A stretch of DNA of 64,000 nt, taken from positions 1,860,001 through 1,924,000 of the forward strand of contig JBLDXI010000017.1 in NCBI GenBank assembly GCA_047495785.1, given 5' to 3'. This document shows, piece by piece, positions 1 through 64,000 of this stretch. This DNA is from Lepidodermella squamata (Eukaryota; Animalia; Gastrotricha). The notes beneath the pieces were generated by a model. That model ran no database searches. It saw nothing but the letters and a program-made list of their open reading frames with translations, and was not told where the DNA came from. Each line of letters begins with the position of its first letter. Within the stretch, counting starts at the first letter, position 1. The position numbers were made by a program, and so were the translations under genes.

Positions 1-1480
1 TACCTGGTTACCAGGCTGATAAGCAAAAGCCATTGCCTATGGCTGTCGAATTCGAACCAGCTATGGATACATCGAACTTTGCCGTTGTAACAAGAGAGGA
101 TGCTACAACGCCGCGAATCGATCCACCTAAATTAATTCAGAATCGGGAAGGCCCGCCACGGGCCGAAAAACAACCACAAGGTTATAACCAGAATTTCGAG
201 AGGAATCGATTTATCAACTCGAATTTGATGAATGTTTTCTTTATGCCGCCGATGTTCAATCCGGCGGAATTTGTTAATTTTAACCCATTTGGATCTCAGC
301 AGGCAATGATGCAACCTCAGCCGATTCTGGCTGGGAGTGCGACTTTTTACCCGGACGGGCCAGTTTCGATTTACCACTGGAGTCCTAATGGCCAGATTTA
401 CAGCGCCGGTTACGTGCTGGAACCTTTAAACGAGCCATTCACCTCAACTACAACGTATCGGCCTAACAACAATTGGAAACATCCGGTTATTTCGAAACCG
501 GATTTTGATAGTGGTGAGTCATCAGATTACAGTTACTATGATAACAGCGGCGAAATTATAACAACAACGACTACAACGGTCAAAACAACGACTACGACGA
601 CGAAGCGGAAAAGGCGGCGAAAAACGACGCCAGTGTCTGTGATGACTCATCGCAGGGTTCGGCCAGGTTTCAGGCCACAGCCGGCTGTGGTCCGGAAAGC
701 GGTATTAGACTCATCCGCTGCCGAGATCGACCCTGATTTCGATCGAATTCTAGAGAAATACCCAAGTAACTATAAGATGACCGTTAACAAGTGAAAATTG
801 GGGTTTGGCGAAATTTTTGACAACGTGAGATTTTGATGCCGCTTTCAAGATCAATGAATGAGGAGTCGAACGATATAAAAAATAGGGTTCAAAGTTTACG
901 GGTGAAAATTGGCAATGTGCGCGCTAAAAAAATGCTGTTTATTATTGCATCAATTAGTGATTCATCGCGCAATAAATTCTCATGTTACTTTATTGTGCGC
1001 GGTCGAGATTTTATTAGGTAATCTGAGGTGAGGAATCTTGGTAGAATTAAAAAAAATCGTTAGAATCAAGCTAGTGATTCCACGTAAACCTGAATCGATA
1101 AGCCTTTTGGGATCTCCCGACTATTTAGGTGGATGGGAGCCTCCTATAGAGGTCTGAATTTTAAAAATTCAAAATCCTCAAGAAAAATTGACTTGAGAAT
1201 CGTCCCTCTTCAAGTCCTTTTGCCATTTGCTGGAAAATACAGAAAATACGCCAAACCCCATTTGTCACTTGTTAACGGTCAAATAACTCCGATTTAATTT
1301 TGATTTTTTTTAAATATAGGTATTCAAGAGGTGCTGGAAGCTTCACCATCTACAATCAACATGAGTAAATCGGTTAAAAGCCGGATTAGTAACCAGGCCG
1401 CTCCGTCGGTAATTAAAATCAGCCGGAAGCGGAAAAACTTTACGGAGGATGTCGAGGAGATAGAATTTCAGCTATCTTAA
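1..1480 (+). CDS. Orphan low-complexity (P/T/R/N-rich) protein, 5' end outside window; exons <1-765 and 1320-1480
   Basis: The frame is open from the window start. GT donor at 766 (CCAA|GTAACT) and AG acceptor at 1319 (AATATAG|) give in-frame ...KYPSIQEVLEASP...EFQLS* (TAA 1478-1480), followed by AATAAA. The intron contains a MITE. Shares a motif with the next gene. Confidence 0.7.
778..1281. mobile_element. MITE family 1, copy a (~500 bp, intronic)
   Basis: Imperfect ~33-bp TIRs: TGACCGTTAACAAGTGAAAATTGGGGTTTGGCG ... CGCCAAACCCCATTTGTCACTTGTTAACGGTCA. A diverged inverted copy is at 34936-35398. No clear TSD. Confidence 0.85.
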
Positions 1481-2040
1481 TAAAATTATCGTAAATATAT
1501 TTCGACCCAATAAAAATATTTTGAAAACATTTAACAGGTTAACCTTGAAAAGGTGTCAAGTGGAGCTCGCGTAATTTTTTCGCGCATGTCAGATTCCTGT
1601 CAAATTTAACACTTCAACCGCGTAGCATAAAAACGTAAATATATCATCGAAAAAATAAAATCGCGTGATTTTCCTGTTGATTAACAAAAATAATTGCAAA
1701 ATTTTTAATTATTATCCATCCATGTACATATATATTTTTCGCAATTTTTCGCAAATAAATTAGTTGCAAAAAATAACAACTTGAATTACTAAATCCGGGC
1801 CACTTTTGAGTTATCATCATCATTATTTTATTGACTTGCCGCGCTTTGTTTATCCCCCTCGCATATACTTCCTGTTGCTGTTGTGCGATGTTAATGATGT
1901 TTTTTCAATTATCGCGCTCGAAATGCACATGTACAATCCCTTTTCATTCACAACTTTTATCAATGACCAACATAAAATTTTCAAACTAGTAACTAAACCA
2001 TTGAATTATAATAAATTATCAATAAAATTTATATATAAGG

Positions 2041-3044
2041 ATGCCTTATCCTATGATATCTGTGATTTCAATAATTTTAACAAACCTCAATGTATTGGTT
2101 ATATCGTTTCAATATGCCGGCAATATCGAAAATCGAGCCCATCCAATTGACAAATTCGCGCCTAGAGTAATCACGGATTTGGCGAGTTTTCAAAATCATC
2201 TGATGCGTGGCGAGGTCGGCGGGCAATATCGCATTTTTCGAGCCGGCGACCTTGGCCCTATCTACTTCACAGAATTAAAGTCATTTTTAATGGAACCGCG
2301 AAAAGTGGCTACAACCACGCAACCGCCTACGACGACTAGAAAGTTTAGAACTGTCAAGACGCCAACATCTATGGAAGACGACGGATTTTACCCGGCACCG
2401 TATCGCCAGCCAGTAAATCGCGATAATGAGGTCATCATTCTATCTGGCATGGATCCAACGCCTTATTTCGCTCGACCGGTTGGTAATGGCAAGGTGTCCC
2501 TTGAGCATCAGGCGATTTCACCTCGAGTCGATCGACCTGTCCTGAAGTCTAACTCGAAAAACGGGCGACTTGATAGACAAGCTCTTTCGGATTATATCCG
2601 GCGGCCGAATATTAGTAGTAATAGTAATAACCGGGTATTTGTTGCCGGGGCAGCTAAGCAGGCGCCTAATCATGCGGTGGAAATCTATGATGCGGACAAT
2701 CAAGGTCGTTTGGTATCAACCGGGTTAATACTGGAACCTAGGCCTGACCAAGTTCGGTCTGATTCGAGATCAATGAGACACTGGTACGTGTCTAGAAGGT
2801 ATGAATATTCAGATTTAATTTTTTTTATAATTTATTAAATTTGCTTTAGGCCTGGTTCGAGGAATGTTCTAGCAAATAAACGGTTTTATCGCCCGGCTAA
2901 CGATAATTCCTTAAAATCGACATCAACCCCTGGTTTTCGGGTTGTGAGGAAGTCGCAGTATAATAGAGGTTGAAATGTCCCACTTTTTCGCTCCATAATA
3001 TAATTTCTTTTTCTATAGAGAGGTCTGTTTTCGCTGGAAAATGA
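2041..3044 (+). CDS. Orphan secreted protein sharing a motif with the gene at 1-1480; last exon uncertain (stop at 2973 or 3044)
   Basis: 265-aa ORF with a hydrophobic N-terminus. Intron ~2799-2849 (AG|GTATGA...TTTAG|) continues in frame as RPGSRNVLANKRFYRP. Contains motif AGAAKQAPNHAVEIYDADNQGRLVSTGLILEP. Confidence 0.65.
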
Positions 3045-3342
3045 AGCTATACGACTCATCTGGGATGAAATCATAGCTATGAATCATACTATAATAACAT
3101 TATATCATGTCAAGGTGTCATAACATCTTCATTCGTAATTGCTCATCCACCATCAATAAAAAAGCTTTTGTTTGTAGAAGCATAGTGGTTTTTTTGTTTA
3201 CCAGAAATGTATATAGGTATTATTGCCCTGGGCGCCAAAGCACGCACTAACGTGGGCGTTTAAAACGCTCCAGTTCCTCTGGCAAATAAATTGTTCCAGG
3301 TTCAGCTCAGAAGAAAGTTCTATATACCAAAAATTCAGAAGA

Positions 3343-4498
3343 ATGATAAACTGTCTTTTGGTTGTAGCCCTGGCAGGGCTGGCTTCAGCCCAAATTTTAG
3401 GCGACATGCAAGAGGGCCAAACGTCGAAAATTATTGGCGGCACTCGAATTTCCGATAAATCAAAGCATAAATGGATGGTCCTCATGGAAGGCATTCAACG
3501 CGTTTCTTTATTCAAAGACAAGTCCGCCTCGATTTTTTCATATTTTTCCTATTCTCAAATAATTTTTTATAGGACAACCTATTGCGGAGGAACGTTGATT
3601 GATAAAAAGTGGGTCATATCAGCCGCTCATTGTTACCTTGGCGACCCGTCGGTCTCGGATCCAAGCAAGTGGAAAGCTTCTGTAGGCACCCTGCACGAAT
3701 ACGACTGGGTTCACCGCTACCTGCTGAACCCTATTGGGTGGCTTATTCGCAAACCCGAATGGCAATCGTGGCGGCTTCAGGTCGACAAAATCTTCACGCA
3801 CCCTAAATTCGTCGATAACAGCACACGTAATAGAAAAATGCATTGCTTTTAGCTTAGTCGCTATTTCTTTTATTCTAGTTATGTTCGATAACGATATTGC
3901 TGTTTTGAAGCTCAAGGAAGAGGTAAAATTTCCTATAGACAAGCGAAAGGCTCTTTACTTGATTTTTCAGGCCCCAGTGGGAAGACACCCTTATGTAGGC
4001 ACCCTTGACCTGCCAACTGCGGGTGACACCAGGGTGCCAGAGCCGGGTAGCTACTGCACTGTAAGCGGTTGGGGCTGTACGGCCGATGGCGGCTCAGTCA
4101 CGGATCAAGAGGTTGAGGTCACCCTGCCCTTTTTGAGTCGAAGGTAATACAATTGTTATAGCTGCCTCCTCCTTAATTTTTCGCTCCTTACAATAGCGAC
4201 TGTTTGGCCTACTGGGGCCGCTTGACCGAAAATCAATTTTGCGCTGGTCGACCTGGAGAGGGTTAGCGATTTTCGAATTTTATATTATACTTGAAACTCA
4301 GTGATTTATGTATCTTCAGGGAAGTCAGTCTGTTCTGGAGATTCTGGCAGTCCGTTTGTGTGTAAAAATGCGACGAACAATTTCCTAGCTGGGATCGTTT
4401 CCTTCGCGAATAGGGGAGATCCAACGGCATTCCCGTCCGGTTTCCTTTACGTTGCTAAATACGTCGACTGGATCAAGCAGATCATGGCTAACAACTGA
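3343..4498 (+). CDS. Secreted S1A serine protease, chymotrypsin/elastase-type S1 pocket; 6 exons
   Basis: Signal peptide MINCLLVVALAGLASA, activation site K|IIGG, CGGTLI, SAAHC (His57), DNDIA (Asp102), SGWG, GKSVCSGDSGSP (Ser195; Ser at position 189). Five ~50-nt GT-AG introns at about 3522-3572, 3827-3878, 3923-3970, 4144-4196 and 4262-4319. Confidence 0.93.
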
Positions 4499-4643
4499 TA
4501 AATAGATTTTATTTCAAATCGGTGAACTTGCTGAAAAGCTTGACATTCAACTGAGATCTTAAATTTTGATATATTTTCCATGATTTTTTCTATAGCAGTA
4601 AACTAGTTCAAGTTTTTGACCTAAAGCCAACTTGAATTTTGGG

Positions 4644-7600
4644 TTAAACTTGGTATGGCCTCGCGTATGGATCAGCTCCGTTCCATCCAAAATTACCACC
4701 GGGGCCGTAGTTGCAAACCTAATAGACATACTTAACGCATTAGAAGTGATTTGCAAATTTAAACTTTGACTTTACCAAATTATTTTCAATTCTTCCTTTT
4801 TCGCCACGGCAACGCGATTTCGCGCATCCGACAAAGAAAGTGTCAGCCCAGATAATTTGGGTGTAATGCCCGATAACGGCATCGTCTCTCAATTTTCCAA
4901 CACCATAACGCCAGTCTTTTACCTCAGAAGCCCAGTCTGCGAAATTGAAGTTATTAATTATTGGAAAAATTAAGGCGGATTAAATACCATCAATGCAATT
5001 AGTCCACGTTTGATTGAACCCGTAAGACCAGCACAAATTTTGTCCTACCTAAAATTCAAAATGTATATTTCTAAAAAGCCTCGTATCGATGTAAAATTTA
5101 ACATACCCATGACCATTCCTCTTTGCCTCCGCGAGCTGGCAAAGCTCGAGCTTCGCCTTTATTATGCTCGAAGACGCATTGCGCTGCAAGTTTAAATGGG
5201 AGTTTGAAAAAATTGAAAAATCTCGCAATTTCATCATTTACCTGCCCATCGCTCAGACTCTGAAAAAGATGTAATATAAATTTATAAAAAATTAATGTTA
5301 TTACAATGCTTACCAACTGCTAAGTCTTCATCCCAAGACAAATCAGGCATATATCTCGCCGGCGGATTAACTTGCTCTATCAAAAATACACACATTTTTA
5401 AATTTTACATTTCTAGAAAATTCGAACTTCGATAATAATTATGCCGGTCGAGGACTTCGCTAATCGATACTGGTTCAAGGTTGACCAAATTCGGCGAGTC
5501 ATTTAAACAAAGCGAGTGAGATGGATCCACGCCGTATCTGCATTGAGGCTAGATAATTTTCTGAAATTTTAAGGAGGAGTAGTTTTCGCTAAATGCCTCA
5601 CTCCAAGTTTCGGGGTAGAAAACATTCCAACTGCCGTCGGCGAAGAACGAACCGGTATGATTGGGGCAGGTAAGGTAGTTGTTGTTGGGGTGGTTTGGAC
5701 ACCCTGGCGAGCACCGCCAAGAGCTTTGTAAGGATATGCATAATATGCACCAGTATTCTCCTCATCAATATTTCCTATAGTTGCATAAAATTACAAAAGA
5801 AATCCTGCTAAATTTTGTTCCACATACCTCCTGGGGCGTAATTGCACACCTTATTTGGAAAAATGATTTGAAAAAATATTTTTTTGAATAATTCACTTCC
5901 TTACTATGGTGTAGTCCCACTTTGTACCCTGACATTGCGACTTCGCACACCTGATTTAAGAAAAATTTAGAAATTCATAATAATTAAGATACCTAATTAG
6001 GACTAACCCGACGTAATACGTTTTAGCGCTGATTATTTGAGTGTAATGTCCAACAACCCGTTTAGGATTCATAATTCCGTAGAACCAATCTGCCCGTTCA
6101 CCTGCCCAGCTATCAATCGCCCGCGTGACAGATACATTTCCAGTGTTCCAATACAAATTCTGGCCAACCCAGTCGTAGGCAAGACCAGTCGATCGGGCGG
6201 GAAGAGCGCGATTGTCACCTTCATCATGCCAAGTGGGACATGTGGCAGCCCACCGCTCTGCCGAAACTGCTAGATCTTCGTCCCACTGCAGATCAGGCAT
6301 AGACTCGGCGGGTGGTGAGACTTGACCTCGCCAATAGTTGTGACGAGATAGAGCTTCGTCCATAGAAATCGGCTCGAGATATACAAGGTTAGGACTATCG
6401 CCTTGGCACAGCGTATGAGGAGATGTTAGGCCGTAGCGGCATTGAGGCTTTAAAGTAAACATTGAGTTTAAATCAAATCTTAAAAATCTTCCTTAAAATT
6501 ATTAAGAGAATACCGAAAATTACCGAACCATCGGGTTTTTTCGGGTAAAATTATGGAAAATTAGTTTATTTGCCGCGTTTACCTACCCCTCGCTTAGGCG
6601 AACTGAATCTGATCGGTTTAGACATTAAATTGGGTTGCACTTGAGCCGGAGCTGAAGTCGGCCGTGGGGTAGTCGTCGTTGTTGTTGTTGTTGTTGTTGT
6701 CGTCGGCGTAGTCGTTGTAGTTGGACGAGTTGTAGGCCTAGTGGTAGTTGTCGAGGTGGTTGTAGTTGTCGTAGTAGTTGTTGTAGTCGTTGAAGTTCTC
6801 GTTGTAGGATAAGTCATCCTAAAAGTAGTAGTCCTCGTAGTCGCTTGTGAGGTTGTTGAAGTCGTCGGCGGAAGAGTTGGTGGTGGATTCGTCTGAACGG
6901 TCTCAGAACCAGAATTTATCGGCGCGATGGCATAAGGATAGGCATAGTAAAGCCCGTTATTTTCAGTGTCGTAATTACCGCCGGGACCGTAGTTACAAAC
7001 CTTGATAAGGGAAACATTTTTCAATCAGAAGTTTTCCCTGCCAAACTTACGTAGACGTAAGCCCATCTGCCTCGACATCTCGCTTTCGCACACCTGAATG
7101 ATGATAGCTGATTTTCACGACCCGTGTCAATAAAAAGCAATTTACCCAACAAATCGCGACCTGGCAGCTACAATTTGAGTGTAATGACCAACAACAGCAA
7201 TCGGCGACCGGATGCCATAGTACCAGTTACGACGCTCCGAGGCCCAGGCGTCGATGGCCGTTAAAAATGTAGCATTTCCGGAATTCCAATACACTGATTT
7301 AAAAAATGTGGAAAAATATGGAAACAAAATAAAAGCGGGGATTTTACAGTTTTGTCCGACCCAATCCCATGCTTCCTTGTTTCCATCTCGCTCAGGCAGA
7401 GCTCGGCTATCACTTTCGTCATGAGTTGTGGGACATGTACTCGCCCAGCTGGAATAATAATGAACAATGAGAGGTGAAATATTGAAGGCTTCAATAATTA
7501 CCCTTCAGCTATCGCAGCCAGGTCATCGTCATATTGCAAATCTTGCATGTCAATGGCGGGCGGCGTCACATTTCCTATTAAAAATCCGGAAAATCAGAAA

Positions 7601-8147
7601 AAAATCAATCATTTTTAAAGTTATAATACTTCGCCATAAATTGTGCTCGGCTAAAATATCCGATTTCGATAGCTTTTCGATTCCCAAGAAATCGGGCGAT
7701 GGGTCGACGCACATGGAATGTCTCGAGGAGAGGCCATATTTTTGGCATTGGCTCTTCTATATTTAGAAATAAATCTCGAAATAATGATATTATTTGAAAT
7801 AATCGTACCCTTTCATTATCTGAGATCGTTAATTTTGGTTGTCGGCAACTAGGTGGCTCTGTCCACCGCCCAGTTTGCTGGTTGCAAAAAACACGCGGAT
7901 CTCCGATCGGCAACTCGCCATTGTTGCAAATATAAGTCGCGAAATCAGTCCTGATCTCGTTCACGTCACTGTCTAAATCATTCCAGTTACTAACAGTTGG
8001 CCGCTCAACTGTTGACGTTAGACTAGCCGCATAGCCGCCATCGATCGCGGGTAAGCGACCGCAAACTGGCCGATCGTCAACGCGGGCGGATGACAGTCCA
8101 GCGGAAAACAAGGTTAAAATTGGCAAAAATAATATTTCACGGCTCAT
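4644..8147 (-). CDS. CAP gene A: signal peptide + Sushi/CCP + 3 CAP (SCP/Tpx-1/Ag5/PR-1) domains, with a Thr-rich linker
   Basis: MSREILFLPILTLFSAGLSSA signal. Sushi C-G-x-L-P...Y-I-C-N-N-G...C...W-T-E-P-P-S-C. Three sets of HN..R / WVGQN / GHYTQ / VCNY.PGGN joined by short GT-AG introns. Ends YARPYQV* at 4644. Confidence 0.85.
6664..6850 (-). repeat. Coding (ACN)n poly-Thr mucin-like linker in CAP gene A
   Basis: (GTT/GTA/GTC)n on the + strand, translated as TTTTTTTTTSTTTTRPTTRPTTTTTP in ORF 6566-7024. Confidence 0.85.
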
Positions 8148-8583
8148 TTTTAGAATTTTCTAAGGAAAAACAAATAAAATATCCAGGGCTATTTCGCTGC
8201 TTGTGACAGGTGCAATATGCATAATTATCAGCGTTTTATTTCCGCTCACGACCTTTATTGTATCTAATAATTAATCGTGCGAGAGATGATGATGGGAGCA
8301 AAAGAATGTCTGGCATTGTTGAGTTTTTATTGCTGACGCATCGTGATTTTGTTTTCATCACCTTAAATAGTGACCTGGGTCGTTCTAGAATAATAATTTT
8401 TTTGCATTGTTTATCTTACAAAAATACAGTTTTTCAGTTTTTCTAAACAGCAAAAACCGATGTTTTGATTCGTTTTTTAGTCGCAAACACGTCTGCCGAA
8501 TATTTACCCTGGATAAAAACCGTGGATGAAAAAAATATTGAAAAAAAATAAATTTAAGGAGGATCCATTACAAATTTTATTTC

Positions 8584-10945
8584 TCATTTTGTATCATAAG
8601 GTTTAGCGTAAGGATTGCCGCCAGGTGTAGAGGCTAAGTTTCCTCCCTCGCCGTAGTTACAAACCTGAAAAATATTTAATTTTCGCATTTTTTTATGGAA
8701 AATAAGAATTGCATACCAGGTTGTTTTCAATATCTCGACCGAGCGAACCTTTGCATCGAGATTTTCCGCAACCAACGAACAGAGTTTTCGCCCAAACGAC
8801 TTGGGTGTAATGACCAACCGTATTGTTGTTGAAAGCGCCGACGCCATATCGCCAACCTTTTGCCTCCTCGCCCCAAACTGAAGGAAAAAATGATGAGAAG
8901 AATAAAGTGATAAAAAATATTACAATCTATGCAATTAGTCCACGTCTGATTGAACCCGTATGACCAGCAAAGGTTCTGTCCAACCTGAGGAATCAACAGA
9001 AATAACGAAAAATAATCCTTAACGATGAGCCTTACCCAAGGCCAAGCTGGCTTATCGCCACGAACTGGTAAAGCTCTTGTATCCCGAGTGTCATGTTCGA
9101 ACTTGCACTGAGCTGAAAAATTCGAGACAAAATACAATGAAAAGACAGTTGCACCATCTTACCTGCCCATCTCTCCGCCTCTGTAAAATATGAGTGTTAA
9201 AATAATAGCAATTTTCAAAATTTCATCACTCACCAATACGCAAATCATCATCCCAAGCGATTTTCGGAATAGGAGGGGAAGCCGCTGGAACAACCCGGGC
9301 TGAATTCATCGATGGAAAATCAAAATAATTCCACATAAAATTGTCTTCCTAACCTCGGTAGTAGTTGTGCCGATCGAGAATTTCGCTTATTGAAGAAGGC
9401 TCTAAATTGATTAAATTCGGAGAATCTTCGAGGCACATCGAGTGTGGGTATGTCAGTCCATAGCGACATTGCGGCTAAAATTAAAATTGAACGCCCCACC
9501 TTAAAACGTAATAATAATATCTCACCCCTCTCAAAGGATTCGTCAAATCCCCTGTTGGAGCGGGAGGAGCCGTAAAAGTAGATGTTGGGACGGGGGGTGC
9601 CGTGGAAGAATCTGACGAGGGTGGGCATGGTGCTCTTGTCAACAATGTGGACAACATGGTACTTGTCGTAGTGGGTGGTAGTGTATTGGTTCCGTTTGCA
9701 ATCAGGTAAGGATATGCAAAATTATTGCCAGATTTTGATAAGTCAAAATTGCCACCAGGGCCGTAGTTGCAAATCTAATTAAGTAGGATTTTATTGAGTA
9801 CTAGAGGGATCCGATTAATCTTACCACCACTGTACCCCATTCACCCTTGCAGCGAGCCTTGGCACAGCTGAAAATTCAAATTTAATATAAAATTAACATA
9901 AAAATTGTGATTTTACCCGACAAATAGTGTACCAGCCGTGATCATCTGGGTGTAATGGCCTACCACTTGAGTAGGATTTTTGATGCCGTAATACCAGTCC
10001 TTCTTCTCTGCTGCCCATTTGTTGATAGCATCCATTACCGAAGCATCATCCGTGTTCCAATAAACTGGAAAAATTGTTAATAAATTCTTAAATTTAGCTT
10101 ATATTAACATACTATTTTGGCCGACCCAGTCGTAACGTGGCTTATCAGCATGGAGAGGTAGCACTCGATTTTGCGGCTCATCGTGATCGTTAGGACATGT
10201 AATCGCCCACCTTAAAAATATCGAAATTATCGAGAAATATTATTAGGTCATCCATTCATTACCCTTCGGCTGTTGATGCAAGATCTGGGTCATACCCTAT
10301 ATCGGGCATGTTAGCGGCTGGAGGGGAGACAGATCCTAATATGGGACTCACGATTAAGAGACAATCTCATTGCTCACAAATTTCTTACTCCTTAGGCTAT
10401 TATGGCTCTGTACTATATCATTCTGGGGAACTGGTTCAACTTTCACGAAATTGGGCGATGGTGTAGTGATACACATTGAATGGGACGCGGCCAGGGCGTA
10501 CTGCTGACAGGTGGCTTGCTGATAAATTTTCTTAATTTTTAAATTCCGCAAATTTAATATAATTTACCCTGCTTGATCCTACTGCTGGCGCTGGGGTGGT
10601 TGAAGTTGAGCTGTTTACTTGTTTATTAGGACAACATGATGATGGTGGTGGTGGCGGTGAAGGTGCGGGACAAGTCGGCAGGGTGGACCAGGTAGGGGTT
10701 CGGGCATCGCACGTAACTTGAGCGCACCCTGTAGGTGTTTGCCCGTTATTACAAGCGTACGTCACGACATCACTCCGAATATCAGATCCGTTCTGTTGTT
10801 TCTCAAATGTTGTAGTCATCGATAGGACGAAGCCATTTGGCAAGCGGGGAACTTTACCGCAAGCCGGGTCGTCGTAAATATCGGCTGCATAGGCCGCCGA
10901 AAAAATCGAGGCCACGAAAAAAATTGCAGTAGAGAGACAAGTCAT
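8584..10945 (-). CDS. CAP gene B: signal peptide + Sushi + 2 CAP domains
   Basis: MTCLSTAIFFVASIFSAAYA signal (ATG 10945). Sushi PACGKVPRLPNG...YACNNG...C...WSTLPTC. Two GHYTQ/CNY sets. Ends YAKPYDTK*. Confidence 0.85.
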
Positions 10946-11115
10946 ATTATATATTATATCATTTATTCGAGTGATTTTTATGGATTCAACTTGATACAGC
11001 ACTTGAGAACAAGTTTTTCTCGAAAAGTAAACATTGGAATAAAAATGACATGGAAAAAATAAACATTTGTCAATTTCAGTTTTTTTAGCGAGTAAAATAA
11101 ACGTCAGCTTTCAGC

Positions 11116-12863
11116 CTAATTTTGACTCGACATTCCAACAGCTTGGTAAGGATAGGCGAAGTATTGGCCGGAGTTGTTCGGATCAACGTTGCCTCCCGGA
11201 GCGTAATTGCAAACCTTGGAATTATAAAAAAAAACTCTCAAAACACCGGAAATGATGAAAAAAATTTATTACAATGACGACAGGCCATTCGCCTTTGCAT
11301 CTTCCTCTCGCGCACCTACATTTTAGAAAATTTGAAATATTCAGAAATTATAGAGAAAATCTCCTATACCCAACACTCTGAGTGACTGCAGAAATTATTT
11401 GGGTGTAATGCCCGACTACGCTGGTTGGGTTGCGGATTCCGTAGGTCCAATTAGCCTTCTCCGAAGCCCATTTATTAATTGCATCAACCACCGTTGCATC
11501 ATTATTTGTGGTCCAGTAAACTGTAGCGTTGGAAAAAATTGAGCCGAAGACGATTTTTTCGCAAAAAACCTACTGTTTTGGCCGACCCACGAGTACGCCG
11601 GCGTGTCACCCCTTGCTGGAAAGGCTCTGTTCGACTTGTCGTTATGATCGTTGGGGCAAGATGAGGCGAATCTGGAAAATCATGATAAATATAAGGAAAT
11701 TTTCATACTTTCAGCGGCCTACCCTTCAGCAGCTGCAGCCAAATCGTTATCGTAGACTAAATCTTGCAAATCAGAAGCTGGAGGGCTAACGCTACCTTAA
11801 AACGTAGTTCTTTTAGGTCAAACGATGAATTTTGCAGGAGAATCCTTACTCCTGTATCCATTATGAGTAGTTAGGACATCGTTAGCCGAAACGGGGTCAA
11901 GCGCTACGGAACTCGGCGAAGGTCCGAGGCACATCGAGTGGCTTTGGCTGAGGCCGAGCGATTTGCAAGCCGCTTGCTAGAGACATAGCACATCCATAAG
12001 TAAGCAGCTATAAACTTGTAACTTCGAGTGAACAAAAATCCGGAGAATCCGGAGATGGTGCTATCGGGTAAAAACCGAAAATTACCGAAATATCGGGTTT
12101 TTTCGGGTTTTTCTTGGTAAATTAAATTTTAATTTATTCCGCTTAACTTTGATAATTCGGGAAATTTTCAGGTAACAGGTAACAGGGAAATTCCAAAAAT
12201 ATTTGCAAAAATAATGGGACATGCAATGATGAAAATAAAAAAATTCTAATTTTTCGAAAAAGGTCAACTCACGCGCTCATTTATAGTCGACGGCTGTGAC
12301 CTTGGTGTGCTATCTGAAGTAGGGCTTAGATTTTGCTTATTTCCACCCCTTATAGTATTAGGCACCGCCGTTGTCGGAAGTTGCCGCGGTCTAGTCGTCA
12401 TCGTCCCTTGCGACAAGGCTCGGTCCGTTCTTACCGCCACCGGCTTAGTAGTAGTCGGTGGCATCGTGTTAGAAGCAATATTTCGATTGACTGTTGATCG
12501 ACTGCTAGCCATCATTGTTGACATTTTTGTTGTAGTAGTCCTCCTAGGCGTGGTGGTAGGCGGGGTAGTTGTCACGTCTCCACATACAGGTAGGTCCGGC
12601 CAGTCGGTTCCTTTCCGAGAGTCGCAAACCACCCTGGCCGAACCCGTTATCGGCGGCATTTTGTTATTGCACGCGTATTGAACGACATCGACTCGAGAGT
12701 CTTTACTTCTATCCGCGAAATTGTAATTGAAACTAGTCGTCACGTTTGCGACTACACCGTTAGGAATCTGCGGAATTTTGCCGCATGCTGGCCCTTCGAA
12801 GACATCTTCCGCGAAAGCGGCAGATTGGTAACTGATAAGCAAAAACACAACAGCGGCTAACAT
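11116..12863 (-). CDS. CAP gene C: signal peptide + Sushi + T-rich linker + 1 CAP domain
   Basis: MLAAVVFLLISYQSAAFA signal. Sushi PACGKIPQIPNG...YACNNK...C...WPDLPVC. CAP with RGDTPAYSWVGQN, GHYTQ and VCNYAPGGN...GMSSQN*. Confidence 0.85.
11986..12226. mobile_element. MITE family 2, degenerate intronic copy
   Basis: Degenerate ends (TAGCACATCCATAAGTAA ... TAATGGGACATGC). The internal motif AAAAACCGAAAATTACCGAA...ATCGGGTTTT is shared with 54422-54740, and a remnant is at ~6510-6560. Confidence 0.55.
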
Positions 12864-13074
12864 TTCAGGGAGGAATAAACTCGACGAATGGTGAAGTTTT
12901 TACCGGCTTTTATTCAATTATTTGCAAAGCGCGTCTAGGCATCCTGAACTAAAAAAATGAGACGGGGATGACACCCCGCCGTACCACGCGACGAGACTGG
13001 AAACAAAGGTCGAACCTATACAAACATGTTTTATTTATCAGCCGGGTGTTTTTTTACATCAAATAAAACTAGGT

Positions 13075-14675
13075 TTAATGGAAAAAATTGACAACTAAGA
13101 TGACAATGAACAGCAGCATCGTGTGATCGGGCAAAAAAGTTGGGACACAATTTATTGATATAATGCTAGCTACCGTTGGGACTTGAACATTATTAGGAAC
13201 GTTAACGCTGGTAACAATTTCGCTTTCTTCTTTGACTATATCTGGAATCGTCGTTGGTATTCGATAAGTCACTCGGGGCAATCTAGAAACTTGATTAGGA
13301 TTGAGGTTCGGGTTGAAGGTAGTGAGGGTGCCTAGTCCAATATTTGAGCCATTATTCGATCTGCGTAAAAATACTTTATTTCTATCAATAGCTTGGGGAG
13401 AAGTCGGGGATTACGGAATTCTGGCTGTTGTTCGAAAGGAGCTGCCTGATACAATTTGCTGGGTTGAAGTTGGGAGAAGCCTAGGAGAGCCACTGCTAGC
13501 TGATTGGGTTATCTCATAAGGCCGGGCGAATTGTTGGCCAGTATTCGATGGATCCACATTTCCACCCGGGCCGTAGTTACAAATCTTCACAAAATTAAAT
13601 AGGACTAGCTATAGATTAAGGTCAAATTACCACTATGGTTTGATTTCTGCCGCGGCATCGAGCCTTTGCGCATCTAGGGAGACATTAATTTAGTTGACAA
13701 TATTTTTATTAAGGTGTCAATTACCCAACAGCCATTGTGTTGGCTGTAATGATTTGTGTGTAGTGGCCAACATATTTAGGAGGGTTTTGGATTCCGTAGT
13801 ACCAATCGTTCTTCTCCGAGGCCCAAGTTTCAACCGCCATTTGCTCTGTAGCATTATCCAAAGCATTCCAGTAAACTTCCAAGGGTTACAAAATATTTTA
13901 GAAATTAGGAAAAAATAATTGAAGCCTTACTATTCTGACCGACCCACGGGAAAGGAGGCCTGGTGCCTCTACCAGGTAGGGCTCGATTTAACGGGCTATC
14001 ACTATCCTGAGGGCAAGTGCTCGCCCAACCAGCTGCAGTGGCTGCTAGATCGTCGTCCCAAACCAAATCTCGCATATTCACCGCCGGAGGATTGACATTT
14101 CCTATTCCAGATAAAAGATCAACCCAGCTTAAAATTTCCGTGGCTACAACTTACTTCGATAGCTGTTATGATTCCTTACTATATCTTCGACTGAAACTCG
14201 TTCAAGGGCTATGAAGCTTTCAGACGCATTAGCGCACATTGAATGATTTGATGGTAGGCCAAGAAAGACACACATCGATCTCTAAAAATTCATGTTTTTA
14301 GTCAGTTTTCCTATAACTTCGAAATTGCTATACCCGATCTGATGTAGAGAACCATCCTTGGCCAGTTGGCGCGTCAGTCGTTACTTGATTGATTATAATT
14401 GGGTCACAAGTTGGCGTCTGGCTCCACTTTGGATTCCACGGAGGGTTGCAGATAACGCTTTCCGGCCCATTCGGCTTCTTGCCGTTGTAGCAAGCGTACG
14501 TGATAGTAACGGAGCGGAATTCAGGCTTTGAGCCGTAATCCGTTCTCAGGGACCGTATGAAAGCGTTCGGCACTTCAGGAGCAGCTCCGCAGGCTGGGAG
14601 CTCTAAAATGACCACATCGGCTGAAACATCAGCTGAGGAGAGACAGCAGATGAATAATAAAAAGATTAGGACCAT
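13075..14675 (-). CDS. CAP gene D: signal peptide + Sushi + 1 CAP + S/T/P stalk + C-terminal hydrophobic tail (probable GPI signal)
   Basis: MVLIFLLFICCLSSA signal (ATG 14675). Sushi PACGAAPEVPN...YACYNG...C...WSQTPTC. CAP motifs WVGQN, GHYTQ, ICNYGPGGN. The spliced tail ends ...HTMLLFIVILVVNFFH*. Confidence 0.82.
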
Positions 14676-15240
14676 ATCTGCACAGGATTTTCCCGAAAAT
14701 TCGGTTGATGATGACGAATTGGGCTTTTGGCACGGCAGCAACCACCAAGGACACTTTAGTTGAGCAAATAACAGAAGCACGTCTGGATTTTTTGTTAGGA
14801 TAGTAGGGCAAAACACGCATGTTTATTCTGAAAAAATTATATCTGATCACAAAAAATTGGCCATGTGATAGCAATCAAGTACAGTTTGAAACTAAAAGAT
14901 GTTGAAATGTCCTTTTTCGGAATTATTTTAAAATAATTAACAATGCTGGATCTAAGCAGTGATGATGCGACCTAGTTCAAAAAATTAAGCAGAATTTTTT
15001 AAATATTTTTCTTATGAATTCTAATTATCATTTTTCCATTTAAATGGACATATTTAGGGATAAAAATGACCTCTAATAAAAACACCGAAAAATTAAACTT
15101 CAGAGGTGTGATCAAATGAACTCATTTTTTTCTCGCTCTATTCCGCATGAAATCTTTATTTGCTTTTGCAAGTCAAAATATAATGAAAAACGAGGCTCCT
15201 CATCTTTGCTTTCTCAAAATAAGTTTATACAGGCAGTGCG

Positions 15241-17316
15241 TTACTGCGCGTACCAAACAGTCTCGTAAGGATAAGCATAAGGATTCGACCCATCAGGCGG
15301 TACAACATTTCCGCCGGCGCCGTAGTTGCAAACCTGTTTGATAAAAGAATTCAAATCAAAATAGCGACTTGGATCAATTCGACTTACTAAATTATTTTCG
15401 TACCCGCCCCCGATACCCTGGCAGATGGACATGCCGCAACCTACGTAATGCGTCTCGGCCCAGATAATTTGCGTGTAATGGCCGACTTTATTCTTGTTCA
15501 CTGAACCTACGCCATACATCCAGTCCTTGACTTCAGCGGCCCAATCTACGCAGATAAAATAGCTTTAACTTCACAATTCAAAATTCGGAAATTCAATAAC
15601 CATCAATGCAAGCTGTCCAAGATTCGCTTATTCCGTAGGACCAGCATAGATTTTGCCCGACCTTGGGATTTTCCATAAAAATAAATTCGAATTTGAAAAT
15701 TATTGAAAAAATATTACCCATGGCCAGGCAGGTTTATCGCCACGATCCGGGAGAGATCGTTCTGCCCGCTTGTTGTGCCTGAATATACATTGAGCTGGAA
15801 TAAATTCAAATTTTCTCAAGCAATTTAGGATAAAATTGCCGAAAATTACCAGCCCATCTTTCAGCCTCTGGAATTTCAACACAATATTTTAAGATTTTTA
15901 TATAAAATTGGGAAAATACTGACCTATTTGCAAATCTTCGTCCCATTTCAATTTAGGCATAAAAACGGCTGGTGGGTTCAGCATTGACCTGTAGTAATTG
16001 TGCCTATTCAATATCTCGCTGATTGATGAAGGCTGAAGAGAGATCAAGTTCGGTGAATCATCCAGACACATCGAATGCGGCTTCGACAGGCCGTATCGGC
16101 ATTGAGACTGTTAATCAATAATATTATGAAACAGGGGTACTTCGAATCGATTTCCTTACTCCATACGACGGAACAGTAAGGTCCTGGAGCGGGGACGGTG
16201 TGGATGGGAGAAGGGGTTCGGCCTTCTTAATTGGTTGTTGAAAGAGCGAGAACTCATCCACTTCAAAATGCTGTTTTTTCAACTGATTTTCCAGCCTATT
16301 TTTCAAAGGCTGGACCACATATCCCTGGGTAGTAGCTTCAGACGAGCTAATGTAATAAGGCATAGTTTTCGTAGCAAAAGTTTGAGGTGGACGGGATTTA
16401 GGAGTTGTTTTATAGGCAACGCTAGGATCCAGCTGGTAAGGATAGGCAAAGAAAGCCCCAGAGTTATCCCGATCGTAATTCCCTCCAGGTCCGTAGTTGC
16501 AAACCTATCACAAACAGAATTGAGCTGATGTTGAATGATAATGGCTTAAACTGACAAAAACCATGACGATCCCGGTTGGACTGCCACATCGAGCCTTAGC
16601 ACAGCCGACGTAGAGCGTTTCTTGGCTGACGATTTGTGTGTAATGGCCAACAACGGTTACAGGGTCTTTGATGCCGTAGTGCCAATCGTTCCTTTCCTCG
16701 GCCCATTTCAAAATGGCCTCGATTATCGACGCATTCCCAGAGTTCCAGTATACTTCAAAGGAAAAATTGTGCTCGAATTGGAGTAGAAATTGGAAAATTA
16801 ATTACTATTCTGGCCGACCCAGTCCCATTGCGGCTCCCCGCCTCTTGCGGGTAGAACTCGGTCTGCAACGTCGTCATGGTCTAAAGGACAAGTGCTGGCC
16901 CATCTGATTCAAATAAAACTTATTTCAGGTGAAAATTCGCGAAATGACCATGGAAATACCCTTCAGCCATAGCCGTCAAATCGATGTCGTAGCGTAGGTC
17001 CGGCATATGCAGCGCAGGTGGGGTGACGGTCCCTGAAATAAATTGTGGATACCTTCATCGAGTACTCGGAAATAGGATTCAACTTACTCCTGAAGTAATT
17101 ATGAGTGAGTAGAACATCCTCAGCTGATACCGGTTCGAAGCCTTGAAAAACCGAGGAAGGCGAAGTTATGCACAGCGAGTGTGACGGGGGCAGGTTGTAT
17201 ATTTGGCATAGGGTTTCCCTATTAATGGACCCTCCCATCGGGTTGAACATCCCGCCGTATACATAGTTGGTCGAATAAAGTGATATTGATAAAATTTTCA
17301 GAGTTAGACTCGCCAT
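15241..17316 (-). CDS. CAP gene E: signal peptide + 2 CAP domains (no Sushi)
   Basis: MASLTLKILSISLYST N-terminus, then LCQIYNLPPSHSLC...THNYFR, two GHYTQ motifs, and ends VCNYGAGGN...YPYETVWYAQ*. Confidence 0.85.
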
Positions 17317-17717
17317 TTCTAGTTAATTTTGTGTTGAACTAGTAACTAGTGAGGAAATGTCTCTTAGCGAGGATGTTTGCATGGCGATAGGATACAGACG
17401 CCACGTGCAACAAGCGCGTGTTTTTTTCTGGAAAATAAGCGTAATGAAGGTCATTTCCGAGCATGTTTATTACATTTCAGGGCATTGCAAGTCACAAATC
17501 GCAGCTGAACTAGGTAATTTTGATTACTGGAAATTAGATTGTTAAAACTACCGTAAAGCGGAATCTTTGGACACTTCATGCTGTGCAGTTTGCAGCGAAG
17601 GGGAATACCATTGATAAAATTACCATTGATGAGGCCACTGCATATGCAAATAAGCGTCCAACATTTCCAGCTAATTAACCCAAGTTTTAGACAAGCACAT
17701 TTCAAAATGCACCAAGG

Positions 17718-17890
17718 CAGACCGCCATAACAGCAAATGCCCAAAACAGCAGGCGCGACAAAACAGCAAATTTTTAAACTTGCGACATAACAGCAGAAAC
17801 TTGGTGCTGTTACATATAATCAAGTGTTCGCTGTTTTGTCGCGACTAAAAAAGTTGCCGGTTTGTCGCATTTGCTGTTTTAGCGCCGACC
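17718..17890. repeat. Palindromic element built from ACAGC(AAA) subrepeats (MITE-like)
   Basis: GCGACAAAACAGC (17755-17767) is inverted as GCTGTTTTGTCGC (17830-17842). AACAGCAAATGC is inverted as GCATTTGCTGTT. Confidence 0.65.
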
Positions 17891-18100
17891 AATTTGCGCC
17901 AATGATCAGGTGAAAAATATAAAAATTCTCAAAATTTGTGCGAAAATCAGGATTCACCTTGCTCATTTTTCCATTAAATTTCAGAATTTTCTAAGCAATG
18001 AGCATTCCAAATGTGTAGGTACCGCAAAAACGACCTCTAGCCTTGAAACTCGTTTTATGTTTTATTCATCATCTTCCGAAAACGAATATAGCGAAGGTTC

Positions 18101-19432
18101 TCAAGCTTTAGTGAGGTGAAAAGCTTTCAATTTTAGCTCTGGCCCTGCGTCTTGGTCCGCAAAAGTGAAGAACAGCGTTGCATTGTGATACGTCATAGTA
18201 TTGATCGCCGTCCCAATCTGGCTAGAATCCACTATATCAGCTCGAAACAGTAATTTCGCCGTCATTTTATTGAACACTAAAACCGCCGTAGTCGTGCGGC
18301 TGAACAGGTAAGTGTCGCTAACCAACATCTCTACAACGCCCTGATCAGCCGTATAGGTCTGAACGATGTCGCCAGTTTTCAAATTGAATGCATGGATATA
18401 GCCAGCCTCGACGCAGACCATGTAAACTAATTGCCCATCGCTAACCGGATTCGTTCCACCTTGAATTTGATCACTGCAAAATTCGTATTTCCACAGCAAA
18501 GCGCCGTTATTGTTGATATCAACAGCGACAAGAGTTGCGTCATCCGAACCATCGGGATTCGGAGATAGTTGAAGGAAAGCAATTTCGTTAACCACCAACA
18601 AGGCTCGACTCAATCGGTAACTCGAGCCGAACTTAACCTGCCAAATAACCCGACCATCGTTGATATCCAACTCGCCTAGAGCTGTCGATGGGGTGCTATC
18701 AATTGAAGCCGTGTAAAACAGCCGGTTATCCTTGTACAAAGTCGGCACCCAGTTCAGTTGAAAAGCAGTACTGTCCTCATCACCAGGCAATTGAAGGTAC
18801 CCAATAAACTTCTCCCCGCCCTTCTTCGCATCTACCAGCAAAACGTGCGTGAAATTGTGGTAGTAAACATATCCGGTGGTTCCGCTGTAAACCACGCCGA
18901 AATTATTCTCAAAAACCAGCCCATTAACCGCGACGTGTTTCGCCGTCCAGCGTTCGTTAATTTGCGTTGATTCGAAGGATTGAAGGGCGACGTAGAACTG
19001 GCCGTCCTCATCGGATTTAACTACGCTGTTTACGAGAATTGCACTTTCATCCGGTGTTAGCGTGATTTGGCTGCCGGAAAAGTCGTTCAGTTTTATGCTG
19101 GTCAGTATCGAACCGGTAGTCCCATCGATCATAGTGAGTTGTGAGTAGGAATCAGGTGATAACTCGTGGTCGTAGTTGACCAGAATGTAAATCGTGCCGT
19201 ATGAGTTGTGGACTGGTGACGAAAGGACGGCGCTGTAAAATTGAGACGGAGGCGGCATTACAGTCACGTTCCACGCTAATTTAAGCCCAGTTAGTCTTGC
19301 CTTGTCGATTATTGGGTCAGGGATATAACTCGTATGGTTATAATCGCCGCCATAACCAACCCAGTTTGTCGCGCTTTGAACCGATAGGACATGCGAAGCT
19401 GCGACGAAAATAAATGACAATAATCCGATCAT
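18101..19432 (-). CDS. Intronless secreted PQQ-enzyme-like/BamB-like beta-propeller protein
   Basis: Signal MIGLLSFIFVAASHVLSVQS, N-terminal WVGYGGDYNHTSY, LKLAW, and repeated Trp-docking-type blades (LDINDGRVIWQ, AVDINNNGALLWKY, AFNLKTGDIV). 443 codons with no intron. Confidence 0.75.
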   Translation of the reverse strand: MIGLLSFIFVAASHVLSVQSATNWVGYGGDYNHTSYIPDPIIDKARLTGLKLAWNVTVMPPPSQFYSAVLSSPVHNSYGTIYILVNYDHELSPDSYSQLTMIDGTTGSILTSIKLNDFSGSQITLTPDESAILVNSVVKSDEDGQFYVALQSFESTQINERWTAKHVAVNGLVFENNFGVVYSGTTGYVYYHNFTHVLLVDAKKGGEKFIGYLQLPGDEDSTAFQLNWVPTLYKDNRLFYTASIDSTPSTALGELDINDGRVIWQVKFGSSYRLSRALLVVNEIAFLQLSPNPDGSDDATLVAVDINNNGALLWKYEFCSDQIQGGTNPVSDGQLVYMVCVEAGYIHAFNLKTGDIVQTYTADQGVVEMLVSDTYLFSRTTTAVLVFNKMTAKLLFRADIVDSSQIGTAINTMTYHNATLFFTFADQDAGPELKLKAFHLTKA

Positions 19433-20213
19433 GGTTTTAATTTGAGAGAGTGAGAGGAATGGAAAAAAATCCAGCTTAAAGCGGTGCATTTATATCCGCG
19501 GTTTTTTTTATCTTATCAAAAGTGATGAGGACCCCGTTCCGTCCATAAGAATAGCTGATAAACTCGGTGCTTTGGCTAGAAAAAATGACTTATTCATTTT
19601 TATTGACCGATTTTAAAACTGCTCCAGTGTCTTACAATGTATCAATTGACATTATAGGAAAAATGATGACCAAATTTTACATAAAAATTCGCTTCCTAAC
19701 AGGAATACTAACAGGAATAGCAAGGACAAAATCCTGATTTTCGAGTGAAATAAATCCGAATTTTTTTAAATTCGAAAAAGCCAATTCCGGTAAGGTAAAA
19801 TGGATTATTGTCCAAATTTAATCCGTACAAACGTAATCATTGTCACGGTATATAGGATATTTTCGTGGCTGAATCCTTGGTTTCATCTCTCAGCTCTGGT
19901 CAGTGGTCATCTAGAAAGTAAAAAAAAATGGCAGCAATTAACTGTACACACGTGCGCAAGATTACGAGCGGCCCCTCGTGCCGTGATTCCTATTAAAACA
20001 ATGGATTGACAGAAAAAAAACTGCGTTGAAATGAGCAAACTTTACCTTTTATTCAATCCTATAATACTATCATTTTAATGGACCGAACGAGGCAAAAAAT
20101 GCAGGTTATAAAGCTAATAACACCACTTACGGGTTAAATTTCAATAGCAGTGAAACTACTATAAGGATTTGACACTTCTCAGAATTATAGCTTCGAACAC
20201 GGCAGCGTTGTAG

Positions 20214-22334
20214 ATGTTTGAAATCCTTTTATTTAGTTTAGCTCTCCTGTCAAAATGGTTCAGCTTAGCTAGTTGCAATGAATTCACTGATGGCAAAGCT
20301 CCATTCTACTATTCGCCGAAACAGGAACCTGCTCGGTACTGCGAGTTCGATCAGGATTCATGCCAACTTTTATCTCCGGGCTGGGTTCAAGGGCCGAAAA
20401 AAATCATCGAAAACAAAGGATCCAGTGGGCTATTGGACCTCAGGAATATATTTAGTACCGGATATCAATGTTTAACGCTCAATTTCAAGCTGAGAAAAAA
20501 CTCAACCTTTGAAATTCGAGATTATTCTGGAAAAATTTTATTCAGGGCCGATAAATCGCGGAAGCTCGAAAAATGGCGAGAAGTTTCATTACCCGTCAAT
20601 TTCGAGGCAGGAGCTCTGCTTTTGGTCAGTGGAACAGTCGCGTTGGATGAAATCAGGATCTATAACACATCCTGTTTAACCGAACCTGGGCAGAATAACC
20701 GGTGGAAAAGAGACGCGGAAGTTTTTTCATTTTCAAGCCAAGTCCTATACTGGCCGAGCAGCTTGGTCCCATACGAAATCAGCTATGGATTCGACAATTC
20801 TCAAATCGATGCAATTATGAGGTCAATGGCTATAATTAACGAATCAACCTGCGTCACATTTCGCCCGAAACAAGCTACAGATCGCGATTTCGTGAGGTTC
20901 ATCAGTTCTGAATCAGGTTGTAGAGCCGAAGTTGGCTACCGAACTGGCCGGACCGAAATCCACCTCGGCGACGAGTGTTTCGAATTCAACGGCATCAAGC
21001 ATGTGGTCCACGAAGTTTTACACATCCTCGGCCTGTTCCACGAACATCAGCGGCCAGATCGAGATAAATACGTAAATGTCCTATATTCAAATATTTTAAG
21101 CGGGTCCTTCGTGAATTTTGAGAAAACTCAAGCTATGGATGGGCGAATTTTAGCGACGAATTACGACTATCGTTCAGTCCTCCACTATTCAAGTTCGGAG
21201 TACGTTAAATCAGATGGATTACGGTCGATTATTGCTAAAATCGACCCGAATATGGAACTTGGAAATCGAGTTGGCCCGACAATAACTGACCTGCAAAAGG
21301 TCGCGAATATTTACTGCAACGGTCGATTGAACAATCAAATAACGAATAAGGACATTTTCTCATCGGGCCAGACAGTTCAAGATTACGGGAAATCGGATTT
21401 TGAAATACGACTTTGGTCCGGTGGAGTTATTCCTTACGATTTCGCGCCGAGTCTAAACGCATCGCATCAAGCTACTATTTTGGCTGTTATGTCGAAATTG
21501 TCGGAAAATACGTGTTTAAAATTCTTACCACGCCAACCGGACCATAAAAATTACGTAAGACTGACCCTAGGTTCGCAGTGCAGCTCTAATACTGGAATGG
21601 GAGGATTCGGGCGCCAAACTATCATCCTGGGACCTTCAAATGGCGGCTGCTTAACCTTCGCCCGAATTTCAAGATTTTTGATGCTAACTGCTGGTGTACC
21701 TTATGAACACAGGTAAAAAAGTCGGGTTTACAATTAAAAAATTAAGGAGGAATTTGCAAATTTCAGGCGATCTGATCGGGACAATTTTGTGAGAGTTCTG
21801 TACCAAAATTTGCACCCAATGGCTCCGAGGCAAGGCTTCGAAAAGCTGCAGTGGACGGATCCTCGCATTCTTTCAGTCCCTTACGACTATCAGTCTATCA
21901 TGCACTGGCCTGGCAACTACGGCTCGATGGACCCTAATCGATTGAACACAATTGAAGCTATTGATTCAGAGCTATATCAAACTTTAGGAAACAGCGAAGG
22001 TCCGACACGATATGATTTGGAGAAATTGACCAGTTTGTATTGCCAATTGGATAAATCCTACCCCCGGCCTGAGATAACCACGCCAAGCGCAACCTTGCCC
22101 GTCCCAGTCCAGCTTGGCTACGATGATGATTATAGCGGAAATGATGAATTTGTTACAGATTCGATAAGATATCGCCCGAATGTCTTCAATCAAGTTGGTG
22201 ATACAACAACTCGAATCACAAGCCCGTTGTGGTACCTTATCACCGCGGGTGAAGATCGGTATAACAGCGGCTTGAGGATAACGACCAGAAAGGCAACATC
22301 TCGGCCTACTTACAGGCAGCTTTCATCCACTTGA
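20214..22334 (+). CDS. Signal + MAM-like + astacin (M12A, catalytic motif intact) + second, degenerate astacin domain
   Basis: CEFDQDSC...VALDEI (MAM-like); RWKR furin site; HEVLHILGLFHEHQRPDRD; Met-turn reads SVLHY. The second domain has RFLMLTAGVPYEHRRSDRD and SIMHW. Intron 21713-21766. Confidence 0.88.
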
Positions 22335-22716
22335 CTCCATATTGCTTGGCTTGAATAAATACTCGGTGCAAATAAATTGATTTTTAAGCTGTTTTTATTT
22401 GTGATTTTTTTATCGGCGTCTAGCGAGAGTTGATGTTGGCAACATTTTTGTCTCACCCTCCTAATGAATAATGAATCAGAGGAAAAAAAATTGGCAACTG
22501 CGCACGTGAAGAGCTAAATAAATCAGTTGAATAACCTGTCAAAAATTGTAAAAAAAACTCAGGTCTTTTGACTCTACCCCATTCATCTAAAGGCCATTTT
22601 CTGAGTCTATTTACGCTCATCCAAACAAAGTGGAATCACTTTCTGTTTATAGCAACTCGTTTATAGCATGAGGGTTTTATTCACCCTGTAATCGAATATT
22701 TTCCAGATTTTTAACA

Positions 22717-23118
22717 ATGCCGATTGTGCTTACAAGTCCTCGAAGGGCGAAGCAAATTTCAACCCCTCGAAATAAGGCGAGAAGTTCTAGCATCAGCGCC
22801 AGTCCAGATCCTCAACAGCCTGCTAAAAATAAACAGCTAACCATTAAAGTCCCCGTCCCAGCCAGCGTAGTCGATTACCTGCGAAATATGGGCGGTTTTC
22901 GGGGTGCGAAACTGCTCAGTAGAATCGAAGAAGCAACTGGGACTGTCATCGAATCTCCGCTGAAATGCCAACGGCCGCATTTATTCAAAATCACGGGCCC
23001 TAATTTTGTACAGGTCTTGGCGGCTGAACAGGAGATTCAGAGCCTTGTGCAAAACTGCAATGAAGCCCTCTATTTCAATGACAAGCGGCAAGTTCGGCGG
23101 ACAAGTTTTGCTTACTGA
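22717..23118 (+). CDS. Small protein with a single type-I KH domain resembling MEX3 KH2
   Basis: IKVPVPASVV...GGFRGAKLLSRIEEATGTVIESP...PHLFKITG...VLAAEQEI. An AG acceptor lies just upstream of the ATG and AATAAA lies downstream of the stop. Confidence 0.7.
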   Translation: MPIVLTSPRRAKQISTPRNKARSSSISASPDPQQPAKNKQLTIKVPVPASVVDYLRNMGGFRGAKLLSRIEEATGTVIESPLKCQRPHLFKITGPNFVQVLAAEQEIQSLVQNCNEALYFNDKRQVRRTSFAY

Positions 23119-23311
23119 AGTTTTTGTGAAATTTAACCCGGTGAGAAATGAACCCTGATAATTGTTATGTGAATAAAAATATCTTTGTTTTTCTGGTGTT
23201 TTTGTTGACTTGATGCATCACTTCACACCGGGTACACAAATAATGAGGAAGTAACCAAACTGTAGCGAATAAAACCGCTTATTCCATATTATTTTTGTCA
23301 TCTCATTAAAA

Positions 23312-26303
23312 ATGAGAAAATTTGTTATCTTGTTGCTTTTTGCTCTGGGCCTTGCAGAGGCTGTTAAAATCGATCGAAATCACAACAGCCAAAAACGCAA
23401 AAATTTCCAGAAAAAACCAATGAAACAAGCGAGGCAATCAAACGTCGTATGTTTTAACATCAATTTTTATTTAATTTCAATTTTTCCTCCTATTCAGATT
23501 ACAGGAAATCCACTTGAAAAGGCGACTTTACGCTACATTCAACAAAGGGTATATAGGAGATTAAAGCTGGGTAAATTTCGTCATAATTTTTTAATATAGA
23601 GAGACAGGTGTCAAAGTTACGGCCTTGAATGGAAGAACTCGATGTGTCTAGGGCCGTCCTCATTTTTCCGAAAATACGAAGCCATATCCGAAAACGAGGT
23701 GTTAGAAGCTCATAATAATTACCGACGTAAATTTCCACCATAAAATTTTGATTCTCGAGTTTTTGTTTTGCTTTTCCAGAAAATGCTAACGTACCAGACC
23801 TGCAGTACGACCCTGATTTAGCTGCTCTAGCCGAGGGGTAAGTTTTACGGGTTTAATATAACCATCCTAATTGAATATTTTAAGGTGGGTGAGTACGTGC
23901 CAAAATGGATCCGATAGCCCAGCGAGTAGGACCCTTCCTGAGCGGAGAGATAAGCCAGCTTGGGACAACATTGGCCAAAACTGTAATCTTTATACCTTAT
24001 CAATTTTAAATAAAATAAAAAAATTATTTAGTCCTCTGGGCTTGGGGCGATACGTCGTTGACGAATGCCGTCGATTATTGGGCTTCGCAGCGATCCGATA
24101 ATTCTCAAGGCGCCGCAAAGCCTTTCATCCAGATCACTTCGGCATCGACCATCTACGTCGGCTGTGCGAAAGCGTTCTGCAACAAGGAATCTTCAATGAC
24201 TACAGTTTACGTAAAATATAAGAAATTTATTCAAAAATGGGTTAAATATCCCGTAAAATTGAAGGTCGTGTGTAACTATGCGCCTGGGCTAAATTCGAGC
24301 GATGATTTAACAACAAAGCTTCCTCCGCCGCAACCTAGGACGGCGTTGCTTCAGACGACTCGACGTCCTGATGTTTCAACGCCTTCACGATCATTAGGGA
24401 CTACGAAATCATCGTCGGTAGTGACATCGCCGCCTTTCAGCGCTCGAACACTAGTATTCGAACCGCGACCAGTACAGCCGCCTCCTTTGCAAGATAATTC
24501 TCGAAAATTCTCCACGCCTCGAAGAGGGGTAGGATAATTTAATTAGTTAAGGATTTAATAAGGTGCAAGTTTGATATATAGCCTCAATGTAAATATGGCT
24601 TGAATCCGCCTCATAACATGTGTCAAGAGGACTCGGCATCCTTAATCGAACTCGAGCCAGTTCCTATTCTGGACGTGATCGGGGATCATAATTTCTATAG
24701 GTCCCGGGTGACTCCCCGAGCGAAGTCCATGCCTCCACTGGCATGGGACGAAGATTTAGCGATCGAAGCTGAAAGATGGGCAGGTATAAGACGTCCTAAA
24801 ATTCCCGAAAATTGTCATGAATTCAGAGAATTTTAGCTCAATGTCGGTTCGAGTCGAATTTGAAGGACGAACGACCTCTACCTCCACGTGGCGATAAAGA
24901 TGAATGGGCTTGGGTAAATTTCTTTATTTTGCGAATAATTTAATTTAATGAATTAATTTTTTTAGATTGGCCAAAATATGTGTTGGGGCTGGGGATTTAA
25001 CAGATCCTGGACTGAATGTATTGATGGTATATTTTATATAATACTTTAAAGGCTGCTATTAGGTCTCAATTTGTCGAATAGATTGGGCCTCCGAGCGTAA
25101 TGATTGGCAATATGGCATCGGACCTATCAATAATAACCCTGTTGGTCACTATACACAAATGATCTGGGCAGATACCTTGTACATCGGTTGCGGGAAAGCG
25201 AGATGTAGCCGTCGGGGTGATGTAGTCGAAGACACTATTTTGGTTTGTAAAATATTAGAATTTCACCTGATTTTCATTAATAATTTTTTCAGGTGTGTAA
25301 TTACGGCCCTGGCGGTAATATAGCCTGGGCCAATCTCAACGCCTATGCGAGACCGTACGAAAAATATGTCCCAAACAATTTATTCACCCAGCCTAAAAAT
25401 GGGGTAAAATTATTATTAATTTTTTGATTTTCCAATGATTTTTCATCTTTCAGCCTCAGTGCCGTTACAATTTAGTTTATCCGCATACATTGTGCCTGAA
25501 TGATTCAGCTAAACTTATAGCCTTGGAACCTGCTCCTAAATACGAGATAATCGTGAGGCAAAATTTGTACAGAGGTTGGGAAGAAATTTCTCAGTCTGGC
25601 CGGGAATCCTATAAGTTATTGTTTTATAGCTCAAGTCGATCCGCCTGCGAATAAAATGCCAAAGCTTCGATGGGACGACGATCTTGCAATCGAAGCCGAA
25701 CGATGGGCAGGTTAGGGAATGAAACTGAAAACTGGCTCCAGAAATTTTCATTATTTTCATTATAGCCCAGTGTAAATTTGAAAATGATTTAAAATCAAAC
25801 CGGCAACTGCCAGCTCGAGGCAGCGTCCAGGCGTGGCCTTGGGTATAAAAAACTGACTTGGATTTTATACTTTTTGCTACGTATTATTTCGACCTCATCA
25901 GGTGGGGCAAAATATGTGCTGGTCGATTGGTTCAAATCGGTCATGGTCGGATTGCATAGATGGTAAGAAGCAAAAACGATGAGATCGATCACGATTCATT
26001 AATTTCTTTCAGATTGGGCCTCTGAGGCCATCGATTGGCAGTATGGTATTGGTGCTCTGAACGAAAACCCTGTTGGACATTACACGCAAATGATTTGGGC
26101 CGACACGCTCTACATAGGATGCGGAAAGGCGCGATGTCGTAGGACTGACAACCGGGGCGAAGACACTATTTTGGTAAAAAAAGGAAACAAATTAAAAAAT
26201 ATCTTCGTAAATTTTGATAAATATGTTTCAGGTCTGCAATTATGGCGAAGGTGGAAATACGGATGTAGCTGGCGGAAATCCTTATGCTAAGCCCTATGAA
26301 TAA
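23312..26303 (+). CDS. CAP gene F: signal peptide + 3 CAP domains (first degenerate)
   Basis: MRKFVILLLFALGLAEA signal. Domain 1 has IGQN but AKPFIQI in place of GHYTQ. Domains 2-3 have GQN(M/I)CW, GHYTQMIWADT and VCNYG. Ends YAKPYE* at 26303. Confidence 0.82.
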
Positions 26304-26551
26304 ATGAAATACATCGATATCGATTTTGACAAAAAAATGTTGCATTTCTAAGTACAACTTATTTTGATTGTCCCGTGTGAAAAATCACTCACTTCGGGCT
26401 CGACGTCTAAAAGACAAAAGACAATTATTTTAGACTCATGTTTCCCACGGAAAATTGAGCCTGTTTTCTGACGACTTCCGGCACTTCAGAGGGGCAAAAT
26501 AGAGATGTTCGAAGTTTGAACATTCCCAGGTTTTTAGTTCTCTACGAAAAA

Positions 26552-29295
26552 ATGCGCTGTCTCTTTTTGATCTACGTTTTAGCCAATATTGCCCAAGCGG
26601 AAAAAATTCGCTTGAAGGTACCTGTTCTTGCCCCACTGACCGGCGCCGAGCCTAAGGTTGGCCAGACGTGTATAGATGCTACAAAGCTCGCCGCTGAAAT
26701 GTGGAACGAAAAAGCCCTAACAGCCGGGCCGGACGAAATTTTCATGCGAAAATTTGAGGTTGAACCTATTATCCTGGACGAATTTGTTGGCAACCGAGCC
26801 GCTGAACAAATTGTTCGATTCTACGAATTCGGCGAGTATAAATATCGCGGGATTCAGTACTCGAATAATGCAACAGTCGTACCATCCCCACTAGTAGCTG
26901 GAACCCAATATTCCACGGCTTGCAAAGCTATCGGAACCTTTCTGCATACCATAGGCGTTGTAGATATCAGCACGTCTTGCGGGGCGCCTTTTCTCATCGA
27001 TCACTACAAATACCCAAACGTGTACATGAACATGGGCCGAAATGATGAGGCGATGATAGCCTCATTGCGATTTATTCGAGACATAGGACGTTGGAACCGA
27101 ATCGGCATTATCTTCAATGTTGGAACTATTAATGACTATTTAACCGGCATAGCCACGGACCAAATGTCTCGAGAGCTTGGGTTTGATGTACCCTACTTCG
27201 AACTTGTACAAGCGGTCACGGATGAGCTCGTCGCAAGAATGGCTGAGACTAAAATCAGAATTTTCGTATTTTTCATGACTGAGGTGATGAACTTTCAACT
27301 ATTATGCCGGGCGCATTCAGCCGGTTTAACTGGACCTATGTACACCTTTGTCGGCGGCTGGCTGCGATATGTCGATCCAGTCCTGTTAACGGACCCTTTC
27401 CCCATGCCTGGTGGGCAGAGTTGCCCGAAACGGGTGATTCACGAGCAAATGAAAATCACGTATTGGACTGGGCAGCAACTTGAACCTGACGAGTTAGACG
27501 ATGGTTCGAAATCGAAAGCTTCGATTTTAGACTTGACGCCGTTTGAGTTCGAAGCTAAACTGAACGCAAGGACGGGGAACTCTCGCCCAGCTGAGTACAA
27601 CTTCAGATTTATGTGTACTGATGTTTTGCTGGGAAGTTTGATCTCCCTTCGAGATGCCGAGCAACAGCTCAATCGAATGAATCTAAGTTTGACCGATTTC
27701 AGCCGAAATCCTTTGCTCGTAGGCTCTGTTGTAAATGACAGCGTTAGTAGGCATGAATTCACCGGCATGCGAGTTGGTCGAATGAGTTACGACCAGCGAA
27801 CTATGGCGATTAAAGGGGAGGTCTACGCTGTTGGCTACTGGACCCCAGACGATGGTATGAAGCTTATGATGACAGTTCGAACGAGAGATAACAGCAGTTT
27901 GAGAAACGCGAGTATAACAAATCCGAACGTTATCGCGTTTATCGACAGCTATTCGACCGTGATCCGCAGCTTCAAATGGCTAACTACGAACGGGAAACCT
28001 CAGAAAGATTCGATAACCGAATTGGTTGTAGTTGAGCGGGTCCCGATTTCAATTTTCGTTGCTGTCTCGTCAATCGCTGGAATTATGACGGTGGTTAAAA
28101 TGGTTCTTATTGTATTTTCGTGGCCAAAAGCTGGCTCGATCGCCTACGACTGGAGCAGATGTTTCGGATATTTCTTCTGTATCCTCGTTGAAGTTTCTGC
28201 GGTTTTGTTTGTCGCAGAATCTCGCAAAGAGAAAGCTATGTTTGTGGCAAGAATTTTAACCCTGATCGTCGGCTCGGCTGGTCAACATGGTATTTCTTTC
28301 TTTCGGCTGACCGCTATCGAGGCCACCTTCAACTCGACTTTTCTAAGCATTCGACCCTCAAATGCAGGCAGTTTATCCCGAAGAGCCACCGCCGATCACA
28401 GTAATTCTATAACAACCCAAAATGGGGCGGAATCTCTATCGAATGAAGTAGCTAAGGTGAAGCGCCAAAAATTGATTGCTGGTCTCTCGGGCGCGTTTAT
28501 CGCCGCAAATTTATTGACTTTCATTGCTCTTGTGGCTGCTGATTGGCCTGATTGCATGGAAATACCTTCGGAAATGGTAAGTTTCCATTTGCATTAACCA
28601 AGGTCTTACGTCCATTGTCCAAATTTGCATGCAAAAATGCTTCAAAGTTAGGTAAATATTGAAATATTCCCGAAAATTTCCGGAAAATCAGAAATCACTT
28701 TCCCCTTTAAATTTCAGAAATTTTAACCTAGTTTAATTGTCCAAATTTATTCCTTTCCTAATAACAGCTTTTTCATTTTTATTGAAATTTTCTTAATTTA
28801 ATTTTTATTTTTTTCAAACAGATTTATTCGGCTGCGGAAGATTCATTGACTAATTATCGCCAAGTCTCATGTGGTTCTCAAGGCATGGTCGCATGGAGCC
28901 TCGCTATGATCGCCTCGCATGCATTCCTGTTGCTGTCCGGGCTGCTATATTCTATGAAATCAAGTCAGAGGCACTTGAGAAAATCGCGAAATTTCAGTTT
29001 AGCTCGTTTCGCTGTTGTGAGCAGTTTAACGATCCTCCTAGCAGCTGTTCTAGTCACTTTCATCGTAGCCGCCCGACCTGTTTCAGTCCGAATCACCGTA
29101 GCAATAGCCGGGCTTGCGTCGTCTCTGCAAGCGACCACCTTCGTCGCTATTTCGAAAACAGGAGTGGAATCGGTTACTGTTATAGAAGCCCCAAGAGCTA
29201 GCCATCCAGCTCCTCAAGCCCCGGTTTCCCTCCATCAGAATCGGCGGGAAAGCTTGGTGCGACCAAGCTCATCGTCAATTTCACTTCGAGCGTGA
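26552..29295 (+). CDS. Divergent class C GPCR, GABA-B-like (Venus flytrap + 7TM, no Cys-rich domain)
   Basis: Signal peptide, then periplasmic-binding-type ectodomain (APLTG, S..C, KYPN, W.RIG, RIF, LLCRAHSAGLTGPMYTF), W...G.P.D linker and hydrophobic helices. Intron 28577-28821 joins in frame to the exon ending at 29295. Confidence 0.8.
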
Positions 29296-29545
29296 TTTCA
29301 TCAAGGTCGAAGCCATTATTGGATTAATGAATTATTCAACATTTTTAAATTGAAAAAAATAATTGAAAAATTGAAAATTAACTTGGAAAAGGTTTAAAAA
29401 TGTTTTTGATTGATAAAAATTCCTTTTTATTATAAGATTGTTTAAATCAATGCAATACAACATAGTAAAAGCTGAGCATTCGACGGAAATTTCCGACATT
29501 GGATTAGGCAAAATATCAGCAGGCAGAACGTACAAATTTCCGATT

Positions 29546-31108
29546 TCAGTCCATCAACAAAGCAGTTTCATAGTACTCCGGTTCCCTGATGAAAAGAAAA
29601 CGTTAAAACCAGTAGAAATAATGACTTGAATCTTACCTAGTTCGGGCGAAAGCTGGTTCCTGCCGTCGCCTGGTGTTGCCATACAGAGCGGTAGGCGCCA
29701 TGAAAGCCGAAACAGCGCCGTCGTCTAGAACCGAGGCAGCCGACCTCCGATTGTCCCCAACAACCGGGTACCGCTGACTCGCAACTGGCTGCACCAAGCC
29801 TCCATAGGTTGGCCGGGAAATTCCGTTAAAATAAGCCACCGCGTTGTTTGGAGTCTCGAAAATTTCCTTCCGATTTGGGCTGCTATTCGAAGCCGCTGTG
29901 ACAGGTGTCGGCCTCGCGTAGGTTGCTACTCCCCTTGGCTGATCTGTGTTCAATAAGTACTGCTTTCCAGGCGCATAAAACTGATGTTGACTGGGGGCGG
30001 CCATGTTTACTTGCTGCCGATTAAGGTAGTTTTGGTTGCCATATTCGTAAGTCCTCGGCGCCACGGTAGATGCTGTAGTAGCCGGGGCTCTATAGCCGTA
30101 ATTATTTCTGTAATCATAATTTGTCGGCGGCTGTTGGTAATATTGATGGGGGCCAATATTCCTGAGAAAATATAAAAAATTGAAATAAATTTTGAAAAAT
30201 TTTGAAAAATTGTACATTGAGTAAGGAACTGGATTCTGAGCAGTATCGACGAAATATCCCTGTGACTGATATTCGTTAGGATAGCCGATAAATTGCAAGC
30301 CATTTTGTTGTAGCCGGCTTCTGTAGATATCGGAAATCAAAGTCGACGGAATAATAGCTTCAGATTTCTTTATTTGCTGTTGCTGTTTCCGCAGCCGTTC
30401 CCGCTGCCTTTGCTCCTCACTTGGGTTACGCTCGCCTAGAGGTGCGAATCCCAATTTTTCGAACAAAAATCGATCGAATTTGGGAGTTGAAGTAGCGACG
30501 GAGTCGGTTTTGATAGTCGTAGTTACTTGGTCATCATTTTTGCGCCTATCTGTCCGCCGGCGTTTGAATCTAATAATTTCCAGCCGTCGAGCTTTTTGCC
30601 GCCGTTTTGTTGTTGTCTCTTGTAATTCGGCCGCTGTTGTCGTCGAAATCTCAGGGACAGGTGTTGTAGTCGATGTCGTGATGGTAACTGACTCGATCTC
30701 CGTTGACTCGCTAGTTTTGTCCGAACCTATTAGGTCATGGTCAAATTCGAACGAAAGATCCGCGTCTTGATGAGGCGAAGTCAGCACTTCCGGTTGGAAG
30801 TAGATAATCTTCCGCTGACCACGCCGGCTTTGCCGCGAAATCGGGCGCTGTTTGCTGCTGGAATCACTGGACGCAGACGGGACAAAGTCGTCGTGTTCGT
30901 CGGTCAGGCTTGTCATTTCTAGGCGATCTGCAGGATTCTTTTGCCGGCGAGCCAATCTTCGAGTTGCGGCGAAGGCATCCGGCGACATGATATGACCGCT
31001 TTGAAACGGGACTAGGCGGTACATTTTAACCTTGGAAGCTATGGAATCCGGGAGAGCTGAAACTATCGAGCCTCCGTAGAGTAGTAAAATTAAGCTGAAA
31101 GGAACCAT
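29546..31108 (-). CDS. Orphan secreted low-complexity protein (T-rich, R/K clusters, Y/Q/N-rich C-terminal half)
   Basis: Signal MVPFSLILLLYGGSIVSA in a 491-aa ORF that includes a probable in-frame AT-rich intron at ~30162-30215. A terminal intron (AG|GTAAGA ~29636) leads to REPEYYETALLMD*. Confidence 0.7.
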
Positions 31109-32121
31109 GCTGGCCTATAATTAGGAATCAATAATTCGCTTTTTGAAATTATTAAGGTGGAATAATTTTATTTCGCCAAAATTCCTATTTTAATTAGCCG
31201 TGTTGACAAAAATTTGCATTTTTTTTCGCTTTGTAAGTAGCATTAAATCCCGTTTTTTTCGAGAGTCAAGGGCTTTATTTTTTAAAGAAACGTGTCATTT
31301 TTTTGCAAAGTGACACATTTGTGAGAGGTGATGAAAAGCATCATCATAAAACGAGAGCAGGGTTATTTTTGCGACACTTGAGCAAAACACAGTAAGTTCG
31401 TCCTATACCTAACTTGACAGCAAAATATTGAGAATTAAGCGTAAATACTTGTTATTTGACATGTCAACCGCAGTGGAATTAGTGAAGTGTGGGAAATGTC
31501 AGCAAATAATCGTTGAGCAACAAACGTTATTTGCATCGTTTTCAAAGTTTTATTATTGTTACAATAATAATTATGATGTTGACAAAACAAGCCGCTTATA
31601 TTGGTAAAATTGAAGATTTTATATTAAAAATGGCGGAAAAAATGTGCCACAACTCGTTAGTGGCATTATTTGGCTAACAATTTCTACGTTGCGCGTTAGA
31701 TGATGTCGCACGGTACCGCCTTGGTACCAAACTGCCGCGCTACTGGTATAGCTATATTTTACGTCGCGTGAGTCGCGCGCGCAACAATTGCGATGAGCGC
31801 ACAGGTAATTTTTACTTCAATGCGTAACACGCACGGAAAAACAACCTTTGTTTTTAACGCTGTGGTGTGTTTATTCAACTGCTATTATCATTCCGTTTTA
31901 TTACCCGGGACACAAGAGTTTTAAAAAGCCATTAAAACACGACGCCTTGAGTGTTTTTGCAATTGTTCACCCAGGTAATAATGATTTTTATTTCAAAAAA
32001 AAAAGCAATCGCCTTATACATTTAGTCAGAAACAGAATATATATTATTAGGGACTAGACGTAATGAGAAAAACACAAATTTATGATATTGAGATTAAAAG
32101 TTTCATCATTATCATCTGGAA

Positions 32122-33870
32122 TCACCAGACGAACTTGTTATCGACGGCATTGTCCTGCTGGTGCTGGTTCAACTTTTGCTGTTTTCGCTGCTGTTTACGC
32201 TCCCGGCGGCGCTGTTCACGCTCGAGTTGCTTCTCCTTATTGTTCTTGCCATTGCCCTTTTTATCCTTATTTTTCTCCTTGTTCTTCTCCTTGTTCTTCT
32301 CCTTGTTCTTGCCTTCGCCGCCGTCCTTATTGTTGTTTTTGTCCTTGCGAGCCGATGACAACGAGCGGCGCTGCACGTGATCACCCGCTCGGGCGCGCGC
32401 CTCGAAAGCGAGCCCAGTTTGGGGGAAACGAACAACGAGAGGCCGCCGGCCCTCGGCCTGGCCGAACGCGATCAGGGTGTTGTCATCGTTGACGTCAGCC
32501 TCGACATCCTGAGTTTCATCATCAGGTTCGAACTGATCCTGATCCTGAAATCGTTAAAAAATAGTAAATTTCGCCGTAATTTCTATCAGGATTCCTTACT
32601 TCATCGACGTACGGCCCTTCATCGGGTAGCTCCGGAAGTGGGGTGACCTCATCTTCCTCCTCTCCCTCAGGCTCAGGCTCAGGCTCGGGCGTTTCGACAT
32701 AAGGAGGCTGGGTGTGATCCTCCCATTCGCCGCCTACGAGATTTTCCTGAAAAATAGGAAAAAACAGTTAGGATTACAGTTAAATCTCTCAAATTTAATT
32801 ATTTTGGCACTATGCCAAGTTTTTGCTTGAGCTTTTTTTGCTCAGTTAGTTAACTAATATCAGACAAAAAAATATACCACTGGGTTAATTTTAAATTTAC
32901 ACCTGTTATTTGGGCTTTTTCTACAGGTATATTTTAGTTCGAATTCTCGCTGAAATGTTAGAATATTTCTATATACCGGATCGGCCTCGCCTTCCTCATC
33001 CACATCAGGCGGAGAGTCATCGAAAGGCGTCGTATCTACAAAACGGACTTCATCCCTTGGATGGGACTAATAGAAAGTTTTAAAATTTTCATGAGTGAAA
33101 AAAACGGAAATTTTATTTCAACTCACTGGGTCAACAGGCTCAGCCTCCTCTTCTTCTTCTTCTTCTGGAGCCGGTTCTTCCGTGATGAAGTCGACCTGTC
33201 GTTGCGTTTCCGTGAACTGCCGTTCATCCGTGACGAGAGCTTCCTCACGCTCGTCGTCGTTCGACACCTTCTTATCACCACCAGCGCCTCCCATCATCAT
33301 CGGTGGCGGCTCGTATGGCTGTTCGATAGGATCCTCCTCGCTGTGATCACCCTCATCCGGTTCAACATCAGCCCGACCCCCAGGAATAACGGCGGTGTGA
33401 TATTCCGGCGGCGTCGGATCAGTCGGGCTCGGCGGGTCGAAGAATTCGTTCGTCGTACCAGTGTTCTGATCGACCGGGATGAGTTCAGTCGCGCCACTGC
33501 CCTGGCCTTCATCGGCGCAGATCAAGTAGCAGCCGCAGGGTGTCCACTTCGCCCAGCAGTAGTAAAGGCAGCAGTAGTAGTACACATTGCAACGACCCTT
33601 GCCGCCGGTGGCCTGGCGGACTAGCGCCGAATTAGCCGGAATCAACTGACCCTGCGGAACTTGCCCGGCAGAGCGATACAGCAACGAAGCTCTGTAGATT
33701 AGAAAAATGTGAATAAATCCTCCTTAAAAGAATAACTTTTACCCGCCGCCAGGTGAGTAGATCGCTTGCTGAGGTGTGCCGAACGGACCGGCAGCTGGGG
33801 CTGGGTAGGCTGGGAAGGCGAAAATGGGCGCCGCGGCGCACAAAAATACGCCGATATAGGACAAAAACAT
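32122..33870 (-). CDS. Orphan secreted protein: Cys/Tyr-rich motif + long acidic D/E/P region + basic KNKE-repeat/Q tail (~5 exons)
   Basis: Signal MFLSYIGVFLCAAAPIFA (ATG 33870). RCNVYYYCCLYYCWAKWTPCGCYLIC, then acidic exons with GT-AG boundaries. The last exon reads DQDQFEPDDE...HVQRRSLSSARKDK...KFVW*. Confidence 0.72.
32255..32312 (-). repeat. Coding 12-bp tandem repeat (KNKE)x3-4
   Basis: TTCTCCTTGTTC units on the + strand. Confidence 0.8.
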
Positions 33871-34935
33871 GTTGGGACTGAAGCGACCTAATAAAATACA
33901 AAATAAATTGAATAGAAAATTCCTATTTTTAGAATTCGAATATGGGAAGAAATCTAGTGGGACGCGGAAGAAAAAATCGAGAGTGGAATGGCAAAAAGCA
34001 GCCATTTATGGTGGCAGCCGGGAAAATAAGCGATTTTTAGCGGTCCATTTAACAGCGAAAATGTCTGCGTGGTATATATAGATGGGCGTGCCTTAAAGTG
34101 GCGTGCTATCAATTACTAAAAACGAGCCTGACCTAGACTGACCCGGTTGTAATGGTTTGTTATTACCAATAATATAATATACAATCGTTTTTACTTTTGG
34201 CATAGCCGGTGCCGACAGGTAATTGAGGCGCCGGTTCGTCCGAAAAAAAACCGCTGTCGATTTATCATTTTATTCACTTTGCGGTGATGATGATGGCGAT
34301 GGTGATGATAAAGATCGCCGGTGTTTAATAACAACAGCCGGGCTATATTATTCAACGCGCGTTGTTTATTGCGGTAAAAAAGACGACGCGCGATTAATTT
34401 TCGGTTTTTGTTTACGAAAATAACGCACCCGAAAAATTACTTACCTGCTCGTATAGTTGTATTATGGCTCGTAGAAAACGCCTGAAAAATCACGACGTTC
34501 TGTTATCTTAATACAGGGTTAAATTGCGCGCAAAAAGTTAGCGCTAATGGTCTGATCGGATGAAAAATTGCTGTTTGCACGGCTGTAAAAACAACGCGTG
34601 CGAAATATATATATATACGATTACGAATAAGGCGGAACACTTTTTCAAGACTTGCAAGTAAATTACGGGTCAGTACACATTAATCACCGTCTATTTTTGG
34701 TCATTATACCACCGTTGCCGCAACGAACCCTGGATAGCTGCTTATTTTGTAGATGAATGATGAATATGGTACTTCGTTTTTGTTAATACTTCCGATTTTT
34801 GACGTCTTATTTTTGGCGTGTTTTTATAACCCAATTGCCAACGAGGAACAAAAACCACAAAAATACGAAAGAGAAATTAAAAATCTTGGCGGAGAAATAA
34901 AAAAGCAGTAAAAATAAAATGTAAAATGAATAAAA

Positions 34936-35398
34936 TGACCGTTAAGAAGAGAAAAGTGGTGGTTTGCGTATTTTCTGTATTTTCCAACAAATTCCGGAAC
35001 GTGTGTTGACTTTAAGTGGGACGATTCTTGGATTTTTAGCTTTTCGTAGTCAGTTTTTCTTGTGAATTTCGAATTGTCAAACTTCAGATCTCTAGGAGGC
35101 TTACCCTAAAATTACCCTAAAAATCTCGACTGCGCGCAAGAAAATAACATCAGAATTTAATGCGCGTCGAATTTTTTATTGATGCAATAAAAAAAACTGA
35201 ATTTTTAAGCGCGCATTTTTATAAATTAGCAATTTTCAGCCGTAATAAGCATTGAAGCCCATTTTCTCAGCAACCGTGATGACTATCAACCTCTGTTTGA
35301 TACCGTTCGACTCCTCGTTTATTGATCATCAAAAAAGCATCAACATCTCACCGCGTCAAAAATTTCGCCAAACCCCAATTTTCACTTGTTAACGGTCA
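34936..35398. mobile_element. MITE family 1, copy b (inverted relative to 778-1281)
   Basis: The right end CGCCAAACCCCAATTTTCACTTGTTAACGGTCA is the exact reverse complement of copy a's left end. Internal segments (GAGGAGTCGAACG, TTGCATCAAT, GAAAATACAGAAAATACG) are colinear. Confidence 0.85.
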
Positions 35399-36384
35399 AA
35401 TATATTTCACACCTTCATTTTTGAGGTGGATCTTTTATACCATTGTTCCTGCTTTTTGATTACGATTTTTGTCAAACGGTGCAAAGACAAGCCGGCGGGC
35501 TTACCTATTATTTCATTCACAATTTTGCCCTCTGGATTACCACAGAATACGAGGCGTAAAGCCGAGATTATAGCTTAAGCGTATCTGGCCAACACATTTT
35601 GAACAACCTTAAGACGTCTATATCGTCACTCGAACCCAAACATTGCTACGTCATTGCTTGATAACAAGTCTATTCCAATTTTTCAAGACAATATATACAA
35701 AGTAGAACTAAACAGGCATTTTCGTTTCAATTTTCCCATTCACAACTCCGATGTAGAGGCAAAAATTGCGGGGCTTTTACGCGCGCTCTCACGCGCCTGA
35801 TTGAACTTTTAATTCATAAAACGCATTTATTTTGTTGTTGTTGCTATACCGGATTGTGCGTAGGGAAACCATAACAATTTTTCAACGCTCTCTATTATTA
35901 ATGGCGAAAAAGTGGGCGATTTCATATATATTGACCGCGCCGCGTTATACACATCGTGGTGGTTAAGATAACAATAATAACAATGTTATATATATATATT
36001 ACAACCAAACGTCGTCGTCGTCTATCGACATTCTGGAGGTGACGTATTTTTTTTTCGTAAAATTCACGCCAAGTTGGCGCGAGAGCAAACTCCGTTCAAG
36101 CGTGTAGGAGAGCGAGCCTCCCACGACGCGAGATGGCCACGCTGCTACATCATCATCAACATGTTGTTAAAATTAAACGAAAATCTCTTGTTTTTTGAAT
36201 AAGAAAAACGAGCCGATTAAAACACTCGCCGCTTACATATTTTTTGTGTCGCCGGGAATGATGTAAGGACCGCCCCGCGAGTAATTAGTGCCTCGTTGTC
36301 GTAATACCTGAACTTTTCGTGTTAAACCGCGATCTTTCTTTGTTTTAGACCGTGTCTTCTTCAAGTGTTAACATTTAAGACAAC

Positions 36385-37350
36385 ATGAAATTAGCAAAAC
36401 TCACAACGTTAATCACTGCCGCTATTCTGGCCCTGTGGTCAGACTCAGCTAAAGGTGAGCTAAATTTGAGTCATTATTTATCGATTTTTAATTAATTTTT
36501 TTAGCGATATCGTGTTATAATGGAAGCAATGTTATTATAAATGCGCCACCTAACGATGACGTAGAATTACCGCCCGATGCAGAGCTGCTTCATAATTGCG
36601 ATTATTGCACGGTAATAATTTTTAAATATTTTTTTGTCAAAAATTCATTTTTTTCTGCAGAGGACAAAAGGTATCAGAATCCAAGCGAATATCACGTTAA
36701 CGATTCACGAATGGCGATGTGGCATGCCTAAATTGACTTCTGCGACAATTTCATCGTCAACTGTCACATCGACTACAACCGCGACCTCAACTACGACGTC
36801 GGAACTACTGCGTTCTTTCAGCCCGAAATTAGTCGCCGCAGCCGCTGAACCTCGCGCTGTTGAGGCGAGAAAACCGGCTCGTTTACCAAATCGGTTATTG
36901 TCAACTACTACAACAGCAGCGACGACAACGCCGGATTACGACGAGGACCTTCCGCCGCCCATCCCGGAATCGGCGAAGATGATTCAGCCGAAAAGTTGCG
37001 CGGAGAGCCTGGAATTTTCTCAAGTTCCAGGGGCGGATTTTGATGACTTTGGTAAGTGCTTTTTTATTGCACCTAATCTCATCTCAGTCATTAGCATCTT
37101 CATATCATATCATTTTCGCACCTGTCGACCTTATCGCACTAATTTGTCATTATTATTTTGCTCTTTTTGATAGTGATGCAGACGTGCACGTGCTGCGTAT
37201 CCAAGTGCAACAGCGTATCAAAATGCGGCATTGTTTGGTTATCATTATTTGAATCTTTTAACTTTAAAAAGAAATGATAATGATATTAAGCTGGAATCTT
37301 CTCTGTCTAGTGTTTTTACCTGCAATATTTTATAGAGTTGTAAAACAGCA
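36385..37350 (+). CDS. Ly6/uPAR (three-finger/quiver-like) protein with a large S/T/P-rich insertion; last exon uncertain
   Basis: Signal MKLAKLTTLITAAILALWSDSAK, then ISCYNG...CDYCT...WRCG-[~95-aa mucin insert]-SC...QTCTCCVSKCN. A hydrophobic segment follows (possible GPI signal). Confidence 0.65.
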
Positions 37351-37873
37351 CGACGATTGTTCTATGTTTCGTTCAATTTTTATACTACTTGTTTGTAATA
37401 AGTCTGCTTGTCAAATTTTCACTTGTGCTCGACAAAAAACGCCGATTGAGAATAAAACAACCACAGGAAACATTATTATTGGGTGACTAAGTTTTGACTC
37501 ATCAAATAGGTCAAATTTGAGTCAAATGCGTGAGGGACAGAATCCTCTTTTTCGATGGTTCCTAATCAGACTTAGCTCAAAAATTTGTGCAATTCGAATC
37601 AAAGGTTGGCAACGTCATTTCTGATTTTCATAAAAAAAATTGAGAATTTTTCTATTTTAACCTGATTTTTGACAATTTTAAAGGTAATTTAATATTTGCA
37701 GTTAAATTATGACGCTCATTTGCATATGCATATTCAGACTTCATATTCTAACTTCGCAATTAAAGCCCTTTAATCAGGGCACATTTTTAAAGAGCACAAA
37801 ATACTCAATTTTTTTTAAGGTAGATATTAATTTTATTTTCAATTTCGATGTTTAACGAGAATATAATCGCCGT

Positions 37874-40800
37874 TCAGAAAAAGACTTGTGAACAAACAGA
37901 AGGTTTCAGCATGATGCTATCGACGGCGATAGAGCCGGCAATTGAATCCCCATTCAGCGCTTCAATGACGAAAACATAATTTTCCGATTCCAAAACTGTC
38001 AGTTTCGCCTCGTTCCACGCTGAAATAGAATTTCTCGATGAAGCCGAGTAAGAAGCGATCAAATGCTGATTAGCCGTGTTCGCCAAACTTCTGACGTAGA
38101 CATTCAGGGTTTCAGCGGGGAGGTCTCGAATCCAGGAATTGATCTTATACAAAAATCTGAAGCAAACAGCTTTACTGTTCGTAACTTGCCCGGATTTCAT
38201 GTAATTCACAGCTCGAATGGCCGGTTTCCGCGAATCATTCGCAAGATAACCGGTTGATATGAGGGCGAATTTTCCGTCTGAACCTCCTCGAACCGGCTCT
38301 ACGCTACTTATTCTCCAGTCAGGCGAGGTTTGCCATTGGCAGAAATCGCCGGATGAAAAATCGCAAGACGCAGCTGTTTCGGCTGTTAAACCCTGCTCAA
38401 CGTTTACCTCCAAGCCGCCTTCAATCGTTGAACACTCGCTGTTTGTCGACAAAATGACCTCATCAATCGCGATGAGTGTCTTCGGACCCCCACTGGTCGC
38501 GACAAACTTCAAGGCGAATTCAGAGCTCGAAATTGGAATGTTGACTTGAGACTGAATCCATTTGTTGTGCTCGGCATTGTTCGCTGAGATAGTTAACAGC
38601 GTTACGTCACTTCGATTCCGAAAGGCCATGTTAATCGAAAATTGCGAGTCATCAGGCGTTGAATCACCAAAGGAGTACCAGAAGGTCATACAACTAACCT
38701 CACCAGGCCGCAGATATTTCGATTGCAAGGCCGAAGTTTTGCCCTAATAGTTTTAAGGAGGATTATGTTGCAGTTTTTTTCAATCAATTCCTTACCTTGC
38801 GTCCTTCCTTAACAACAACGAGTTTCCCATTCAATGAATTCTCCGAGTGATCCATCATCAAGTTATCTTCTCCAGCCGAAGACTCCCAGCGGAAACTCGG
38901 ATCCAGAGACGGTATGAAAAACTGGACAGTATCAACGCAAAGCATGTTATCCTCGAAATCGCATCTCAATTTAACAACGGCACTTTTGGCAGAATCGTTT
39001 TTCGCAAATGAAAAACAACTATCTTTAGTCAGAAGAAAATCATCAATAGCGATTTCACTGTCGATCTCGCCAGTTGTGACTCCTTCAATTCGCAGTTTGT
39101 AGGCTTCGGTAAGACCGTCGATACTAGCAGTTGCTCTGAACCATTTCGCCTCTTTATTGCCAGTTGCTTCGAACAGAACCATTTCACCCTTTGGCTGAGA
39201 GATGGCCTTAATCACCAATCTGCCGACATTCAGGCCGTTCATTGAGTAAAACATGGTGAAACATCTGAAGCCAGAGTTGGCTGGTACAAATGCTTCAATA
39301 GTCGCCTCGCCCGCGTTTGAAATAGTCAAATAGGAGCCAGTAATCGATCCTGTACTATGGTCACCCGTCACGCCGTAATTCGAGCTGGTCGATGACCGGC
39401 CTGATGTAGTTTTCCAGCTTGCAGTGTTATTCACGGCTTTCCACTGGCAAAGTCCTCTTTCGAAATTGCATAAATTTGAGGATTGATTAGGGGTAGGATC
39501 AGGTCGTGGAGTTGCTGCAGCTGCAGGAGATTTTGGTCTAGGTACCCTGCCCTCGGCATACGTCTCTTCATCACTTTCATCGCACGGCAATGTAGAAAGC
39601 GAAACATCGTCTAAGGCCATACCAGCGTCTGCAACTTTCGCTGCGACTGTAGCGTTGAATTGAAGGTAATAGATAACAGAGTCCTCCGTACTGACTGACA
39701 CCAACACTTGCGTCCACGCTGAGTAAGGATCCGTCGTTACCTCGCCAGGGTCTTCCGAAGACCACAGGAGTTTATCTGAAGCAGCGGTATCAGTGCTAAG
39801 AAACAACTCGAGCTTGCCGACATTCTTCGAAGGGCTAACCATTCTGTACCAAAATGAGAAGCATTTGAAATCGTCCGCAGCCTTAATTCTGGCACTTGTC
39901 AAAGTCGCCCGATTGCGCAGTCGGTTCGGCATAGCAGCGGCATCTACGCTGATCAAAGTGTTTGCTCCAGATCCTGTGTGATCCGTGATTCCTTTAAGGC
40001 CACGTCGTTTCCATGGGAAGCCTAGATCGGCATTCGTCCAGCCGCAAGGGCCAGTCTCAAACCCGCAATCAACTGGGCTCAGCATACCGTTACGGGCCTC
40101 CTCAACTGTGCCTAGACTAACCTCAGACCAATCGATGATAAACCCACTTCCAGCTCCAGTTGCATCAGTGTTGAACAGAAGAAATGCTTGATTTCGGGTC
40201 GTTGTCACAGCTCGTAGAGGTCGTTTTGTACCACATGCTTGGAAAATTACTGGGGCTGCGTCGTTGATACCGTCGAAAATCGTCAGGGTATCCTTCTCGC
40301 AGGCAACGCTTGGTTCAACGTCCAGCAAACTTATCGTAAACTGAACGGCTTTACCCTGACCGACCTGTAGCTTCCATCCACAGTTCTCATTCGCTCGGTA
40401 CAAGCCATCCGCTCTTAGATAGTTTGCAATTGTACCAGAGCCTGAGCTAACATCGACGGTAGTTGAAGTTTTGCACGGTATGTTATCTTCCCGGTTGACA
40501 GGAGGTCGCACGGTAGCTGGTCGCGGCGTAGTCGGTCGGGGAGGGGGTGGAGTGAATCCTCCACAATACACGTTAGCTATCTTCTGGAAATCATTCGCAG
40601 TCGGTAAACTTTCCGGCAGACCGCCTAATACTTCATTCGGGTCGGTTTTAGACACCAATGTTTTCACCCCAGCACCAACTGATGATTCTTCATTGCCGAA
40701 GTGCATTACTGATTTCTTGTCATAAGGCACGCTAAGAAAGCGTCGATCGAACGCGGTGTAGATGTTGAAAAGGAGTTTTTGAGCTGGTACTATATTTTGC

Positions 40801-41786
40801 CAATTCACATTGATGAAGCTATCCCTATCCGGTCTTACGTGCTCATGCCTCAAGCCAAGGACGTGGAGCAAACTGTGAGCTAAAGTCGACGGGGTGAAGC
40901 ATTTATCTGCTAGTCGGACCCGCTGTTTATCGCCGATTTTACCGACATCTGCAATGCATCCGTCGTCAATTTTAACGAACTCGACGAAATCGTCATCGGA
41001 AGGCAGTCGTGGCCGGAAAAGAATGCAGCTCTTGATACTTATGCTGGCCATGACTGATTTCAACATTTGAATCTGGCTTTCTTCAAAGCCTGGGACTATC
41101 GTAAATGGGACGTTGCCGTTTCGCCACTGCATGTTTTCCGGCAGGCGTCGAACCATATCTGGCGCCGGAGCACTAACGACTGACAGCGCATCGCTATTTC
41201 CAGTTGCGCAGGATGAATTGAACAGTAAAATATCGTCAAGGGAAACGGAGCCAGTTCCGTCTAGCTCAACTTGGATTTCAAGCCTGACTTTTCGATCTGA
41301 GTCGATTTGAAGGGTTTGCAGCCTCCATTGACCTCTATTACCCGCCTCGCCAGTCACACTCCACTGAACTTGCCCAGTTCCAGTCGACTGGGGATACTGT
41401 AAAATTGTCAACTTTGAGTTGTCTCCAGATATTCTGTACAGAAATGACATGCAGATGGATCGAGTTGGTTTAGGAGGAGATGGCTCCAACTGCCGGCTCA
41501 TGTATCTAAGTCGGCCTGAGGCTCCATTTGGTGTTGTCAAGTAGCGAATGCTTGTTCTGTTTGTATCCGCTCTAACAAGCCGCAAGTCTTCAGCGATAAG
41601 GTTGAAGTTGAACGGGTTTCTCGGGTTGTTAGACCAGTCTCCTACAGCACACAGGTTCACGGTCTCTTCCTCAAAGTTGCATTCACTGAAAGGATATAGA
41701 TTAGCTGGCGGGTAAATCTCGGCTTCATTGGACCAGGTGATCAATAACAGGAATGCAATTGAAAGAAGGAGTAGCTTAAACATCAT
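37874..41786 (-). CDS. Signal + MAM + pseudo-astacin (Glu->Ser) + CUB + 4 MAM
   Basis: MFKLLLLSIAFLLLITWSNEA signal, CNFEE (MAM), HSLLHVLGLRHEHVRPDRD, SVMHF, CUB (NCGW...CEKDTLTIFDG...GFII), then CGFE/CNFE/CDFE/CDFS MAM starts. Single intron 38744-38795. Confidence 0.88.
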
Positions 41787-42013
41787 GTAATATGCTTCCC
41801 TAATATGATACAAAACATAGGTATGTGATTCGTGTTTTATTACTCTGTTTTGAGTCGAGAGGTAAAAAACGCTTTTACTATGTAGCAATGAAAAAAATGG
41901 CCGTGCGACATTCACGTTGAATCTTTAGGCTAGCTTGAATATCCGGTTTTGTCGGTGGAACGGCCCTCAGAGATAAAACACTATAATATTTTGAAGTAAA
42001 TAATGCGAGTTTA

Positions 42014-45000
42014 TTAGTTACAATCACCGGCCTTGACAATCAAGTCATCAATGGTTATTGATACAGAGTTAACATCCGGGCTTGACAACGTTTCCGCCCT
42101 AAAAGCAATTTCGTAACTGCTTGCCTCAAAAATGGTGATATTAATTGTCTTCCATGGCTGAGCCTTATTAGTGTCAGAAGCTGGCACAGCGTAACCTGCC
42201 AGAAGTCTTTGCTTTCCAAACTTGACTAAGTATACCATAAGGGAATCGCTCGGCAACATAGGAAGGGCTTTAGCCGTACTCCATAAACGATATTTGAAAG
42301 ATAAGCATGACTTCATCACTGCTCGATCGCGCACTTTGATCTCTGGACTGACTAGAAAAGACACCTTACCATTCCCTCCAGGATTTCCATCCGAAGTTTG
42401 GGTAATTTGGGCAGTGTTCTCAACGATTTTCCACAACCCAAATGCTTGCCAATCGCAAAATGAATTTCTGCTAAAATTGCAGGAGGTGAATGCATCGTTC
42501 GACCGTGCCGGATCATTTTCTTCGTGAAACACTGAGGTTTCGCAGCTTTCATCCAACCTCACGTCATCCAAAGCAATCAAAGTCCCTCGACCGCCTGATT
42601 TTGCTATCAATTCGAGCTTATAAGTCTCTCTGCGATTCATGTTGATCCCTGTCAGATCACGCTGAGTTCGCACCCAAGTATTTCGCTCAGGACTCATCTG
42701 AATCGGAACTGTAATCTCCGATATTCCTTCTCTATCAAGACTGAGTCTGATCATAAGCTCAGCTTCTCCCGGAGTCGAGTTGCCGATAAAATACCACATT
42801 GTAAGGCAACCATAATTCCCAAAGTGCTCAGTAAGAGACGATAAGTTTGCCAAATTTCCGCGTCGGCCGTGTCTCGCCACAGCAACATGACCATTGGTGG
42901 AATTAGTTGAGCGGTCGATCAGCTGCCCAGTCGAATCTTCCCAGCGAAATAGCCCGGATCTTACAGCCATGAATGACATCGATTGGTCACAAAGATCACC
43001 CCGTTCGAAGTCGCAATATACAGATTGAGGCGAACTTTGCGTGGGAGATGTTCGGCTCGACATTAGCGGCAGACAATCGCCTCGTTCGACCCGCAAATCA
43101 TCAATAGCGATGTCACTATCTTTCATAGGGCTTACAGCTGCTTGCAGGGTAAGAAAAAGACCCTCCTGTGAGCTCAAACTCAACAAAGCTCGCTGCCACT
43201 TCGGGCCCTGGTTATTGATCGTAGTAAACAGGGTCTTGGAAGAAAGGGCGGTTTTTACGGTGAGGGAGCCAACACTTTGGCCATACATGTTGTAGTAGAA
43301 CGATAAGCACTGTAATCCGGGGTTTATACTCAGATTCAGAGCCGCGAGTGAACTTGACGTTGACATCCGGCCGCTGACTTTCGAAAAGGCCAGGAGATAA
43401 CAGCCATCTGACGAGTTATTCCGGGTACCATTTACCCCAAAGTTTGAAGAAAGCGAAGATCGGCCAGTCTTAGGAAGCCAAAAGGATTCGCCAGTCATGT
43501 TGTTCGAAATAATGGGAGATTTAGCCCATGGACATTCAATTACAGGTATGGTTGTCGGTCGAGAAGAGGAGGGTACAACGGTTGTAGGTGATGTTTTCAG
43601 TTCAGTTTCGATGCAAGCGGATCTCGAAATTCCTATGTCATCGATCGCAATACCGGCGTTTGTCTGCTTCTTAGCAATGACCCCAGTAAAAAGCAACGAG
43701 TAAGTAGAGGAATCCAGCTGAGGATTGTTGAGGGCTACTTCAGCCCTTAACCAGGTTGATGAGTTATTGACGGGTGATGACCATAGAATGACATCTGAAT
43801 CTTCCTTGACCATTCGGAGCTCAAGTTGCCCGGGGTTGCCTTGCATTCGATACCAAAACCAGAAGCATTTGTACTCGTCAGTCATGCTTATTTTGCCGCT
43901 AAGTAGATGTGCCGAGCTGCCGCGTGACGCAGCATCCACGGCATCCAAGGAAACGTAAACACCTGATTGCGTTCCAGAGGTATGGTCATCCATTATCCCT
44001 TCAAGTTTCTTGCGTTTCCACTGCAACCTCGCGCTCGAGTTACGATTAGCCCAGTTGCAAAGAGTGCTTTCAAAGCTGCAGTCAAAAGGAAGACCTGTAG
44101 TCGTGTCATAAACTGATTTTTTGACACTCAATTCGAATCCTTTGCCAGCTCCGGATTCATCACTTGTGAAGACAATGAGGACTTGGCTGCCCGAAGAAAA
44201 AATGCTACCGGATGGGCGTCTGCTACCACATCCTCGAAATAGTTGGCTGGAACGAGTGGAAGCCCCGTCGTAAATAGTGAGGGAATCTTTCGAACACTGA
44301 GTAGAATTCGAATTCGCTGAAGAGAATTCAATATCCATAATCGAAATAGAAATATTGATTTTATCAGTTGTACTGGCAGATTGCACGAGCCAAGAACACT
44401 GTTGATCAGGCAAGTAGAATGCATCGTTCACTTCGGGGTTTCCTATCACAACTTGGCTTGAATCGAGACTTATTTTAGTTTCGGTGCGACAGGGTGGTGC
44501 GCCGTTCGGCTGTGTAGCAGAGACGTTCGTTTTCGGCACGGGAGGAGGCCTCGTTGCACCTTTGCAGTATAGTTTAGAAATTTTGTGAATGTCTGACGGC
44601 CGTGGTCCATCATTCAGATGGGGACCGATTGTTATTGAAGAATCGTTTAAAGCTTCAAGGCTGACTAATCCAGATGATTTGACTCGATCATCTTCGAAGA
44701 AGTGCATGACCTGTAGTTAAGGATAATACATGCATACAATAACCTCATATACTTTCAAAGCTCACCGATTTCACATCATAGCCAACTTCGAGAATCGCAG
44801 GGTTTTGCGGTATAATTTTAAACTCGTCTAAATACTCTTCCATAATATTATTCCAGAGTACTTTAACAAACTGATCGCGATCATTTCGAACCTGGTAATT
44901 GAGGAAAATATTTATTTACTTGGTATATCTAATTATCTTGAAACATACATGCTCATGATAAAGGCCAAGACAATGAAGCACCGCGTGGCTTAGTTCCGAG

Positions 45001-45884
45001 TAATAAAATCGGTTCTTAGGAAGTTCAATACTCTGCTTACCGCCTACACGGCCGACATCCGAGTAAGCGGATGAATCATTGATTTTGACAAACTCAACGT
45101 AGTCCACCTGAGCTGAATCTCCATTGGAGCGAGGTACAAATTTAACGCACGTCTTGAGAGAAATTTCATTCATAACTCGCATGATCATGCGTATTTGCCC
45201 ACTGTCGAATCCTGGCAAAATTATATAGGGTACTATTCCGTTGACCCACAAATCAGCGCCGGTTGACATGTCGATCTGTCTGATATTTCCGGCTGATCGC
45301 GGTGAGTCACTCACCGCGACCGAACAGGAAGAATTGTAAAGCGCTATGTCATCGAGGGATACGTAGCTAGATCCACCAGTAGTGCTGGCGACTATTTCCA
45401 GCCTCACTGAGTCGGTCAACGTTATTTGAATTATGTGGGATATCCACGTGTCTTGCAGGTGATTTGCTGCTTCCCAAACGATTCTACTTGCCCCTGAGGT
45501 TTGTTGATACTCAAGGATGGCCAGATGAGTCGAGCTTCCTGATAAAGAGTATAGAAAACTCAGGCAAAGCGCTCGAGCAGGTCCAGGTTGCGAGTTATCA
45601 AGCCAGTCTGTGGTCAACACTGCAGTACCCCTTGCCCCCGTCGGCGTTGATAGATACTGAATTTTGGATGTTGGGGTTTCATCATCGGGTCGGACATCTT
45701 CTGCTGTTGTAACAAAGCTAAAAGGGTTTGATGGCTTGTTCATCCAGAGCAAGCACGGGTGATCCCCGTCGTCGAAGCTGCATGCAGCAATAGGACTAAC
45801 CGAGTTAGGTGGGAATAGCTTCTCATTCCCGGAAACCGCCAAAAAGGCTACGAAGAAGGTCGAGATGAAAACTGGCCAGTTCAT
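42014..45884 (-). CDS. Signal + MAM + pseudo-astacin (Glu->Ala) + CUB + 4 MAM; paralogue of 37874-41786
   Basis: MNWPVFISTFFVAFLAVSG signal, HAVLHCLGLYHEH|VRNDRD, S|VMHF. Two short introns inside the astacin domain (~44892-44948 and ~44711-44766), then a single ~900-codon exon. Confidence 0.87.
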
Positions 45885-46084
45885 GTTTTATTATGCTCCA
45901 TCAAAGAGTTTAGGATCATATAAATTCGCGCTTATTCTGTTGTCTACTAGCAAAAAGAATAAACGTTTTTCCACGCATTTCTATTGCATTTCGTGTCATT
46001 ACATTGAGGCTGTAACAGCTACAGCAATGCTATCACGCCATTAATCTCAGCCATCTCTTTCCTTATTATAACGCAGTTTTTTAG

Positions 46085-46876
46085 TCATGCGCAGTATAGT
46101 TTAGATATTTTTTGAATGTCTGACGGCCGGGGTCCATCATTCACATGTGGGCCGAGATTTATTGAGGGATCTGGTAACCCATCTTTGTTTAAAGCTTCCA
46201 TGCTGACTAATCCAGGTGATTTGGCCAGATCATAATTGATGAAGTGCATGACCTGTAGTGAAGGATAATACATTTATGCAACAACGTTATGCTTTCGAAG
46301 CTCACCGATTTCACATCATAGCCAACTTCAAGAATTGCAGGGTTTTGCGGTATAATTTCAAACTCGTCTAAATATTCTTCCTTAATATTTTCCCATCGGA
46401 CTTTGATGAACTGATCGCGATCGTTTCGCTGCTAATTGAGGAAAATTATTTAGTAACTATTTATATCTAATTATCTCGAAACATACATGCTCATGATAAA
46501 GGCCCAGACAATGAAGCACCGCGTGACTTAGTTCCGAGTAATATAATCGGTCCTTAGGAAGTTCGATACTCTGCTTTCCGCCTACACGACCAATTTCCGA
46601 GTAAGCGGCTGAATCATTGGCTTTGACAAACTCAACGTAGTCCACCTGAGCTGAATCTCCATTGGAGCGAGGTACAAATTTAACGCACGTCTTGAGAGAA
46701 ATTTCTCTCATAACTCGCATGATCATGCGTATTTGCCCAGTGTCGAATCCTGGTAAAATTATGTATGGTACTATTCCGTTGACCCACAAATCAGCGCCGG
46801 TTGACATGTCGATCGGTCTGATATTTCCGGCTGAAAAGGCAACGAAGAAAGTCGAGGTGAAAACTGACAACTTCAT
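46085..46876 (-). CDS. Truncated duplicate: signal + pseudo-astacin only (intact frame; gene or young pseudogene)
   Basis: Near-identical to the astacin exons and introns of 42014-45884. The MAM is deleted in frame (FFVAF|SAGNIR) and the protein ends KLYCA*. Confidence 0.7.
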
Positions 46877-47067
46877 GTTTTATAATACTCCATTAAAACG
46901 TTTAGGACTCATAAGATTTCTTGTTTATTCTGTTGTCTGCCTGTAAATAAAACTCAGTTTTCCACGCATTTCTATTGCATTTCGTGTTATTGCAGTAAAA
47001 GCTACATCTGTGCTATGTTAAGCTCAGCCATTACTTTCTGTATTATAACGCAAACTAATGCAGTTTT

Positions 47068-49444
47068 TCAGTCATCTTCCAGTTGATAACATGGCCTAGG
47101 CATGACGTCGACTCCGTCAATCGCAATTGCAGACATCCAGGATTCGCCTGATTTAGCCTCAAAAATTAATTGAAAGTTAGCAGACTCCAGCACATCCAAT
47201 TTGGCTCGAAGCCAAGAATCGTCAGTATCACAACTTGCTTGTGAAGAGCTGGCCGAGAATGACGCAATTAGTCGAGGATTGCCAGTTAACGCCTTTGTGA
47301 GAACATTTAGAGAGTCGTGAGGGACATTGCGGAACCATCCAGTTAATTTATAGGAAAACCTCAAGCAAAAGCGTGAAGTCCTCGCCGCAACGGAGTTAAT
47401 AATTGATGTAGTTATAGTATCCGGTAACCGGATAGATTCTAAACCAGGTCTGCTGATCACTGAAGGTGAAGGCAACATGTAACCATTAGAGATTTGGGCG
47501 AAACATTCATCAGCCTCCAAGTCATCTGAACATATCGCGGACTTGACATAAGTATTATTAGTCGTTTTCCATCCACCGGATACGGTAAAGCTACAACCTC
47601 TGAAGCCAGACAGGAAGGAACAACGGATCAGGGGCTGTGATGATGACATCAGACCTTGGCTTGCTGTGGTCATTCTTCCCTGTTTTGGTCGGCGTGCATT
47701 TTGAGTAGGAGGATTTCCGCTCCCACTGCCACATTCACTTTTACTCAGGATGATATCGTCAATCGCAATTAAAGAGCCGCCGCCTCCTGATGTTGCAGAA
47801 AACTGAAGAATGAACTGATAATCAACATTTGCCGGGACCTTTGCCTCAGCCCTCCTCCATTGTTGTTTCACTGAATCGTCAATTGAGATGAGTCGTTGCG
47901 GATCTTTCCCGTTTGAATCTAGTATGGTTAGGTTCAACGAGGCCGGTTGCCACGTTCTCGCGCCAATGAAATACCAGTACGAGATGCATTGAACTCTTTT
48001 CGGGTCAAATTCTGCGGTTTGCATTATCGCCACAGCTCCGCGGGTTCCATCCTTTATTATCCCAACTCGTCCCTGGCCTGAGTTTGACGTATGGTCTGTT
48101 ATTCCATTAGTCCTACCTGCAGACTCAGTCCAACTAAATGATCCTTCTCTTTTTGTTAAAGTGAATTGAAGACTTGTCCCGCAAAGATCGGCTTGCTCGA
48201 AGTCGCATACAGTGTCTCGGATTTCACGAACCTGGACAGCTGGTCTGTTGAGACAGGGTGTCGTAGTCACTATGAAGTCATCCAACCCGATGTCACCATC
48301 CTGAGACCCTGAGTTTGACGCAGCTTCAAACCGTATTTTATAGGCCTCAGTAAAACCATCCAGGTTCAACTCAGCTTTCATCCACTCACTTCCTTTGCTT
48401 CCGGATGCAGTGAATAGAGTCATAGATGCTCCGAGGTTTTCTTCAAGAAGAATCTTGACATTCAGCCTACCGACATCTCTGCCATACATAAAATACCAGA
48501 ATGACAAGCACTTGAACCCAGAATTTTCCGGGACTGATGTTTGAATAGCTGCGTTAACCTGGATATTTCTATCCGGTTTGAACAGTAGGTAGTACCCATC
48601 GCCAGTTTTCTTCGTGTGGTCAGAGGGAACGGCGTAGTCACTTGATTCATCGGATTTGCCGCTAGAACGTCGCCACGATTCTTCTACGGACCATTGGCAG
48701 AAATTGTCCTCGAAATCGCACGAAAACCCAGGTACAATCGGACTTTTCGTTGTCGTAGGCGGTAAAGTTCGCCGGGTTGTTCTAGGGGTGGTTGTAGGAG
48801 GGGCTGTTGGGGATGGGTTAGCAGTCGGTATTCCAGGCAAATTCAAACAGTTCTCAGTGGCTAAAACGTTATCAATCCCAACGAACCCAGTGCCATTTCG
48901 ATTGCTCTTCACCCGGAAAAACAGGGCCGTCAAATCTTTCGAGTCCACAGCGATTCTCACTTGCTGCCAATTGCGATAGGGATCGGCGTTAACGTCATTC
49001 TCCGATGACCATATTACGTAATTTCCGTAACGATGTTCGCCCCAAAGCCGTAGAACTGCGACATCGTCAAAATAGGACCCGGCAGCTCCTTCCTCTGAGA
49101 ATCGGTACCAGAAGGATAAGCAGCCGAAGGTTAAGGTCTCAGCTTTCAAACATCGGTAGTCGTAATTCGTCTTCGGATCATTCAGAGTCACGCCGACGAA
49201 TGCGCTATTCAACGGGCCATTTTCGATGGAAATCGTTCGATTGAAAGACCGCCAGTTCGTTTGATTTCCAATCGAAGCCCATCCGCAAATTCCTCTTTCA
49301 AATCTATAAAAATCATTCCCCCTTAAACTTTCTCCGTATCATATTTACTAAAACTAGCCTGCAAGATACAGAACAGTCTTCGGATTGGGCTGCAGTTAAT
49401 GTCGCCAGAAAAGCAGAAATAACTGCCCAAAGTAGTTTTGGCAT
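47068..49444 (-). CDS. Secreted MAM-only protein (4 MAM domains); GC-AG intron 49304-49358
   Basis: Signal MPKLLWAVISAFLATLTAA (ATG 49444). Spliced SC-R-FERGICGW, then MAM repeats CDFEDNFCQW, CDFEQADLC and CSF with the typical ...IAIDD... endings. Confidence 0.85.
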
Positions 49445-52400
49445 TCTACCTGATGGCGAGATTGATAATGCAAGGTTGCACTCTAGGTCATAGTATTTAC
49501 ATGTGTGCTTTCTTTTGCTTCAGTTTTTCATTTCGCGTTTAGTGCGGGTGTTAAAAACGTGTCATTGTTCACGTGTTTTTTGTTTCTTATTCATTGGTTT
49601 CAAAGCAGGATGTTGCAAATGGGGAGAAAACTCATTACAGAGTTTTAATCGAATTTCCTTGCCATTTGTTACCAGACGCCTTAATTTATACCTATGTCGC
49701 ATTTTCGGAATCAAATTATATTGAATCGATCGAATTGTACGCATCATATTGCTCTTCAGGGTGTCTCAAATGTCGCCGAACTGAATGACCCTTTTCCGTG
49801 GGGCGAGATGTCAACGAAATTAAGTTGTCGCCATGTCGCGACGCAACTGTCTCCTTAAAAATATAATATTATATACCACACTAATTAAGCCGCGTGTGCA
49901 CACCGGATATTAAGATCCGCGCCATATGTCGCGAAAATGTGAAGTGCATACATACACACGCATCGGGTATAATATTTACTCGAAAAACAGCAGCAGCAGC
50001 AGCATTCAATCACTCACGTCAAAGCGAGATTAAAGTTTCATCGGTTAAGGCGGCGGGGTCTCGTGTCGCCGGATGAATTACTAGTTGGTTTATCGTGTCA
50101 AATGCGTGCTAATAACTTAAACGCTGAAACTATTTACTACTACTACAGTCGGGCGAATTGATTGACGAGAATCAGGATCGTCGTTTAATAAGCACGTTCG
50201 ATGTAAATGTATAAAAACATCCAGATGTTGTATTTACAGTAGAAGGGAATTGTTTTATTATACGCGGGCGCGCGCGCAGGCTTTGAGGGCTGCGATTTAT
50301 TTGACAATAAATATTATAACGCGATGCTAACCCGCGGCAACACGCGCACGCGCGCATCCTTGTCGCGTTCTATTTTGTGTCAACACAAATCGCGCACAAA
50401 CCGCCTTAAACGCCGCTGTTGTAGTGTATCAAATTTCTTCCTGATTGTTGATTACATAATAAATCAGCAATTGCACCCAAAATTATTTCCTGTTAAGTCG
50501 CCGTTTACACACTTGTATCCTTTTCACCAATGGCGCCTTTCATCAATCAGCCACGCTCCAATGATAACGCATTCGACGCATTTATTACAGCTCGCAATTT
50601 TTCTACCTTTGCGGTACAGACAAATAAGGATATATTAGGTGGTATTTTGTAACCACCTCACGATCCTTATTCCTATTCGCAGTGCGCGTGATTATAGTAA
50701 TTCGGCGTTTTTTGGGTGTTGATTGAGAATTCGAACTCAATATCACCAGGTGCATTGGCTATATTGGTAGCCCCTTAATCTTTACTATCGGACATCGAAA
50801 AACATTGATTTATCTTCCTTAACTAATCGTACCTTTTCAAGTGCAGAGAAATGACACTTATCCTCATTAGCGGAGTAGTAAAATCTTTCCTTCAAGCTTG
50901 TACTGATCAATCCCGATAAAGGAAACAAACAAAGTTGTGCGTGTTAAGATCACATCGAAAATCTTTTGGTGCTCGTTCATATTTTATAGAAAGATATTAA
51001 TTAGTGCGCGATATTCGCGATCATTAGCGCGAAGCAGGATTAGGAATTCCCCACAGCTTGATATCTCGATCGAACAAACCGTTACTTCTAAAATCCCAAT
51101 TTTGCACCTAACCATTCGTCTTCAATTTTAGCTTTTACCTCGCTTATGCGATAAATAATTGAATTGCAATTGCAATAGACAAAAGGCTATTAACGGGCAC
51201 TTCTAGCACCCTTTCGTTAAATTTTTTTGTCGCCACTTTCAAGTCACCTTGCGCCTTTTATTTACTGTGCGCATTTGTTTACGTGCGATGTTGTATTTTT
51301 CAACAACACCTGTCGACCAGAAGCACACCGGCACGCTTTATAAACCCTAAATGAAAACCTATTAGGTCGATATATATTATTAGAGTATATAGAAGCGGCA
51401 AAACGCAAAGGCGAAAGGCACCGCGCAAAATAATATACCTTATTTTTTTGACACACCAACGCCTGAGGCGCTCTCGAGTTAAAAAAAGCACGTTGTCAAG
51501 AGTTTTGTTTGCCGAATTTCTTGTTGCGCGTTATGCAGCTTTCATCCGTCGCGGCGCGTTACACACACATGATGCGCGCACACATGTCAAATGTCAAATT
51601 ATTTACTGCGTATTTTCATTAGGATGACAAAGGATCTCTTTTGCCCGCCGCCGCTGAATGGCGCACAGGAGTGGCGTGAAATGCTCTTCAAGGCGTCGTA
51701 TAATCTTCATTCATTGCCTAATATAAAAAGCTGCGACTATTAATCGCAGCCTTGTCATCAAAGAAAACAACGAGAACATATATCGTTGCATTCCTATTGT
51801 ATCTGTTTTGTCCCAGCGCTTAAGTGGCTTCTTTCTATGTCGCGTTTGTTCGGGTGCAGTGACGCCTCACTTTCCGAGGTTCGCTCTCGACAAGTTGACT
51901 GCAAGAATAAAAGAGCCGCCTTAAATAAATCCTATTTTTCTATCGTAAAGCTAATTATTTTTCTCACTGCGCGCTCGTAATATTATTATTATTATTATTT
52001 TGCGAAAAAAAAAATGGGCGAGAAAATTTTTAAAAATTCAACAGCGTCCTATACCTATGTAAGTAAACACTCGCGCCGATTGTATGACTGTTTGCTGAAG
52101 CAACAATTAGCGTTTTATTTAGGGATGCATTATTTACCGCTGTGTTTTAACGTTTTGTTTGCGTATAACAACAAACGGGGCGCGTTCTTTTCTTCTTCCG
52201 GCCCAGTTGCGCCTCTTCATCATATATGTTGGAGCTGCCTGGAGACCCACGCGGCTGAGACATTGATGCATAATCATCAACTCATTATTTTATCATGATC
52301 CACTTGAGCAAAGCACATTTTTCATATGATAATAACAAATCCTAAAACTGCCCATCAACATCATCGTCATCGCGCTATACAGCCTGTCTGCTGTGTTTAT

Positions 52401-53025
52401 TAAAAATACTATAATAAAAATTCATCGTTATTATTTTGTTCCTACACCCTGATTTTGCTGCTTGGGCGCCGCGTATATCATGTTGTAGTAATAATCAACA
52501 CGCGCGCGCGCCTCATTTTTTTATTGCATTAACATCATCACGCGCGCTCTCGCTCCCCTTAACCGCACCGCGCCACGCTAAAACAAAAATACTAAAACAA
52601 TCACAGCGGTGGTGTAATGGCGAGAAACTCCCGACGGCCACATAGGCGCGTATATTTTTGGCAACGCGATATCATCATCATCATCATTATTACGATCATC
52701 GAATCTGTGTTTTTATTGAATTATTTTTTCCATTAGTTGGTTCATCACATTCGCAATATTATACACACTCATCGAACAACGTTAACGCCTAAACCAGTTT
52801 ATTTATAGATCGCCGTTCGCGGTGTATAATATATTAAATTATTGTTATAAAATACACGACGCGAATCGCCGCCCGCGATTAGCACTGGCGATTTTTTCAA
52901 CGTTTATTCAAACCTATATTGGTTTATTTTCTCGATAGATTTGTTATTCTAGCAATAATGTTGAAGCCTGGCTGATTTTTTTCAATAACATGGCGTTGCA
53001 TTGATAGAGCAAGTGGATTGCGAAT

Positions 53026-56000
53026 ATGAAGTTATACCTGCTTGAGAAGTAAGTTGCAATTCTAGTTTTTCCGGTTTAATAGTTGGAAATATTTTCAATT
53101 ATTATCTCAAGACCATTTAGAGGGTGAGATGCATGCAATTTAATTTGTACGCTTTCTGGTGGATGGCAATTTAGCGATTTTTTAATAATACCAATTTTTG
53201 CATGATCGCATAAAAATTGATTAATAAATCATTAATTTAATGCCATTTGTTCCCATATGAGCGTCTGACCTAAATCGGGCGTTTTATGGCGGTATTATAA
53301 TTTTCCCGGGCTTTGATACTAAAATTATCGCTATAGGATATTGTCGCGAATGCTTCTATGGCTGCTGAAAAGTTTGAAAATTAATTTAAAATCTGAAAAA
53401 TCGATTCTATCCAGGTTCACTCGCTGCGTTAGCAGGTGCGCCTTGTTCTTCGTCTGCTCGATATTCCTCATCAGCATCAGTCTACTCGTTGTCTCGCTAT
53501 TCGTCCGCCATCCAAGCCAATCGCTTCAGAATCCTATCGAGGTATATAAACAATTTTTATTAAATTTTTGGTTATATAAGTCTTATAGGGCTTGGATGCT
53601 GAAAGCTCGCCACTGGGCCAGCGATTGCGGTCGTACCGGCAATTTACCGAATCGACAACATGGCAGCCGAAATTCACTAAAGTTACAACGGCTTACACGG
53701 CCGAAAATGCGAATATGCAAAACCTGATGCGGGCGGAAGTCGTTGAATTTTCATCGTCGCCTCGAAATGCTCGAATGGTTGTCAACCCAATCAGCGGCCA
53801 GCCAATAGATGCTACAACCGATGAGGAAGAGAACGCGCTAACTGCGACTGAAGTCATCACTCAGCCAACGTCGAGGCAGAAACAACGGCTGCTAGACGTT
53901 GCGGCCTGCGCCGGTTGGGCAGATGGCGGTTTAATCGCGAAAAATTCGCTACCGGTGCCATTTCGATCGGCAACAAATGACGACTTATTATCGCCGCAAA
54001 GCGTCTGGGCGTTGTGCCGGCTGGCGGAGAAAATCGAGCAGAACCCAGCCTACGCCCAGGTGTGTAGGCGCAAGCCGATTTCGAACGATGTCGATTTGAG
54101 TAGCGAAGATTCATCAACGACCGGCATTGAGGGGGATAATCACCTGAAAATGGACATAACAGCCGATTGCTGCCCGGTCATTTCTATTCACACGTTTTTG
54201 CAAATCGCCTTCCCGCAGCAGGATCCGTGCGAAAGTGCCAGTCGTGTTTCGTTAAGTCAAACTGAAAGCTTGCGGTCTGACATTTTCTTTTGCAAACGAA
54301 CAGCGGCTGATCCGAAGTTTTCGAACGAGACCTACCCGTTTTGCGTCGATTATAAACAACAAATCACCGCATTCCTAACTTTTCTTGCCGATAAAAGCTT
54401 TTTGAGGGTAAGACTTAATTACAGCGTGTCCCATAAGTAACGCAAACAAAGGAAAATCAGAAAAATCTTAGAAATATCGAAAATGCCATAAGATTAATAA
54501 TCACATACGTCTCTGAAGTATGAATGGGATGAAAAAATTCGAAGAAATTTGATCTAACCAGGTAAAAACCGAAAATTACCGAACCAGTTAGCATCGGGGT
54601 TTTCATGGTTTTCTCCGGTAAATTTTTAATTTTTTCGGTAAAATCGTGGATAAATTCAGTGGGCAATTCAAAAATTAGTTTAATTTCCTTAAAAAAAATT
54701 CGAAATAACAAAATGGTTGTGCGACTTATGGGACACGCTGTTTTTCTGAAATTCTGGAAATTTACTGAATTTTTCTTAAATAGGAAACTCAATCCTTAAT
54801 GACTTCAAACATTTGGCTACCGCTGAAAGATGAGTCTGAAAGCCATGATACTCAGGCAGTTCACGATCTTGAAGTTGTCGAACAGCTTATAGACGAGTTG
54901 AAGCAGCAGTCGAACATTTCATCGAAGCTTGAAATTATGTTCCAAATGCCGAAAAATCCTAATGTTGTGAATATTCAACGGCGAAGGAAAATGCTTGATC
55001 TGGCGACGGAATTTATTCGAACCCCGGAGACGGCCACCTTAATAGGAACAGCGACTCTGGCGACGTTTTTATTCCTTATCCTAGCGGCGAATTTGTCTAT
55101 TCTACGCGTTTTCGGCATGCTGTTCGCGTTTTTGAGCGTGTTTAGCTGCGGGTATTTCGCGTTTTTCGTCGCGTATGGTGTAGCGCCAACGCTGGTAGGG
55201 CTCGTACTCCCGTCGATTTACATCGCCAGCTTAATTTTCGACGCCTACTTCAACTTCACGGCTTCAATGACCGGATCAGGCGGTGACAATCGAGCGTTTC
55301 AAAACACGTTGCAATCAGCTATGAAGGCAACAATTGGCCCGCTCGCTCATTCGGCCCTGCTCCAGTCATGCGTGACCTTTGCGGCGATGGGCTTCCTAGT
55401 GGACGACGTATCAGGGGCTAGGCCTATTTGCCATTTAATTGCAGTTATGAGCTTGTTAACCTTCGTGGTTATGGTCCTATGGCTGCCAGCTACTTGGTCA
55501 TTATCTTTCCGCAATAAACAAAGCGTCTCAATGCCAATTGGCGATGCGGATGAGCAGGCTAAAATTTGCTGTGCCGCCTGCGAGGCGAGGTGCCATTCAG
55601 CCACGAAACAAGCTGCGTTCGGCCTGACGCCAGTTTTCGAGCGTATTGTAACCGGGATGACTTACCTAATCGTTCGATTCAACGCAGCGTTTTGCCTAGT
55701 TCCGTTTTTAATCATCGCCGGGTCTCTAGCCTCGTTATTCTACTTCGGAATTTCTCTCACGGCGGCTAATAGCGAATCAGCTGTTGTGAACCTATTTTCC
55801 CAACCTCCAGCTACATCAGCTTCGACTTTCCGCGCCAAACAGAAGACGTTATTCAGTTACGAGGACGAAAAAACGCGTTGGAAATCGCTGTTGAAAGACA
55901 CGAATCGAACTGATGTTGACCCGTTCTACGAGTGCACGAATCAATTTCAACGAATTTCGTTCATTTTCAAGAGTTCAAACTCGTTGAACGACGTCAGTGA

Positions 56001-58602
56001 CGATGTGTTGTTCTCCCGCGAGACGCAACTGTGGTTCCGCCGGTTTTGTAACGAAAGCCGCCATTGGCTGGAGACGGGCGGCGGGGGCGGCGAGGCTGGG
56101 CGGCATCGGGTCAAAGTTCACGCTTTGCGCGAATGCGCCGTCGAGCGGTTGATACCGTACTTCGAACAGCGCCCATGCGCACCGATGCGTGACTCGGAGG
56201 GTCAGCAGTTGACGAAAGACCCGTCGCCTTGCTGTCAGAACTTCAGATTTCCGTGGGACCCGGCTGTCTACAAACAGTGCCTTCGCCAGTATGTGATTGA
56301 TCAAATTTTCAAAATGGGCACTGAGCCAAATATCGATCTGCGATTCTCACGCGATGGAACTGTTGAGACTGGTTTCGCCGTCGAGTTCGACGTCGCGTTT
56401 CTTTCCATCAACCGAAGCGCTGGGGCGAGCAGAAGTTCTCAAGACTCAAGCTCATGTGCCCTTATGTCAGAACTTTACGAAAAAGCTGTTGCTTGGGTAA
56501 GTATTAAGAGATACTCTTAACTTTTTGGTCACCTTGAAATTAGGATCCCACCGCTAATTCCCAAAAAAACTCGTGATTTTTTCCGAATTTAGGGCTTAAA
56601 TTTAAATTGGCATTGAAATTTTAAATTTTAAACTTCGTAAAATTTAGACATTTTTTAATTTAAATTTAAATTTAGGGTTACATTTTTATTTTAGGATCCT
56701 CAATTTTAGAGCAAATATTTTGACCTTCAATTACATTTTTATTAAATTTTTTCTATAGCTTGATCACCAGCTGTTGTCTGCTCCTTACCAGCTTCGCAGT
56801 TCAGGAAGCGTTTTCGTTGTCAGTCCGCAGCTGAGCGGGCTCAATTTGCGAACTACGGCGGCCAACTGCCTGTTATTCGGCATTTTGGGCTGCTTGGGAT
56901 TTTGCGCTTTCAACGCCCTTTTGGGAACACTCAACATTGTCCACGCTACTTTCACGCTCATGGCTGTTTTTTGCGGCGTATTGGTAATTTTTCCTCTGAA
57001 CCAGATAATAATCACCTTAAAATGTGTATTCTCAATTTTCCAGATGGCTGGCTCAATGATTGCAGCTCTTCAGTGGGAAATTAGTCTGTATGAAAACGTG
57101 ATATTGGCTCTGTTCCTGGTACCAATGATCGCTAAAAGCTCAATTTTTGTGGCTATGACTTTCAGGTAAATTATTACAATGGCTTTAAAATGCTGATATA
57201 ATTCAGCTTTCAGCTTGTCCCATAACCTACCACTTTCCAACTTCTTTGAGAAAATTTATATATTTTTACAAAATCCAACCTTCGAAGTTCATTTTCCAGC
57301 CATTATCTGCGATTTATCAAAAAAAAACCAAAATTTATCGCAGAAAACTCGGAAAACCCGATTGTATCCGTTCGGTATTAAGCTGGATTTTTTCGGTATC
57401 TTTTAATTCATAAGTGACAAGATCCATAATTGGTTACAATTTTTCTTAAAAATATTAATTTTTTCAGACGATACTTCTACCTCTTGCGCTCGAATAACGT
57501 CTACGACAAAACGAGCGACTACAACGTTGAACCCGTCGCGCGGGCTACCTTCCACCATTCTGTACGCGTGCTATCACAGAGCTTCATCTTCGTCGCCTTA
57601 CTTTCAACACCGCTCATTTTCGACACCGGGTTCGGATTCGTGCAACGCCTCGCCCAGTTCCTGCTCATCGCCGCTACCTCGTCCTACTTCACCGCTCTTT
57701 TCTGTCTATTGCCTCTACTTTGCCGATTCGCCTACTGCACGTCAAAGTTCGGAATCGCCGCTTCGTTCGACCAGCCGAAAAGCCACCATGAAAAAGCAAA
57801 CTCGGAAAAGCGATACCCACCCCCGATTATCAGGCACTCACCCCCATCAAGTGCATCGCCAAAGTCTGGATCGACATCCTCCGGGCCGATTTCGTCTTCT
57901 TCCCGGCATTCGAACGACGCGGATGACCCAATTATTATTACGGCAAGAAATAACCGATTAAAGCCACAATCGACCCTGACTGGTTCCGGGCCTAGGATAA
58001 ACGGAATTTTACTCAATAACAACACCTATAACGGCCGGAAGAATAAGGATTCGACGAAGCGTCGAGCGAACAATTCGGAGCTATATAGCTCGGGTATTTT
58101 CAGTAACAGCAAGTCAAACGGGCACATTCCTAAAGCTTTAGAGCAGCTGATACCGCCAACTCGCCCGGAACCGGGTACTAGCGAGTTGATTTGGGTCCCA
58201 CGTTTCCCAACCGCCGGCGTGGCGTTGGAAGAATTTCGCGTGCTGAGCAGCCCGACGCCCGAGGAGGTCACGCCTCCGCCGACCTTTGACCTCGCGACGT
58301 CGTGGAGCGCGAGCTCGAACACGCAGTTCGGGGTCGCGGCGCTGCAACACCTTGAGAGTGAATTTCGGCCTAGGCCTTGCAATTTGGGCAATAATAAGCC
58401 GTGCAGCCAGTCGAAGAGCTTTCACGGCGCCGCGCTTACGGTGGCAACGACCGAGGTCAAATCAAGCGTGTCGAACGGCGAATCGCAAACTTTCCTATTC
58501 TCACCGGCTTACAAGCAACACCCCCACGGCGGCGGCGAATCGATAGCGCAATATCAACATCGAACATTGGGAAGAAATAGCAGCAATCACTTAACTCAAT
58601 GA
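53026..58602 (+). CDS. disp: Divergent Dispatched-family (RND/SSD) multipass membrane protein
   Basis: TM1 then NPIEGLDAESSPLGQRL (Dispatched DP..GFE.RGT.IGQRL type). ETQLWFRRFC and C.VE.L..YFE.RPC...PCCQNFRFPWDPAVYKQCL (Dispatched ECD2 type). Two TM bundles and a long S-rich tail. Exons joined by GT-AG introns starting from ATG 53026. Confidence 0.78.
54422..54740. mobile_element. MITE family 2 (Tc1/mariner-like ends), intronic in dispatched
   Basis: Perfect 17-bp TIR CAGCGTGTCCCATAAGT / ACTTATGGGACACGCTG. TA on the left flank, TT on the right. Confidence 0.8.
57211..57422. mobile_element. MITE family 2, degenerate intronic copy
   Basis: Begins CAGCTTGTCCCATAAC and contains the reverse complement of the internal ACCGAA..ATCGGGTTTT motif. 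Confidence 0.5.
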
Positions 58603-60652
58603 TATGAATTCGTTACGATTTTACCATCTTGTGCAAATAAATTTTTGTATTAATTTGAATTTTACTGATCGTTAATAAATGTTGAAGCGGTTTTAGCTTT
58701 GGGTGTAATTTTTCATTCTGCACGAGGGGGATTTATTTACGGTCACTCGAAGTGCTCGGGACATTTTACTATCTCAATCTAAGCAGTTGGGGGTAGAGTG
58801 GTCACCTGTGGCGATGAATTATCCGCCAGTGCTCCGTATTTTAAGCCTGATCAAATCCGCTATTTTCATTATAAACTGAATTTTTTCGCACTTTAACTTC
58901 AGCTTTTCTATATATAACTGAATCAGAGGAAGTTCAGCGGATCAAAGGAAAAAAACAAAATTGATTAGTTGATTGTTAGCCTTTAAGCCCACCTCCACCT
59001 TACGTTTTTAGCGTAGACCTGTTTACGCTGAGAACTCAAACGAGGTTGTGGGATCTGTAGCTATCCACCCACTAAAGTGTGCGGAAATCAAAAGAAATCG
59101 CCACTTCCAGCCATTCCACATTTCGAATATATCCTTTTCCGCTTCCCGACTCGCAGAATTGAGGACGGTTTTTCTCACAATTTAATTTTACCCTAAGCCT
59201 ATATAGCGAGAGACATTATTTAGAAGCTTGAACACTGCTGGCGTCTCACTTTGGCTTTGAGTCAAATTAGACGCTCGCGCTGCGTATAATTAAAAGGTTA
59301 TGCGCGCTTCTTTGATTTATTTTATTTGCGCTCACGAGACGCGCTCGCGCAATAAACAAATATTGTTAAGGAAGATTATTGTTATTATTATTAAATGCGC
59401 ACTTGAAGCCGGAACTAACCGCAGGCGGAAAATATCAATGAAAAGACACGCGGCACTTTTACCGTTCGAGAGTCTTTTGCCTATGCTTTTGTCGTCAAAT
59501 AGGTAATGTTGCGCCGCACACACACACACAATGAGATAAAGCGGTGCTATAATCCACTGTGTGAAAATGAGACTCTCGTTCCACGCGCGATAAAACATAC
59601 CGAACCCTAGGAATTCGTTCACCAGGTAATAGATAAAAAGGTCGAAGATAACACTTTAACCCTTGGTATGTCAACTTGGCCCCTCTAGACATTTTCCATG
59701 CACTGCGCACCGAGGGACATTATGTAGTTCATGGCTATAAGGACATTTACCTAGAATTTTGACATATGACATATTATCAATTTTAGCAAGGGACATTTTC
59801 CTTTATATTTATGAATAAACAGGTGCGCCGTTGTGGCGGTGTGAATAGATAGAAGTCACGTGGTTTGATGCTTTAACATTTGGCACGTTGCCTGCTCTCA
59901 ATAGAATTACCACGTGACTTTTCAGCGCGCTCAGATGCGCTAATGGCGGCAGCACACAGTGAAAAAATCGAGACATTTTTTGCGCTGTTGCCGTGGCGAT
60001 GGTAAATAGATATAAGTTATTACTTGCTCACCTTACGCTTGCGGCGCAAGGCTAATTTGCGGGGAGGAACAACGTGTTATTTTTCTGAGCTCTCTCGGCC
60101 TGCGATATTATAGTAATATTTTTACAAAAAGTTCGCCCACTCACGCGCGCATACGAAGCGCGCGCGTCGCTGAATGCGCGAACGCGGCTAAAATTTGACG
60201 AGGCCGATGAAGCGCTCGCGGCTGCGCTCTTATCGTGCATCATTGAGCGCGAGGGACATTTCATTAAAGCAGGCAGGCATTTACTTAAATCAAAGGCGAA
60301 AGTTGTGTAAATTTCTACAACAACTCAATAATAATAATAATAATATGATGATGATGTAGAGAATAAAGGCCATTTTGTTAAAATATGTCTCTAGCTCCGT
60401 ACGTTAAATTTTACAGCCCCATATAGCGCTTTTTCCGTGCAGCGAAAAGACAAACCACCTTAATAATAAGCATCACGACATTTTTTCACACTTCGTAGAT
60501 AGCTTTCATCAAATTATCGCAGATTGAACAAATATATGCGACGAACTGGAGGCGACCGTTGACTAAGAAGGCTTCATTTTTTGGGCGCGGAACCAAAAAA
60601 AGAGCGATATATTTATATCACACTAACGATCTCTCTCATCGTCACCGAAAGA

Positions 60653-60979
60653 ATGGAACAAATTTCTATCGCCAGCTTGTTGACGCTTTCAGTTTTCTTC
60701 ATAGCTGCAATGGCATCGCCTGTTCACGAGCCTAATCAGGACGCTGATTTGCCGACGCCCTTTCCGCACCACTTCGACCAGCACCAGGCGCGCGACCGCA
60801 ACCGCCGCCACAGTTCCTCGTCGCCGATAGCTTGCCGCGGCATCGGCAACCAGCTGCAAAAACTGTGCTGTGCCACCGGCTGGTCGGCCTGCTGCCCGTG
60901 CAAGCGGAAACGCCGCGCTGAAAACGAAAAAGAGGACGAACCGGCCGTCGCCGCGTCGCCAATGTTGCTTCAGAGATAA
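60653..60979 (+). CDS. Single-exon Cys-rich prepropeptide (neuropeptide/toxin-like precursor)
   Basis: Signal MEQISIASLLTLSVFFIAAMA, pro-region, RNRR site, then HSSSSPIACRGIGNQLQKLCCATGWSACCPC, KRKRR and an acidic tail. GC-rich relative to flanks. AATAAA at ~61032. Confidence 0.75.
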   Translation: MEQISIASLLTLSVFFIAAMASPVHEPNQDADLPTPFPHHFDQHQARDRNRRHSSSSPIACRGIGNQLQKLCCATGWSACCPCKRKRRAENEKEDEPAVAASPMLLQR

Positions 60980-62034
60980 ATCATATTTATATATTATTAC
61001 ACTATCAAATTTAAATTCATGTGACAAAAAGAATAAACTGACAGATTTTTCTTAATTACATCAATTAACCAAACAGTTTTTATGCGTAGCACCGAGTTTA
61101 GGCCGCAGTGATACTTTACTTCATAATTGCGCCATGAAGAAGGAGGTCGCGAAATATTCCATATATATCTTCTGAAGCCCCTTCATTCCGCTCAAAAACA
61201 AACACAAATTTTTTTCGCCTACCGGTGCTACGCGATTCTCAATCGAAATGATGAAACACCATATATACCACAATGGCCTAATCGTGAAATTGTTTTACTT
61301 CCGCGTCAAAAATTATGTCATTTTTTTCTGTTGAAAATGTTATATACCCTGTCTCGTCAATGTTTCGTTTTAGCTGAAAATAAATAAATCGTTGGAAAAA
61401 AAATGAAGAAGCATTAAATTTGCACTTTATTTTTCTTTTTTTTGCAATTTTTATTTCGCAGGAACTCGAAATTTGAGAATCAATTATCGAAGCGTAAGGT
61501 ATCAGGTCTCATCAGTATCAGGAAAAATGATTCTAGGCGATTCCAGGCACAAAGGAAACTTGATAGCCATCAATCTTAGGACTAAATTGAATGCCTCTCG
61601 GCGGTTTTTTGAAGTTCGTCTTAATTTCTCTAGTTTCTGACGAGCTTAAGTGCGATCAGCGAAGTTGCTGGGCTGTCGGTTCTGAATTCCGCAATTTCGC
61701 AACATCGAAATCTAAATCTAAATAATTTTCCTGATCATTTGAGCGATTTCGACTCAATCCTTTCATGATCGTGATGTTTTATTTTAGCTAACTGTAACCC
61801 TCGGGTTTTAGGGGGAAATTTGGCTTCCGAGGATACTACTTTATCGGACAAATCAATGCTGTTAAGAATCGAACTGGAAATCGATATCGGCTCCACAAAA
61901 TGAGGCATAAAACTCTTAAAACTGACCGCCGATAGCGCGAAATACGATTATACAGCATTACCGTGCTTTGAGTCATGGCATCATAGCTCTTTTTATAGTG
62001 GCATGCCACCTTAAATTTCAATGCAAATTATTAC

Positions 62035-62201
62035 ATCGCGGGGTGGGCGACAGAAAGACTTGCCTAAAATAGAAACAAATGGCGTTTTTGCATCTCCGCC
62101 AAGTCAGTCGCGTGCCTGTGATTCCTAAAGAACGCGTTTCGGATCATTAAATGTCATCTGTTTCTATTCTAGACAAGTCATTCTGACGGCCACCCCGTGA
62201 T
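62035..62201. mobile_element. MITE family 3 / foldback (~167 bp)
   Basis: ~55-bp imperfect inverted repeat: ATCGCGGGGTGGGCGACAGAAAGACTTGCCTAAAATAGAAACAAATG vs CATCTGTTTCTATTCTAGACAAGTCATTCTGACGGCCACCCCGTGAT. Confidence 0.75.
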
Positions 62202-62463
62202 ATGCCACTATATCGGGGCATTTCAAAATAAGCGTAAAACTTCACTTGGTTGGGCATGATAAAAGGACTGCCAGGAACTCAAAAAACCATATGTTAGGAG
62301 CAGGAACCTCGAGTTTAGGCACATCCAATCTGAAATCATCCAAAAACAAAAATTGGGTTAAAAAGAAATTTTTCATAAATTTATTGTTCGAATTGCCAGT
62401 TTTCAAAACTTGAGTAAAAAATGTTTGAGCAAATTAGTTTCACCCTTATTATTATTATGAATT

Positions 62464-64000
62464 TTATTCAGTTGTCTGGCACCACCACGCCTTGAAAAAT
62501 CCAACATCATCGATCGCAATATCGGAAGATCCGCGCCGATCCGCGCCAACTGTTGCTTGGAAAGAGACTCGAAAAAGGGTGGTAACATCGCGCGGAACTG
62601 CAACCTGCGCATTGTTCCACTGGCCACCCTTGAAGCCGCGAATAACCAACAAAGGGCGCACATCGTCAAGCCCGGTTGTTGCCGACCGGGTAACAAGAGA
62701 TACAGCAAGCCTGCCGGTGTAACTGCCGGCTTTGTAGTACCAGAAATTGATACAGTCAACGTCGGTGATGTTGAACTCGCGTTTCGACGCCAACACGGCT
62801 ACGTCGCCGGGAAATCGGCCTCGAGAGACGGCCGCTGCGAATTGGCCATCTTTCGACGACTTTGTATGGTCTACTTTCGGCAATATTGCGCCAAGAACTC
62901 TGTCGACACTAGTAGCACTTCCCTTCGTCACCTAAATTAGCGACAAAAAAATAATTTTGAATTAAAATTTTTTGAAAATTTTGAAATTTAAATTTAAATT
63001 TTGAAAAATTCCTTAAAATATAAATTAAAATTAAAATTATTTCAAATTTCTTATATTACCTGCCAATTGAATGTTGCCAGGTCCCAATTTTCAAGCAAAT
63101 TCAGGCAGAAAGTTGAATCTTCGAAATCGCAGAAATATGTATACAACTGAGTAACGTCCCGCGTTGTAGTCGGCGTCGTTCTAACAGTCGTCGGTTTCGG
63201 CGTTATGAAATAGGCAAACGACCTCGCGACTGTGAATTTAAATCCCGATCCTTTCGGATAGCCCTCGCCATAAATTCGGAAGGCAATGTAAATCGAATTT
63301 GATGTCGTTTTAAAAATGTCACGCGGCCGTTCGTTGCCGCATAACGACGCAACTGTTGGGTAAGAGCTGTTGATTCCGTCGTAGATAAACAGTCCAGCTA
63401 GGGAGCAATTCGGCGAATTCTCTATATCGAACCATGAAAATTGAACAGCAATTATCGTCCGGCGAACACGTGGGTCATCATCGTTTTCAGCGTCGTAGTA
63501 GTCAGGTGTTAATTCAAGCGGAACGGTGACGAGCCAGCTTTCATTCTTGTACATTCGATCATTCTCGTCGGCGGAATTTTCTATTCGGACAAACGTTTCG
63601 TTTTCGTAAATTGTCGGCACTTCCCCGTCCAAATTCAGGTCGGAATCACCTTGGTATGGGATTAAATGACTAGGCGGCTTGAAAGGCGCCACTGTTGTGC
63701 TCGGGGGCGGTTCGGTCTTGAAAAACTGGCAGGTCGAGTTGAAAACGTGAATGCTTTTCAGGTAGATTATACTATCGACCGATATATCCTCTCGTCTCAG
63801 TCGAGTTCCATTCAGCAATAGGACTATGGTAGAATCCACCATTATTTGCAACGTTTCGACCAACCATGAGTTATGGCAACTTTCGCCCTGAGTTTTTCTC
63901 CAGATCAATTTCGAACTATTTTGAATAGGATAGCCGTAACTTAGCAGCTGGAGTGAGTTGTCGCGATTCCCACACATTTTGTAAACTATCGTAATACAGT
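62464..64000 (-). CDS. 3' part of a MAM-CUB-MAM secreted protein (5' end beyond window)
   Basis: CUB (FSWFDIENSPNCSLAGLFIYDG...LCG...GSGFKF), CDFEDSTFC, intron 62932-63059, and MAM ending SDIAIDDVGF...C. Confidence 0.8.

What the first reader, a model, noticed from the sequence alone, without database searches (positions are those of the whole stretch)
4644..17316. Tandem array of Sushi-multiCAP genes with combinatorial architecture
Seen: five head-to-tail genes 170-570 bp apart with architectures Sushi-CAPx3, Sushi-CAPx2, Sushi-CAP, Sushi-CAP-GPI-like and CAPx2, plus a CAPx3 gene at 23312. That is 12 CAP domains, most visibly preceded by a C-x2-[YF]-G-L-x3-H-x-[ML]-C module reminiscent of the antigen-5 N-terminus. 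Established: CAP proteins bind sterols/lipids and are recruited into venoms, parasite secretions and reproduction; double-CAP ASPs occur in nematodes; Sushi domains mediate complement and adhesion contacts. I know of no described N-terminal Sushi + 1-3 CAP family. Inference: a lineage-specific family of soluble and membrane-anchored effectors.
Basis: partly seen in the sequence, partly recalled or inferred. Interest (0 to 1): 0.8.

Follow-up and report, generated by a model that had tools for sequence, protein, structure and literature searches.

The report
Tandem Sushi-CAP secreted protein genes
A small invertebrate genome carries six neighbouring genes for secreted proteins that join one complement-type Sushi module to one to three CAP (venom-allergen-type) modules on sugar-rich stalks; I found this combination described nowhere, but it is built from ordinary parts and its function is untested.

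Summary
Window 4644-17316 (minus strand) holds five head-to-tail genes 170-565 bp apart, and a sixth lies at 23312-26303 (+). Together they carry exactly 12 CAP domains. Four genes start with a signal peptide and one divergent Sushi/CCP module.

New points:
- The CAP units are of two types. Type I is always first and type II is distal, a split with 100/98 tree support.
- The Sushi exon and every CAP unit are bounded by phase-0 introns, so units can be gained or lost in frame.
- All 12 units have Gln where the metal-binding CAP tetrad has a Glu.
- A related organism in two metagenome assemblies has the same Sushi-CAP-I-CAP-II gene, with Sushi and the first CAP exon in one ORF.
- This genome has at least five further CAP-containing Sushi loci. 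The scan already reported one of them (s1-401998) on other DNA of this genome.

Multi-CAP proteins with up to 10 domains already exist in public data, so only the Sushi-CAP combination appears undescribed. The verdict is a real, lineage-restricted variant of a known kind. The function, probably non-enzymatic extracellular binding, is inferred.

The parts
4644..8147 (-). Gene A, 18 exons, 833 aa: signal peptide, Sushi, CAP-I (A1), long Thr/Pro mucin stalk, hybrid CAP (A2), CAP-II (A3)
   Evidence: Model. RNA joints 7093/7146, 7293/7348, 7448/7502 and 7756/7809 (cut positions corrected). Pfam CAP on exons.
7845..8063 (-). Sushi/CCP module of A. It has four Cys, a Trp, and a long insert in the hypervariable loop.
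   Evidence: One search gives the coordinates. Pfam Sushi scores 14.4 bits, below the cut-off. The four-sequence profile hits DAF, factor H and CR2.
6926..7753 (-). CAP unit A1 (type I, 6 Cys)
5722..6447 (-). CAP unit A2, a hybrid. The N-terminal half is type-II-like and the C-terminal half and intron pattern are type-I-like. It is mostly one 440-nt exon.
   Evidence: Pfam CAP 58.3 bits. PDB triflin 1.9e-14. Its placement in the tree shifts.
4647..5548 (-). CAP unit A3 (type II, 8 Cys), including an 18-nt micro-exon at 5242-5259
8584..10945 (-). Gene B, 14 exons, 565 aa: signal peptide, Sushi, Pro/Ser linker, CAP-I (B1), S/T/P linker, CAP-II (B2)
   Evidence: Model. RNA joints 8664/8717, 9115/9234 (with 15 letters of the micro-exon in between), 9299/9354, 10210/10263 and 10518/10568.
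10670..10861 (-). Sushi/CCP module of B
   Evidence: Pfam PF00084 22.4 bits, above the 20.7 cut-off, E 1.6e-4, covering profile positions 1-56/56
9700..10515 (-). CAP unit B1 (type I)
8590..9474 (-). CAP unit B2 (type II), with an RNA-supported 18-nt micro-exon at 9163-9180
11116..12863 (-). Gene C, 7 exons, 393 aa: signal peptide, Sushi, about 100-aa S/T/P stalk, CAP-I (C1). All six introns are seen in RNA contigs.
   Evidence: joints 11214/11273, 11315/11370, 11520/11574, 11671/11723, 11795/11850 and 11976/12273. One 278-nt contig spans the 296-nt intron between the Sushi/stalk exon and the CAP exon, with 125 letters on the shorter side.
12582..12785 (-). Sushi/CCP module of C
   Evidence: No Pfam hit. 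The AlphaFold2 model has pLDDT 93. It aligns at VIA Z 5-6.5, over 55-58 residues spanning the whole model, to single CCP modules of beta2-GPI, factor H, CR2, DAF and MASP-2.
11140..11973 (-). CAP unit C1 (type I)
13075..14675 (-). Gene D, 7 exons, 429 aa: signal peptide, Sushi, CAP-I (D1), S/T-rich region, C-terminal hydrophobic tail
   Evidence: Model. No RNA was laid on this gene.
14406..14591 (-). Sushi/CCP module of D
   Evidence: Aligns with A-C at 32-38% identity, with invariant Cys, Pro, Tyr-x-Cys, Trp and Pro-x-Cys. No Pfam hit on its own.
13510..14278 (-). CAP unit D1 (type I; the first tetrad His is replaced by Ser)
13078..13122 (-). C-terminal 15-residue hydrophobic tail of D, with no cytoplasmic residues after it. 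It is a candidate GPI-attachment signal.
   Evidence: Kyte-Doolittle 11-residue maximum is 3.36, against 0.1-0.7 in the other five genes. The omega site was not testable here.
15241..17316 (-). Gene E, 11 exons, 508 aa: CAP-I (E1), linker, CAP-II (E2). It has no Sushi and only a weak candidate signal peptide. Its 5' end is unverified.
   Evidence: Model. No Sushi remnant or clear signal-peptide exon lies between 17317 and 18100.
16430..17214 (-). CAP unit E1 (type I)
15259..16107 (-). CAP unit E2 (type II), with micro-exon 15850-15867
23312..26303 (+). Gene F, 18 exons, 698 aa: signal peptide, basic linker, degenerate CAP-I (F1), S/T/P linker, CAP-II (F2), CAP-II (F3)
   Evidence: Model. No RNA was laid on this gene.

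Best explanation
This is a real, transcribed, tandemly duplicated family of secreted modular glycoproteins.

The ancestral plan is: signal peptide, one divergent Sushi/CCP module whose hypervariable loop is lengthened into a longer beta-hairpin, a Pro/Thr/Ser-rich (probably O-glycosylated) stalk, an antigen-5-like type-I CAP domain, and then zero to two type-II CAP domains.

The Sushi exon and each CAP unit are cassettes bounded by phase-0 introns. Tandem gene duplication plus in-frame gain or loss of whole cassettes therefore gives the observed set: Sushi-CAPx3, Sushi-CAPx2, Sushi-CAP, Sushi-CAP-hydrophobic tail, CAPx2 and CAPx3.

The proteins most likely act outside the cell as non-enzymatic binding proteins. 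On this reading the Sushi module docks on a protein or glycan partner, and the CAP domains offer lipid/sterol- or protein-binding surfaces. Their central cavity lacks the full metal-binding tetrad.

Five members are soluble and one (D) is probably held on the membrane by a GPI anchor.

Shown: the gene structures, the splicing of A-C, the domain identities, the positional CAP types, and conservation in a related species and at other loci. Inferred: glycosylation, the GPI anchor, and all statements about ligands and biological role.
For: - Splicing: RNA contigs of run X1 show 14 GT..AG introns, including the Sushi-to-CAP joints of A, B and C. There are no RNA contigs in the A/B (8200-8599) and C/D (12800-12999) gaps.
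- CAP identity: Pfam CAP on the exons. The A2 exon hits triflin at 1.9e-14, and also natrin and GLIPR1. The AlphaFold2 model of the relative's orthologous unit has pLDDT 92 and Foldseek E about 1e-13 to CRISPs and Sol i 3.
- Sushi identity: Pfam passes its cut-off for B. The profile hits only CCP proteins in PDB, with DAF at 2e-8 over positions 3-68. The fold model aligns to CCP modules at Z 5-6.5.
- Positional types: first-position and later-position CAPs form two sides of a branch with 100/98 support. With eight more units added, including the relative's two, CAP-I has 98/94 and CAP-II 95/96 support.
- Cassettes: the Sushi exon and every CAP unit start and end in phase 0.
- Tetrad: H-Q-E-H in 8 units, with further losses in D1, F1, F2 and F3. 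Gln aligns with the Glu of GEN in triflin and GLIPR1 and of GES in natrin.
- Conservation: metagenome contigs L001 and L002 encode SP-Sushi-CAP-I-CAP-II, with Sushi and the first CAP exon in one ORF. That organism's eIF2A is 70% identical to this genome's.
- Signal peptides in A, B, C, D and F, S/T/P-rich blocks in A, B, C and F, and D's hydrophobic tail.
- Lipid binding without a tetrad has precedent: SmVAL4 lacks the tetrad yet binds sterol, and the sterol site (the caveolin-binding motif loop) is separate from the tetrad (PMC4921858).
Against: - No functional data of any kind.
- Only genes A-C have RNA support, and that comes from assembled contigs of a run whose RNA nature is a guess by the tool. 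The spliced joints argue that it is RNA.
- E has no convincing signal peptide, and F1 is degenerate, so part of the array may be decaying.
- The Gln-for-Glu change is shared with many of the closest database CAPs (consensus 'GQN'). It is therefore a clade trait and not a special adaptation here. It does not by itself prove loss of metal binding.
- The GPI signal is judged from hydropathy only.
- The organism is unidentified, so 'lineage-restricted' rests on the failure of my searches to find the architecture elsewhere.
Confidence: 0.7

Rival explanations
1. The Sushi-CAP architecture is already widespread in animal proteomes. It only looks rare because my searches were narrow: the top 150 of 1333 CAP hits, length-limited word searches, and full-text papers only.
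For: - CAP is fused to many other extracellular modules among the nearest relatives, each seen once: Reeler, CUB, ShK, F5/8C, fn2, SEA, LDLa and Kunitz. Domain shuffling onto CAP is therefore common.
- Sushi is very abundant in this genome, with at least 126 exon matches.
- An InterPro or CDART query could not be run.
Against: - No Pfam Sushi hit in the 15 top hits scanned individually. Among the 25 of 28 families listed for the 54 longest remaining hits, Sushi is absent; the three unlisted families each have at most one member.
- No ESM Atlas cluster of 50 or more members near P0154 or P0020 carries both families.
- No paper with a fusion was found.
Confidence: 0.25
2. Part of the array is decaying. 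On this view E (no Sushi, no clear signal peptide) and the first unit of F are relics, not working variants, so the 'combinatorial' series partly reflects loss.
For: - E's N-terminus has a hydropathy maximum of only 1.63, and no upstream signal-peptide or Sushi exon was found.
- F1 has lost GHYTQ and two or three tetrad positions, and sits on a branch of 1.9-2.2 changes per column.
Against: All six models keep open reading frames through 7-18 exons with canonical splice sites. E1 and E2 keep all six and eight Cys respectively and the H-Q-E-H residues.
Confidence: 0.2
3. The CAP domains are enzymes or metal-dependent effectors, like the protease activity reported for the cone-snail CAP Tex31, and not passive binders.
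For: - The closest named relatives include an oyster 'cysteine-rich venom protein Mr30-like'.
- PMC4921858 cites a serine-protease activity for Tex31.
- Eight units keep three of the four cavity residues.
Against: - The conserved cavity Glu is Gln in all 12 units, and four units lose more.
- No catalytic mechanism is established for CAP domains in general (my own knowledge).
Confidence: 0.1
4. The Sushi and CAP exons belong to separate genes, and the fusion is a reading artefact.
For: None was found. Gene spacing is so tight (170 bp between C's stop and B's start) that mis-joining was worth testing.
Against: - RNA joints link the Sushi exon to the CAP exon within A, B and C.
- No contig crosses the gaps between genes.
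- The relative has one ORF covering both.
- The Sushi exons end in phase 0 without a stop codon, and the CAP exons lack a start codon and signal peptide of their own.
Confidence: 0.03

Closest known systems
Multi-CAP proteins of molluscs and other invertebrates in public databases: Octopus vulgaris CAI9730330.1 (6 CAP, 1934 aa), Ostrea edulis XP_048767633.2 'cysteine-rich venom protein Mr30-like' (2 CAP), Haliotis asinina XP_067656171.1 (2 CAP), and unnamed metagenome proteins with up to 10 CAP
   Same: - These are the best sequence matches to the A2 exon, at 33-38% identity.
- They have several CAP domains in one chain.
- The same clade traits are present: an N-terminal C...H-x-x-C module and GQN in place of GEN (consensus).
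   Different: No Sushi module was found in them by Pfam. It is not known whether they have the two positional CAP types.
Antigen 5 / venom allergen subfamily of CAP (Ves v 5, PDB 1qnx; Sol i 3, PDB 2vzn)
   Same: - They have an N-terminal extension with Cys ... His-[Thr/Ser]-x-Cys before the CAP core.
- The unit model aligns over about 210 columns to Sol i 3 and Ves v 5, against 166-170 for snake CRISPs.
- Neither they nor these genes have a C-terminal Crisp/ICR domain.
   Different: Antigen 5 proteins are single-domain, have no Sushi or mucin stalk, and keep the GEN glutamate (my own knowledge for the last point; the PDB alignments show GEN in CRISPs and GLIPR1).
Nematode double-domain ASPs (Na-ASP-1, PDB 3nt8)
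   Same: Two covalently linked CAP domains in a secreted protein. This is a structural precedent for two CAP cavities facing one cleft (PMC4921858). Foldseek matches it at 1e-8.
   Different: It is only distantly related (22-23% identity), has no Sushi and no mucin linkers, and is limited to two domains.
Sushi/Kunitz-like/mucin/CAP cluster of the same genome (earlier scan finding s1-401998), and metagenome proteins P0018 and P0020
   Same: - Same organism or a near relative.
- Signal peptide, N-terminal Sushi-like module, mucin stalk, and a C-terminal CAP of the same GQN clade.
- Sushi and CAP exon hits interleave on G000:C1:1.35-1.43 Mb.
   Different: Those proteins carry a Kunitz-like module between Sushi and CAP and a single CAP. 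The four Sushi modules here form their own subgroup: E 1e-27 to 1e-33 against the profile built from them, with the next best hit at 4e-9.
Tandem arrays of SCP/TAPS (CAP) genes in insects and flukes, e.g. 16 genes in 53 kb in Lucilia cuprina (PMC7694928)
   Same: Head-to-tail arrays of secreted CAP genes arising by local duplication, with single- and double-domain members.
   Different: In Lucilia 26 of the 27 SCP/TAPS proteins are single-domain, and the one double-domain protein is listed on a different scaffold from the array. No Sushi is mentioned, and no positional CAP types.
Vertebrate CAP proteins with an added adhesion or lectin module (CRISPLD1/2: CAP + LCCL)
   Same: A CAP domain coupled to a different extracellular binding module. 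These were the nearest named clusters by protein-language-model features to P0020 (low scores of 0.77-0.79).
   Different: The partner module is C-terminal and is LCCL, not an N-terminal Sushi. They have a single CAP.

Membership tests
CAP superfamily (Pfam PF00188) | Sequence match to the family profile above its curated cut-off | tested here: met
   Exon pieces score 58.3, 32.5, 30.5 and 22.2 bits against a cut-off of 21.1; the A1 exon 7145-7504 scores 20.5, just below it. The genome-wide scan lists the window's units above the cut-off.
CAP superfamily (Pfam PF00188) | Alpha-beta-alpha sandwich fold | tested here: met
   This was tested on the relative's single-exon orthologous unit (P0004:103-299), because the window's own units are spliced and have no reference. 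The model has pLDDT 91.9. Foldseek gives E 7e-14 and TM 0.70-0.74 to pseudecin, natrin and Sol i 3.
CAP superfamily (Pfam PF00188) | CAP1 (GHYTQ-type) and CAP2 (CNY-type) signature motifs | tested here: met
   GHYTQ in 11/12 units (lost in F1). CNY[GA]xG[GL]N in 12/12.
CAP superfamily (Pfam PF00188) | Prototypical cavity tetrad His-Glu-Glu-His that binds divalent cations | tested here: not met
   H-Q-E-H in 8 units. D1 and F2 have S-Q-E-H, F3 has N-Q-E-H, and F1 has S-Q-Q-gap. Gln aligns with the Glu of GEN in triflin and GLIPR1 and of GES in natrin. The tetrad is typical but not required for membership: SmVAL4 and HpVAL-4 lack it.
Sushi / CCP / SCR module (Pfam PF00084) | About 60 residues with four Cys, an invariant Trp, and the Pro and Tyr/Phe-x-Cys consensus | tested here: met
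   Invariant C, G, P, Y-x-C, C, W and P-x-C in all four. The modules are 62-73 residues long because of an insert between Cys1 and Cys2.
Sushi / CCP / SCR module (Pfam PF00084) | Match to the family profile above its curated cut-off | tested here: inconclusive
   B scores 22.4 bits, above the 20.7 cut-off. A scores 14.4 bits. C and D give no hit. A profile of the four hits only CCP proteins in PDB (80 at E<=1; DAF 2e-8, factor H 4.5e-11).
Sushi / CCP / SCR module (Pfam PF00084) | CCP beta-sandwich fold | tested here: met
   Gene C's module has pLDDT 93. The top 46 rows of the VIA second look are all single CCP modules, at Z 4.1-6.5 with 52-58 of 72 residues aligned across the whole model. Foldseek E-values alone are weak (0.24 and up), as expected for a 72-residue query.
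CRISP subfamily (CAP + hinge + Crisp/ICR domain, PF08562) | C-terminal cysteine-rich Crisp/ICR domain after the CAP domain | tested here: not met
   Each unit ends ...CNYGPGGN...PY and then runs into an S/T/P linker or a stop codon. The exon after A1 (6569-7024) has no Pfam family.
Antigen-5-type CAP | N-terminal extension with a disulfide-forming Cys ... His-[ST]-x-Cys segment packed on the CAP core | tested here: inconclusive
   The sequence pattern is present in 12/12 units. The structural alignment to Sol i 3 and Ves v 5 spans 209-219 columns, against 166-170 for CRISPs. No residue-level superposition or disulfide geometry could be read from the tool output.
GPI-anchored protein (gene D only) | C-terminal hydrophobic signal preceded by a short spacer and a small omega residue, with no cytoplasmic tail | not testable with these tools
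   A hydrophobic 15-residue tail ends the protein (hydropathy 3.36), and small residues (S, N, C) lie 9-12 residues upstream (read from the sequence). No GPI predictor or experiment was available.

The most novel reading that the evidence does not exclude
Sushi-CAP proteins may form a private extracellular recognition system of this animal lineage. On this reading the variable Sushi hairpin chooses the target. The fixed CAP-I plus CAP-II pair forms a composite ligand cleft, as the two domains of Na-ASP-1 do. The GPI-anchored member (D) and the soluble members would act as a receptor and decoy or opsonin set. This would be a domain solution to immunity or gamete/prey recognition not used by studied animals.
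Probability: 0.1. Interest if true: 0.6.

Novelty: new variant of a known kind. Interest (0 to 1): 0.38.

Why it matters
CAP proteins are found across eukaryotes, in venoms, parasite secretions, sperm maturation and plant defence, yet how they act is still poorly understood.

This family offers a natural dissection of the problem. Its CAP domains are (a) tied to a recognisable targeting module, (b) split into two conserved positional types, and (c) present in soluble and probably membrane-anchored forms.

If the Sushi partner or the CAP ligand can be found, it would show what a CAP domain is recruited for when it is aimed at a target.

The phase-0 cassette structure is also a clear example of how exon shuffling and tandem duplication produce a graded series of architectures.

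Against this, the parts are ordinary, such lineage-specific shuffles are common in invertebrate genomes, and nothing here bears on a long-standing open question.

Tried and rejected
1. My first splice-graph gene finder over-spliced. A stiffer intron penalty fixed most of it. I hand-fixed four further junctions by paralogue comparison: A2 and A3 starts, D exons 2-3 and the F1 intron.
2. The look-up of encoding contigs for the neighbouring 462-aa gene, tried in the hope of seeing annotated gene models, found nothing on record.
3. A word search with the A2 exon (146 aa, candidates 80-255 aa) gave no hit at 1e-5. With the relative's 221-aa Sushi+CAP ORF it found only itself. Both are blind to longer proteins.
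4. Organism identification failed. An eIF2A word search returned only the metagenome relative, and the run and organism names are coded.
5. The JGI metagenome scan with clade-specific CAP patterns found 257 pattern matches, but none was confirmed.
6. Searching for a Sushi remnant or a signal-peptide exon upstream of E and F found nothing.
7. My own Sushi HMM found only P0018 among the 150 CAP relatives and missed the divergent Sushi-like module that I see by eye in P0020. That HMM's negative results therefore carry little weight, which is why Pfam was run as well.
8. ESM Atlas look-alikes scored below 0.8 and are leads only.
9. I did not use contig depth to rank expression, because the tool warns against it.
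10. The joined (spliced) proteins were never sent to any search or fold tool. They were assembled only inside the sandbox for local alignment, trees and phase counts.

Full report
**What is there.** The window comes from a 121-Mb animal assembly (G000:C17:1,860,001-1,924,000) with very short introns. Stop-to-stop frames on the minus strand between 4.6 and 17.3 kb show repeated CAP hallmarks (GHYTQ, CNYGPGGN). Four N-terminal exons have a signal peptide followed by a four-cysteine module.

I built spliced models with a small splice-graph finder trained on RNA-confirmed junctions and corrected four junctions by paralogue comparison. The models are:
- A: 8147..4644, 833 aa.
- B: 10945..8584, 565 aa.
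- C: 12863..11116, 393 aa.
- D: 14675..13075, 429 aa.
- E: 17316..15241, 508 aa.
- F: 23312..26303 on the plus strand, 698 aa.

All introns are GT..AG and 46-59 nt long, except one of 139 nt and one of 296 nt. The gaps between coding regions are 436, 170, 211 and 565 bp. A six-frame HMM scan finds no further CAP or Sushi piece in the window.

**Are Sushi and CAP one transcript?** One public run (X1) holds a third of the sampled words of the region, and its contigs skip the predicted introns at CT..AC boundaries. It therefore behaves as RNA.
- Its contigs join the Sushi exon to the first CAP exon in A (7756/7809), B (10518/10568) and C (11976/12273). In C one 278-nt contig spans the 296-nt intron.
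- All six introns of C, four of A and five of B are seen, including an 18-nt micro-exon in B.
- No RNA contig lies in the A/B or C/D gaps.
- Only 6 kb could be laid, so D, E and F have no RNA evidence.

**Domain identities: CAP.** Pfam PF00188 hits the CAP exons at up to 58 bits. The single large exon of unit A2 matches snake-venom CRISPs and GLIPR1 in the PDB, with triflin at 1.9e-14. The window's own units are spliced and have no reference, so I folded a complete single-exon unit from a related organism. That model has pLDDT 92 and gives Foldseek E about 1e-13 to pseudecin, natrin and Sol i 3.

**Domain identities: Sushi.** Only gene B's Sushi passes Pfam's cut-off (22.4 against 20.7 bits). 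A is sub-threshold and C and D give nothing. The four are clearly homologous, however, at 32-38% identity with invariant Cys, Pro, Tyr-x-Cys, Trp and Pro-x-Cys. Their joint profile hits only CCP proteins among solved structures: DAF at 2e-8 across the whole module, and also factor H and CR2. A model of gene C's module, the one Pfam misses, has pLDDT 93. It aligns at Z 5-6.5 over 55-58 residues to single CCP modules, and all of the top 46 rows are CCP modules. The extra length sits between Cys1 and Cys2 and is modelled as two long strands, that is, an extended hairpin.

**The module before each CAP.** All 12 units start with C-x(1-3)-[YFLI]-[GAN]-[LV]-x(3-5)-[HN]-x-[ML]-C. The unit model aligns to the antigen-5 proteins Sol i 3 and Ves v 5 over 209-219 columns, against only 166-170 for CRISPs, which lack that N-terminal extension. 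The module is a trait of this whole CAP clade and not something new here.

**A positional rule, not free combination.** The aligned units fall into two types.
- Type I has 6 Cys and the signatures ...AEGWASTCP..HD... and GQNIYWN.
- Type II has 8 Cys and the signatures PQCRYGL, AERWAAQC.FEH and GQNLCWSYG...CID.

The first CAP of all six genes is type I. Five of the six later CAPs are type II, and A2 is the hybrid exception described below. In a maximum-likelihood tree, first-position and later-position units form the two sides of a branch with 100/98 support.

I then added eight units from other loci and from the related organism. CAP-I (98/94) includes that organism's first unit and the first unit of a gene on contig C14. 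CAP-II (95/96) includes the relative's second unit. The two types also have different intron patterns:
- Type I exons are 127/73/98/148/43 nt.
- Type II exons are 121/60-63/18/77/61/161 nt.

A2 is a hybrid. Its N-terminal half reads like type II, while its C-terminal half and its one retained internal intron are type-I-like. Its tree position shifts between the two analyses.

**How the series arises.** The Sushi exon and every CAP unit begin and end at phase-0 introns. Any whole cassette can therefore be duplicated or deleted without breaking the frame. Together with tandem gene duplication, this explains the graded set of architectures. That the cassettes are phase 0-0 is shown. That this is how the series arose is inference.

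**Cavity residues.** The prototypical CAP cavity has a His-Glu-Glu-His tetrad that binds divalent cations (PMC4921858). Here the Glu of the GEN motif is Gln in all 12 units, and D1, F1, F2 and F3 lose more. The same GQN is the majority state among the 54 relatives aligned, so it is a clade trait. CAP proteins without the tetrad can still bind sterols through a separate loop, as SmVAL4 does (PMC4921858). I therefore favour a non-enzymatic binding role, but this is inference.

**Other features.**
- A, B, C, D and F have clear signal peptides.
- A, B, C and F have S/T/P-rich blocks. A's is about 115 residues and largely poly-Thr, typical of O-glycosylated stalks.
- D alone ends in a 15-residue hydrophobic tail with nothing after it (hydropathy 3.36). 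This fits a GPI signal, but I could not test it.
- E has no Sushi, no Sushi remnant upstream and only a weak hydrophobic start, so its 5' end is open.

**Relatives elsewhere in this genome.** The genome has at least 63 CAP exon matches and at least 126 Sushi matches, and they co-occur at several loci.
- C14:405-415 kb holds three tandem genes: Sushi-CAP-CAP, Sushi-CAP and Sushi-CAP.
- C13:3.79 Mb holds a Sushi x2-CAP gene.
- C13:2.80 Mb holds a Sushi x6-CAP gene.
- C1:1.35-1.43 Mb is presumably the cluster that the scan reported earlier as Sushi/Kunitz-like/mucin/CAP (s1-401998).

The four Sushi modules of this window are a distinct subgroup. They score E 1e-27 to 1e-33 against the profile built from them (so these scores are partly circular), and the next best hit in the genome is 4e-9.

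**Relatives in public data.** The big representative search with the A2 exon gave 1333 hits. The best named ones are molluscan: an Octopus vulgaris protein with 6 CAP domains, an Ostrea edulis 'Mr30-like' protein and a Haliotis asinina protein. There is also a krill protein with 4 CAP domains plus SEA. Unnamed metagenome proteins reach 10 CAP domains. Multi-CAP chains are therefore not new.

None of the 15 top hits that I scanned one by one shows a Pfam Sushi match. In the pooled scan of the 54 longest remaining hits, Sushi is absent from the 25 of 28 families listed. Two metagenome proteins (P0018, P0020) are Sushi-Kunitz-like-CAP by eye or by my own profile.

Hit P0004 (56% identical) turned out to be a fragment of a gene on two metagenome contigs, ENA ERZ23486764 and ERZ27332993. 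That gene encodes a signal peptide, a Sushi with the same long insert (CGVLPKIDGGYAGSL against A's CGRLPAIDGGYAASL), a Pro-rich linker, CAP-I, a mucin linker and CAP-II. Its Sushi and first CAP exon lie in one ORF. That organism's eIF2A is 70% identical to this genome's. The architecture is therefore older than the split between the two organisms.

**Literature.** Three full-text searches found CAP tandem arrays (Lucilia cuprina, PMC7694928) and secretomes containing both Sushi and CAP families as separate proteins (PMC3744408, PMC7853314). None reported a Sushi-CAP fusion. InterPro could not be queried, so I cannot claim that the architecture is absent from databases.

**Verdict.** It is out of date on multi-CAP proteins, and function remains untested. 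I rate this a new variant of a known kind and only moderately interesting. The scan had already met the Sushi-CAP theme elsewhere in this genome.

**Limits.** All database work was done exon by exon or on single-exon relatives. The organism could not be named.

Noticed in passing
window 18101-19489 (-): An intronless 462-aa gene with an N-terminal hydrophobic signal. Its only Pfam matches are bacterial-type PQQ/BamB-like beta-propeller families (PF13360, 38.6 bits). No exact copy is on record in the public gene collection. This is odd for an animal genome and could be a horizontal-transfer candidate.
   Followed up: partly
window 20214-22334 (+): An astacin gene whose 500-aa ORF holds one complete astacin domain and the start of a second. 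The next ORF (21789-22334) continues with the C-terminal half of an astacin domain, so this is a two-astacin protein.
   Followed up: partly
window 5242-5259, 9163-9180, 15850-15867 (-): A conserved 18-nt micro-exon encoding (E/Q)-(S/A)-ERWAA lies inside the type-II CAP units A3, B2 and E2. The B2 copy is seen in an RNA contig as 15 letters between two joints. F2 and F3 have lost the flanking introns.
   Followed up: yes
window 11033-11190: An RNA contig of gene C's 3' end reaches 11033, only about 90 nt from gene B's start codon at 10945. B's promoter must therefore overlap or closely abut C's 3' UTR.
   Followed up: no
window 17454-17819 (-): A 122-codon Cys-rich open frame upstream of gene E is built from repeated GCTGTT(T/A)TG-like words. 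It has no similarity to Sushi or CAP. It may be a low-complexity repeat or a regulatory array.
   Followed up: no
G000:C14:405000-414999 (L004), G000:C13:3786000-3795999 (L005), G000:C13:2802000-2811999 (L006): Further Sushi-CAP genes of the same genome: a second tandem array of three genes (Sushi-CAP-CAP, Sushi-CAP, Sushi-CAP), a Sushi x2-CAP gene and a Sushi x6-CAP gene. The C14 array lies about 13-20 kb from eIF2A, the gene that also neighbours the relative's Sushi-CAP-CAP gene.
   Followed up: partly
window 7000-12999, DNA run X2: A 2024 DNA run of a differently coded organism covers the region with many differences. Of the 40 shown (out of 257), 31 fall in introns or between genes and 9 in exons. 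This hints at purifying selection, but the shown rows are a selected subset.
   Followed up: no
window 3223-4147 (+), 26516-28594 (+), 63051-63977 (-): The array sits among other genes for extracellular or membrane proteins: trypsin-like protease exons, an ANF-receptor-family ligand-binding protein followed by hydrophobic segments, and a CUB-domain exon.
   Followed up: partly

What the first reader, a model, noticed from the sequence alone, without database searches (positions are those of the whole stretch)
37874..49444. Tandem array of MAM-rich pseudo-astacins (non-catalytic, His ligands retained)
Seen: three adjacent genes keep HxxxHxxGxxH and the Met-turn but replace the catalytic Glu with Ser or Ala and the Tyr switch with Phe (SVMHF). 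Two are MAM-astacin-CUB-MAMx4, and a MAM-only paralogue lies directly upstream. The large frames are intact despite deep divergence between the two long paralogues. Established: the Glu is the essential general base, and MAM/CUB are adhesion and oligomerisation modules. Inference: a selected family of substrate traps, decoys or scaffolds, perhaps partnering the one active astacin at 20214. I know of no described family with this architecture.
Basis: partly seen in the sequence, partly recalled or inferred. Interest (0 to 1): 0.78.

Follow-up and report, generated by a model that had tools for sequence, protein, structure and literature searches.

The report
Dead astacin proteases with MAM domains
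A small invertebrate genome carries a tandem cluster of secreted proteins built on a zinc-protease (astacin) fold that keeps its metal-binding site but has lost the two residues needed to cut; selection has kept them intact, so they probably bind rather than cleave, which is a new variant of a known theme.

Summary
Four minus-strand genes lie at 37874-49444.
- g1 and g2 encode signal peptide-MAM-astacin-CUB-MAMx4 (1286 and 1252 aa). They are 33% identical.
- g3 is a 226-aa signal peptide plus astacin-only copy. A roughly 1.5-kb partial tandem duplication of g2 made it.
- g4 is signal peptide plus MAMx4.

All three astacin domains keep the three zinc histidines, the family glutamate, RxDRD and the Met-turn. 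They replace the general-base Glu with Ser or Ala, and the zinc-binding Tyr with Phe.

Several results argue for selection.
- Of 15 columns invariant in 36 active astacins, only those two are lost in every dead copy.
- The dead domain and the N-terminal MAM are the best-conserved parts between g1 and g2 (43% and 46%).
- g2-g3 dN/dS is 0.33.
- One relative from an environmental assembly has the same architecture, with Met at the base position.

The nearest active relative is the gene at 20214, which belongs to the same MAM-astacin clade. A jellyfish protein reached the same pattern independently, and ADAM7 and ADAM29 show it among other metzincins.

I read these as selected, non-catalytic binding or scaffold proteins: a new variant of a known kind. 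The trap, decoy or partner function is untested. Earlier notes of this scan describe other dead-astacin families elsewhere in this genome.

The parts
37874..41786 (-). g1: 2 exons (41786..38796, 38743..37874), 1286 aa. Architecture: signal peptide-MAM-astacin(dead)-CUB-MAMx4.
   Evidence: The 52-nt GT-AG intron splits the fourth MAM.
40557..41138 (-). g1 astacin-fold domain. Zinc motif HSLLHVLGLRHEH at about 40839-40877; SVMHF at 40698-40712.
   Evidence: Pfam Astacin 128.6 bits. Alignment to 1AST. AlphaFold2 pLDDT above 90 and TM-score 0.90 to 1AST.
42014..45884 (-). g2: 3 exons (45884..44949, 44891..44766, 44710..42014), 1252 aa, same architecture as g1. Zinc motif HAVLHCLGLYHEH at 44949-44987; SVMHF spans intron 2. 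The Cys64-Cys84 pair has been lost from both positions together.
46085..46876 (-). g3: 3 exons, 226 aa, signal peptide plus dead astacin domain only. It is 85% identical to g2, and the MAM (546 nt) is absent in frame.
46091..47052 (-). Duplicated segment that created g3. It matches 46075-45842 plus 45296-44564, which is the intergenic DNA plus the 5' part of g2.
   Evidence: blastn: 76% identity in the intergenic part and 88% in the coding-plus-intron part.
47068..49444 (-). g4: 2 exons (49444..49359, 49303..47068), 773 aa, signal peptide plus MAMx4. It is collinear with the C-terminal half of g1 at 30% identity.
   Evidence: The GC-AG intron is inferred only.
20214..22334 (+). Closest active paralogue. 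Architecture: signal peptide, MAM-like domain, RWKR site, astacin (HEVLHILGLFHEH, SVLHY), then a second zinc-less astacin domain (RFLMLTAGVPYEH, SIMHW).

Best explanation
g1, g2 and probably g3 are secreted pseudo-astacins. They have a correctly folded astacin domain that still holds zinc through its three histidines and Met-turn. They cannot hydrolyse peptides, because the general base (Glu93) and the transition-state or fifth-ligand Tyr149 are gone.

Selection keeps them. I infer that the domain now works as a metal-dependent binding module. On this reading its intact cleft, and a zinc ion left with an open coordination position, hold a peptide or an acidic side chain without cutting it. The CUB domain and the four or five MAM domains, joined by Pro/Thr-rich linkers, would supply oligomerisation or adhesion.

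The N-terminal MAM sits where other astacins have their prosegment. The linker behind it keeps an Asp and an Arg in all long copies. It may therefore mask the cleft until it is cleaved, but that step is speculative.

Shown: the anatomy, the specific loss of catalytic residues, and constraint. Inferred: zinc binding, binding without cleavage, and any partner.
For: - Domain calls and the 1AST alignment.
- The fold model matches astacin at TM 0.9.
- Of 15 columns invariant in 36 active astacin domains, only Glu93 and Tyr149 are replaced in all four dead members. Twelve are kept in all four, and the remaining one (Trp) is Tyr only in the environmental copy.
- Three different residues (Ser, Ala, Met) occupy the base position, so no substitute catalyst is conserved.
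- Between g1 and g2 the identity is 46% for MAM1 and 43% for the astacin domain, against 12-27% in the linkers.
- Dead branches in the astacin tree are no longer than those of the active paralogues.
- g2-g3 dN/dS is 0.33, bootstrap interval 0.18-0.59. Amino-acid changes that could be polarised split 6 to 5 between the two copies.
- An environmental gene of 1320 aa has the same architecture and an intron at the same S|VMHF site.
- All four proteins have signal peptides and no membrane anchor.
Against: - There are no expression data.
- There is no biochemical evidence for zinc binding or for lack of activity.
- The g2-g3 interval does not strictly exclude one neutral copy.
- g2's MAM tail evolves very fast (branch length 3.2).
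- A single origin of the dead state has only 70/78 support.
- The linker that might mask the cleft is modelled with low confidence.
- Only one lineage outside this window was found. I could not show that it belongs to another species.
Confidence: 0.7

Rival explanations
1. The proteins are still hydrolases. Zinc-bound water would be activated by another residue or by the substrate, so they are unusual but active peptidases.
For: The three His, the Met-turn, Glu103 and RxDRD are all kept. That is more than a purely structural role obviously needs.
Against: The base position holds Ser, Ala or Met in different members, so nothing there is conserved. Tyr149 is lost as well. From my own knowledge of Yiallouros et al. 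2000, cited in PMC9848320 but not read here, mutating Glu93 in astacin abolishes activity and Tyr149Phe lowers it strongly. g3 has no prosegment at all, which an active astacin would not tolerate.
Confidence: 0.07
2. Part of the array is evolutionary debris. g3 would be a by-product of a partial duplication, and g4, with its odd 5' splice, may also be non-functional, still intact only because both are young or by luck.
For: g3 arose from a 1.5-kb segmental duplication, and its stop codon comes from the junction. g4 needs a GC donor. There are no expression data.
Against: g3 keeps both introns' splice sites and its reading frame, and lost the MAM by an in-frame deletion at dS about 0.2. Its dN/dS with g2 is 0.33, and changes are shared evenly between the copies. 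Coding DNA is 88% identical against 76% for the duplicated intergenic DNA. g4 keeps a 745-codon open exon at 28-30% identity to its relatives.
Confidence: 0.2
3. The four units are exons of one large or alternatively spliced gene, not separate genes.
For: They lie on the same strand with short spacers of 100-200 nt between a stop codon and the next ATG.
Against: Each unit starts with its own ATG and hydrophobic signal peptide and ends with an in-frame stop. The environmental relative is a single stand-alone gene with unrelated neighbours.
Confidence: 0.03

Closest known systems
Active astacin-MAMx3 proteins of molluscs and brachiopods (Patella, Pecten, Lymnaea, Lingula; auto-named 'MAM and LDL-receptor class A domain-containing protein 1')
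   Same: Secreted astacin domain followed by several MAM domains.
   Different: They keep HELMH and SIMHY. They have no N-terminal MAM and no CUB, and carry three rather than four C-terminal MAMs. They are not the nearest clade in the astacin tree.
The gene at 20214 in this window and the environmental P0044 cluster (MAM-astacin-astacin)
   Same: They fall in the same well-supported clade (99/98). An N-terminal MAM-type domain replaces the prosegment. Identity to g1 is 34% across the domain.
   Different: The first astacin domain is catalytically complete (HEVLH or HELLH, with Tyr kept). It is followed by a zinc-less second astacin domain rather than by CUB-MAMx4.
ADAM7 and ADAM29, metzincin pseudopeptidases
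   Same: The three zinc histidines and the Met-turn are kept, and the general-base Glu is replaced (HQLGH, HHLGH; Table 2 of PMC11266112).
   Different: They belong to a different metzincin family (adamalysin), are membrane proteins with disintegrin domains, and are vertebrate.
Jellyfish Sanderia malayensis protein P0103 (astacin-TSP1-MAM, twice)
   Same: Both of its astacin domains read HLLLH or HHIFH with SIMHF. That is the same Glu-lost, His-kept, Tyr-to-Phe pattern, also combined with MAM.
   Different: Independent origin: it is sister to an active jellyfish astacin, P0148, with 97/86 support. It has TSP1 repeats, no CUB and no N-terminal MAM.
Meprins and Limulus LAST-MAM; BMP1/tolloid
   Same: Astacin plus MAM (meprins, LAST-MAM) or astacin directly followed by CUB (tolloids). 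Fold matches.
   Different: All are active and all have a prosegment with an Asp switch. Meprins add TRAF/MATH and EGF domains, and tolloids add EGF and more CUBs. According to PMC9848320, the MAM follows the catalytic domain in the meprins and in the Limulus and Hydra astacins.

Membership tests
Astacin (MEROPS M12A) catalytic-domain fold | Match to Pfam PF01400 above its gathering score, and an astacin-like 3D fold | tested here: met
   g1 scores 128.6 bits against a cut-off of 22.5. The phmmer E-value to 1AST is 1.5e-25. The model has TM-score 0.90 and rmsd 1.8 Å to 1AST.
Astacin (MEROPS M12A) as an active peptidase | HExxHxxGxxH with the general-base Glu | tested here: not met
   The His, His, Gly and His are present. 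The Glu is Ser in g1, Ala in g2 and g3, and Met in the L001 gene.
Astacin (MEROPS M12A) as an active peptidase | Met-turn SxMHY with the zinc-binding Tyr | tested here: not met
   All four members read SVMHF. The Met and His are kept and the Tyr is replaced by Phe.
Astacin (MEROPS M12A) | Family-specific Glu103 and the RxDRD motif after the third His | tested here: met
   HEHVRPDRD, HEHVRNDRD and HEHVRSDRD.
Astacin (MEROPS M12A) | Signal peptide plus a short prosegment with an Asp switch (FxGD) before the catalytic domain | tested here: not met
   A whole MAM domain lies between the signal peptide and the catalytic domain. g3 has no prosegment. The linker keeps one Asp, but not in the canonical motif.
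Astacin (MEROPS M12A) | Two conserved disulfides (Cys42-Cys198, Cys64-Cys84) | tested here: inconclusive
   g1 and the L001 gene keep all four Cys. g2 and g3 have lost both Cys of the second pair together.
Meprin subfamily | Catalytic domain followed by MAM, TRAF/MATH and EGF domains, with or without a membrane anchor | tested here: not met
   There is no MATH or EGF hit and no hydrophobic C-terminus. CUB follows the catalytic domain.
Pseudopeptidase (inactive enzyme homologue kept by selection) | Loss of catalytic residues together with evidence of purifying selection | tested here: met
   Only the catalytic residues are lost. dN/dS is 0.33. The domain is better conserved than the linkers. 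Frames of about 1250 codons stay intact at 33% identity.
Pseudopeptidase | Absence of peptidase activity and presence of a binding function | not testable with these tools
   This needs recombinant protein, metal analysis and activity and binding assays.

The most novel reading that the evidence does not exclude
The combination 'three His kept, Glu lost, Tyr changed to Phe' may be a recurrent, selected state of the astacin fold. It was reached independently in this lineage and in a jellyfish. On this reading the protease becomes a zinc-dependent, non-hydrolytic recognition module: the metal's free coordination site clamps a ligand carboxylate much as a prosegment's Asp switch does. Here the N-terminal MAM domain would serve as a removable mask for a protein that is 'activated' for binding rather than for cutting.
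Probability: 0.15. Interest if true: 0.65.

Novelty: new variant of a known kind. Interest (0 to 1): 0.45.

Why it matters
A 2024 review of metallopeptidase pseudoenzymes lists none from the astacin family (PMC11266112). A 2023 astacin survey found no astacins in gastrotrichs, for lack of data (PMC9848320).

A dead astacin that keeps its metal site, is under selection, and replaces the prosegment with a MAM domain offers a clean test case. It could show what a metzincin cleft and its zinc do once catalysis is gone. Earlier notes of this scan describe other dead-astacin families in the same genome, so large-scale reuse of this fold for binding may be a feature of this animal lineage.

It remains a lineage-specific variant of a familiar theme, with no functional data.

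Tried and rejected
- **Word-index protein search with g1 exon 1.** Only three weak astacin hits.
- **Word-index search with the MAM1-astacin profile.** Only two generic astacins.
- **Two JGI metagenome scans.** No member of the family. The four loci fetched are ordinary active or partial astacins.
- **Findings look-up by sequence.** Blank, which means nothing.
- **Codon path at the base position.** AGT in g1 against GCG in g2 does not decide between one loss and two.
- **Four-taxon tree of the MAMx4 tails.** It joins two long branches and does not settle how g4 or the environmental gene relate to g1 and g2.
- **The AlphaFold model.** It cannot say whether the MAM-astacin linker lies in the cleft, because pLDDT is below 50 there.
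- **ESM Atlas searches.** The shape search gave no cluster matching both domains in this order. The feature search found a MAM plus astacin cluster in molluscs, but gave no domain order.
- **Rejected readings.** A single giant gene, and pseudogene status for g1 and g2.
- **Organism.** I could not confirm it. Only the 43% GC agrees.
Full report
**What is there.** The region 37874-49444 holds four genes on the minus strand of an animal genome with introns of about 55 nt. I built the gene models from the window sequence in scripts.
- g1: 41786..38796 + 38743..37874, 1286 aa.
- g2: 45884..44949 + 44891..44766 + 44710..42014, 1252 aa.
- g3: 46876..46487 + 46428..46306 + 46252..46085, 226 aa.
- g4: 49444..49359 + 49303..47068, 773 aa.

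All introns are GT-AG except g4's single intron. Its only in-frame solution uses a GC donor (AG|GCTAGT), and that model is unconfirmed.

The joined (spliced) proteins were used only inside local scripts, for alignment, trees and dN/dS. Every search and fold tool received single exons by reference, so the step of searching with joined models was left out.

**Domains.** Pfam and a local HMM scan of the six-frame translation give these architectures.
- g1 and g2: signal peptide-MAM-astacin-CUB-MAMx4.
- g3: signal peptide plus astacin only.
- g4: signal peptide plus MAMx4.

None has a C-terminal hydrophobic anchor, and Pro/Thr-rich linkers separate the domains.

**Active site.** In the phmmer alignment to crayfish astacin 1AST, g1's HSLLHVLGLRHEHVRPDRD lies on HELMHAIGFYHEHTRMDRD, and SVMHF lies on SIMHY. 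The three zinc histidines, the glycine, the family-specific Glu103, RxDRD and the Met-turn methionine are therefore kept. The general base Glu93 is Ser and the zinc-binding Tyr149 is Phe. g2 and g3 read HAVLHCLGLYHEH and SVMHF.

An AlphaFold2 model of g1 residues 1-420 has pLDDT above 90 over the astacin domain. It superposes on 1AST with TM-score 0.90 and rmsd 1.8 Å. The N-terminal domain matches the MAM domains of neuropilin-1 and RPTP-mu.

**How the array arose.** g1 and g2 are collinear over their whole length at 33% identity. g4 is collinear with the MAMx4 half of g1 at 30% identity.

g3 is 85% identical to g2's astacin domain. At the DNA level, 47052-46091 matches 46075-45842 plus 45296-44564. 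A segment running from the end of g4 to the 'KLYC' at the end of g2's astacin domain was therefore duplicated in tandem. g3's stop codon comes from the junction. The 546 nt encoding the MAM are missing from g3 in frame.

**Is the dead domain under selection?** Five results say yes.
1. I compared 36 active astacin domains from the search hits with the dead ones. Of 15 columns invariant in the active set, only Glu93 and Tyr149 are replaced in all four dead members. Twelve are kept in all four, and one (Trp) is Tyr in the environmental copy only.
2. Between g1 and g2, MAM1 (46%) and the astacin domain (43%) are the best-conserved parts. The linkers are 12-27% identical.
3. In the astacin tree, the dead branches (0.8 to 1.4 changes per site) are no longer than those of the active paralogues in the same clade (0.8 and 1.2).
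4. For g2 against g3, dN/dS is 0.33 over 205 codons (bootstrap interval 0.18-0.59, dS 0.20). The introns are 85-88% identical, and the duplicated intergenic DNA is 76-82% identical. Amino-acid changes that could be polarised with outgroups split 6 to g2 and 5 to g3. g3 therefore does not look like a freely drifting copy, although the numbers are small.
5. g2 and g3 lost both cysteines of the Cys64-Cys84 disulfide together. That fits a fold which is still maintained.

**Relatives elsewhere.** A full HMMER scan of 1.84 billion cluster representatives with g1 exon 1 returned mostly giant MAM/CUB proteins. Only two clusters were collinear with g1.

The first is P0023, found in three ENA metagenome assemblies at 99-100% identity. 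It lies on a 22-kb contig, L001. Reading that contig gives a two-exon gene of 1320 aa with the same architecture: signal peptide-MAM-astacin-CUB-MAMx4.
- Its motifs are HMIMHALGLRHEH and SVMHF.
- Its 53-nt intron sits at the same S|VMHF position as intron 2 of g2 and g3.
- It is 33% identical to g1.
- It shares no nucleotide similarity with the window, and the contig is 41% GC against 43% for the window.

I cannot tell whether this is an orthologue in another species or an unsampled distant paralogue. Either way it is a further old lineage that kept both the frame and the dead state.

The second cluster, P0044, is MAM-astacin-astacin with an intact first site (HELLH, SVMHY). That is the same design as the window's gene at 20214.

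Two scans of JGI metagenomes and two word-index searches found no further member.

**Tree.** g1, g2, g3, the L001 gene, the first domain of the 20214 gene and P0044 form a clade with 99/98 support. I call it the N-terminal-MAM astacins. Inside it, (g1,(g2,g3)) has 97/80 support. Monophyly of the four dead domains has only 70/78 and appears in 64% of bootstrap trees. One ancient loss is possible but not shown.

The base position holds three different residues, and the codons AGT and GCG do not indicate an order of changes.

**The same pattern elsewhere.** The jellyfish Sanderia malayensis protein P0103 has the architecture astacin-TSP1-MAM, twice. Its two domains read HLLLH and HHIFH, both with SIMHF. 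They group with an active jellyfish astacin (97/86), so this is an independent origin. Among other metzincins, ADAM7 (HQLGH) and ADAM29 (HHLGH) also keep the histidines and lose the Glu (PMC11266112, Table 2). 'His kept, Glu lost' is therefore a known kind of pseudopeptidase. That review lists none from the astacin family.

**Comparison with known architectures.** The astacin review PMC9848320 describes the core layout as signal peptide, prosegment and catalytic domain. It places the MAM after the catalytic domain in the meprins and in the Limulus and Hydra astacins. It also found no astacins in Gastrotricha.

Among my hits, the nearest widely annotated layout is the active astacin-MAMx3 of Patella, Pecten, Lymnaea and Lingula. 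A-C-M-M-M-M occurs only in the P0023 cluster, and M-A-A only in the P0044 cluster. An ESM Atlas shape search matched only the astacin half of the model. A feature search found a mollusc cluster with MAM plus astacin, but it did not give the domain order.

**How it most likely works.**
- Shown: secreted proteins with an intact astacin fold and metal-ligand set, specific loss of the two catalytic residues, and constraint on the domain.
- Inferred: the domain binds zinc but does not hydrolyse. From my own knowledge of Yiallouros et al. 2000, cited in PMC9848320 but not read here, mutating Glu93 in astacin abolishes activity and Tyr149Phe lowers it strongly.

I therefore read the domain as a binding module carried on a MAM/CUB scaffold, and those domain types are known for adhesion and oligomerisation.

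A further, weaker inference concerns the MAM1-astacin linker. All three long dead copies keep an Asp five or six residues after the last MAM cysteine. All six clade members keep an Arg 6-20 residues before the conserved Trp; in the active 20214 gene that Arg lies in RWKR. The MAM and its linker could therefore act as a removable mask, but the model is unreliable in that stretch. g3, which has neither MAM nor prosegment, would be a constitutively open version.

I can say only that it is the closest active paralogue, and that it carries a zinc-less second astacin domain of its own.

**Limits.**
- The organism is unconfirmed.
- Earlier notes also report several other dead-astacin families in this genome, said there to be zinc-less. 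One unexamined note describes three tandem pseudo-astacins with an N-terminal MAM on another piece. The scan has therefore met this theme before on other DNA. I did not test those notes.

**Verdict.** The interpretation as selected non-catalytic proteins is supported, but the specific function is open. This is a new variant of a known kind, of moderate interest.

Noticed in passing
window 20214-22334 (+): This gene has two astacin domains in tandem after an N-terminal MAM-like domain and an RWKR furin-type site. The first is catalytically complete but has Leu in the Met-turn (SVLHY). The second has lost two of the three zinc histidines and the Glu (RFLMLTAGVPYEH, SIMHW). The environmental cluster P0044 has the same MAM-astacin-astacin layout.
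   Followed up: partly
window 62473-63998 (-): Another MAM-CUB-MAM gene runs off the end of the window. It has no astacin domain between the first MAM and the CUB.
   Followed up: no
window 49303-49358 (-): g4's only in-frame intron needs a GC donor (AG|GCTAGT) instead of GT. It is unconfirmed because no RNA data were available.
   Followed up: partly
protein P0103 (Sanderia malayensis, EukProt EP00794 P016171): A jellyfish protein with the layout astacin-TSP1-MAM, twice. Both astacin domains keep the three His but lack the Glu (HLLLH, HHIFH) and have SIMHF. This is an independent origin of the same dead state.
   Followed up: partly
window 53592-58602 (+): Three large open frames of 282, 573 and 390 aa directly upstream of the array have no Pfam match.
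   Followed up: no
window 42014-44083 (-), g2 MAM tail: g2's C-terminal MAMx4 evolves much faster than g1's (branch 3.2 against 0.7 changes per site). Its second post-CUB MAM has lost the usual CxFE...CxW start, yet the 899-codon exon stays open.
   Followed up: partly
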